From assembly GCA_032718475.1 (NCBI GenBank), contig JAUCBJ010009017.1:18067-82066 (forward strand): a stretch of DNA of 64,000 nucleotides, given 5' to 3'. Below the pieces are notes generated by a model. It was not told the DNA's origin and searched no databases. It saw only the letters and a program-made list of their open reading frames with translations. The DNA comes from Nemertoderma westbladi (Eukaryota > Animalia > Xenacoelomorpha). Made by a program: the position numbers and the translations under genes. Shown here piece by piece: positions 1 to 64,000 of this stretch. Position 1 is the first letter of the stretch. Each line of letters opens with the position of its first letter.

Positions 1-3000
1 GAAGATAAGCGAGGTGAGAAACTTATTGAAACAAATCCAAGTGGGGAAGATAAGCGAGGTGAGAAACTTATTGAAACAAATCCAACTAGGGAAGATAAGC
101 GAGGTGAGAAACTTATTGAAACAAATCCAACTGGGGAAGATAAGCGAGGTGAGAAACTTATTGAAACAAATCCAACTAGGGAAGATAAGAGAGGTGAGAA
201 ACTTATTGAAACAAATCCAAGTGGGGAAGATAAGCGAGGTGAGAAACTTATTGAAACAAATCCAACTGGGGAAGATAAGCGAGGTGAGAAACTTATTGAA
301 ACAAATCCAACTAGGGAAGATAAGCGAGGTGAGAAACTTATTGAAACAAATCCAAGTGGGGAAGATAAGCGAGGTGAGAAACTTATTGAAACAAATCCAA
401 CTAGGGAAGATAAGCGAGGTGAGAAACTTATTGAAACAAATCCAACTGGGGAAGATAAGCGAGGTGAGAAACTTATTGAAACAAATCCAACTAGGGAAGA
501 TAAGAGAGGTGAGAAACTTATTGAAACAAATCCAAGTGGGGAAGATAAGCGAGGTGAGAAACTTATTGAAACAAATCCAACTGGGGAAGATAAGCGAGGT
601 GAGAAACTTATTGAAACAAATCCAACTAGGGAAGATAAGCGAGGTGAGAAACTTATTGAAACAAATCCAACTAGGGAAGATAAGCGAGGTGAGAAACTTA
701 TTGAAACAAATCCAAGTGGGGAAGATAAGCGAGGTGAGAAACTTATTGAAACAAATCCAAGTGGGGAAGATAAGCGAGGTGAGAAACTTATTGAAACAAA
801 TCCAAGTGGGGAAGATAAGCGAGGTGAGAAACTTATTGAAACAAATCCAACTGGGGAAGATAAGCGAGGTGAGAAACTTATTGAAACAAATCCAACTGGG
901 GAAGATAAGCGAGGTGAGAAACTTATTGAATCAAATCCAAGTGGGGAAGATAAGCGAGGTGAGAAACTTATTGAATCAAATCCAAGTGGGGAAGATAAGC
1001 GAGGTGAGAAACTTATTGAAACAAATCCAAGTGGGGAAGATAAGCGAGGTGAGAAACTTATTGAAACAAATCCAAGTGGGGAAGATAAGCGAGGTGAGAA
1101 ACTTATTGAATCAAATCCAAGTGGGGAAGATAAGCGAGGTGAGAAACTTATTGAAACAAATCCAAGTGGGGAAGATAAGCGAGGTGAGAAACTTATTGAA
1201 ACAAATCCAACTGGGGAAGATAAGCGAGGTGAGAAACTTATTGAAACAAATCCAAGTGGGGAAGATAAGCGAGGTGAGAAACTTATTGAAACAAATCCAA
1301 CTGGGGAAGATAAGCGAGGTGAGAAACTTATTGGAACAAATTCAACTGGGGAAGATAAGCGAGGTGAGAAACTTATTGAAACAAATCCAAGTGGGGAAGA
1401 TAAGCGAGGTGAGAAACTTATTGAAACAAATCCAACTAGGGAAGATAAGCGAGGTGAGAAACTTATTGAAACAAATCCAACTGGGGAAGATAAGCGAGGT
1501 GAGAAACTTATTGAAACAAATCCAACTAGGGAAGATAAGAGAGGTGAGAAACTTATTGAAACAAATCCAACTAGGGAAGATAAGCGAGGTGAGAAACTTA
1601 TTGAAACAAATCCAACTGGGGAAGATAAGCGAGGTGAGAAACTTATTGAATCAAATCCAAGTGGGGAAGATAAGCGAGGTGAGAAACTTATTGAATCAAA
1701 TCCAAGTGGGGAAGATAAGCGAGGTGAGAAACTTATTGAAACAAATCCAAGTGGGGAAGATAAGCGAGGTGAGAAACTTATTGAAACAAATCCAAGTGGG
1801 GAAGATAAGCGAGGTGAGAAACTTATTGAATCAAATCCAAGTGGGGAAGATAAGCGAGGTGAGAAACTTATTGAAACAAATCCAAGTGGGGAAGATAAGC
1901 GAGGTGAGAAACTTATTGAAACAAATCCAACTGGGGAAGATAAGCGAGGTGAGAAACTTATTGAAACAAATCCAAGTGGGGAAGATAAGCGAGGTGAGAA
2001 ACTTATTGAAACAAATCCAACTGGGGAAGATAAGCGAGGTGAGAAACTTATTGGAACAAATTCAACTGGGGAAGATAAGCGAGGTGAGAAACTTATTGAA
2101 ACAAATCCAAGTGGGGAAGATAAGCGAGGTGAGAAACTTATTGAAACAAATCCAACTAGGGAAGATAAGCGAGGTGAGAAACTTATTGAAACAAATCCAA
2201 CTGGGGAAGATAAGCGAGGTGAGAAACTTATTGAAACAAATCCAACTAGGGAAGATAAGAGAGGTGAGAAACTTATTGAAACAAATCCAACTAGGGAAGA
2301 TAAGCGAGGTGAGAAACTTATTGAAACAAATCCAACTAGGGAAGATAAGAGAGGTGAGAAACTTATTGAAACAAATCCAACTAGGGAAGATAAGCGAGGT
2401 GAGAAACTTATTGAAACAAATCCAACTGGGGAAGATAAGCGAGGTGAGAAACTTATTGAAACAAATCCAACTGGGGAAGATAAGCGAGGTGAGAAACTTA
2501 TTGAAACAAATCCAACTAGGGAAGATAAGAGAGGTGAGAAACTTATTGAAACAAATCCAACTGGGGAAGATAAGCGAGGTGAGAAACTTATTGAAACAAA
2601 TCCAAATAGGGAAGATAAGCGAGGTGAGAAACTTATTGAAACAAATCCAACTGGGGAAGATAAGCGAGGTGAGAAACTTATTGAAACAAATCCAACTAGG
2701 GAAGATAAGAGAGGTGAGAAACTTATTGAAACAAATCCAACTAGGGAAGATAAGCGAGGTGAGAAACTTATTGAAACAAATCCAACTGGGGAAGATAAGC
2801 GAGGTGAGAAACTTATTGAAACAAATTCAACTGGGGAAGATAAGCGAGGTGAGAAACTTATTGAAACAAATCCAACTGGGGAAGATAAGCGAGGTGAGAA
2901 ACTTATTGAAACAAATCCAACTGGGGAAGATAAGCGAGGTGAGAAACTTATTGAAACAAATTCAACTGGGGAAGATAAGCGAGGTGAGAAACTTATTGAA

Positions 3001-3043
3001 ACAAATTCAACTAGGGAAGATAAGCGAGGTGAGAAACTTATTG
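1..3043. repeat. 45-bp tandem satellite (GAAGATAAGCGAGGTGAGAAACTTATTGAAACAAATCCAA[GTG/CTA/CTG]GG), about 67 units, running off the left edge
   Basis: Visible 45-nt periodicity; blocks 901-1620 and 1621-2340 share the same diagnostic variants (720-bp higher-order duplication). Confidence 0.97.
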
Positions 3044-3459
3044 TTATTTATAAAAAAATTGTCAGTTGGAGCGGCCGGAATGTTTTGCTGACCTGTCGTG
3101 AATTTTGCGAGTGTACAGCGCGAATCAAGCAAGTATTCCAACTAGGGCCTACCATAGGACTGTAATGATAAAGACTTTGAAATACTTTTATCGAGTACTT
3201 TCTATAACCCGTTAAGATATAGGGCCTATATTTCGTTAACTTCTTCTTCAAAGCCTCTTTAATTAACTTTTGACACTGACTCACTGCTATTCGCAGTAAG
3301 GCAATGCTCTCATATTCGTGGTATATCGTTTCTTCTGTTTGATTGACGGGATACTTAAAAATCAAAATCTTTACTAATTTACCGTAATTGAATTTTACCT
3401 CCACAACTTACCGAGATTTAATTATATATATCATCATTCCTAAATTCTTTCTGTACATC

Positions 3460-4209
3460 ATGAGTGATAACATATCACCACTGGACTCATTGAAAGATTG
3501 TGATAAAAACTCCCTTGTTAATGTTATGGTTAACATAAACAAAATTGAACCGAAAATGACTGGAACTTCCTCAATTGACGGTTCCACAAGAGAGTGGTCA
3601 CGTATGAAAGTTAAAATAGGTGATCCGACTGGATATATCTGGGCTGCTATTTGGGGTGCAAAAATAGAAGAATTCAAGTTTGAAGAGGGAGATAACATAA
3701 AGATGTTTTATGTTAAAATTAATCACTATATGCCTAATGTGGAGGTCAATTCTGTAGGAAATGCAACTAGGTTTGAGAAATGCACCGAAATAGTGAACGG
3801 AAATTTCGATTATAACATTCCTTCACCAAAAGGTTCCTCTTCTACCTCATCAACACCATTAAAGTCCCCGGGCCCAGGGACTCCATTAGTTCGAGGTTAT
3901 TCTGTCGGTGGTGGTGACAATTCAAGCTCAATGAAAGCTGATTCTAAAATGATTGATATGGAGGAGACGAATGTGAGTGGAACTAAGCGCATATATTCCG
4001 AGATGAAGGATAGGGCGAAAGATATTGTAAGGTTTACTCCAGCAGTGAGAAGAGCAGCTATGAGGAAAATTAGAAATCTAGTTCGTGAATACCAGGACCA
4101 AGATGATAATGAATATGAAACCGACGAGGAGCCTTTAGCAAAGATATTGCGTTACGGCGGAAGATCAGCTGAAGATGTTAAAAAGAACATAGACTTCGAT
4201 AATAACTAG
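3460..4209 (+). CDS. Intronless OB-fold ssDNA-binding-like protein (RPA/SSB type) with Ser/Pro-rich linker and helical/acidic C-terminus, about 249 aa
   Basis: First ATG at 3460 within ORF 3388-4209; pattern VNVMVNINKI...MKVKIGDPTGYIWAAIWG...EEGDNIKMFYVKIN resembles the OB-fold D-x-T-G...W motif; TATA-like TATATATA about 35 nt upstream. Confidence 0.65.
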   Translation: MSDNISPLDSLKDCDKNSLVNVMVNINKIEPKMTGTSSIDGSTREWSRMKVKIGDPTGYIWAAIWGAKIEEFKFEEGDNIKMFYVKINHYMPNVEVNSVGNATRFEKCTEIVNGNFDYNIPSPKGSSSTSSTPLKSPGPGTPLVRGYSVGGGDNSSSMKADSKMIDMEETNVSGTKRIYSEMKDRAKDIVRFTPAVRRAAMRKIRNLVREYQDQDDNEYETDEEPLAKILRYGGRSAEDVKKNIDFDNN

Positions 4210-5937
4210 TGAAACAGTTACGCTCATAGTGTTTCTTGTTGAAGATGAAAACTCTCAACCTCTGTTATTTGTAATATTTAGTTAACCCACAACACTGGTA
4301 TATAAATTTGAAGTAGATGTAATACTTTTAGCAACAGTAAGTCAACTCTGCAACACTAAATACATTGCAAATCTTGGAAAACTGACCGGTTTATAATTAT
4401 ACCTGAAAACTTTAAGAGTTAACAGTTTAAAAGAGATGACTATATATTTCAAATTATGTACTGTTGAATACGCGTTAGTAAATGTTCCGCAGTGGTCTCT
4501 AAATGTACTGTATACAGTACTAGAGATAAACTGTACTGGTATTTACAAAGGTGAATATCTTAGTCTATTATTGTGTGAATTAAGAACGAAAACAATCATA
4601 AAACCAATAACAATTTTTATTGATATTTTTTTATATTTAGTAAACATACAATCAAAGATTATCATCTGTTGTTTTCCTTGCAATTCTACTTTTAAAAAAT
4701 TATTCTCTTTATATGACCAAAATATATGACCTGGATTTTATGACCAAAAGGCTCTTAAAAACTGCAATTTTTGAATCCTTTTTGGGATTAATGGCACAAT
4801 TTTCAATTAATCAAATTCCGTATGTAACTTTTGTTAAGGACCCTATTTTCAACCTACGCTGTCAATCCGACAAAAGATTGTGGAGTTTAAACATTTTTCG
4901 TAAAAAAAAAGTATATTTTGAGAAAATCTAAGTAAAAGTTTTTGGTACATGTAATGAACGTACACAGTTTGTTTTTAACATTTATGGTCCTGGGGTGCAT
5001 CTAAGGATCCCATGACGGTATTTGGTTATCTTGTTACGTATTTTCATGGTTTACCTAATATCTATCGAAAGCAAATTGCTCAAAATGGATCAGGGCCATT
5101 AAGGACTAAAAGGCTCCTAAAGGCCCTTATTTGGGCATTTATTGATTAAATAGCCCTAATTTCGCCTTTATTGGATGTTTATAAATTAATATTATATGCT
5201 GTATGAAAGAATATATAAATTATTCTTGAAATTTTGAATTGTGTAAATTGTCAACTACAACCTTACGTAGGAACCCTATTTTAATTTCCAAAATAGGCAT
5301 TCGTGTAGCAAGGTCATTGATTTCCAAATATAGACAACCTTCACGTAACCGCACTTATCGTGCTGCGCGAAGGACTGAACCCTGCTAAATATTACCAAAA
5401 TCAAAATATAGTATCAAAATTAGCTTATGAATATTAATTCAATCACATTTAAGTAATAATTTCCTTTGTAATCTATATTTGGCTCTCAGCCACTTTCTCA
5501 GTTTCTGACGTGCTGCGTGAAGGCCTGTCAAGAAAATCGACTCTTCCTCACATTTTTACCGATAACTCGAGTTTGAGAAAAGATACAACAAAACGGTTTG
5601 CAGATTTGAAATCTGCATTAAATTGTGCACAAAATACAACCAGAAAAAAATTTGAAATTTTTTCGCAAGGTGGGTTTGGTTTACCCGCCCCCGTTAATTG
5701 AATATACAGTCCGGGTCTCAAAGCACATCTGTTCTTTGAGATTTTCACAAAGTGGTCTAAAAGTCATTACATTAATCTCAATGGGCACTTGAGGTTCATG
5801 TAGAAACTTTTAGTAGGGATTCACCAAGTGATTTTCCGCTTGAATGCACTGCGATACTTTGAGCTCTTTGAGAAAACCACTTCGAGAAAATAAACATTGA
5901 GGACATGCTGATTGACAGCTCACTTTGAGATACTTTT

Positions 5938-6460
5938 GCAATATAGATTGCACATAAACCCGTAGAATAGCGTTGCATTGTCTGTAAAGACGCAATATAG
6001 ATTGCACATAAACCCGTAGAATAGCCTTGCATTGTCTGTAAAGACGCATTATAGATTGCACATAAACCCGTAGAATAGCGTTACATTGTCTGTAAAGACG
6101 CAATATAGATTGCACATAAAACCGTAGAATAGCGTTGCATTGTCTGTAAAGACGCAATATAGATTGCACATAAACCCGTAGAATAGCGTTGCATTGTCTG
6201 TAAAGACGCAATATAGATTGCACATAAACCCGTAGAATAGCGTTGCATTGTCTGTAAAGACGCAATATAGATTGCACATAAACCCGTAGAATAGGGTTGC
6301 ATTGTCTGTAAAGACGCAATATAGATTGCACATAAACCCGTAGAATAGCGTTACATTGTCTGTAAAGACGCATTATAGATTGCACATAAACCCGTAGAAA
6401 AGCGTTGCATTGTCTGTAAAGACGCAATATAGATTACACATAAACCCGTAGAATAGCGTT
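5938..6460. repeat. 54-bp minisatellite, about 9.7 units, cut on the right by an LTR insertion
   Basis: Unit GCAATATAGATTGCACATAAACCCGTAGAATAGCGTTGCATTGTCTGTAAAGAC; last unit stops at GCGTT immediately before TGTAAAAGC. Confidence 0.95.
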
Positions 6461-8729
6461 TGTAAAAGCTTCTGTGGGATATAACTGGTCCTTCGCTCCG
6501 CAATCCAGTTTTCCCCCCGTGCGCTCAAATACTCTAAAACATACTGTAAACGCGTTTACGGATTTAATTAATTCCCTGGCCCTCAAAGTACCGTATAGGT
6601 GTTTTTAACGGACATAAAAGTGATTCTTCTGGATGTGTGCTTTAAGCGGACGTGGCAGGGTACAAAACCCGCAATGCGGCATTCTCTCTGTCACCATGTC
6701 AGGGGAAGGATTCCGATTACGACATCTCCCAGCTGGATGATGACGTGGAGGGAGCTCTCATTGGACACCTGGTTCCTTTGTTTCTGCCTAACGACCAATC
6801 AGGGCGATTTTCGTTTTACCTGAAGAGATACTCTCCAGATCGAGGCTAGGCGAGTCAGTATGTGTGTTACGTCGTTCCTACTGCCTTAACATCGGCTTTT
6901 GGAATGACTCTATGTTTCAGACTTTATAAGAAACATTAGTAGGCTTAGATTATAGAAAGTATAACTGTTATCGGTTCAAATCAAACTAATCAATCAAATC
7001 AAACCGGTCGAATCATATCATATTTTAACCTACCGTCTTACTGCTTTTACTGTTTGTGATTATTTGTATCAGTCTAGTTGGATGTTATTAGTTGAAGAAT
7101 ATCGATAAACAACCCAAATTTCCCAATCTTCTTGATACACTACAGGTTAGAGAGGCAGGATACATACAACAATTGCGACTTATATTATTGTGTTTGTAGT
7201 GAATTTAATGCTGTTTAATAGATACTACATGAGTCCAGTGCGTGCCTCTTTATACCTGATCAAAGTCAGCAACTGTCGGCATACCAGTAAGCAGTATTGT
7301 GAGTTACCGGTAGTGTGCGTGATTGTAACTGATAACTAAGCATCTCCTAAAGAATGCGTCTCATACTTGAATTCTAAGCCATATCGTTGTGTTTAGTATA
7401 AGTCATAGCTCTGTTTACATAGGTAGAGCGCCACGTCCTAAAGGAACTGCTAATATTTCCTGAAAGTGAATAATATTTGTCAGAGATTATATATTAGTTA
7501 TCAATCGAATAATACAGTAGGCTTCACCGCAATAAATCTAAGCATACGAATCCAGTCTCCCGGGTGTTACCATCGGGTGAATGAACGCGCATAGACTGGC
7601 TTCGACTAATGTTTTGTTTGTTTTGTATTAAACCTTTGTCATCTTCTAAAGTCAATTTATCAACTAAAGACATATAAATTTTGGCAGGTTAAACTGCTGA
7701 AGGTCTACAAAAGCGCGTACAATAACAGTTATTGATCTTATTTGCTGTAAGCAATAAGGTTGAAAAGTACCGGTCGACCGGTAAATCAGAACCGGTACTA
7801 CCGTAGGTCCGTAGGCCCAACTGCCAGAACTGGTACTGCAGTAGGCAGGTAGGTCCGTAGGCCCAACTGCCAGAACCGGTACTCCTGTAGGCCTGTAGGC
7901 CCTACTGCCTGACCCGGTACTGCTGTATAAGTACATTAGTATTATTCGATTTTGATTATTGTATACCGGTAGGTCTTGATATTAAATCGGGGACGCCTGG
8001 TTTTTATTGGGATTTTACTTAGGATTATTTCTGTCGATTTTATTTACGTGTAAGTTAATATTGAGCAGAAGACGTGTAAGTCTGCTCAGATTGTTCAGAT
8101 CATAGTAGGCTGGACTGTTGTCTGACTGTTGTTAGGCTTGAAGATTACAGCGTGTGTAGAGTGGGTCTGATAAAGTGCCAGTTAGTAAGTTGGGGCAGCT
8201 CGTAGTCGTAAGGTGAACCCCCTTCTAAGGAATAAGTCGTACTACCGTGTTAGAACGCATACTAACTAACAATTTCGGAATCTGCATATACTGTAGTTAT
8301 TTAGGCTTGATAGTAGTCCGTCAGCGTTTATCCTGTATTGTTTGTGTAGTCTGTTCAGGTACCGTAATATTATTCAGATATTTTGTAGGCTGGATTGTTG
8401 CCTAGCTGTTGTTAGATCTGAAGAATTGCCGCGTGTGTAGAGTGATTCTGATAAAGTGCCAGTTAGTAAGTTGGGGCAGCTCGTAGTCGTAAGGTGAACC
8501 CCCTTCTAAAGAATAAGTCGTACTACCGTGTTAGAACGCATACTAACTAACAGTTTCGGAATCTGCACATACTGTAGTTTATTTAGGCTTGATAGTAGTC
8601 TGTCAGCATTTGGTTTGTATTTTATTTGAGTATTCTGTACGGGTAGCGTAATATTTATTATTCAGAGTTTATGCGATTACTCGCAACATTCATTTCCCCA
8701 AGTTTATTCCTACAGTAATTGTGTTTGTT
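6461..8729 (+). mobile_element. Truncated, diverged BEL/Pao element: 5' LTR (6461-7721) plus about 1 kb of 5' leader
   Basis: Starts TGTAAAAGCTTCTGTGGGAT; LTR ends AAAAGCGCGTACA; colinear with 27918-30105 up to CCTACAGTAATTGTGTTTGTT, where similarity stops and the 24-bp array follows. Confidence 0.9.
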
Positions 8730-8771
8730 GGTATTGGTTGGTAATTGTGTTGGTAATTGGTATTGGTGAGT

Positions 8772-11700
8772 GATATGTTCGGTTATACAACCGTAGATAT
8801 GTTCGGTTATACAACCGTAGATATGTTCGGTTATACAACCGTAGATATGTTCGGTTATACAACCGTAGATATGTTCGGTTATACAACCGTAGATATGTTC
8901 GGTTATACAACCGTAGATATGTTCGGTTATACAACCGTAGATATGTTCGGTTATACAACCGTAGATATGTTCGGTTATACAACCGTAGATATGTTCGGTT
9001 ATACAACCGTAGATATGTTCGGTTATACAACCGTAGATATGTTCGGTTATACAACCGTAGGTATGTTCGGTTATACAACCGTAGATATGTTCGCTTGTAA
9101 AGCCGTAGGTATTGGTGAGTGATATGTTCGGTTATACAACCGTAGATATGTTCGGTTATACAACCGTAGATATGTTCGGTTATACAACCGTAGATATGTT
9201 CGGTTATACAACCGTAGATATGTTCGGTTATACAACCGTAGATATGTTCGGTTATACAACCGTAGATATGTTCGGTTATACAACCGTAGATATGTTCGGT
9301 TATACAACCGTAGATATGTTCGGTTATACAACCGTAGATATGTTCGGTTATACAACCGTAGATATGTTCGGTTATACAACCGTAGATATGTTCGGTTATA
9401 CAACCGTAGATATGTTCGGTTATACAACCGTAGATATGTTCGGTTATACAACCGTAGATATGTTCGGTTATACAACCGTAGATATGTTCGGTTATACAAC
9501 CGTAGATATGTTCGGTTATACAACCGTAAGTATGTTCGGTTATACAACCGTAGATATGTTTGGTTATACAACCGTAGGTATTGGTGAGTGATATGTTCGG
9601 TTATACAACCGTAGATATGTTCGGTTATACAACCGTAGATATGTTCGGTTATACAACCGTAGATATGTTTGGTTATACAACCGTAGATATGTTCGGTTAT
9701 ACAACCGTAGATATGTTCGGTTATACAACCGTAGGTATGTTCGGTTATACAACCGTAGATATGTTTGGTTATACAACCGTAGATATGTTCGGTTATACAA
9801 CCGTAGATATGTTCGGTTATACAACCGTAGGTATGTTCGGTTATACAACCGTAGATATGTTTGGTTATACAACCGTAGGTATTGGTGAGTGATATGTTCG
9901 GTTATACAACCGTAGATATGTTCGGTTATACAACCGTAGATATGTTCGGTTATACAACCGTAGATATGTTTGGTTATACAACCGTAGATATGTTCGGTTA
10001 TACAACCGTAGATATGTTCGGTTATACAACCGTAGGTATGTTCGGTTATACAACCGTAGATATGTTCGCTTGTAAAGCCGTAGGTATTGGTGAGTGATAT
10101 GTTCGGTTATACAACCGTAGATATGTTCGGTTATACAACCGTAGATATGTTCGGTTATACAACCGTAGATATGTTCGGTTATACAACCGTAGATATGTTC
10201 GGTTATACAACCGTAGATATGTTCGGTTATACAACCGTAGATATGTTCGGTTATACAACCGTAGATATGTTCGGTTATACAACCGTAGATATGTTCGGTT
10301 ATACAACCGTAGATATGTTCGGTTATACAACCGTAGATATGTTCGGTTATACAACCGTAGATATGTTCGGTTATACAACCGTAGATATGTTCGGTTATAC
10401 AACCGTAGATATGTTCGGTTATACAACCGTAGATATGTTCGGTTATACAACCGTAGATATGTTCGGTTATACAACCGTAGGTATGTTCGGTTATACAACC
10501 GTAGATATGTTCGCTTGTAAAGCCGTAGGTATTGGTGAGTGATATGTTCGGTTATACAACCGTAGATATGTTCGGTTATACAACCGTAGATATGTTCGGT
10601 TATACAACCGTAGATATGTTCGGTTATACAACCGTAGATATGTTCGGTTATACAACCGTAGATATGTTCGGTTATACAACCGTAGATATGTTCGGTTATA
10701 CAACCGTAGATATGTTCGGTTATACAACCGTAGATATGTTCGGTTATACAACCGTAGATATGTTCGGTTATACAACCGTAGATATGTTCGGTTATACAAC
10801 CGTAGATATGTTCGGTTATACAACCGTAGGTATGTTCGGTTATACAACCGTAGATATGTTCGCTTGTAAAGCCGTAGGTATTGGTGAGTGATATGTTCGG
10901 TTATACAACCGTAGATATGTTCGGTTATACAACCGTAGATATGTTCGGTTATACAACCGTAGATATGTTCGGTTATACAACCGTAGATATGTTCGGTTAT
11001 ACAACCGTAGATATGTTCGGTTATACAACCGTAGATATGTTCGGTTATACAACCGTAGATATGTTCGGTTATACAACCGTAGATATGTTCGGTTATACAA
11101 CCGTAGATATGTTCGGTTATACAACCGTAGATATGTTCGGTTATACAACCGTAGATATGTTCGGTTATACAACCGTAGATATGTTCGGTTATACAACCGT
11201 AGATATGTTCGGTTATACAACCGTAGATATGTTCGGTTATACAACCGTAGATATGTTCGGTTATACAACCGTAGATATGTTCGGTTATACAACCGTAAGT
11301 ATGTTCGGTTATACAACCGTAGATATGTTTGGTTATACAACCGTAGGTATTGGTGAGTGATATGTTCGGTTATACAACCGTAGATATGTTCGGTTATACA
11401 ACCGTAGATATGTTCGGTTATACAACCGTAGATATGTTCGGTTATACAACCGTAGATATGTTCGGTTATACAACCGTAGATATGTTCGGTTATACAACCG
11501 TAAGTATGTTCGGTTATACAACCGTAGATATGTTTGGTTATACAACCGTAGGTATTGGTGAGTGATATGTTCGGTTATACAACCGTAGATATGTTCGGTT
11601 ATACAACCGTAGATATGTTCGGTTATACAACCGTAGATATGTTCGGTTATACAACCGTAGATATGTTCGGTTATACAACCGTAGATATGTTCGGTTATAC

Positions 11701-14123
11701 AACCGTAGATATGTTCGGTTATACAACCGTAGATATGTTCGGTTATTTATACAACCGTAGATATGTTCGGTTATACAACCGTAGATATGTTCGGTTATAC
11801 AACCGTAGATATGTTCGGTTATACAACCGTAGATATGTTCGGTTATACAACCGTAGATATGTTCGGTTATACAACCGTAGATATGTTCGGTTATACAACC
11901 GTAGATATTGGTGAGTGATATGTTCGGTTATACAACCGTAGATATGTTCGGTTATACAACCGTAGATATGTTCGGTTATACAACCGTAGATATGTTCGGT
12001 TATACAACCGTAGATATGTTCGGTTATACAACCGTAGATATGTTCGGTTATACAACCGTAGATATGTTCGGTTATACAACCGTAGATATGTTCGGTTATA
12101 CAACCGTAGATATGTTCGGTTATACAACCGTAGATATGTTCGGTTATACAACCGTAGATATGTTCGGTTATACAACCGTAGATATGTTCGGTTATACAAC
12201 CGTAGATATGTTCGGTTATACAACCGTAGATATGTTCGGTTATACAACCGTAGATATGTTCGGTTATACAACCGTAGATATTGGTGAGTGATATGTTCGG
12301 TTATACAACCGTAGATATGTTCGGTTATACAACCGTAGATATTGGTGAGTGATATGTTCGGTTATACAACCGTAGATATGTTCGGTTATACAACCGTAGA
12401 TATGTTCGGTTATACAACCGTAGATATGTTCGGTTATACAACCGTAGATATGTTCGGTTATACAACCGTAGATATGTTCGGTTATACAACCGTAGATATG
12501 TTTGGTTATACAACCGTAGATATGTTCGGTTATACAACCGTAGATATGTTCGGTTATACAACCGTAGGTATGTTCGGTTATACAACCGTAGATATGTTCG
12601 CTTGTAAAGCCGTAGGTATTGGTGAGTGATATGTTCGGTTATACAACCGTAGATATGTTCGGTTATACAACCGTAGATATGTTCGGTTATACAACCGTAG
12701 ATATGTTCGGTTATACAACCGTAGATATGTTCGGTTATACAACCGTAGATATGTTCGGTTATACAACCGTAGATATGTTCGGTTATACAACCGTAGATAT
12801 GTTCGGTTATACAACCGTAGATATGTTCGGTTATACAACCGTAGATATGTTCGGTTATACAACCGTAGATATGTTCGGTTATACAACCGTAAGTATGTTC
12901 GGTTATACAACCGTAGATATGTTTGGTTATACAACCGTAGGTATTGGTGAGTGATATGTTCGGTTATACAACCGTAGATATGTTCGGTTATACAACCGTA
13001 GATATGTTCGGTTATACAACCGTAGATATGTTCGGTTATACAACCGTAGATATGTTCGGTTATACAACCGTAGATATGTTCGGTTATACAACCGTAGATA
13101 TGCTCGGTTATACAACCGTAGATATGTTCGGTTATACAACCGTAGATATGTTCGGTTATACAACCGTAGATATGTTCGGTTATACAACCGTAGATATGTT
13201 CGGTTATACAACCGTAAGTATGTTCGGTTATACAACCGTAGATATGTTTGGTTATACAACCGTAGGTATTGGTGAGTGATATGTTCGGTTATACAACCGT
13301 AGATATGTTCGGTTATACAACCGTAGATATGTTCGGTTATACAACCGTAGATATGTTCGGTTATACAACCGTAGATATGTTCGGTTATACAACCGTAAGT
13401 ATGTTCGGTTATACAACCGTAGATATGTTTGGTTATACAACCGTAGGTATTGGTGAGTGATATGTTCGGTTATACAACCGTAGATATGTTCGGTTATACA
13501 ACCGTAGATATGTTCGGTTATACAACCGTAGATATGTTCGGTTATACAACCGTAGATATGTTCGGTTATACAACCGTAGATATGTTCGGTTATACAACCG
13601 TAGATATGTTCGGTTATACAACCGTAGATATGTTCGGTTATTTATACAACCGTAGATATGTTCGGTTATACAACCGTAGATATGTTCGGTTATACAACCG
13701 TAGATATGTTCGGTTATACAACCGTAGATATGTTCGGTTATACAACCGTAGATATGTTCGGTTATACAACCGTAGATATTGGTGAGTGATATGTTCGGTT
13801 ATACAACCGTAGATATGTTCGGTTATACAACCGTAGATATGTTTGGTTATACAACCGTAGATATGTTCGGTTATACAACCGTAGATATGTTCGGTTATAC
13901 AACCGTAGGTATTGGTGAGTGATATGTTCGGTTATACAACCGTAGGTATTGGTGAGTGATATGTTCGGTTATACAACCGTAGGTATTGGTGAGTGATATG
14001 TTCGGTTATACAACCGTAGGTATTGGTGAGTGATATGTTCGGTTATACAACCGTAGGTATTGGTGAGTGATATGTTCGGTTATACAACCGTAGGTATTGG
14101 TGAGTGATATGTTCGGTTATACA
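8772..14123. repeat. 24-bp satellite GATATGTTCGGTTATACAACCGTA, about 215 units, punctuated by a recurrent GTATTGGTGAGT insert
   Basis: Visible periodicity; internal palindrome CGGTT-ATAC-AACCG; variant units recur in ordered blocks. Confidence 0.97.
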
Positions 14124-14529
14124 ATAAATATAGGCGTCGCGTAGTTGTTGTAGTACGTAGTTGTTGCTATGCGTGCTCCGCATGCTCCGCGACGCCCGAC
14201 GAACGTGTTACTTATTTTATTTTGTTATTTATGTAAATGTTTTAAGCCGGTAGGCACCTAGTTATATTGTATCTTGGTATCAGATATATAGTGGCTGAAG
14301 TTGGTCGCATGTAAAAATTGACCTCCAGCGGAAATTGGTCGCAAATAACAGCTGAATACGGGCAAAAATTCAACTGTAACCATTGCTATTCACTCTGGTT
14401 TATTGTTTTGGTTAGAATAGCCTGCTACTGTATCCAGCTCATTTCCCTAAGTTGTTAAGTAACGTTGGCGTTGATTGTATTTATTATAATTGTGGAACTT
14501 TGAAAAAAAAATTGTTTATTTTCATTTAG

Positions 14530-16567
14530 GCCGCCGCAAAGGAGAGGAGAAAAAGTGCCGAATCTTTGTTAGCCGAGAAAGTGCCGAATGGTAAGTTCAG
14601 TTGAGAGAAAAATACGTGGGCGTTGCGTTGTGAGGTTCACAGTTTAATCGTAATTTATATTATTTAAATTTTTATATTATTCTTATTTAAAGTTAATTAA
14701 AATAAGCCAGCATATGCTGTGTGCATATATCCTTTGTGGGACCTTTGTACAGGACAATCCAAACAAGCTTAGCTTACGGGTTTATGTTATTTCAACCGCT
14801 GCGCTGGCTTGTTGCCCTCCTGCGGGAAACTGGATAACTGCTGAGTCACTCAAATTATATTTCAGATTTTTGAGAAACCACTTGTGTATCAAGTTTTGTT
14901 GTGTGTTTGTTTTGTTGTTTGTTTTGTTGTGTATCAAGTTTTGTACCGTGGCAACTACCAGACCTATTTACATGGTTCCTATTTACATATAAAATGTGAA
15001 CTTTTCAGGACAAGTGAAGGAATTACAGCGGGAATTAGATGACGTTTCTAGACAACGAGATGAAATGGGGGCTTCTAAGGAAGCGGAGAGAAAGGCGAGA
15101 TCATTGGAAGGCGATATCAACCCGCTTCAAGATGTTAGTTATAGGCCTAATTCTAATAAAAATAAATAAATAATTATCTATATTAAAATATATAACCCCC
15201 AACTCAGGCAACAACTATTACTATCTCAGCTATTGTGCTGCTGCCGTTCCCACACCGTACACCCCAATTTACGTTATTTATTTAAGGTAAGGAACAGGTT
15301 ACTGTGGCACGCTATTCTAACCAAAACAATAAACTAAAGTCAATAGAACACGACCCCCTCCATAATCCATATCTGTAACAAATTATGAAGCGGTGATTGG
15401 TAACCTAATTCAATAACGATTTGTCTTTAATATTATTATCTTGATTTTTTTAATTGAATTAATTTTAATTATTGTGGGTTTTATCGGTTGTTACATCTAC
15501 TACTCTACAGGAACGTAGTGCAACGGAGCAACAACGACAACAAATAGCGGTTGAGGATGAGCGAGACGAGTTGGCGGAAGAGACGGCCGGGATAGCTAGT
15601 AACCGTGGCAACGCACTCGACGAGAAACGCCGACTCGAGTTGGAGAACCACCGACACGAGTTTCAGAAACAAAGACTCGAGTTGGAGAAACGCCGACTCG
15701 AGTCGAAAATACAAAAGTTGGAAAACGATCTGGAGGATGAGCGATCATTTGTATCGTCGGTTCCAAGAAAAGTTAGAATGTTCAAATATATATTTCTATC
15801 TAATAATATTTGTCGCTATCAGTTATTGTTTAAGTTTAGGTAATCCTACATCAAACTTTGTGTTGCAGGTCGAACAAGTCGCAGCAGCAAGTAGATACGC
15901 TGACCACTGCCCTAGCAACCGAACGATCTATCACGCAGAAGCTTGAAAACGACAGACTCATGTTGGAACGACAGATTCGCGACCTCAAGCAGAAGCTGCA
16001 AGACGTCGCGAATCGAGAGCAACGATCCAGGGACTGGAGCAGAAGCTCAACCAGGAAGATGATATGAACAAGGAGCAGGTAGGTGGAGGTGTACAACTCT
16101 TAAACACCTCCCAGTGGGTTGTCGATCACATAAACTGCAGCTGGTTTGGGTTATAAACACCCACAATCTCTCTGGTTGCACGATTTATCAATGAATATAC
16201 GTTAGAGGTTACAGCCCAAACAATTATAACTCTATTGGTTGCAACCCAGATGTGATCCCATTGGTTACTAAAATCCAACCCGGCTGACTTACATATTGTA
16301 GCGACAACTATTATACCTAACAACAGTTACACATACACAGTTTGTTGTTGTTCAATTAGATATCCTAGGTTACTGGATTACAATTAATTTGTTGTTGATT
16401 AGGTTGATATATACAAGCACCGGCTGAAAGCGAAGAAGAGGCAGTTGGAAGAAACAGAGGATGAAACAACTCTACGTAGCAAAGCCAGGTTCCGACGCGA
16501 TCTTCGAGAGATAGAAGACACCCTTGCAGACACCAGCGACGGTGGGGACACATCCGACGGTGACTAA
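14530..16567 (+). pseudogene. Degenerate multi-exon fragment of a non-muscle myosin II heavy chain coiled-coil tail
   Basis: Exon-like blocks 15009-15133 (QVKELQRELDD...EAERKARSLEGD), 15511-~15770 (EDERDELAEE...ALDEKRRLE), 15869-~16080 (QVDTLTTALATERS...LERQIRDLKQKLQ) and ~16417-16567 (RLKAKKRQLEETEDE) follow the order of the MYH9/zipper tail; AG/GT borders; frameshift near 16010; no motor domain. Confidence 0.7.
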
Positions 16568-19210
16568 GATTAGTTGCCTAGCAACCAGACACACAAACTA
16601 TTCCCGCACATGGCTGCTCTTATTCTGCTGAAGCTTCTTCTGCTGATGATAGTATATATTTAATTAATTAAACCATCCTAATATCATATTCCACAAATAG
16701 AATGAAAATCCAGAAATATCCTAGTGTGGTGCCAGTGTTGTTGTAGGTTTAGAAGTCTATTGATTTTCGTCTCCTTTGGTATGAATCACATACGTAAAGG
16801 TTTTGGTTAATAGCTAAAGAAATTATTGTTAAAAACCAATAATTAGCGACCCAATCATTCAATTAAGAGTCCCTATTAGAGCTTGTGACGTCACATCATT
16901 ATGATTTTTTATAAATAGTTTTCATTAATAACATTCACTGGATGTAAAATGTTATTTGTATTGATTTCGGTTTATGATTTAATGATAAATTATCGACTAT
17001 ATTGTGGAATTTGTTTGGTTTCAATTATTTGACGCGATTTTAGGAAATTCAGCGTTTGAATCATTCCAAGATAGACTATTTATCCGTATTAATAATTGTA
17101 TTGGCGTAGAAACTTGTGCTATTTTGTACTATGTAACTTGTACTATGAAACTATGTTATTATAAAATAATTATATTATTATATTTACTATTATATTATTT
17201 ACAGTGATTTGAGTATTATAATATTGGATACAGAATGACGTCACTTTAACTTTTTGTTATGTTTATTGAAGGCGCACATCACAATTGGAAAATAAAAGGT
17301 TGTGGAAATATACATTCTGAAAATCGCGAATTCATACAACAAGGGAGACACCCCCCCCCCCCCCCCATTTTTGCGGTAGCTAATATAATTGTGCTACAGC
17401 CACGTTTTATTTACTACCTCTAACAACTATTATAGTCCAAAATTCAGTGACCCTTGTGGTGTAATAATTAATGTTTGCAAAATGTTACCCATCGGGGACA
17501 CCATTATTGTGTTACCCAGTGTAAAATTTATATGACATATGGTGCATATGTATTACACCGGGGACAGTCTACCAAATTTGTCATTATTGCGCGGTTGACA
17601 CTATTATTGTTGTTACCTAGTATATTTAACTGAGCTGCTGAGTGTTGATGGTGGACCGGACCCCATCTCCATATACGAGCTCTACAAAATGTATTACGAA
17701 CACAATGTGAATACTAGCTCCTATTGTAAGACCGCTATAAGATAGAGTCTTTGAAGGAATGTAATTTGGTGGGGTTGAATTAAAACATTACGGTGCGATA
17801 TACAGAAAAGTGCCTGTCGTATTCGCCCAAATACGGCAGTATAACTCTGGGTTCAGAGAACGTGTACATATTGACAGGCGGCAATCCCCTGATACATTAC
17901 CAAGCATGTGTTTGATATAAATATTAGATTTCTACTTCCATACAATTCTCATTGATTCCGCAGGTCAATGTTATAATTAAAACAGTCAATTTGATATGTT
18001 CTTCCGATTCTATAGGCGGCTTACACACCAACTCCCACCCTACAGCCCTATTTATCCCAATCCATCAATTTTTGTCACAGGTGTGGTCTGAGGATACTAC
18101 ATTATACAAAATGAGTTTTCCATCCTGATAACTCTGTTTAATTTGACAATGTTTATAATAATACCATAAGCATCAAACAGTCTTGCAATGTAATAAATCT
18201 GCCCAAAAACTCATTGAACCGGAAGGACGCCCCGGGCTGACAACATAAATCAAAGCTAAAGTAAACATTATCTCTCCTTCATAGACTTATGTCTTCAATA
18301 TACTACCCAGAGATAGTCAGTCCCAGGCTATACAAAATTAGTTACCTCGGAGACAGCAGCTACTACAGAGTATTACATAACACAAATCCATTTACTATAA
18401 CATTGCCTTTCTTTCCATTTCTTTGTCACATTTTCTCAGTTACCCCCCCCCCCCACACCCCACCCCACCCCTAAGCAGTCTCATCAAACCACCTGAATTA
18501 TTGCAGGAGTTAAAAGTATCACATTGTCCTAATCCAAATCAACTTGAGATACAAAGAACAATGTTTATTTATTTATTTTTCAGATACATCGCCAACACTT
18601 TCTTCTTTATGCTCATATTAAGTATACCGTAAAAATCTTAACCCAGTGGCCCCCAACTGTAAGAAATGTACATACGCCAAATGTCAATATGTGCGCCGCC
18701 TCGTCGGATTCCGAGTGGCCCACACCCGCCCAGGTGTGCCCACTGCGGATCTTCCGTAGTAAACCAATTTGGTCAGGTCAAATCCAAACATTCACTGGAG
18801 ATCACCAAATGGGGCGCTATGTGAAGTACCGTGCAGACACGATGATACAGAAAAGTAGCAAAACTGGATTAATTTTTTTGTAAATAAATAAAGTTTCTCA
18901 AAACCCAACGTTTTATAGGACTATTATTCGATAAAATAAAAGTAAGCGGAAAATATCGCTATTTTCACTCATTATAAATTTAGCGAAATTCAACTATTAT
19001 GTACGAGTGGTTGAGTTTTACACGAGCCGGCAGGTTTTTGGCACGAGCGAAGCGAATGTTAAAATGCCAACGAGATTTTTTTTTTTCAGAAAAAATAACC
19101 ATTCCTATATTGCATGAAGCTTGTTATAGTGATAGTATATATTTAATTTATTAAACCATCCTAATATCATATTCCACAAATAGAATGAAAATCCAGAAAT
19201 ATCCAGAAAT

Positions 19211-20990
19211 AAATTTGTACGTTTTTGTCCGTCTTTTTTGGAAAACTTACTTCCGAAATGTTTAATTCGACAACGCGGGTAGGAATCCACTAATTCTTTT
19301 ATGAAACTCGTAGAAGACCATTGGGGCTACGTTCCTATCGAATGGGGGTACAAAAAATATGTCGGCAATAGGGGCCAAAAAGGGCCAGAATTTGTAAAGT
19401 AGTTTTTATCGAATAATTTTTTATTTTTAACTTTAGTTGGTTAAGGTACATTCTATACAGTCAATATCCATACGGGGAATTCAAATATGCTATCGGTTTT
19501 GCTCCAAGGATGATATTAAAAAAATAAGGGCCAAAATTATAATTTCGCGCTTCAAACTTGCTTCGCGGGAAATCGTCTAGCTCGAAAACTACTTAACTTA
19601 CGGGAGATTTGTTTACACAGACTTATAGTGCGTTAAATTATCTATCTAACAGCGTTAATCACAGCGCCGGAGGTATTATAAAACTGGAGCGGCAGGCGAT
19701 CGTGTGAAATATAATATTTATAAAAAAGGGACGAAAAACGTTTTTTTCTTAATAATCTGCTGTTCTATTATAATTTAGCTCTTTGCGCCTAAACTACCTG
19801 TAAAATGTAGCAAATTAACTCCGCTATCTTTTATCTTAACATATATAATTAAAATAACGAGTTTTAAGGGTCGAAAAATATCGCGTAATTTTGGCCCTTT
19901 TTTTTCATTTTTTTTTGGGGCCAAAAATGACCCCCTCTCAAAAGATAGAAAAAAAAATTACGGCAAAGAATATACAAATTTTATTGAATTTGGACCATCA
20001 GAACCGAAGTTAGAGCGATTTTAGTGAAAAAATAAAAATAATTTTTTAACAAAAAAATAAGAATGGCCAATATTGGATTTCGTACCCACGAACTTAGGTT
20101 TCATTAACATGATTGATAACCACTAGACTACGTGACCAAGTGAATTTGAAATTTTCGAGTGACTATTTTTAAACATCAATAACTTCGGTTCTATTGGGCC
20201 GTTTGATCTGAATCTTTTTTCATTGGATAGAGGATAGATTGTAGTGTGTGAAACTAGGATACAACTTGGGAAAAGACGCATGTGCACTTAGTGCAAAATG
20301 CACTTAAATAGTGGACATTTTTTCGATATTTCAAACACTATTATTTCCAGTTCCATTCATCGTAGAATGTTATTTTTTGGATTAAAATGTAGTTTGGAAT
20401 GATTTCTAACTATAATCGTAACATTTGTTTAACTTTTTATGTCTATAAAGTGACTTAAAATGTCCATGAATATGGTCCAAAATCGCAAATGTCGCGATTT
20501 ATTAAATTGGATTTTTGACACTTTTAGCGACTGACACTTGATCATGCACCATCGTAGATCGGAAGAGAATAGACATAAGTGTGTTAAATAGGAACCACCT
20601 TTAGGATCCGCTAAAGTGCACTTGTGCAAATATGTGTGCAAATGTGCAATTTTTTTTAATAAGGTCAAATGGTGTATTATTGGGTTCTTTTAATATGTTG
20701 TATGGACCTTACTGAGCGCATTAGGAGTATGTGTACAAATAACCGGTCCTTATAAGGGTTCAATTGTATAAATTAATAATAAATAAGGTTGTAATATTCT
20801 AAAAACCAGTGTGATCTTAAATGAACTTTAAACAATAAATAGAAATCAGATAACAAATGGACCACACAATTTATTAAAAAAACTCGCACCTCTTCGGACT
20901 TAATATATGGCTTCAATTTTATTCAACAGTGGATATTTGGGGGAAGTTAGATAAACTGCATTTATGCAGTGAATCTAACTTCCCCCTTCA
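19211..20990. repeat. Copy A of a ~1.8-kb dispersed non-coding repeat (probably a non-autonomous DNA-transposon-like element)
   Basis: Colinear direct repeat of 22173-24003, from AAATTTGTACGTTTTTGTCC to TGCATTTATGCAGTGAATC. Confidence 0.85.
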
Positions 20991-22172
20991 TGATATAATA
21001 TAACAAAGACACACTCTTTGGAGGACCCGTTGTTTACTATGTAGACTTTGTTCAACCTAAACAACTTAAGTCAGATTAACAATATTATCCTGTAAAATTT
21101 CTAAGCAATGACTGGTATGAATAATGCTGATCTTCGAACTATGGTTCTGTAATTAAATTTTATTACTTCAACTTTTATGCGGATTTACCAGTGAAAGAAA
21201 CCTAGAATCCATTATCACAATGTAACAGTATCAATAACCATATCTATTCTATGTAGATCATAAGAGAGACATCCTTGATTCATATATTATAATTTCCGAG
21301 CTGAAATGTTTCGGTGACTATAACTTACAGGCTTCGTATTATGTACAAACGACTGAGTAGTATATATTAATATTAATGGGTTACCGGTATATAGAACGAG
21401 TGTAGACTGGGAGCGAAAATATATTACATACAATTTCGAGTAATATAAAATTAACGAGTCCAGTTCGTCTCCCCTCGTGTCATTCGACGCATACCCCCCC
21501 CCCCCCCCCCCCCCCTCCACACTTTTCCCTTTACCTCGTGGTCTTTCTTTAAGTATAACTTCATTTTGGGTCCACCTTGGTGGGATAAATATTTCTCCAT
21601 TTGACGCAACACCGCCGCGGCCGCTATGAGGGAGGTGAATACCGCGGCCGCTCCTAAAGCCGCAGGCCATCGCTAACTATATAGGTTAACTTGGGATTCT
21701 GGGGGACTTTTCGATGAAGGAACTGACCAAATTTTTTTATTTTCTCACCAGGGGAGCGGCTCGGAATTCTAAGATATTAGCAACTCTAACATTATTAAAT
21801 CTAACCCTTCGACGGACACGGCGGACAAAAATCCGTCATTTTTTCGACAATTTTAAAATTTTTTTAAAAGGCGCTCTACAGTGGCTCGAAAAAACCCTAG
21901 GTTATTGCTTAGCCGACGCCGGGATACGATAGAAGGGATTAATTAGTGAATTCGTTTTTTTTTTCAAAAAAGATTACCACGCCTTTTTTTCGAAAATGTC
22001 CGTCAAAGTTGAAAAAACGGACAAAATGACTTTGCGGGATCCGCTATAACTCGGCTAATATTAATCGTACGGGGACGAAAGTAACGCGGTTGGAAAGGGG
22101 AAGAGTGGTACTACCTTCGTATCGAATGGGAGTAAGATATTTATTAAAATTTCGGGTGGAAAAAGCGGCTGT

Positions 22173-24003
22173 AAATTTGTACGTTTTTGTCCGTCTTTTT
22201 TGGAAAACTTATTTCCGAAATGTTTAATTCGACAACGCGGGTAGGAATCCACTAATTATTTTATGAAACTCGTAGAAGACCATTGGGGCTACGTTCCTAT
22301 CGAATGGGGGTACAAAAAATATGTCGGCAATAGGGGCCAAAAAGGGCCAGAATTTGTAAATAAGTTTTTATCGAATAATTTTTTATTTTTAACTTTAGTT
22401 GGTTAAGGTACATTCTATACAGTCAATATCCATACGGGGAATTCAAATATGCTATCGGTTTTGCTCCAAGGATGATATTAAAAAAATGAGGGCCAAAGTT
22501 ATAATTTCGCGCTTCGCGGGAAATCGTCTAGCTCGAAAACTACTTAACTTACGGGAGATTTGTTTACACAGACAGTGCGTTCAATTATCTATCTAACAGC
22601 GTTAATCACAGCGCCGGAGGTATTATAAAACTGGAGCGGCAGGCGATCGCGTGAAATATAATATTTATAAAAAGGGACGAAAAATTTTTTTTTTTAACAA
22701 ATCGCTATTCCATTATTATTTAGCGTATTGCGCCAAAAGTACCTGTAAAAAGTATCAAATTAACTCCGCTATCTTTTATCTTAACATATATAATTAAAAT
22801 TACGAATTTTAAGGGTCGAAAAACATCGCGTTATTTTGGCCCTTTTCTTTAATTTTTTTGGGGCCAAAAATAACCCCTTCTCAAAAGATTAAGAAAAAAA
22901 TTACGGCAAAGAATATACCAATTTTATTGAATTTGGACCACCAGAACCGAAGTTAGAGCGATTTTAGTGAAAAAATAAAAATAATTTTTTTTGCAAAAAA
23001 ATTAAGAATGGTCAGGTCAATATTGGATTTCGAACCCGCGAACTTAGGTTTCATTAACGTGATTGATAACCACTACACTATGTGACCAAGAGAATTTGAA
23101 ATTTTCGAGTGACTATTTTTAAACATAAATAACTTCGGTTCTACAGGGCCGTTTAATCTGAAACTTTTTTCATTGGATAGAGGATAGATTGTAGTGTGTG
23201 AAATAGGATAAAACTTGGGAAAAGACTTATGTGCACTTAGTGCAAAATGCACTTAAATAGTGAACATTTTTTTTCGATATTTCAAACACTATTATTTCCA
23301 GTTCTATTCATCGTAGAATGTTATTTTTTGGATTAAAATGTAGTTTGGAATGATTTCTAACTATAATCGTAACATTTGTTTAACTTTTTATGTCTATAAA
23401 GTGACTTAAAATGTCCATGAATATGGTCCAAAATCGCAAATCCAGATTTATTAAATTGGATTTTTGACACTTTTAGCGACTGACACTTGATCATACACCA
23501 TCGTAGATCGGTAGATGATAAACATAAGTTTGTTAAATAAGAGCCACCATTACGATCTGCTAAAGTGCATTTGTACAAATAAGTGTGCAAAAGTGCAAAT
23601 TTTTTAATAAGGTCAAATTATATAGTATTGGGTTATTTTCTTTGCAGATCATTTTATTTTCATATTAATATGTTGTTTGAACCTTACTGAGCGCATTAGG
23701 GGATATGCGTACAAATAACCGGCCCTTATGAGGCTTCGATTGGGTAAATTAATAAAATATAAGGTTGTATAGTATAATATTCTAAAAACCAGTGTGATAT
23801 TAAATGCACTTTAAATAATAAATAGAAATCAAATAACAATTGGACCACACAATTAAAAACTCGCACAATTTTGTACTTATTATATCGCTTCAAATTAATT
23901 CAACAGTGGATATTTGGGGGAAGGGGGAAGTTACAGTGTGCATTCGGGGGAAGTTTGGTGAACTGCATTTATGCAGTGAATCCAAACTCCCCCCTTTGAT
24001 ATA
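22173..24003. repeat. Copy B of the ~1.8-kb dispersed repeat
   Basis: Direct repeat of 19211-20990 with scattered substitutions and small indels. Confidence 0.85.
23025..23087 (-). other. tRNA-derived Pol III A-box/B-box module inside the repeat (second copy at 20075-20137); not an intact tRNA
   Basis: Minus strand reads GGTCACATAGTGTAGTGGTTATC...GCGGGTTCGAAATCC; no complete acceptor or anticodon stem. Confidence 0.55.
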
Positions 24004-25792
24004 TCATATACTTAAGACATGCTAGGGTGACGGGGAAATATTTGTTACTGTCACACTTTGCTTCCATTTATCCTATCCTTTATTATTACCCCAGTCAGAT
24101 AAGAGATAATAAATCAGTAAAAACTAAACTGTCTTTCATGCAAACAAATTTCTAATTAAAGACGGGTGAATGACCATGACCATGGAAATAATTTTAAATA
24201 TAATTGTATATCAACTATTTGGGGAGGCTTCCAAGTTAAACCCGAAAACAATTATTTTGTTACATAGTAAATAACGTTGTATGTTCTTCTTCCTCTCATA
24301 ATAAAATATAAATGAAATATCTCAGATCGCTATGCCCTGTAACATTTCACAACCAAAATATTTAAGTGTGAAAAGTGTAGGCCTACCACACTCCGCCCAA
24401 ACAACCGCAAACGCATAGCCAACAAATTTAACAAAAGTTTACATACATGTTGGGTTCATGACGAGATGAGTGAAAATTGATCGCGTAATATAAAGTAAAA
24501 AATTAAGAGACGGGCTGGCTCTCCTCCACTTTCTTACCCAATGGATATGTTGTTGTAATAATCTAATATTGGGGCGGCTTTCTCTCGTTATCCAAGGCGG
24601 TAATCAGGCCCTGCTTACGGAGGCTAGTATACAAAGAGACAATAAACCAACGTTGCCGTGTTTTATGTAGGTAACTACCGCTATAATTATTTTTAACCAA
24701 TAATGGATCAATGAGACCGCCAGTGTAATCAGGACTGAATGAAAAAACGATCTTTACTATTATCACTGATTCTAAAAAGTGATTCTAAACAGTGTTGGTG
24801 TTTTAGAATTAATCAACACCAAACGTTAGACTTGAGCAGCCAACTGTAACAAGTCATAGGTTAACACTGGCGTAATCTCCCCAAATGAATATACACTAGG
24901 TTGTTAATTTCAAATTTCCAGCGTCAATCATCAACCGTGACACGCGACACGTCAACGCCACGACATATTGCGAAGGCGCAAGTAAAATATTAACATTGTT
25001 ATATGTATACAAGAAAAGGTTGGATTGATCTTTTAAAAATTGAGTTGAATTTCCTGACACGTATAAAATTTGGAAGGCGTTAGATTTCAACGCATGAAAT
25101 TATCATACATACCACTTGTGGTAGGTCTACTGTACATGCCTGTCAGGTATGGGTAAGTCCACTACCCACATTCAATATATACAGTACATGGGCTACAACT
25201 ACAGTATATACCGTGCGCGTATATGTTTTTCATCCGCTTTTACGTAATTGTACGAAATAATACTTATTTGCAATTAAATCCAAATCGAAGAGTACCTGAA
25301 CTAAACTGCTAGCTATTTTCTGATCTCGAAATTGGAATTAATTTTTAATATCTTTGCTGGTGCATGTGTCTACACAGATCCAACACATTTGTTTTAGACG
25401 CCCTATTAAAGTTAAAAAATTTCTGAAAATAGAGAATTATTTGTCTTTTATAAAAATGAGAAATCATTATTAGAGATTTTTGTCTAAATATTACATGTCA
25501 TGTCATTTACTGCACACAGTGCACAGTGCACAGACATAGTGTAAATTTAAATTGGCCGCTATAATCACCACCTTAAAAAAGCACTGCTATGATAATCGTA
25601 ATTGACCAATCAATGACAACAGGTGTCTAAGAACCACACCAAATACCAGTATCACTGAGCACTGTACCAGTACCGGTACCTCATTCTCAACTAAATACAT
25701 TTCAGCATTAGGCTACTAAACTGTTCAACAGTTTCAGAGGTTACCAGTACAGGAGTCAGGGAGTAGGCCTGCTGAAATATTTACAAAACAAA

Positions 25793-25854
25793 ATGGGCTT
25801 TCAAAACATTTGGCACAGTCATCCTAAGAAATATGGGCAAGGAGCGAGACGTTG
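25793..25854 (+). CDS. RPS29: 40S ribosomal protein S29 (uS14), coding exon 1
   Basis: ATG...MGFQNIWHSHPKKYGQGARR+TG followed by a GTAAGT donor; matches the RPS29 N-terminus (WxSHPxKxGQG). Confidence 0.93.
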
Positions 25855-26342
25855 GTAAGTAGCCCAATTAAACTAAACTAATACCGGTACTGTACTGCTG
25901 TAAGCCCTAATTATTACTGAATAGGCCTACTGCAACTGCAATAGGCTGATAGGTACAGCAATCAATACCTGACAGCCCAGCAGCCTGACGCTGACAGCAT
26001 GATGACTGCCCACTGCTGAATTTCAGACTGAATAGGCTAGTTTATACTGGCTGACCGGCAGATCCTGAGATCAGCAGATCGTTATCTGGTCATCTCATAC
26101 CAGCATACTGTCATAGGGCATAGCCTAGCGCTGTCAGGCTGTGTAGCGGCATAGGGAGGTAGGGTAGGCCTACCGGTACCGGTACCGTACCGGCAGACCG
26201 GTACGCTGCAGCGCTGACCACGACGTCTTTTGTATTCTTTTGTACTATTTTGTATTTTTTTGTAGGGCCTACTTTTTTGTACAAATTCGTCGTACCCGCC
26301 TACAGCTGTACAGTGAGGCCTACTTACTAGGCCTACAGTACT

Positions 26343-27590
26343 ACCATGGTGTAGGCTACTAAATAACAGGTCCCATGCAGCGAGTGGATTGCTGAAATTA
26401 CTGAATTCAGAATTAGCGGTCTCTTCCCTATTTATGGCACTATTTTCATAATATTTCCTTAGAAACTTCTTTTATGCTACTTGTGTTAGTGTTAGCGTTA
26501 GGTTGATATAATGACTAGGGTCCAACGGTCCATCAGTCCATAGAGATGTAATAAAATGTCTTTCTGGAAGTTTTATCTTATAGTCAGATAGTTGCCAAGG
26601 TAACCGGGTGCAAATTTCAAACTTTGCGCACCTGTCAGCCTGTATTTCAAGGCGACAATGGATTCTTCTTTCCTTGAGATTTGGTAAGTGATTAAAGGAA
26701 ATAAAAGACTATCAAAATATTTTACATTTGAATTTGTTTACATTCCCGTTGCTATGGAAATAAGTATAATGCTGTAATGAAAAATTTGAAAAATTGTCTG
26801 CCAATTCTATAAAACACCATTTTTATTCCACTGTATTCGGTTTGTCAGTCTAAATAATAAGTTAAAATTGCCAACATCTTATTTTATAATTCGTCAATTG
26901 TGAATCATATTTCTAAGAGATGAAGAGTCTAAAAGTCAATATTTGCCAATAAACAGATAAACTAAACTGCCCAATCGGTGAGCAAGACCCGTGATAGCAT
27001 GATTTCAGGATTTTGACATTCCAGAATATTTAATTTCGGTTAGCAATTATTAGAAATAAAGGACAGCCACCAGGCAGCCAGGCGCAGACATGTTTGTTGA
27101 AAATTATATAAGTCATTAAGTAGTAAATAGTAACCCAATTTCTATCTGGCGGTCATAATGCGAAATTCTCGTAATTCCCCGTCACCATGGAAACGGGATT
27201 GAAAACACATTTATGTGTAAAATATTTTGATAGGCCTAGACTTTTATTCCCTTTACTCATATATATAGGCCTACCAAATCTCAAGAACAGAATCCTTTGT
27301 CGTCTTGAATTACAGGCGCTCGAAATTTGAACTTTTGCACCCGGTTACCGTAGCAACTACCAGACTACAAGATAAAAATTCCAGAAAGACATATTATTAC
27401 ATTGCTTTGAGAGTATGAATCCTAGTCATCCTCATCATATCCACCTAACCAAATTAGCACAAGCACATAAGAAGTTTCTAAGGAAATATTATAAAAAAAA
27501 GTGCCATAAACTGATAAATATGGAAAGATCGGCCCACGCTAATTTCAGCAATCCGCTCGCTGCTTGACCTGTTATTTAGTACACCTTGGT
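26343..27590. mobile_element. Foldback/MITE-like non-autonomous element with ~400-bp imperfect terminal inverted repeats, in the RPS29 intron
   Basis: 26343-~26762 is the reverse complement of ~27177-27590 (ACCA[T/A]GGTG...TACTAAATAACAGGTC...GGATTGCTGAAATT); a second copy starts at 57660. Confidence 0.8.
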
Positions 27591-27719
27591 TACTACCACA
27601 GCTAGACTATGATAAGCGGACAATTCAATCAATTAATTAAATCAATCTACGGGATAATGCAGAGTAAGATCACGATCACGACACGACCCGTGCAGTAGAC
27701 AGGTCACCTAGTGTCAGAC

Positions 27720-27917
27720 AATCTGATAGTACCGGTAGTACCGGTGACTAAATCTGACAGTACCGGTAATACCGGTGACTAATAATCTGACAGTACCCCG
27801 GTACCGGTAGTACCGGTGACTAATAATCTGACAGTACCGGTAGTACCGCAGTACCGGTGACTAATAATCTGACAGTACCCCGGTAGTACCGGTGACTAAA
27901 TCTGACAGTACCGGTAG
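27720..27917. repeat. ~32-35-bp minisatellite (GTACCGGTGACTAATAATCTGACA core), left part
   Basis: Same units resume at 39913 after the LTR element. Confidence 0.9.
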
Positions 27918-29168
27918 TGTAAAAGCTTCTGTGGGATCTAACTGGCCCCTTTTGCTTCGCAATCCAGTTTCCCCCCAGGCGCTGGAATACTCTAAAAAGG
28001 TTCTCTAACTGTATATATATTCCCCTCGCCCGCAAGGTACCGTTACAGGTGTTTTAACGGACATAAAAGTCATTCTGCTATATACGTGTTTTGGCGGACA
28101 TGGTAAGGCAAAAAACCTGTAATGCACCAACTACCTTTTACAGCTTAGCCGTGATGATTCATATTACGACATCTAACAGCTGGTTGCTGACATGGAAACA
28201 GCCATTGGATGCATGGTTCTTTGTTTGGCTTGAGCCAATCAGAGCGATTTTTCCTGTCGACGTGTAGCTTTTCGGTCGATCATAAGGAGAGTGTTGAGTC
28301 TTACTGCTTTACTTGATACTTTGTTGTTATTGCTGTCTAAGCCAGAAACACCGGCCTTTTGGGAAGAACTCTAGTAAAACTGCTTGAATTATCGAAAGTA
28401 TAAACTGTTACCTCACCTAACTAATCTCAATAACTCACTAATTAACATGCTCACTTAATTTAATTGCATTAATCATATTGTTTGTACTGTTATTTTACCG
28501 TCAGTTATTAATTGTACCTATTTGTTGATGGAAATATTGCTCTTTGGATAATACGGATAAATCACCCAAATTCCCAATTTTCTTGATACACTACAGGTTA
28601 GAGAGACCGGCTATACATAACAATTGCGATTTATATTAATGTGGTGTGTATTGAATCCAATGTTATTTAGCAGACCCTACGTGAGTCAATTGTTGCTCTC
28701 TTTATGTGTGATCAAATATACTGACTGTCGGCAGAATAGTGTGTATGATTGTGATTGGTAACAAAGTATTTCCTAAAGAATACGCTTTATACTTCAATCA
28801 TAAGCAGTATCGTTGCGTTTTAGTATAAGTCTTAGTTCTGTTTAAATAGATAAAGCACCACGTCCTAAAGGAACTGTTAATATTTCCCGAAAGCCAATAA
28901 TATCTGTCAGAGATTAATTATTAACGATCTATCGAATAATACAGTAGGTATACACTGCAACCTTACACTGCAATAATAAAATTTAAGCATCCGAATTCAG
29001 CCTCCCGGGTGTAGATCCATCGGGTGAATGATCGCGCATGGGCTGTCTTCGGCTAATGTTTTGCGTATTAGCATAAAATATTGTCGTATGCTAAAGTGGT
29101 TTTAATTAACTAAAAGACATATAAATTTTGGCAGGTTAAACTGCTAAAGGTCTTCAAAAGCGCGAACA
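27918..29168 (+). repeat. 5' LTR
   Basis: Near-identical to 38662-39912 (two differences noticed by eye, at 28139 and 28857); CCAAT near 28235; AATAAA at 28975. Confidence 0.96.
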
Positions 29169-29181
29169 GTAACAGTTTATA
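29169..29181 (+). promoter_or_regulatory. Non-tRNA primer-binding site candidate, complementary to LTR nt 28399-28411
   Basis: GTAACAGTTTATA is the exact reverse complement of TATAAACTGTTAC; no TGG start. Confidence 0.7.
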
Positions 29182-31346
29182 ATCTTATTGCAGTAGGCAA
29201 TAGGGTTGCAAAATACCGTAGTGACTGGTAAAACTGAACCGGTGCTTCTGTAGGTCAGTAGGCCTAACTGTCATCACCGGTACCGGTACTGCTGTACAAG
29301 TACATTTAGTATTATTCGATTTTGATCATTGTATACCGGTAGGCTGTTTAAGAGATTAGGGACTGTACACCCCTTGTTTCTTTTGGAGCTTACTTATTTC
29401 TGTCGGTTTTATTTCCTAGTAAGTTAATATTGAGCTGAAGACGTGTAAGTCTGCTCAGATTGTTCAGATAATTGTAGGCTGAACTGCTGTCTGACTGTTG
29501 TTGAGTTTGGAGAGATTGCGGCGTGTGTAGAGTTTGTCTGATAAAGTGCCGTTAGTAAGTTGGGGCAGCCATAAGCGGTAAGGTCAATCCCCTCTTAAAG
29601 AGTAAGTCGTACTACCGTGTTAGAACGCATACTAACTAACAGTTTCAGAGTCTGCATATACTGTAGTTTATCTAGGCTTGATCGTAGTCTGCCAGTGTTT
29701 CGGCCTGTGTTTGTTTGTGTGGTCTGTTCGGGTACCGTAATAGTTATTACTCAAATATTTGTAAGCTGGATTGTTGTCTAGCTGTTTTTAGGTCTGAAGG
29801 GATTGCTGCGTGTGTAGAGTTGGTCTGATCAAGTGCCGTTAGTAAGTTGGGGCAGCCATAAGCGGTAAGGTCAATCCCCTCTTAAAGAGTAAGTCGTACT
29901 ACCGTGTTAGAACGCATACTAACTAACAGTTTCAGAATCTGCACATACTGTAGTTTGTTTAGGCTTGATAGTAGTCTGCCAGCGTTTTGGTTTGTATTTG
30001 TTTGAGTATTCTGTACGGGTAGCGTAATATTTATTATTCAGAGTTTATGCGATTATTCGCAACATTCATGTCCCCAAGTTTATTCCTACAGTAATTGTGT
30101 TTGTTACACATACCGTTATAGTTAAACTAACCCCGGTACTACATCAGGGCTGCTTGGCGTAGGTAAAGACTGACGACTTTGTGCTTCGGTCACTCCAGCA
30201 GATGCCGTGGTTCTTTTAACTGTTCAAGTATATTTAACTACTGATTATTTGTTATACCGGTACTTGTACCTAATTTAGGGTTTAGTGTACAGTGCTTTCC
30301 GAAGTAATTAGTGTAGGCGGTATATTGTGTTGTAAAGTGGTTGATAGGCACATTCGTTAGCTCTATTAGCTTCTGGGTAGGAACAATCCGTGATACATAA
30401 CGTAGTACCTATAGCGATACGGTTATAGGTCGTCAGGCGGTGGTATTTTCCTATCTGGACAGTACAATATATTTACTACTACTTATTATTTAAATACCGT
30501 AGTACCCTGTCCTTTGTAATAGCCAGAAATCTAACCCTTTGTTGGACTGGTTTGTAGACTTCCTGTAAAATTACCCTAAAAATTTTGTACGTAATATTTT
30601 GTTGTGTTTAATTAGAGAATTAATCTCACCCGTATCGTAAGTAATTTGTAGTATTAAGTAACTTAGGTAAATTAGAATTATCAGTTTTAGTGTCAAATAA
30701 ATAGCACTTCACTTAGAGGCGTTCAGCTTCTGTGTAGTGACTCCCCCAGAAATAATAACATTTATTTCAAATATTGACAAAAACCCATGTAACGGGTATA
30801 TAAATATTATAAATCAACTCAAACGATTTATAAATAGTAGGCCTGTCACACAAAAACTAGGTCTCACTATCAGTTGGACTACTGCTTAAATAACGGTAAT
30901 AAAGTAAGTTAAAGTAACTAAGTAACCCTAAAATATTCAGGAATTCAATTATTCTAAAAATAATTGACATACCGGTACTTACCATAGGCTTATTATATTT
31001 ATCTCTATAAATTTGAGCTGAAATCATACCGGTACTCTGTAATTAATTCTAGTTCATAATTATACTTACATGCTGTAAGTGTAAGCTGTATACCGGTATT
31101 CATTATAGGCCTACTATATATATATATATATTTGTGCTAAAATTATATACCGGTACTCTGTGACAAATCTAGTCTGTAATAATACTTATATATTATAAGC
31201 ATACCGGTATTCTAATATATTGTGTATATATCACGCTACACTGAGTAGCAGTATCGGTAATTAATTATTAGGCTAACAGTGATACTGAATTACTAGACTT
31301 GCTTTAACTGTAATATAGCAGTAGGCATTCGACTGTACAATCAAAC

Positions 31347-34300
31347 ATGGCTGACACAAGGCAAACTCTGTCAGATAGTCTCCTAGAAACAACAGACTGT
31401 TTCTCAGATCAAAGTGTAGAGAATCCCAGACCGAGGTCTGAAACCCCTCATACTGTAAGAAGGGCAACCCCTGCAGTGGTTGTGACAGAACCTAGGTTGG
31501 TAGAAAAGATTTCGCAATTTGCGAAGTTGGTGAGGCGCCGTTGGTCTGCCATAGGCACTCGGGCCCAAGTCGGGCGGGATCAAGAAGAAGCTATAAAACA
31601 GCAGCAACCTCCTAGCCAAGAACCTAGTTCTCAGCGGCCCGATAGCTCCAGTAGTTCGGATACTGTTGAGCGGACGCCCGAGCGCGGAGCGAAGATGGTG
31701 GATACGGTTTATGATGGGCGGCCAGCCTGTGGGGAATCAACCGACGCCACTTCTTCTCAAGTGGAAAGTGAGGTGGAAGGCGAAGTGGAAAGTGAGGTGG
31801 AAAGCAAAGTGGAAAGCGAGGTGGAAAGCGAAGTGGAAAGCGAATTAACATCAGCAGAGAAGCCGCGAACTAGAGACGCTATCGACATTTATTTGTCCGA
31901 CTATCAGCGATTCCTAGGAGACGAAGAGTTGAGGAGACGGCTGTCTGGACTTTCCCCTAATAGTGAAGGAACCAAGCTTGTGTTGGACTCAATCGATGCC
32001 GAAATGTTAGCTGCAAACCAAGCTGAATGTGATGAAAAACTCCGCCTCATTAGAGTCCGAGAAGAACAAATAAAGAAAAGAAGGATAGAGGAACAAAAGG
32101 CGGCGGCTATGGCGGCGGCTATGGCAGATGCAGAAGCAGAAAGAAAAGCAGCAAAGGCGGTGGCTATGGCAGATGCAGAAGCAGAAAGAAAGGCAGCAAA
32201 GGCAGTGGCAGAAGCAGAACGGAGAGCGTCTGAGGAGACTATCCAATTGGAGTTGGAAAATCTGCAAGAGACGCAAGACAGTATAAATAAACAGTTTACT
32301 GCTAATCAAATGCAGATGATGAGTCGATCTACTCCCAAGCGCCAAGGATACACATCATCGGAGGAAGGCGAGACCACCGATCCTGAAGGCGGAGGAAATA
32401 GATCTCGTCTAAGCAGGCGTAGAAAAACATCTCACCATCATAAACTGCCTGATTTGCCCCCAGCTGTCAGAAGACAACTAGCTAGCACAGACTTGAGTAG
32501 TATAGAACCTACAGCCCAAAGTATTAAGGTCCAAAGACTCTCTACAATAGTTGATGAGCCTGAGATAATTAGGCCTGTCGTTCCCAAAGTCACTTCTGTG
32601 TTAGAGACCCCTGTACTTCCAGAGCTTAACTCTAAATTCCCTTTGCATAGTACTACACTGCCTGTACCCGGTGGAACAGTCCAAGAGAATATCCCTGTCC
32701 AGATAGCAGAGAGAGAAATCAAAAATTTGTCTCCCGTCGTCCCGCGTCAGCCCGCTACTATGTTGGCGACTCCCGCTTCAGCGGTTGAGTGGGTGGAAGA
32801 GGGACGGCGGGGGATGAATCTCCTGCTAGGACAGATGCAGGAGACTGTCCACCAACTTAAGGGAACAGTGAGGGAAGGTAGAGCAGAGTTGCAAGAAGTG
32901 CAGCAAAGTATCGCGCTAGAACGCGACAAATTAGTCAATATACAAAAAGGCATACCAATGCCCCCTGTAACATTGTGTCAACCCGTTAGGTCTGAAGTAT
33001 TACATGCGCAAGGTGTGGAGCCTACACGCATCTATGCTGCTAGTGAAGTTGAAACTCCTATAGCAAACCCTGTTGGGGGTGATTATAAACCTGTTATTAA
33101 TGATATTCCCTATAGACCTGATAATGATCCGAGAAATTTATATACCGATAATTCGATATTAAATAACACGATGGTCCAAGAAAGCTTTACGCGTCAGATG
33201 GCTAGAACAGAAGCCCGCCAAGCGGTCAAAGTGGGAGAGATCGTCAAATTCAATGGAGACGAGATGAAATGGTTACCTTTCAACGAATATTACAAAGATA
33301 GCATACAGAACTCTGTACTATCTAACGGAGAGAAACTTAGATTCCTCATCAAGTGCTTGGAAGGACCTCCCAAGTTAATGGCGTTAAAGTTTATTGGACA
33401 TCCAGATGGATTAAGACAAGTTTGGGATACACTAAACATCAGGTATGGTAACAAGGATAACATAGCTAAGTATTTGTATGCAAAATTAGTAGCCCCCCGA
33501 CACTTCCTTAGTAGCGAGATTATAGAGTTTTCCGATGAAATTCAAGAGATCTGTAGACAACTGGACTGGTTAGGTAAGTCGCATGAATATCAGAGTTCCA
33601 TGGTTATTGGAGCCGTAGTCTCTACTTTACCAAAGGGTGGAGTATGTACACGCTGGGACAAGAAAGTGTTGTACATGAATGAACAACAACGACGAAGTCC
33701 TACCATGGCTGATCTCATGTCTTTCTTAGATAGTGAAGTAAAATTACAACTCATAAGGCAGGCCAGAGAGAAAACATCGGAAAATAAGGTAAGTGAGAAA
33801 CCCGATTCTAGGAGAAGGATAATACCAGTGTGTTATACTGACGACGGCGAAAGCCAAGCTTCTCAAGAAGAGGACAGCGGGAAAGACACAGCAAAATCTT
33901 ACTATGACAACAAGACCTATAAAGACGTAAGTAAATACAAGTCTCGAACCAGTGACAGGAGAGAACAGGTAACAACAACTCCTCCTACGTCTCCTAAGAG
34001 AATTCACGGAAGAAAGCCTGAAGAAAGAACGAGAGTGCATAACGTTAACCAAGTTAAGGTGAGTAACATCAAACCAAAATGTGCGCTGTGCGACGGGCCT
34101 CACCGTTTGAGTGCGTGTGCTGAATTTCTAAAGAAATCCCCTGTAGACAGACGTACAGTCCTGTGGAATAAGCGGTTATGCTATAATTGCCTCAGATCAG
34201 GACACCAACGGCGAACCTGTTACTCCGACGCAAAGTGTGCAAAGTGTGGCGCGAAACATCACATTTTGTTACACAGTGAGTTCGAACGAGACAACCCGAG

Positions 34301-35507
34301 TCAGGTAAGTGAGCCCGAACTACATGTCCAATTCAGTGATGTGAACGACACTGACCAAGGTTCTGAGTGGGAAGGATTCTATACAGACGAATTCTCCGAT
34401 GCCAACGAATCCTGTTATCTAATAAATACCACAGTGTATCGAGCACTTACGGATGAAAAGGACACTGACGAGTTTACTCCAACTCCTTTTGACAAACAAC
34501 CATCTTGGAAAGTTCCAACTTCCAACATAGGAATAAGAGAATTTCCTGTAGTGCAAGTTCGAGTTCATGGTCCCAACAAGAGTTACATAGTGAACGCCCT
34601 ACTTGACTCCGGCAGCACAGGAACATTCATCGATCAAGAACTAGCCGAAGATATCTTTGCTGGACAACCCAAGTTCCGGACTAAATTGAATATGTCAGGA
34701 ATTATGCAGGTTTGGAAATCTACCCTAACGGCAGATTACTATGTAGGTGTGTTGTCCACCCCCCAGGATAAGTTAGGAACACAAGGTATAAGGTCAGTAA
34801 AAATGGTGGCTATAAAGAACTTTGCTACTACTCAAGCAGAACCTTATAACTGGGACGAGGACGAGTGCATCCAACATCTTGAGATACCTCGATTCCAAAC
34901 CGATTATCCTGGAGTGCAAATACTCATCGGCCAAAACGCGCATGAGGCGCTCGAGCCATTAGAGAAACGGCCTGCTCAACCACAGCCACTACAAACCTAT
35001 GCGGTAAGAACTAGAGTAGGTTGGTACTTCACTGGCCCTTCCCGTAGAACTCTCAAAGAGAGATTACCTCAACAACAGGTATACCAAGTAAAGGGGGAAG
35101 TGGAGAGCAGTGATGTGGACGACCCAACTGAGGGAACACCATACTCCTCAGATAATGACGATATTAACTCCAATGTAGATCAATGGAGACATTGCCTTGG
35201 GACGATTAATCCAGCCGACATCGCTTCCAGAGGAGCAACTCCTCAAGAACTGATAGATACTCCAGGCTGGTTAGGTGGATCCGACTTCTTAAGTAAAGAA
35301 GAAGAAGAATGGCCTCCTCATCTTACCACGGCGGAGAGTAGACAGGCCAAGGGAGCGGAGAAACTAACACAACCACTCAATCGCCCAGCTAGTCGTTTAT
35401 GTTTACTGGAAAGAGACCGAAAACTGTCCGGAAACTATGGAAGGCAAGATACTCTTCCTACGACTACTTCCCTAATCCGGCAAATATCTAGGGACTCCAT
35501 AACGTGA
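31347..35507 (+). CDS. BEL/Pao Gag-protease polyprotein with RT, most of RNase H and the integrase core deleted in frame
   Basis: DUF1759-like KFNGDEMKWLPF; BEL triple knuckle CALCDGPHRLSAC / CYNCLRSGHQRRTC / CAKCGAKHHILLH; protease ALLDSGS; remnants QWRHCLGTINPADIASRG (RNase H end) and RPASRLCLLE (integrase C-terminus); no YxDD or DDE core. Confidence 0.9.
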   Translation: MADTRQTLSDSLLETTDCFSDQSVENPRPRSETPHTVRRATPAVVVTEPRLVEKISQFAKLVRRRWSAIGTRAQVGRDQEEAIKQQQPPSQEPSSQRPDSSSSSDTVERTPERGAKMVDTVYDGRPACGESTDATSSQVESEVEGEVESEVESKVESEVESEVESELTSAEKPRTRDAIDIYLSDYQRFLGDEELRRRLSGLSPNSEGTKLVLDSIDAEMLAANQAECDEKLRLIRVREEQIKKRRIEEQKAAAMAAAMADAEAERKAAKAVAMADAEAERKAAKAVAEAERRASEETIQLELENLQETQDSINKQFTANQMQMMSRSTPKRQGYTSSEEGETTDPEGGGNRSRLSRRRKTSHHHKLPDLPPAVRRQLASTDLSSIEPTAQSIKVQRLSTIVDEPEIIRPVVPKVTSVLETPVLPELNSKFPLHSTTLPVPGGTVQENIPVQIAEREIKNLSPVVPRQPATMLATPASAVEWVEEGRRGMNLLLGQMQETVHQLKGTVREGRAELQEVQQSIALERDKLVNIQKGIPMPPVTLCQPVRSEVLHAQGVEPTRIYAASEVETPIANPVGGDYKPVINDIPYRPDNDPRNLYTDNSILNNTMVQESFTRQMARTEARQAVKVGEIVKFNGDEMKWLPFNEYYKDSIQNSVLSNGEKLRFLIKCLEGPPKLMALKFIGHPDGLRQVWDTLNIRYGNKDNIAKYLYAKLVAPRHFLSSEIIEFSDEIQEICRQLDWLGKSHEYQSSMVIGAVVSTLPKGGVCTRWDKKVLYMNEQQRRSPTMADLMSFLDSEVKLQLIRQAREKTSENKVSEKPDSRRRIIPVCYTDDGESQASQEEDSGKDTAKSYYDNKTYKDVSKYKSRTSDRREQVTTTPPTSPKRIHGRKPEERTRVHNVNQVKVSNIKPKCALCDGPHRLSACAEFLKKSPVDRRTVLWNKRLCYNCLRSGHQRRTCYSDAKCAKCGAKHHILLHSEFERDNPSQVSEPELHVQFSDVNDTDQGSEWEGFYTDEFSDANESCYLINTTVYRALTDEKDTDEFTPTPFDKQPSWKVPTSNIGIREFPVVQVRVHGPNKSYIVNALLDSGSTGTFIDQELAEDIFAGQPKFRTKLNMSGIMQVWKSTLTADYYVGVLSTPQDKLGTQGIRSVKMVAIKNFATTQAEPYNWDEDECIQHLEIPRFQTDYPGVQILIGQNAHEALEPLEKRPAQPQPLQTYAVRTRVGWYFTGPSRRTLKERLPQQQVYQVKGEVESSDVDDPTEGTPYSSDNDDINSNVDQWRHCLGTINPADIASRGATPQELIDTPGWLGGSDFLSKEEEEWPPHLTTAESRQAKGAEKLTQPLNRPASRLCLLERDRKLSGNYGRQDTLPTTTSLIRQISRDSIT

Positions 35508-37132
35508 TAGCATGTGGAGTGGGCGTGTGACTATATCATTTTATATTTGTTTTTATTTTATATTTATGTATGTATTATTATGTAATTTTATTATAATCGT
35601 TTTCTTTAATTTTTTTTAGTAGAATGTTATTTTAGAGATTATTTAGTAGATTAGTGCAATATATTAGTGTTTATTACGTATGTAATTACTTATAATATAT
35701 ATTTAGTGCGACGGCGAGAAATAATTATTTTTCTCTTTCCTTACTGTCCGTATTATATTATAAATGCGAGACTATAGTAAGATGACATGTCAGTACTTCT
35801 TAAAGTACAATAAAGCCACTACTATATTTAAGTATTATTGGTAGGCAGAGTATTAGGAATGCAAAGTTCAGATCCTCGTGTCTCGGCTAAACCAAGCTCT
35901 GGGTAGACCTTGGAAACGACTTGCCTCTTCACACTGACATTGCTTCGTGCGATATTGCTCTTCTACCTTATTTCAAATAATACATATAGTAGCGTGATGT
36001 CCCTCTAACAGTAGCGTAAAACGCAAATAAATCTGTTAAACCTTTTGACCATCTGTAATTCTAGTCGATTAAGATATCGCGGCACCCACCGATATACTTG
36101 AAAGACAAATTCTAGAATCAGTGGTTAACGTCCCCAGACAAGTTCTGGAATAAATCGGTGCCCATCCTAAATATTAATTTAATATTTATTAAAATCTGTA
36201 AAATCCCGATCCTTCAAAATTTCTAGTCAATTAAGATATCGCAGTATTTACCGATATTCTTAGAAGGACTATTTTATAGAATTGAGGATCCTAAGTCCCC
36301 AGATATGCTCTGGAATAAAATTTGTGTCAATTTAACATCAAATAATAAAATTCACGGGAATAAATTTAAATTCATATTCAAATGAATTTCATAAATTGTC
36401 ATTTTGTGCAATTTATAACATTCCCAAAATTCCAGTAATTAATAGACCATGGGAGCGGAGATTCATATTGAGTGTACTAGAGTGCGAGAATCTCCAACAT
36501 ATAGTCAATAGCCGATAAAATTTATAAAATCATGCATAAAGAGGATATTGACAATTAAAGAATTACTATTAAATAACATCCCAGATCTGTATACATGAGA
36601 ATTGCCCTAATTCTACCGCTAGTTTTCCATAATGTCACCATGGCAACACCCACGCTAGAAGTAGAAGCAAGTTAAAGGAACAATAAAAAGCTTAACCCAT
36701 TGCGAAGCATAAGAGTATACATAACGCACTATTAGTATCCAAGGATACATAGTAATAACGTGACATTCTGGAAGACACTGACTAACGGACAAATGGCATG
36801 CATGTGTGCAGTAAGCAATGATTGTATGGAATTTGTGCGTTTATAGGTGAATGTTACTACTAAAGTGTGTTTACAGTAGCTAATCGCAATTGTAAAGTAG
36901 CCCTAACTCTACCGAGATAACCTCAAGTGGATTCAAGCTTTTGGGACGGACAGTGGTGGGACTTGTGCCGGTTATCGTTGTCGTGCTGTTGCTACATGTT
37001 GGCGTAAACACCGCGACAACGGTACATCGGCGCTGAGAAACCCACTGTCCGGGGGCAAAGCCTAGTAGGCAGCGACGCCCGCTTGCCTAAAATATTAACT
37101 CATATTGATATTAATAAACTCAGATAGCAGAT

Positions 37133-38583
37133 ATGACGGAATTGATAGAAGATGACCTTGGTATCAGGGAGCGATATACTCTACCTTTACAAGCGTTTGT
37201 GGATAGCTTGATACGCGGTGAAGCCGATCCGACTATTACGGAGGACGATGGTCGTTATATCGAACCGCCGATGTCCCAGAAACAACTTACGCGTGAATTG
37301 GACTATAGAAAATTCACCGCTCGCTATACGAATCGTAATGGTACGTATATGGACTTCTTAACTACCGGCCATCCTACCGATTTACATGATACGGACGATG
37401 TATACACCGAAAGGGAAATGGTTCTATTTAAATATCATACCCAGCGGAGTCGTAACGATAAACCGAGAATAGATCACGAAAATTATATTCGTAACAGACT
37501 GGGAAGACGGACCCATATGTTTAGAATCTGAAGAGATTCAGCCCCCCACGTCTCGGAGTAGCGATAGCGACTACATATGGGAATGGTATCAAGGTCAACA
37601 GTGTCTCACTGCGTACGATTATCGCCATGCCAACTATGTTTCTCGGCAACGTTGTCGATTATGCGCATCGAGAGACCATGTTACGCCCATGGACACAAAC
37701 GTCCGCTGTTCCTATTTCCACGAACAACCGACGATGGAAATTTATTGCGCGTATTACAGACTCAATAACTCGCACATTTTTGCGGTTTGCCCTCAATTTA
37801 TGACTCAATGTCACCATTGTCAACTAAAGGGACGCGCCAGTTTCGATTGCCCTTTTTAGTCACGATTTGGAAAGCGTGGATGAAATGATCACACTACGTT
37901 ACATCAGAGCTTGGGAAGCGAACACTGATTTATATTGTGATTCACGCCATCGCTATTATCCTGGACGCGCCTACGAAGGAGTTTATGCGTTCCATCCATA
38001 TTTGTTTGCCTCCGTCGAGCAGAAATCGCGCCTATCAAGTTATGAACTATTGAAGCGCGTTGGAGAATGTATTTCAACCAAATATGTACGCAAATTCCTC
38101 AGGAGCATTAATCCGAGTGACATCAATTCGTATAACTTAATAAACTTTATCCGTCAAGATCCGGCCTATGGAGACTTATTTGTCAACTCACACCCTGAGT
38201 TACAGGAAGTATATCGACGGCCTTACGAGTACAGAGCCCGCGAACGCGAGTTGGAAAGAACCATTAAACCAAGGAAGTTTCTAACTGCCTATGGTCCACC
38301 CACGGCCCTCGTTCAGACCACTCGTAAAGGACCCGTAAGAGCGGCTGTCTTGAAACGAGCTCTCAAAGCCGTTAGACCCCTCTCCCCGGACGTTGATGTC
38401 AATCAACCCGGTACTTCGACCGGCGGATATACCGATCGCAATCCCATACCTTCTGATGCAATCATATTGCACCCTTCACCCAGGAGTTATAGCCCTCCTC
38501 GTAAAGTGGCTCGCCCCAAAGAGAAAAGGACTCTTGCTAGCTTTAAAAAACTGCGTAAACGCCGTCCGCGCAAGAAAGACTAA
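37133..38583 (+). pseudogene. Accessory ORF2 of the BEL element, about 480 codons, with Cys/His knuckles and a basic C-terminus; broken by two frameshifts
   Basis: ORFs 37133-37531 and 37867-38583 are bridged by an open frame (~37475-37856) encoding CRLCASRDH...C, CAYYRLNNSHIFAVC and CHHCQLKGRASFDC; ends KKLRKRRPRKKD. Confidence 0.6.
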
Positions 38584-38661
38584 CTGTTTAGAGTATTTTT
38601 ATATTTTAGAAACTGTGATTTTGTATATTTTATAGACTTAAATCCCATTTTCTGGGAGCGG

Positions 38662-39912
38662 TGTAAAAGCTTCTGTGGGATCTAACTGGCCCCTTTTGCT
38701 TCGCAATCCAGTTTCCCCCCAGGCGCTGGAATACTCTAAAAAGGTTCTCTAACTGTATATATATTCCCCTCGCCCGCAAGGTACCGTTACAGGTGTTTTA
38801 ACGGACATAAAAGTCATTCTGCTATATACGTGTTTTGGCGGACATGGTAAGGCAAAAAACCTGTAATGCACCAACTACCTTTCACAGCTTAGCCGTGATG
38901 ATTCATATTACGACATCTAACAGCTGGTTGCTGACATGGAAACAGCCATTGGATGCATGGTTCTTTGTTTGGCTTGAGCCAATCAGAGCGATTTTTCCTG
39001 TCGACGTGTAGCTTTTCGGTCGATCATAAGGAGAGTGTTGAGTCTTACTGCTTTACTTGATACTTTGTTGTTATTGCTGTCTAAGCCAGAAACACCGGCC
39101 TTTTGGGAAGAACTCTAGTAAAACTGCTTGAATTATCGAAAGTATAAACTGTTACCTCACCTAACTAATCTCAATAACTCACTAATTAACATGCTCACTT
39201 AATTTAATTGCATTAATCATATTGTTTGTACTGTTATTTTACCGTCAGTTATTAATTGTACCTATTTGTTGATGGAAATATTGCTCTTTGGATAATACGG
39301 ATAAATCACCCAAATTCCCAATTTTCTTGATACACTACAGGTTAGAGAGACCGGCTATACATAACAATTGCGATTTATATTAATGTGGTGTGTATTGAAT
39401 CCAATGTTATTTAGCAGACCCTACGTGAGTCAATTGTTGCTCTCTTTATGTGTGATCAAATATACTGACTGTCGGCAGAATAGTGTGTATGATTGTGATT
39501 GGTAACAAAGTATTTCCTAAAGAATACGCTTTATACTTCAATCATAAGCAGTATCGTTGCGTTTTAGTATAAGTCTTAGTTCTGTTTAAATAGATAAAGC
39601 GCCACGTCCTAAAGGAACTGTTAATATTTCCCGAAAGCCAATAATATCTGTCAGAGATTAATTATTAACGATCTATCGAATAATACAGTAGGTATACACT
39701 GCAACCTTACACTGCAATAATAAAATTTAAGCATCCGAATTCAGCCTCCCGGGTGTAGATCCATCGGGTGAATGATCGCGCATGGGCTGTCTTCGGCTAA
39801 TGTTTTGCGTATTAGCATAAAATATTGTCGTATGCTAAAGTGGTTTTAATTAACTAAAAGACATATAAATTTTGGCAGGTTAAACTGCTAAAGGTCTTCA
39901 AAAGCGCGAACA
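38662..39912 (+). repeat. 3' LTR
   Basis: Same length and sequence as the 5' LTR; followed by the TSD GGTAG. Confidence 0.96.
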
Positions 39913-40666
39913 GGTAGTACTGGTGACTAATAATCTGACAGTATCGGTAGTACCGGTGACTAAATCTGACAGTACCGGTAGTACTGGTGACTAATAATCT
40001 GACAGTACCAGGGTAGTACCGGTGACTAATAATCTGACATAACCCCGGTACTACCGTTGACTAATAATCTGACAGTACCGGTAGTACCGGTGACTAAATC
40101 TGACAGTACCGGTAGTACCGGTGACTAAATCTGACAGTACCGGCAGTACTGGTGACTAATAATCTGACAGTACTAGGGTAGTACCGGTGACTAATAATCT
40201 GACAGTACCGGTACCCCGGTAGTACCGGTACCCCGGTAGTACCGGTGACTAATAATCTGACAGTACCGGTACCCCGGTAGTACTGGTGACTAATAATCTG
40301 ACAGTACCCCGGTAGTACCGGTGACTAAATCTGACAGTACCAGCAGTACTGGTGACTAATAATCTGTCAGTACCCCGGTAGTACCGGTGACTAAATCTGA
40401 CAGTACCGGTAGTACTGGTGACTAATAATCTGTCAGTACCCCGGTAGTACCGGTGACTAAATCTGACAGTACCGGTAGTACTGGTGACTAATAATCTGAC
40501 AGTACCCGGCTAGTACCGGTGACTAAATCTGACAGTACCGGTAGTACCGGTGACTAATAATCTGACAGTACCCGGCTAGTACCGGTGACTAAATCTGACA
40601 GTACCGGTAGTACCGGTGACTAATAATCTGAAAGTACCCGGCTAGTACCGGTGACTAAATCTGACA
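39913..40666. repeat. ~32-35-bp minisatellite, right part, ending about 57 nt before the RPS29 acceptor
   Basis: Tandem GGTAGTACCGGTGACTAA(TAA)TCTGACAGTACC variants. Confidence 0.93.
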
Positions 40667-40723
40667 CAGTGCCGGTATAATATTTATATATAATACGCCG
40701 GTATTATTTTTGTTTACTTTTAG

Positions 40724-40832
40724 TCGAGTTTGCAGCAACAGACACGGTTTGATCCGAAAGTATTGTCTGAACATGTGTCGGCAGTGTTTCAGGGAGAACG
40801 CTAGTCAGATCGGGTTTAAGAAGGTCGATTAA
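40724..40832 (+). CDS. RPS29: 40S ribosomal protein S29 (uS14), coding exon 2
   Basis: TTTACTTTTAG acceptor; the phase-2 join gives [36 protein letters not shown]; 56 aa in total with the CxxC...CxxC zinc motif; AATAAA at 41018. Confidence 0.95.
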
Positions 40833-41068
40833 TAATCTCAGGATCAAAAGAATTCCGTGTCTTCAGTTCCAGACAGTCGCTTCAGCGTTATGGGCGATTA
40901 GATTTATATTACTTGGTTGCTAAGATACTAGTTGTGGCAATACATGTGAAATAATGTTATTTTCATATTTTGTATTATATATTAAATGGTATATGTTTCG
41001 ATTTAATATATTATATAAATAAACGTTTAGTTTGTATCTTTACAACCTATGTGGCCTCCAATCTCCAA

Positions 41069-44000
41069 TATTTTATTGGCTCACACAGCCCCACGGTGAC
41101 ATAAACCCAAGGTTATTTTATTGGCTCACACAGCCACACGGTAACATAAACCCAAGGTTATTTTATTGGCTCACACAGCCACACGGTAACATAAACCCAA
41201 GGTTATTTTATTGGCTCACACACAGCCACACGGTGACATAAACCCAAGGTTATTTTATTGGCTCACACATAGCCACACGGTGACATAAACCCAAGGTTAT
41301 TTTATTGGCTCACACACAGCCACACGGTGACATAAACCCAAGGTTATTTTATTGGCTCACACATAGCCACACGGTGACATAAACCCAAAGTTATTTTATT
41401 GGTTCACACAGCCACACGGTAACATAAACCCAAGGTTATTTTATTGGCTCACACAGCCCCACGGTGACATAAACCCAAGGTTATTTTATTGGCTCACACA
41501 GCCACACGGTGACATAAACCCAAGGTTATTTTATTGGCTCACACAGCCACACGGTGACATAAACCCAAGGTTATTTTATTGGCTCACACAGCCCCACGGT
41601 GACATAAACCCAAGGTTATTTTATTGGCTCACACAGCCACACGGTGACTAAACACAAAGTTATTTTATTGGCTCACACAGCCACACGGTGACATAAACCC
41701 AAAGTTATTTTATTGGCTCACACAGCCACACGGTAACATAAACCCAAGGTTATTTTATTGGCTCACACAGCCCCACGGTGACATAAACCCAAGGTTATTT
41801 TATTGGCTCACACAGCCACACGGTGACATAAACCCAAGGTTATTTTATTGGCTCACACAGCCACACGGTAACATAAACCCAAGGTTATTTTATTGGCTCA
41901 CACAGCCCCACGGTGACATAAACCCAAGGTTATTTTATTGGCTCACACAGCCCCACGGTGACATAAACCCAAGGTTATTTTATTGGCTCACACAGCCACA
42001 CGGTGACATAAACCCAAGGTTATTTTATTGGCTCACACAGCCACACGGTGACATAAACCCAAGGTTATTTTATTGGCTCACACAGCCACACGGTGACATA
42101 AACCCAAGGTTATTTTATTGGCTCTCACAGCCACACGGTGACATAAACCCAAGGTTATTTTATTGGCTCACACAGCCACACGGTGACATAAACCCAAGGT
42201 TATTTTATTGGCTCACACAGCCACACGGTGACATAAACCCAAGGTTATTTTATTGGCTCACACAGCCCCACGGTGACATAAACCCAAGGTTATTTTATTG
42301 GCTCACACATAGCCACACGGTGACATAAACCCAAGGTTATTTTATTGGCTCACACAGCCCCACGGTGACATAAACCCAAGGTTATTTTATTGGCTCACAC
42401 AGCCACACGGTAACATAAACCCAAGGTTATTTTATTGGCTCACACAGCCCCACGGTGACATAAACCCAAGGTTATTTTATTGGCTCACACAGCCACACGG
42501 TGACATAAACCCAAAGTTATTTTATTGGTTCACACAGCCACACGGTGACATAAACCCAAGGTTATTTTATTGGCTCACACAGCCACACGGTGACATAAAC
42601 CCAAGGTTATTTTATTGGCTCACACAGCCACACGGTGACATAAACCCAAGGTTATTTTATTGGCTAACACAGCCACACGGTGACATAAACCCAAGGTTAT
42701 TTTATTGGCTCACACAGCCACACGGTGACATAAACCCAAGGTTATTTTATTGGCTCACACAGCCACACGGTAACATAAACCCAAGGTTATTTTATTGGCT
42801 CACACAGCCCCACGGTGACATAAACCCAAGGTTATTTTATTGGCTCACACAGCCCCACGGTGACATAAACCCAAGGTTATTTTATTGGCTCACACAGCCA
42901 CACGGTGACATAAACCCAAGGTTATTTTATTGGCTCACACAGCCACACGGTGACATAAACCCAAGGTTATTTTATTGGCTCACACAGCCACACGGTGACA
43001 TAAACCCAAGGTTATTTTATTGGCTCTCACAGCCACACGGTGACATAAACCCAAGGTTATTTTATTGGCTCACACAGCCACACGGTGACATAAACCCAAG
43101 GTTATTTTATTGGCTCACACAGCCACACGGTGACATAAACCCAAGGTTATTTTATTGGCTCACACAGCCCCACGGTGACATAAACTCAAGGTTATTTTAT
43201 TGGCTCACACATAGCCACACGGTGACATAAACCCAAGGTTATTTTATTGGCTCACACAGCCCCACGGTGACATAAACCCAAGGTTATTTTATTGGCTCAC
43301 ACAGCCACACGGTAACATAAACCCAAGGTTATTTTATTGGCTCACACAGCCCACGGTGACATAAACCCAAGGTTATTTTATTGGCTCACACAGCCACACG
43401 GTGACATAAACCCAAAGTTATTTTATTGGTTCACACAGCCACACGGTGACATAAACCCAAGGTTATTTTATTGGCTCACACAGCCACACGGTGACATAAA
43501 CCCAAGGTTATTTTATTGGCTCACACAGCCACACGGTGACATAAACCCAAGGTTATTTTATTGGCTAACACAGCCACACGGTGACATAAACCCAAGGTTA
43601 TTTTATTGGCTCACACAGCCACACGGTGACATAAACCCAAGGTTATTTTATTGGCTCACACAGCCACACGGTGACATAAACCCAAGGTTATTTTATTGGC
43701 TCACACAGCCACACGGTGACATAAACCCAATGTTATTTTATTGGCTCACACAGCCACACGGTGACATAAACCCAAGGTTATTTTATTGGCTCACACAGCC
43801 ACACGGTGACATAAACCCAAGGTTATTTTATTGGCTCACAGTAGCCACACGGTGACATAAACCCAAGGTTATTTTATTGGCTCACACAGCCACACGGTGA
43901 CATAAACCCAAGGTTATTTTATTGGCTCACACAGCCCCACGGTGACATAAACCCAAGGTTATTTTATTGGCTCACACATAGCCACACGGTGACATAAACC

Positions 44001-47000
44001 CAAGGTTATTTTATTGGCTCACACAGCCCCACGGTGACATAAACCCAAGGTTATTTTATTGGCTCACACAGCCACACGGTAACATAAACCCAAGGTTATT
44101 TTATTGGCTCACACAGCCCCACGGTGACATAAACCCAAGGTTATTTTATTGGCTCACACAGTACACAGTGACATAAACGCAAAGTTATTTTATTGGTTCA
44201 CACAGCCACACGGTGACATAAACCCAAGGTTATTTTATTGGCTCACACAGCCACACGGTGACATAAACCCAAGGTTATTTTATTGGCTCACACAGCCACA
44301 CGGTGACATAAACCCAAGGTTATTTTATTGGCTAACACAGCCACACTGTGACATAAACCCAAGGTTATTTTATTGGCTCACACATAGCCACACGGTGACA
44401 TAAACCCAAGGTTATTTTATTGGCTCACACAGCCACACGGTGACATAAACCCAAAGTTATTTTATTGGTTCACACAGCCACACGGTGACATAAACCCAAG
44501 GTTATTTTATTGGCTCACACAGCCACACGGTGACATAAACCCAAGGTTATTTTATTGGCTCACACAGCCACACGGTGACATAAACCCAAGGTTATTTTAT
44601 TGGCTAACACAGCCACACGGTGACATAAACCCAAGGTTATTTTATTGGCTCACACATAGCCACACGGTGACATAAACCCAAGGTTATTTTATTGGCTCAC
44701 ACAGCCCCACGGTGACATAAACCCAAGGTTATTTTATTGGCTCACACAGCCACACGGTAACATAAACCCAAGGTTATTTTATTGGCTCACACAGCCCCAC
44801 GGTGACATAAACCCAAGGTTATTTTATTGGCTCACACAGCCACACGGTGACATAAACCCAAAGTTATTTTATTGGTTCACACAGCCACACGGTGACATAA
44901 ACCCAAGGTTATTTTATTGGCTCACACAGCCACACGGTGACATAAACCCAAGGTTATTTTATTGGCTCACACAGCCACACGGTGACATAAACCCAAGGTT
45001 ATTTTATTGGCTAACACAGCCACACGGTGACATAAACCCAAGGTTATTTTATTGGCTCACACAGCCACACGGTGACATAAACCCAAGGTTATTGTATTGG
45101 CTCACACAGCCACACGGTGACATAAACCCAAGGTTATTTTATTGGCTCACACCGCCACACGGTGACATAAACCCAATGTTATTTTATTGGCTCACACAGC
45201 CACACGGTGACATAAACCCAAGGTTATTTTATTGGCTCACACAGCCACACGGTGACATAAACCCAAGGTTATTTTATTGGCTCACACAGCCACACGGTGA
45301 CATAAACCCAAGGTTATTTTATTGGCTCACACAGCCACACGGTGACATAAACCCAAGGTTATTTTATTGGCTCACACAGCCCCACGGTGACATAAACCCA
45401 AGGTTATTTTATTGGCTCACACATAGCCACACGGTGACATAAACCCAAGGTTATTTTATTGGCTCACACAGCCCCACGGTGACATAAACCCAAGGTTATT
45501 TTATTGGCTCACACAGCCACACGGTAACATAAACCCAAGGTTATTTTATTGGCTCACACAGCCCCACGGTGACATAAACCCAAGGTTATTTTATTGGCTC
45601 ACACAGCCACACGGTGACATAAACCCAAAGTTATTTTATTGGTTCACACAGCCACACGGTGACATAAACCCAAGGTTATTTTATTGGCTCACACAGCCAC
45701 ACGGTGACATAAACCCAAGGTTATTTTATTGGCTCACACAGCCACACGGTGACATAAACCCAAGGTTATTTTATTGGCTAACACAGCCACACGGTGACAT
45801 AAACCCAAGGTTATTTTATTGGCTCACACATAGCCACACGGTGACATAAACCAAAGGTTATTTTATTGGCTCACAGCCACACGGTGACATAAACCCAAGG
45901 TTATTTTATTGGCTCACACAGCCCCACGGTGACATAAACCCAAGGTTATTTTATTGGCTCACACAGCCACACGGTGACATAAACCCAAGGTTATTTTATT
46001 GGCTCACACAGCCACACGGTGACATAAACCCAATGTTATTTTATTGGCTCACACAGCCACACGGTGACATAAACCCAAGGTTATTTTATTGGCTCACACA
46101 TAGCCACACGGTGACATAAACCCAAGGTTATTTTATTGGCTCACACAGCCCTACGGTGACATAAACCCAAGGTTATTTTATTGGCTCACACAGCCACACG
46201 GTGACATAAACCCAAGGTTATTTTATTGGCTCACACAGCCCCACGGTGACATAAACCCAAGGTTATTTTATTGGCTCACACAGCCACACGGTGACATAAA
46301 CCCAAAGTTATTTTATTGGTTCACACAGCCACACGGTGACATAAACCCAAGGTTATTTTATTGGCTCACACAGCCACACGGTGACATAAACCCAAGGTTA
46401 TTTTATTGGCTCACACAGCCACACGGTGACATAAACCCAAGGTTATTTTATTGGCTCACACAGCCACACGGTGACATAAACCCAAGGTTATTTTATTGGC
46501 TCACACAGCCACACGGTGACATAAACCCAAGGTTATTTTATTGGCTCACACAGCCACACGGTGACATAAACCCAAGGTTATTTTATTGGCTCACACCGCC
46601 ACACGGTGACATAAACCCAATGTTATTTTATTGGCTCACACAGCCACACGGTGACATAAACCCAAGGTTATTTTATTGGCTCACACAGCCACACGGTGAC
46701 ATAAACCCAAGGTTATTTTATTGGCTCACACAGCCACACGGTGACATAAACCCAAGGTTATTTTATTGGCTCACACAGCCACACGGTGACATAAACCCAA
46801 GGTTATTTTATTGGCTCACACAGCCCCACGGTGACATAAACCCAAGGTTATTTTATTGGCTCACACATAGCCACACGGTGACATAAACCCAAGGTTATTT
46901 TATTGGCTCACACAGCCCCACGGTGACATAAACCCAAGGTTATTTTATTGGCTCACACAGCCACACGGTAACATAAACCCAAGGTTATTTTATTGGCTCA

Positions 47001-50000
47001 CACAGCCCCACGGTGACATAAACCCAAGGTTATTTTATTGGCTCACACAGCCACACGGTGACATAAACCCAAAGTTATTTTATTGGTTCACACAGCCACA
47101 CGGTGACATAAACCCAAGGTTATTTTATTGGCTCACACAGCCACACGGTGACATAAACCCAAGGTTATTTTATTGGCTCACACAGCCACACGGTGACATA
47201 AACCCAAGGTTATTTTATTGGCTAACACAGCCACACGGTGACATAAACCCAAGGTTATTTTATTGGCTCACACATAGCCACACGGTGACATAAACCCAAG
47301 GTTATTTTATTGGCTCACACAGCCCCACGGTGACATAAACCCAAGGTTATTTTATTGGCTCACACAGCCACACGGTGACATAAACCCAAGGTTATTTTAT
47401 TGGCTCACACAGCCACACGGTGACATAAACCCAAGGTTATTTTATTGGCTCACACAGCCACACGGTGACATAAACCCAAGGTTATTTTATTGGCTCACAC
47501 AGCCACACGGTGACATAAACCCAAGGTTATTTTATTGGCTCACACAGCCACACGGTGACATAAACCCAAGGTTATTTTATTGGCTCACACAGCCACACGG
47601 TGACATAAACCCAAGGTTATTTTATTGGCTCACACAGCCACACGGTGACATAAACCCAAGGTTATTTTATTGGCTCACACAGCCACACGGTGACATAAAC
47701 CCAAGGTTATTTTATTGGCTCACACAGCCACACGGTGACATAAACCCAAGGTTATTTTATTGGCTCACACAGCCACACGGTGACATAAACCCAATGTTAT
47801 TTTATTGGCTCACACAGCCACACGGTGACATAAACCCAAGGTTATTTTATTGGCTCACACAGCCACACGGTGACATAAACCCAAGGTTATTTTATTGGCT
47901 CACACAGCCACACGGTGACATAAACCCAAGGTTATTTTATTGGCTCACACAGCCACACGGTGACATAAACCCAAGGTTATTTTATTGGCTCACACAGCCA
48001 CACGGTGACATAAACCCAAGGTTATTTTATTGGCTCACACAGCCACACGGTGACATAAACCCAAGGTTATTTTATTGGCTCACACAGCCACACGGTGACA
48101 TAAACCCAAGGTTATTTTATTGGCTCACACAGCCACACGGTGACATAAACCCAAGGTTATTTTATTGGCTCACACAGCCCCACGGTGACATAAACCCAAG
48201 GTTATTTTATTGGCTCACACAGCCACACGGTGACATAAACCCAAGGTTATTTTATTGGCTCACACAGCCACACGGTGACATAAACCCAAGGTTATTTTAT
48301 TGGCTCACACAGCCACACGGTGACATAAACCCAAGGTTATTTTATTGGCTCACACAGCCACACGGTGACATAAACCCAAGGTTATTTTATTGGCTCACAC
48401 AGCCACACGGTGACATAAACCCAAGGTTATTTTATTGGCTCACACATAGCCACACGGTGACATAAACCCAAGGTTATTTTATTGGCTCACACAGCCCCAC
48501 GGTGACATAAACCCAAGGTTATTTTATTGGCTCACACAGCCACACGGTGACATAAACCCAAGGTTATTTTATTGGCTCACACAGCCACACGGTGACATAA
48601 ACCCAAGGTTATTTTATTGGCTCACACAAGCCACACGGTGACATAAACCCAAGGTTATTTTATTGGCTCACACAGCCCCACGGTGACATAAACCCAAGGT
48701 TATTTTATTGGCTCACACAGCCACACGGTGACATAAACCCAAGGTTATTTTATTGGCTCACACAGCCACACGGTGACATAAACCCAAGGTTATTTTATTG
48801 GCTCACACAGCCACACGGTGACATAAACCCAAGGTTATTTTATTGGCTCACACAGCCACACGGTGACATAAACCCAAGGTTATTTTATTGGCTCACACAG
48901 CCACACGGTGACATAAACCCAAGGTTATTTTATTGGCTCACACAGCCACACGGTGACATAAACCCAAGGTTATTTTATTGGCTCACACAGCCACACGGTG
49001 ACATAAACCCAAGGTTATTTTATTGGCTCACACAGCCACACGGTGACATAAACCCAAGGTTATTTTATTGGCTCACACAGCCACACGGTGACATAAACCC
49101 AAGGTTATTTTATTGGCTCACACAGCCACACGGTGACATAAACCCAAGGTTATTTTATTGGCTCACACAGCCACACGGTGACATAAACCCAAGGTTATTT
49201 TATTGGCTCACACAGCCACACGGTGACATAAACCCAAGGTTATTTTATTGGCTCACACAGCCACACGGTGACATAAACCCAAGGTTATTTTATTGGCTCA
49301 CACAGCCACACGGTGACATAAACCCAAGGTTATTTTATTGGCTCACACAGCCACACGGTGACATAAACCCAAGGTTATTTTATTGGCTCACACAGCCACA
49401 CGGTGACATAAACCCAAGGTTATTTTATTGGCTCACACAGCCACACGGTGACATAAACCCAAGGTTATTTTATTGGCTCACACAGCCACACGGTGACATA
49501 AACCCAAGGTTATTTTATTGGCTCACACAGCCACACGGTGACATAAACCCAAGGTTATTTTATTGGCTCACACATAGCCACACGGTGACATAAACCAAAG
49601 GTTATTTTATTGGCTCACAGCCACACGGTGACATAAACCCAAGGTTATTTTATTGGCTCACACAGCCCCACGGTGACATAAACCCAAGGTTATTTTATTG
49701 GCTCACACAGCCACACGGTGACATAAACCCAAGGTTATTTTATTGGCTCACACAGCCACACGGTGACATAAACCCAATGTTATTTTATTGGCTCACACAG
49801 CCACACGGTGACATAAACCCAAGGTTATTTTATTGGCTCACACAGCCACACGGTGACATAAACCCAAGGTTATTTTATTGGCTCACACAGCCACACGGTG
49901 ACATAAACCCAAGGTTATTTTATTGGCTCACACAGCCACACGGTGACATAAACCCAAGGTTATTTTATTGGCTCACACAGCCACACGGTGACATAAACCC

Positions 50001-53000
50001 AAGGTTATTTTATTGGCTCACACAGCCACGCGGTGACATAAACCCAAGGTTATTTTATTGGCTCACACAGCCACACGGTGACATAAACGCAAGGTTATTT
50101 TATTGGCTCACACAGCCACACGGTAACATAAACCCAAAGTTATTTTATTGGCTCACACAGCCACACGGTGACATAAACCCAAGGTTATTTTATTGGCTCA
50201 CACAGCCCCACGGTGACATAAACCCAAGGTTATTTTATTGGCTCACACAGCCACACGGTGACATAAACCCAAGGTTATTTTATTGGCTCACACAGCCACA
50301 CGGTGACATAAACCCAAGGTTATTTTATTGGCTCACACAGCCACACGGTGACATAAACCCAAGGTTATTTTATTGGCTCACACAGCCACACGGTGACATA
50401 AACCCAAGGTTATTTTATTGGCTCACACAGCCACACGGTGACATAAACCCAAGGTTATTTTATTGGCTCACACAGCCACACGGTGACATAAACCCAAGGT
50501 TATTTTATTGGCTCACACAGCCCCACGGTGACATAAACCCAAGGTTATTTTATTGGCTCACACAGCCACACGGTGACATAAACCCAAGGTTATTTTATTG
50601 GCTCACACAGCCACACGGTGACATAAACCCAAGGTTATTTTATTGGCTCACACAGCCACACGGTGACATAAACCCAAGGTTATTTTATTGGCTCACACAG
50701 CCACACGGTGACATAAACCCAAGGTTATTTTATTGGCTCACACAGCCACACGGTGACATAAACCCAAGGTTATTTTATTGGCTCACACAGCCACACGGTG
50801 ACATAAACCCAAGGTTATTTTATTGGCTCACACAGCCCCACGGTGACATAAACCCAAGGTTATTTTATTGGCTCACACAGCCACACGGTGACATAAACCC
50901 AAGGTTATTTTATTGGCTCACACAGCCCCACGGTGACATAAACCCAAGGTTATTTTATTGGCTCACACAGCCACACGGTGACATAAACCCAAGGTTATTT
51001 TATTGGCTCACACAGCCACACGGTGACATAAACCCAAGGTTATTTTATTGGCTCACACAGCCACACGGTGACATAAACCCAAGGTTATTTTATTGGCTCA
51101 CACAGCCACACGGTGACATAAACCCAAGGTTATTTTATTGGCTCACACAGCCACACGGTGACATAAACCCAAGGTTATTTTATTGGCTCACACAGCCACA
51201 CGGTGACATAAACCCAAGGTTATTTTATTGGCTCACACAGCCACACGGTGACATAAACCCAAGGTTATTTTATTGGCTCACACCGCCACACGGTGACATA
51301 AACCCAATGTTATTTTATTGGCTCACACAGCCACACGGTGACATAAACCCAAGGTTATTTTATTGGCTCACACAGCCACACGGTGACATAAACCCAAGGT
51401 TATTTTATTGGCTCACACAGCCACACGGTGACATAAACCCAAGGTTATTTTATTGGCTCACACAGCCACACGGTGACATAAACCCAAGGTTATTTTATTG
51501 GCTCACACAGCCCCACGGTGACATAAACCCAAGGTTATTTTATTGGCTCACACATAGCCACACGGTGACATAAACCCAAGGTTATTTTATTGGCTCACAC
51601 AGCCCCACGGTGACATAAACCCAAGGTTATTTTATTGGCTCACACAGCCACACGGTAACATAAACCCAAGGTTATTTTATTGGCTCACACAGCCCCACGG
51701 TGACATAAACCCAAGGTTATTTTATTGGCTCACACAGCCACACGGTGACATAAACCCAAAGTTATTTTATTGGTTCACACAGCCACACGGTGACATAAAC
51801 CCAAGGTTATTTTATTGGCTCACACAGCCACACGGTGACATAAACCCAAGGTTATTTTATTGGCTCACACAGCCACACGGTGACATAAACCCAAGGTTAT
51901 TTTATTGGCTAACACAGCCACACGGTGACATAAACCCAAGGTTATTTTATTGGCTCACACATAGCCACACGGTGACATAAACCAAAGGTTATTTTATTGG
52001 CTCACAGCCACACGGTGACATAAACCCAAGGTTATTTTATTGGCTCACACAGCCCCACGGTGACATAAACCCAAGGTTATTTTATTGGCTCACACAGCCA
52101 CACGGTGACATAAACCCAAGGTTATTTTATTGGCTCACACAGCCACACGGTGACATAAACCCAATGTTATTTTATTGGCTCACACAGCCACACGGTGACA
52201 TAAACCCAAGGTTATTTTATTGGCTCACACAGCCACACGGTGACATAAACCCAAGGTTATTTTATTGGCTCACACAGCCACACGGTGACATAAACCCAAG
52301 GTTATTTTATTGGCTCACACAGCCACACGGTGACATAAACCCAAGGTTATTTTATTGGCTCACACAGCCCCACGGTGACATAAACCCAAGGTTATTTTAT
52401 TGGCTCACACAGCCACGCGGTGACATAAACCCAAGGTTATTTTATTGGCTCACACAGCCACACGGTGACATAAACCCAAGGTTATTTTATTGGCTCACAC
52501 AGCCACACGGTGACATAAACCCAAAGTTATTTTATTGGCTCACACAGCCACACGGTGACATAAACCCAAGGTTATTTTATTGGCTCACACAGCCACACGG
52601 TGACATAAACCCAAGGTTATTTTATTGGCTCACACAGCCACACGGTGACATAAACCCAAGGTTATTTTATTGGCTCACACAGCCACACGGTGACATAAAC
52701 CCAAGGTTATTTTATTGGCTCACACAGCCACACGGTGACATAAACCCAAGGTTATTTTATTGGCTCACACAGCCACACGGTGACATAAACCCAAGGTTAT
52801 TTTATTGGCTCACACCGCCACACGGTGACATAAACCCAATGTTATTTTATTGGCTCACACAGCCACACGGTGACATAAACCCAAGGTTATTTTATTGGCT
52901 CACACAGCCACACGGTGACATAAACCCAAGGTTATTTTATTGGCTCACACAGCCACACGGTGACATAAACCCAAGGTTATTTTATTGGCTCACACAGTCA

Positions 53001-56000
53001 CACGGTGACATAAACCCAAGGTTATTTTATTGGCTCACACAGCCCCACGGTGACATAAACCCAAGGTTATTTTATTGGCTCACACATAGCCACACGGTGA
53101 CATAAACCCAAGGTTATTTTATTGGCTCACACAGCCCCACGGTGACATAAACCCAAGGTTATTTTATTGGCTCACACAGCCACACGGTAACATAAACCCA
53201 AGGTTATTTTATTGGCTCACACAGCCCCACGGTGACATAAACCCAAGGTTATTTTATTGGCTCACACAGCCACACGGTGACATAAACCCAAAGTTATTTT
53301 ATTGGTTCACACAGCCACACGGTGACATAAACCCAAGGTTATTTTATTGGCTCACACAGCCACACGGTGACATAAACCCAAGGTTATTTTATTGGCTCAC
53401 ACAGCCACACGGTGACATAAACCCAAGGTTATTTTATTGGCTAACACAGCCACACGGTGACATAAACCCAAGGTTATTTTATTGGCTCACACATAGCCAC
53501 ACGGTGACATAAACCAAAGGTTATTTTATTGGCTCACAGCCACACGGTGACATAAACCCAAGGTTATTTTATTGGCTCACACAGCCCCACGGTGACATAA
53601 ACCCAAGGTTATTTTATTGGCTCACACAGCCACACGGTGACATAAACCCAAGGTTATTTTATTGGCTCACACAGCCACACGGTGACATAAACCCAATGTT
53701 ATTTTATTGGCTCACACAGCCACACGGTGACATAAACCCAAGGTTATTTTATTGGCTCACACAGCCACACGGTGACATAAACCCAAGGTTATTTTATTGG
53801 CTCACACAGCCACACGGTGACATAAACCCAAGGTTATTTTATTGGCTCACACAGCCACACGGTGACATAAACCCAAGGTTATTTTATTGGCTCACACAGC
53901 CACACGGTGACATAAACCCAAGGTTATTTTATTGGCTCACACAGCCACGCGGTGACATAAACCCAAGGTTATTTTATTGGCTCACACAGCCACACGGTGA
54001 CATAAACGCAAGGTTATTTTATTGGCTCACACAGCCACACGGTAACATAAACCCAAAGTTATTTTATTGGCTCATACAGCCACACGGTGACATAAACCCA
54101 AGGTTATTTTATTGGCTCACACAGCCCCACGGTGACATAAACCCAAGGTTATTTTATTGGCTCACACAGCCACACGGTGACATAAACCCAAGGTTATTTT
54201 ATTGGCTCACACAGCCACACGGTGACATAAACCCAAGGTTATTTTATTGGCTCATACAGCCACACGGTGACATAAACCCAAGGTTATTTTATTGGCTCAC
54301 ACAGCCACACGGTGACATAAACCCAAGGTTATTTTATTGGCTAACACAGCCACACGGTGACATAAACCCAAGGTTATTTATTGGCTCACACAGCCACACG
54401 GTGACATAAACCCAAGGTTATTTTATTGGCTCACACAGCCCCACGGTGACATAAACCCAAGGTTATTTTATTGGCTCACACAGCCACACGGTGACATAAA
54501 CCCAAGGTTATTTTATTGGCTCACACAGCCACACGGTGACATAAACCCAAGGTTATTTTATTGGCTCACACAGCCACACGGTGACATAAACCCAAGGTTA
54601 TTTTATTGGCTCACACAGCCACACGGTGACATAAACCCAAGGTTATTTTATTGGCTAACACAGCCACACGGTGACATAAACCCAAGGTTATTTTATTGGC
54701 TCACACATAGCCACACGGTGACATAAACCCAAGGTTATTTTATTGGCTCACACAGCCCCACGGTGACATAAACCCAAGGTTATTTTATTGGCTCACACAG
54801 CCACACGGTAACATAAACCCAAGGTTATTTTATTGGCTCACACAGCCCCACGGTGACATAAACCCAAGGTTATTTTATTGGCTCACACAGCCACACGGTG
54901 ACATAAACCCAAAGTTATTTTATTGGTTCACACAGCCACACGGTGACATAAACCCAAGGTTATTTTATTGGCTCACACAGCCACACGGTGACATAAACCC
55001 AAGGTTATTTTATTGGCTCACACAGCCACACGGTGACATAAACCCAAGGTTATTTTATTGGCTAACACAGCCACACGGTGACATAAACCCAAGGTTATTT
55101 TATTGGCTCACACAGCCACACGGTGACATAAACCCAAGGTTATTTTATTGGCTCACACAGCCACACGGTGACATAAACCCAAGGTTATTTTATTGGCTCA
55201 CACCGCCACACGGTGACATAAACCCAATGTTATTTTATTGGCTCACACAGCCACACGGTGACATAAACCCAAGGTTATTTTATTGGCTCACACAGCCACA
55301 CGGTGACATAAACCCAAGGTTATTTTATTGGCTCACACAGCCACACGGTGACATAAACCCAAGGTTATTTTATTGGCTCACACAGTCACACGGTGACATA
55401 AACCCAAGGTTATTTTATTGGCTCACACAGCCCCACGGTGACATAAACCCAAGGTTATTTTATTGGCTCACACATAGCCACACGGTGACATAAACCCAAG
55501 GTTATTTTATTGGCTCACACAGCCCCACGGTGACATAAACCCAAGGTTATTTTATTGGCTCACACAGCCACACGGTAACATAAACCCAAGGTTATTTTAT
55601 TGGCTCACACAGCCCCACGGTGACATAAACCCAAGGTTATTTTATTGGCTCACACAGCCACACGGTGACATAAACCCAAAGTTATTTTATTGGTTCACAC
55701 AGCCACACGGTGACATAAACCCAAGGTTATTTTATTGGCTCACACAGCCACACGGTGACATAAACCCAAGGTTATTTTATTGGCTCACACAGCCACACGG
55801 TGACATAAACCCAAGGTTATTTTATTGGCTAACACAGCCACACGGTGACATAAACCCAAGGTTATTTTATTGGCTCACACATAGCCACACGGTGACATAA
55901 ACCAAAGGTTATTTTATTGGCTCACAGCCACACGGTGACATAAACCCAAGGTTATTTTATTGGCTCACACAGCCCCACGGTGACATAAACCCAAGGTTAT

Positions 56001-57666
56001 TTTATTGGCTCACACAGCCACACGGTGACATAAACCCAAGGTTATTTTATTGGCTCACACAGCCACACGGTGACATAAACCCAATGTTATTTTATTGGCT
56101 CACACAGCCACACGGTGACATAAACCCAAGGTTATTTTATTGGCTCACACAGCCACACGGTGACATAAACCCAAGGTTATTTTATTGGCTCACACAGCCA
56201 CACGGTGACATAAACCCAAGGTTATTTTATTGGCTCACACAGCCACACGGTGACATAAACCCAAGGTTATTTTATTGGCTCACACAGCCACACGGTGACA
56301 TAAACCCAAGGTTATTTTATTGGCTCACACAGCCACGCGGTGACATAAACCCAAGGTTATTTTATTGGCTCACACAGCCACACGGTGACATAAACGCAAG
56401 GTTATTTTATTGGCTCACACAGCCACACGGTAACATAAACCCAAAGTTATTTTATTGGCTCATACAGCCACACGGTGACATAAACCCAAGGTTATTTTAT
56501 TGGCTCACACAGCCCCACGGTGACATAAACCCAAGGTTATTTTATTGGCTCACACAGCCACACGGTGACATAAACCCAAGGTTATTTTATTGGCTCACAC
56601 AGCCACACGGTGACATAAACCCAAGGTTATTTTATTGGCTCATACAGCCACACGGTGACATAAACCCAAGGTTATTTTATTGGCTCACACAGCCACACGG
56701 TGACATAAACCCAAGGTTATTTTATTGGCTAACACAGCCACACGGTGACATAAACCCAAGGTTATTTTATTGGCTCACACAGCCACACGGTGACATAAAC
56801 CCAAGGTTATTTTATTGGCTCACACAGCCCCACGGTGACATAAACCCAAGGTTATTTTATTGGCTCACACAGCCACACGGTGACATAAACCCAAGGTTAT
56901 TTTATTGGCTCAAACAGCCACACGGTGACATAAACCCAAGGTTATTTTATTGGCTCACACAGCCCCACGGTGACATAAACCCAAGGTTATTTTATTGGCT
57001 CACACAGCCACACGGTGACATAAACCCAAGGTTATTTTATTGGCTCACACAGCCACACGGTGACATAAACCCAATGTTATTTTATTGGCTCACACAGCCA
57101 CACGGTGACATAAACCCAAGGTTATTTTATTGGCTCACACACAGCCACACGGTGACATAAACCCAAGGTTATTTTATTGGCTCACACAGCCCCACGGTGA
57201 CATAAACCCAAGGTTATTTTATTGGCTCACACACAGCCACACGGTGACATAAACCCAAGGTTATTTTATTGGCTCACACAGCCCCTCGGTGACATAAACC
57301 CAAGGTTATTTTATTGGCTCACACAGCCACACGGTGACATAAACCCAAGGTTATTTTATTGGCTCATACAGCCACACGGTGACATAAACCCAAGGTTATT
57401 TTATTGGCTCACACAGCCACACGGTGACATAAACCCAAGGTTATTTTATTGGCTCACACAGCCACACGGTGACATAAACCCAAGGTTATTTTATTGGCTC
57501 ATACAGCCACACGGTGACATAAACCCAAGGTTATTTTATTGGCTCATACAGCCACACGGTGACATAAACCCAAGGTTATTTTATTGGCTCATACAGCCAC
57601 ACGGTGACATAAACCCAAGGTTATTTTATTGGCTCATACAGCCACACGGTGACATAAACCCAAGGT
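41069..57666. repeat. 45-bp satellite TATTTTATTGGCTCACACAGCCACACGGTGACATAAACCCAAGGT, about 370 units (16.6 kb)
   Basis: Visible periodicity; +2/-2 and substitution variants recur in kb-scale blocks. Confidence 0.98.
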
Positions 57667-58264
57667 GTACTAAATACCAGGTAATGCAGCGAGCGGATTG
57701 CTGAAATTAGTGTGGGCTGATCGTTTCCCTATTTATGACACTATTCTTATAATATTTCCTTAGAAACTTATTTTATGCTACTTTGGTTAGGTGGATATGA
57801 TGACTAGGGTTCATAGAAATGTAATAAAATGTCTTTCTGGAATTTTTATCTTGTAGTTGCCAAGGTAACCGGGTGCAAAGTTCAAACTTTGCGCGCCTGT
57901 ATTTCAAGGCGACAATGGATTCTTCTTTCCTTGAGATTTGGTAAGTGATTAAAGGAAATAAAAGTCTATCAAAATAGTTTACATTTTAATTTGTTTACAT
58001 TCCCCTTGCCATGGAAATAAGTATAATGAGAAATTTGAAAAATTGTCTACCAATTCTATAAAACACCATTTTTATTCGGTTTGTCAGTCTTAATATTAAG
58101 GGCCATTGTAATTCGTCAATTGTGAATCATATTTCTAAGAGTCAATATTTGCCAATAAACTAAACTGTCCAATCAGAGAGCAAAATTAGATAGCATGATA
58201 TTGACATTCCAGAATATTAAATTTCGGTTAGCAATTATTAGAAATAAAGGACAGCGACCAGGCA
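57660..58264. mobile_element. Left half of a second copy of the foldback/MITE element, interrupted by a Gypsy insertion
   Basis: Colinear with 26343-27076 up to GGACAGC.ACCAGGCA, then switches to TGTGGTATAGT. Confidence 0.85.
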
Positions 58265-61200
58265 TGTGGTATAGTATCAACTAACTCATATAACATATAA
58301 TGTACTTGTACAATGTAGGCCCTATTAATTACATAATAACCGCAATAATCCCCACTCCTCATTAGTCCCACTATCACTGGGATATTGCCAACTCTTCCTA
58401 ATGATTCGTTTCATATGGACCATCAGGTCAAACAGTAATTATTATATTATGAGTTATCTGGTGGTGGTGTCACGTTTAACATCGTATAATATATTTGTCA
58501 TTTTGTTGAGATAAAAATAATGTTTAAGATTAAAACAATAAACTACGTATTATAACCAAACTATACTATGGCGCAGTGTGTAGTAACTAAATTTAGAATT
58601 TAGAAACTATTGCTATTAGATTATTCAGTGTTTTAAATTATATTAATATTAAAAATATTAAATATGGCCACGTACGACGTTGACGCCACAATCAAAAGAT
58701 TGAAGGCCAGTAGAAGAGGTTTTAAAGCCAATTGCACACGTTCGGAAAACGTGCTCAAATCAGAAATCAATGAATTCGAGATTCTTGACTCAGATAACCG
58801 CGGCTATGTTGAGCTAGAAGCACTGGAGACTGCACTAAATATGTTTCTGAGCGCTAACGAGAAATATGTATCGTGTCACAATGAAATATCGGAGCTCGAG
58901 GACTCCGAAGATGTAGCCACCGAGCAGGCAGTTACTAATGCTCAGAGATCAGCCATCTATTACGCCAAAAATATTGCAAAAAAGCGGGAAGCAATACAGG
59001 GACATAGAATGTGCATAGAGACATCCAACATCTCTTCAGCAACACACGATAAGGCAAAGCCACGTCGCATGGAGACACCATCATTAAGATCACCTATAGA
59101 CCTCAAGCAGTCAAGCTAGCTGATTTTGATGATTGGCACCAACGTTGGAAGGATTTCGCAGCAGCTACAAGGCTAAATGATTCAGATCTTGATGCACGAA
59201 GGGGAACACTGCGATCTGCGCTAGATCCCGAATGGACCAAGCTATGGACCGAGGGCATCATAGACATAAAACCAGATGATGACGTAAATACGATCGTCAA
59301 ATTACTCAGGGTATATTTACGAGGTGAACGCCATGAACTGTTAGACCGTGTTGCCTTTGTACAACGGAAACAACAGCCAGGAGAAAATGTTACACAATAC
59401 TATATGACACTTCAAATGCTAGACCGTGCTTGCGATTTTGAAGAAGTATGCGACAATGCCGACATACATAGGCATGATCGATTATTGACACAATTCGTAG
59501 CTGGGTTACGAGACTCAAAGTCCCGTCAGGAAGTGCTTAAAACACCCATGAAAAAGTTAACGATGCCAGATGTGCTTACATTAACTAAAGCCCTAGAGTC
59601 AAGCCAGATAGTTGACAACGAATTGGAAAAGCCAAAAACTTCAACAATGCTTGCACTTGGATCTGACCACAATATTGAAATATGCGCTCTCGGGAAATCA
59701 TCTTATAAGACACAGACACAGACACATCAGCAATACAGGAGGAGCGATGTTGTTGACGGCAAATACACCAGCACCTGTGGAAGATGCGGTCGCATTCACG
59801 ATATAGACAAATGCGCAGCTAAACATATCGTATGTTTTAATTGTGGTATCAAAGGTCATCTGTCTAAGATGTGCCACTCTAAAAGGAGGTCCGCTCAAAG
59901 CAGCAATCAATTTAATAGCATTTATGTAAAGACAACTTCATCCATATCTTCTGTGCACAATGGTGACTCACGGCTGATAAAACTTGAAACAAGCAATATA
60001 AATAATAAAAGCCGTCATGGCTTCTTGCACTGGTTAGCTGATACTGGAGCTAAGCGAAACGCTATTAGTTTGCAAGATTTAGCCGACTTAGGTGGTAATG
60101 AAGCCGTTGGTGGCATACAGATGACACCCGACGACGACATCCTTCTTGGGCCCGACAGCAAACAGCTTGAGTCACATGGAAAAGTGCAGCTCATACTTAA
60201 ACTGAATAATAAGGAATACAACACAACTGTCCACGTCTTAGAATCTACTAATTACCCATTGTTAAGCGCTGAAGGTTGCGAAGAACTTGGCCTCATCCCA
60301 AAATATTGGCCACATAATAGATGCGATGGACGTTGCAAGGAAGCGATATCGGCGTTGTCATTACAAAGACAACCACCCAAACCATTAACTTGTATCGAGA
60401 ATGAAAAAGATAAACACGCCAAGCAACTATGTAAGGACAAACCAAATTGTTCTAAGGAGAGACTTATTAACGAATTCCCAGAAGTATTCGCAGATGAAGG
60501 CCCACTACGACCAATGGTAGGACCACCCATGGACATCAAGCTAGAGGAGGGCGCAATCCCAACTAAAAAGTTCAAGCCATATAGTATCCCCATACATTGG
60601 GAAAAGCAGGTAAAGAATAAACTAGAAAAGATGGAGCTGGATGGTATAGTTAGAAAAGTACCCATAACTGAAACTACTGACTGGATACATCCAATGGTTG
60701 TGGTGGCAAAAAAGAATTCCACTGAGCCCCGAATAACAGTCGACCTAACTGCTCTAAATAGATATGTAAAACGCCCAGTACACCCAACCAGAACTCCGAG
60801 CGAAGAGGTAGCCAAGATACCTGGTGGGATGAAAATTTTTACAACAATGGACTCCCGCCACGGGTATTGGCAAGTTGCCCTAACGAAAGAAGCCAGCGCC
60901 TTAACAACCTTCCTCACCCCATGGGGAAGATACCAATATCTACGGAACCCAATGGGCCTATCAAGCGCAGGGGACGAACATGATTCTAGAGGTGATGATG
61001 CCTTAGATGGTATGGATAACATTAAAAAGGTTGTGGAAGATATTATCATATATGACTCAAATGAATCAGATCATGAACAACACGTCCGTTCTATATTGAA
61101 ACGCCTTAAGGAAACAGGAATTACCCTTAACAAACGGAAATTTGTATACGGAGAACCACAGGTCGAATGGTGTGGTTTCCTAATCAATGGAGACGGGTAC

Positions 61201-62720
61201 ACAGTAAACCCATCACTTACATATGCGCTCCGCAGATTCCCAGAACCAAAGTCATCAACAGATGTAAGGTCATTCTGCGGTCTAATACAGCAGTTTGCTT
61301 CATTTACCACTGAATTAGCCGAATTAGCACAGCCACTAACAGCATTGACATCTACTAAAACACCATTTGTGTGGGAAGCAGATCAAAAAAACGCATTCAA
61401 ATCTATAATTAATATTCTCGTATCACCAAGGGTTCTTACTAATTATCGCCCAGGAGCATCATTGCGTTTAGAAACTGACGCCGCCCAAACTAAAGGATTA
61501 GGATTCGCTTTGTGGCAAGAAGAGGGGGGCGACAAGTGGAAGCTCTTACAATGCGGATCAAGGACACTAACTACAACAGAAACCCGATATTCAGCCACTG
61601 AAGTGGAACTACTCGGTGTCGTGTGGGCAATACACAAATGTAAAATGTTCCTTCAAGGCACTACATTCGACTTAGTAGTAGACCATAAACCATTAGTTGC
61701 TATTATAAACGGTAAAACTTTAGACCAAATTAAAACGCCTAGAATAATTCGTCTCAAAGAGAAATTAGCTAACTTCCGACCGAGAGCAATCTGGAGGCAG
61801 GGGATAGCGCATACAGTAGTAGATGTTCTGTCCAGACATCCCGTTGTACACCCAACTATTGATGATGACTACTTGGATACTGACGACATCGAAGAAATGG
61901 TGAACACGGTTGTCGGCAACTCGTCAGCAAAAATTAACGCAATACTAGCTACCGACCCTGCTGACAATAGAGCGGAAACCAAAAGTCAGATCAGCAATAA
62001 CTCAATAAAAATAAACACCATCGATATGGCGTGGCAAAAGGTAAAGAAGAGTGCTGCAGGTGATGCCACATACTGCGAATTATTGAAAATTGTAACAAAT
62101 GGGTTTCCTCAAAATAAACACCTCGTTTCTATTAATTGTCGCCCATATTGGATTTATCGTAATGCACTTTCTGCATTCGACGGCATTGTCATGTATGGTG
62201 AAGAACGTATAGTCATACCAGAAACCATGAGAAAAGACATATTACTCGGATTACACGCAGCCCATCAGGGCAGAGATCGGACACTCAGGAGAGCTAGGCA
62301 ATGTGTTTTTTGGCCTGGAATTACAAACGATGTCACAACAATGGTCGCCAGCTGCAACGATTGCGAATTGAATAAATACAGTAACCACAAAGAACCCCTA
62401 ATGTCAGATAACAAAGCCAGCCGCTCAGGTGAAGCAATAGCTGCAGATTTGTTTAGCTACGCCGCCAAATCATTTCTCGTCATAGTCGATAAATATTCAG
62501 GGTGGATCGATGTGTTTGATTGTGGACACGGTGGAGTTGACACATTCACAGTTCTCAAGAAATTTCGCATTTGGCTCGCATATATGGGTGTGCCAATTCG
62601 AGCTACCACGGACGGGGGACCGCAGTTCAGGACCGACTTCGGAAATTTCTGCAAAGAGTGGGGTATTCATCATGACCCATCCTCCCCATATAATCACGAA
62701 GCAAATGGTTACGCAGAGTC
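58265..62720 (+). mobile_element. Ty3/Gypsy (Mag-like) LTR retrotransposon, 5' part: LTR ~58265-58568, PBS TGGCGCAGT (tRNA-Ser-like), gag-pol
   Basis: LTR termini TGTGGTATAGT...ACTATACTA; TGG-type PBS at 58569; domain order PR-RT-RH-IN. Confidence 0.88.
58664..62720 (+). pseudogene. Gypsy gag-pol polyprotein, frameshifted near 59105 and cut within integrase by the BEL LTR
   Basis: ORF 58664-59119 continues in another frame into 59404-62742; two CCHC knuckles, protease ADTGA, RT (MDSRHGYWQ, NPMGL, VVEDII), RNase H (ETDAA, YSATEVE), integrase HAAH/CNDC, ADLF, TDGGPQF, AES. Confidence 0.9.
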
Positions 62721-64000
62721 TGTAAAAGCTTTTGTGGGATAACTGATACGTTTGCCTTTGCTGGCCAGTTCCCCCCCCGGCGCTGGAATACTCTAAAAAA
62801 GGTTTTCTAACTGTATATATATTCCCCTCGCCCGCAAGGTACCTTTACAGGTGTTTTAACGGACATAAAAATCATTCTGCTATATACGTGTTTTAGCGGA
62901 CATGGTAAGACAAAAACTTGTAATGCACAAACCACCTTTCACAGCTTAGCCGTGATGATTCATATTACGACATCTAGCAGCTGGTTGCTGACATGGAAAC
63001 AGCCATTGGCAGCGTGGTTCTTTGTTTGGCTTGGGCCAATCAGGGCGGTTTTTCCTGTCGACGTGTAGCTTTCCTGCCGATCATAGGGAGAGTGTTCGGT
63101 CTGACGGAGAGAGAGAGAGAGTTGTTACTTTTGTTGTTATTGCTGTCTAAGCCAGAAACACCGGCATTTTTTGGATAGATACTGCTGTACCGTGAACTGC
63201 AGAACTGCTTGAATTATCGAAAGTATAAACTGTTACCGAATCGAATCTTCGCACCGCTAATTGATCAATCTTAATTAACATACTCACTTAATTTAATTGC
63301 ATTAATCATATTGTTTGTACTGTTATTTTACCGTCAGTTATTAATTGTAAATATTTGTTGATGGAAATATTGCTATTTGGATAATACGGATAAATCACCC
63401 AATTCCCAATTTTCTTGATAACACTACAGGTTAGAGAGACCGGCTATATATAACAATTGCGATTTATATTAATGTGGTGTGTATTGAATCCAATGTTATT
63501 TAGCAGACCCTACGCGAGTCAATTACTGCTCTCTTTATGTGTGATCAAATATACTGACTGTCGGCAGAATAGTGTGTATGATTGTGATTGGTAACAAAGT
63601 ATTTCCTAAAGAATACGTTTTATACTTTAATCATCAGCAGTATCGTTGCGTTTAGTATAAGTCTTAGTTCTGTTTAAATAGATAAAGCGCCACGTCCTAA
63701 AGGAACTGTTAATATTTCCCGAAAGCCAATAATATCTGTCAGAGATTAATTATTAACGATCTATCGAATAATACATTAGGTATACACTGCAACCTTACAC
63801 TGTAATAATACAATTCAAGCATCCGAATTCAGTCTCCCGGGTGTAGATCCATCGGGTGAATGATCGCGCATGGGCTGACTTCGGCTAATGTTTTGCGTAT
63901 TAGCATAAATTATTGTCGTATGCTAAAGTGGTTTTAATTAACGAAAAGACATATAAATTTTGGCAGGTTAAACTGCTAAAGGTCTTCGAAAGCGCGAACA
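62721..64000 (+). mobile_element. Third BEL/Pao family LTR (1280 bp) inserted in the Gypsy integrase
   Basis: TGTAAAAGCTTTTGTGGGAT...AGCGCGAACA, colinear with 27918-29168; ends at the window edge; preceded by GAGTC (candidate TSD). Confidence 0.93.

Follow-up and report, generated by a model that had tools for sequence, protein, structure and literature searches.

Self-priming of reverse transcription has been shown for the retrotransposon Tf1 and is proposed for Tj1, the Tf1/sushi elements, Tcn1 and the plant Copia lineage TAR, according to the passages on priming in PMC4600332, PMC2864245 and PMC6317226. In Tf1 the initial 11 bases pair with the primer site, and the RNase H cut falls between bases 11 and 12, as the priming section of PMC7175516 states, and a passage of PMC10085805 describes a pretzel in which sequences adjoining the primer site pair with the LTR. 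For the TAR lineage (Houba, Osr-1) self-priming is a prediction, in the part of PMC6317226 that treats primer sites. BEL/Pao elements are said to be tRNA-primed, and their replication to be poorly understood (PMC8742986). The ICTV gives the Belpaoviridae an 18-nt site for a host tRNA-Arg or tRNA-Gly (PMC8742986), and a tRNA-Tyr site is reported in a passage on Achilles (PMC4580426). An earlier, sequence-only reading of the locus studied here had called BEL/Pao elements tRNA-primed, in agreement with the ICTV description, and had treated self-priming as a trait of the Tf1/sushi Gypsy elements. It is indeed known there, but that framing omits the prediction for plant Copia TAR elements found in the same part of PMC6317226.

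The locus was analysed within a window of 64 kb, i.e. the whole stretch of DNA at hand, and all features of the element and its relatives are given on the forward strand. The full element (27918-39912) is a young, non-autonomous BEL/Pao element which has retained gag and protease, while reverse transcriptase (RT) and integrase are gone. Self-comparison delimits a 5' LTR (27918-29168, TGT...ACA) and a 3' LTR (38662-39912) of 1251 bp each, with two differences between them. The element is flanked by a GGTAG target-site duplication (27913-27917, partner copy 39913-39917), and a purine-rich tract (38654-38661) abuts the 3' LTR. Because of the near-identical LTRs, the duplication on both sides and the purine-rich tract, the insertion is considered recent. 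The 5' LTR's end at 29168 is set by the 3' LTR and the duplication, and thus independently of the pairing motif discussed below.

The ORF at 31314-35507 encodes a BEL/Pao gag (DUF1759), Cys/His knuckles, an aspartic protease and a short post-RT polyprotein remnant. In Pfam, DUF1759 is matched with an E-value of 4e-12, and the zinc-knuckle and aspartic-protease matches are weak. About 50 amino acids, located several hundred residues past the protease, match the post-RT region of BEL polyproteins, and RT and integrase are absent from this ORF. The Pao domain PF05380 is present in 42 of the 44 homologues of the ORF. In a search of 1.84 billion representative proteins the closest relatives of the element protein are about 30% identical, and no autonomous partner was found among them. 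The element is a non-autonomous BEL/Pao element: the identity first proposed from the sequence is supported by the DUF1759 match, the PF05380 domain in the homologues and the polyprotein remnant. Paired LTRs with TG...CA ends, a target duplication, a purine tract and a BEL-type gag and protease are all present, and the proteins are of the BEL/Pao type, not those of a Ty3/Gypsy chromovirus (Tf1/sushi). Upstream of the 3' LTR are three overlapping extra ORFs (37118-38583; 137, 128 and 251 aa), one of them Cys/His-rich and the last with a basic tail at its end; none matches a Pfam family above the cut-off. The family is abundant in the host reads, with 12,036 contigs of the run X1 placed on 1.65 kb.

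The window holds two relatives of the full element. The LTR of a diverged, truncated copy (6461-7721, found by self-comparison, about 75% identical) is a single one, followed by about 1 kb of leader and then by a 24-bp based array that truncates the copy. A third LTR (62721-64000, 90% identical) is inserted in a Gypsy pol ORF, where it breaks, at 62721, a Ty3/Gypsy-type gag-pol with RT, RNase H and integrase (58637-62742). It carries the same 13-nt motif as the full copy, at 63224-63236, and its end coincides with the final base of the window (64000), leaving two copies that are informative for both motifs. The leaders of these two copies contain a duplicated 290-bp unit (29464-30040 and 8090-8666), and each unit holds a tiny-intron-like stretch of 41-47 nt (GTAAGT ... 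TACTAAC ... AG).

Tandem arrays are a prominent part of the surroundings. The full element is inside one (27720-27917 and 39913-40677) and the diverged copy is preceded by a 54-bp array (5938-6460), i.e. two of the three LTR starts are in or at arrays, which may reflect a bias of insertion or retention. Large arrays are found at 1-3043 (45-bp units, 68 copies), at 8759-14124 (the 24-bp based array past the diverged copy) and at 41069-57666 (45-bp units, 368 copies). The window also contains a 1.7-kb direct repeat pair with 90% identity (19210-20946 and 22172-23923), an element with long inverted arms (26357-27581) that has a relative near 57.7 kb (57660-58264), and an intronless ORF (3388-4209) with a weak match to the OB-fold of replication protein A (E 0.004). 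Frameshifted exon-like pieces at 14520-16565, which resemble a myosin heavy-chain tail, have no database match.

The minus-strand primer of an LTR element has to end no more than a few bases from U5, where a full tRNA would require a TGG. The TGG-type site had been described as missing, and there is no TGG in the first 57 nt past the 5' LTR of the full copy, nor in the first 60 nt of the diverged copy. Neither copy has the 18-nt site, for the 3' end of a host tRNA, that the ICTV lists as a trait, and no tRNA gene is found in the 64-kb window. A tRNA-Asn half would presumably share just 6 nt with the site. The only long complement of the primer-site position is the element's own LTR. In the full copy the 13 nt at 29169-29181, abutting the LTR end, are the exact reverse complement of 28399-28411 (13 of 13 positions), the candidate self-primer. 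In the diverged copy the primer-site position, 7722-7732, is also flush with the LTR end and pairs at 11 of 11 positions with the corresponding candidate, 6961-6971. Both pairings had been seen in the sequence-only reading and were recovered at the same positions. About 760 nt lie between the two arms, and the element has at least 10 nt complementary to its own LTR within 0-5 nt of the LTR end.

Matches of this length at this position are rare. Anchored reverse-complement matches of at least 13 nt were found at none of 9,450 control positions, and matches of at least 11 nt at 7 of 9,450 and 7 of 11,771. When the LTRs were resampled with their dinucleotide composition, the full-copy match was reached in 0 of 20,000 cases (10 if offsets of 0-5 were allowed) and the 11-nt match of the diverged copy in 18 of 20,000 (85 with offsets of 0-5). 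The pairing is a real, non-random feature. In a control insect BEL element (L003), the sole one with a readable LTR pair among three BEL loci from a scan of prokaryote genomes, there is a TGG at +5 and the self-match is at most 5 nt. This element (L003 9499-15100) is of the insect type, with 173-bp LTRs and a TGG site, and is located in a Wolbachia chromosome assembly, by transfer to the symbiont or by misassembly. No BEL locus came out of the protein-led scans of viral contigs. Two matches of the pattern scan, one in a bacterial coding region of a metagenome contig (L001) and one in a viral contig (L005), share the pattern only and were set aside.

A primer formed at a splice junction is rejected: the match is already contiguous in the DNA, the best junction of the full copy adds 3 nt and uses a GC donor, and no junction reaches 12 nt in the diverged copy. 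A CTTATT word past the primer site was considered as a pairing partner of a trans-spliced leader; it is accounted for by a hairpin formed locally.

The two arms of the pairing have changed together between the copies, as had been noticed before: one C-G pair of the full copy is a U-A pair in the diverged copy, and one A-U pair has been lost from both arms. The outermost pair of the full copy, T28399:A29181, is lost in the diverged copy, which has T6960:T7733; it is the sole unmatched change, and four of the five changed positions are matched. In a crossed test, the site of the full copy matches its own LTR type over 13 nt and the other type over 6 nt, and the site of the diverged copy matches its own type over 11 nt and the other over 8 nt. 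The own duplexes have energies of -13.9 and -10.1 kcal/mol, the crossed ones -8.2 and -8.5 kcal/mol. As background, the two copies differ by 168 substitutions and 63 gap columns, against 569 matches; transitions amount to about 0.12 per site and gap columns to 0.08 per column. By a rough estimate from these rates, two matched events would arise by chance in about 1 of 100 cases or less; the coupled events are two in number and come from two copies. None of the 19 rows of the X1 variant list concerns either the motif or the primer site; because the list is incomplete (it lacks, for example, 28693 and 28857), this is not evidence that the motif is invariant.

The best reading of these observations, and one that we hold to be somewhat probable, is a Tf1-like self-priming from the 5' end of the element RNA; self-priming in any form is likely. 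According to this model transcription would start at about A28400, RNA nucleotides +1 to +12 would anneal to 29169-29180, and minus-strand DNA synthesis would be primed by the first 11-12 nt of the element's own RNA. A cut between 28411 and 28412 would free the 3'-OH, with RT and RNase H presumably supplied in trans by an autonomous relative. The RT would then copy U5 and R back to 28412 and jump to the copy in the 3' LTR. During plus-strand synthesis the primer would be copied as well, rewriting the primer site. Since the primer is proposed to be copied into the site, the two motifs would be kept in step and the match would end at the 5' end of the RNA. The absence of a TGG site and the coupled motifs make the tRNA-independent priming suggested by the sequence-only reading the best explanation, which we infer from two copies.

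A different role for the pairing would be a regulatory RNA structure, i.e. a switch for packaging, translation or the masking of the 5' poly(A) signal, with priming left to an unrecognised host RNA, such as a tRNA half, or to a hairpin as in GalEa. We consider this rather unlikely. In its favour, the region is structured: a hairpin directly 3' of the primer site (29182-29206) is found in both copies. Also, a segment at 28967-28980 overlaps an AATAAA poly(A)-type signal, and its part 28967-28976 can pair with 29185-29194; in several folds this pairing shuts out the motif duplex. The latter pairing is that of the full copy; it is not above chance, and is weak in the diverged copy. Were it to form, it could mask polyadenylation in the 5' LTR only. 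Against the Tf1-like reading, the support from folding varies with the fragment: the pair probability of the motif duplex is 0.92 in 28399-29230 and 0.0 in 28399-29400, and the diverged copy does not exceed 0.3; these values come from a folding program that cannot show the duplex together with the competing helix, as the two cross. Half-tRNA primers exist in Copia lineages, and a hairpin without a primer site exists in fungal GalEa elements, according to passages in PMC6317226 and PMC5445492, respectively.

On the other side, a structural helix need not abut the LTR end, and Rfam has no match at E-values up to 5 in 27900-31400. If host RNAs were the primers, the two copies would need different ones already at the very first base, the core common to both sites being 8 nt. 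The GalEa sites have no LTR complement in the passage that describes them (PMC5445492), but the site of this element has one.

A helix at the LTR end is a point in favour of the Tf1-like reading. In the minimum free energy fold, the LTR end (29160-29168) pairs with 29029-29037 as the 5' arm, and this helix stacks on the primer duplex. The helix is present in both copies, and in the diverged one a U-A pair is replaced on both sides by A-U. On the LTR-end side of this swap, the change of A to T at 29165 accounts for 31% of the X1 depth, and the partner site is absent from the incomplete variant list. A conserved U5 hairpin (29128-29151) is found directly upstream of the LTR end, and more stems are conserved within U5. 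A stem at 28985-29060, in the 3' part of the LTR, is conserved as well, with a change from C-G to U-A on both sides between the copies. By energy, the flanking duplexes are not above chance (reached in 3, 8, 5 and 58 of 60 resamples), and the 3' flank duplex is good in the full copy only.

Self-priming could also take another route, in which the motif is not at the 5' end of the RNA; this we regard as unlikely. In one form transcription starts 60-100 nt upstream and the longer leader is the primer. In the other form the TATAAA at 28399 is a TATA box, the partner of the site is the motif copy in the 3' LTR, and the RNA, circularised, primes after a cut there. In favour of the Tf1-like reading instead, the shared pairing begins at A28400 in the full copy and at A6961 in the diverged one, each preceded by a T, and a pyrimidine-purine step (T|A) is a common form of initiator. 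A28400 would be a plausible RNA start, the base at -1 being free to vary, and from the sequence the expected start appears better placed at A28400 than at 28399. Two putative CCAAT-type boxes (ATTGG and CCAAT, 28204-28239), present in all three LTR variants, are 196 and 165 nt before A28400, which is farther than usual for a start at 28400, and this spacing favours a start further upstream. CA steps about 30 nt downstream of the TATAAA also fit a TATA box, but the diverged copy reads TATAAC, a poor one.

The conservation around the motif can be read in more than one way. A conserved island (28379-28412) ends in the candidate primer and is followed by a hypervariable, G-poor patch (28413-28445). 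The full and the third LTR are identical at 33 of 33 positions over 28379-28411, then at 19 of 34, confirming that the sequence directly 3' of the motif differs, and then again at 91-97%. The contig depth of X1 falls from about 357,000 (28372-28400) to about 11,700 at 28418, with a break near 28410-28414. Under self-priming from the RNA 5' end, the strong-stop DNA would be expected to terminate and jump at this conservation break; a linker under relaxed selection would show the same break. Conservation also extends over the 20 nt upstream of the motif, which have no pairing to the primer site, as would suit an RNA that starts upstream of the motif. Against such an RNA, no poly(A)-type word directly upstream of the motif is conserved in the three LTRs. 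All three retain such words at a distance of 540-580 nt downstream, which places the motif near the start of R. With a long primer, moreover, over-copying in plus-strand synthesis would be expected to lengthen the match, but the match ends at 11-13 nt.

An origin at the DNA level or by chance, i.e. a transcription-factor word occurring in both orientations, an ancient inverted duplication or an AT-rich coincidence, is very unlikely: the motif of the diverged copy is a near-palindrome and the 8-nt core recurs at 8 and 6 places in the window, but the resampled LTRs never gave the full-copy match in 20,000 trials, the matched indel and swap need continued coupling, and the crossed matches (6 and 8 nt) are shorter than the own ones (13 and 11 nt).

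A self-primed BEL/Pao element had been put forward with the remark that no such report was known, and our literature search, which covered openly accessible articles, likewise returned no publication on BEL/Pao self-priming. By term look-up, the Sinbad paper (PMC554778) and a BEL/Pao survey (PMC3118150) gave no text on PBS, priming or tRNA, PMC12440569 gave nothing on primers, and the passages retrieved from PMC5443660, PMC8220671 and PMC3601003 were generic. The locus is most likely the signature of self-priming in BEL/Pao, i.e. a known mechanism in a new setting. What it would add is an animal BEL/Pao lineage that has no tRNA priming and is self-primed over a loop of about 760 nt, in an RT-less family that borrows its machinery and has a hypervariable patch marking the strong-stop jump; we think that this description probably holds.

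If this is true, self-priming exists in all three superfamilies of LTR retrotransposons, and tRNA-independent priming arose, or was kept, in the third of them. It would then bear on whether self-priming is ancestral or convergent, a question discussed in a passage of PMC3601003, and on whether these RNase H domains are in general able to cut an RNA duplex. Elements to which annotation tools assign no primer site would find an explanation as well. The abundance of the family in the host reads makes start-site mapping and strong-stop sequencing practical.

In comparison with known systems, the element agrees with the Belpaoviridae in its LTR-flanked gag-protease with DUF1759, its homologues with PF05380 and the purine tract before the 3' LTR. 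It differs from the ICTV description of this family (PMC8742986), and from Achilles as given in a passage of PMC4580426, in having no tRNA primer site. The GalEa elements of fungi, with their Conserved Hairpin Site, are similar in that a tRNA site is missing and a hairpin adjoins the 5' LTR, and the diverged site studied here is near-palindromic; they differ in that no LTR complement is described for the site in the relevant part of PMC5445492, and the palindrome is lost in our full copy. With the plant TAR lineage the element shares the type of evidence, as it would be selected by the rule of at least 10 bp of complementarity at 0-5 bp past the 5' LTR given in the section of PMC6317226 on primer sites, but it belongs to another superfamily and its host to another kingdom.

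The closest likeness is to the Tf1 group. In Tf1/Tf2/Tj1, Tf1/sushi and Tcn1, as in our element, there is no tRNA site and about 11 nt past the 5' LTR are complementary to a segment of the LTR; a structured U5 and a duplex at the LTR end are also shared, according to the passages on RNA structure in PMC7175516, PMC10085805 and PMC4600332. The helix at the LTR end resembles one of the flanking duplexes of the Tf1 pretzel as described in PMC10085805, and the second duplex is not supported in both copies. The members of that group are Ty3/Gypsy chromoviruses, whereas our element has a BEL/Pao gag and protease and about 760 nt between the arms. It also differs from Tf1 in having no RT and RNase H of its own, and its RNA start and primer cleavage are predicted from the sequence.
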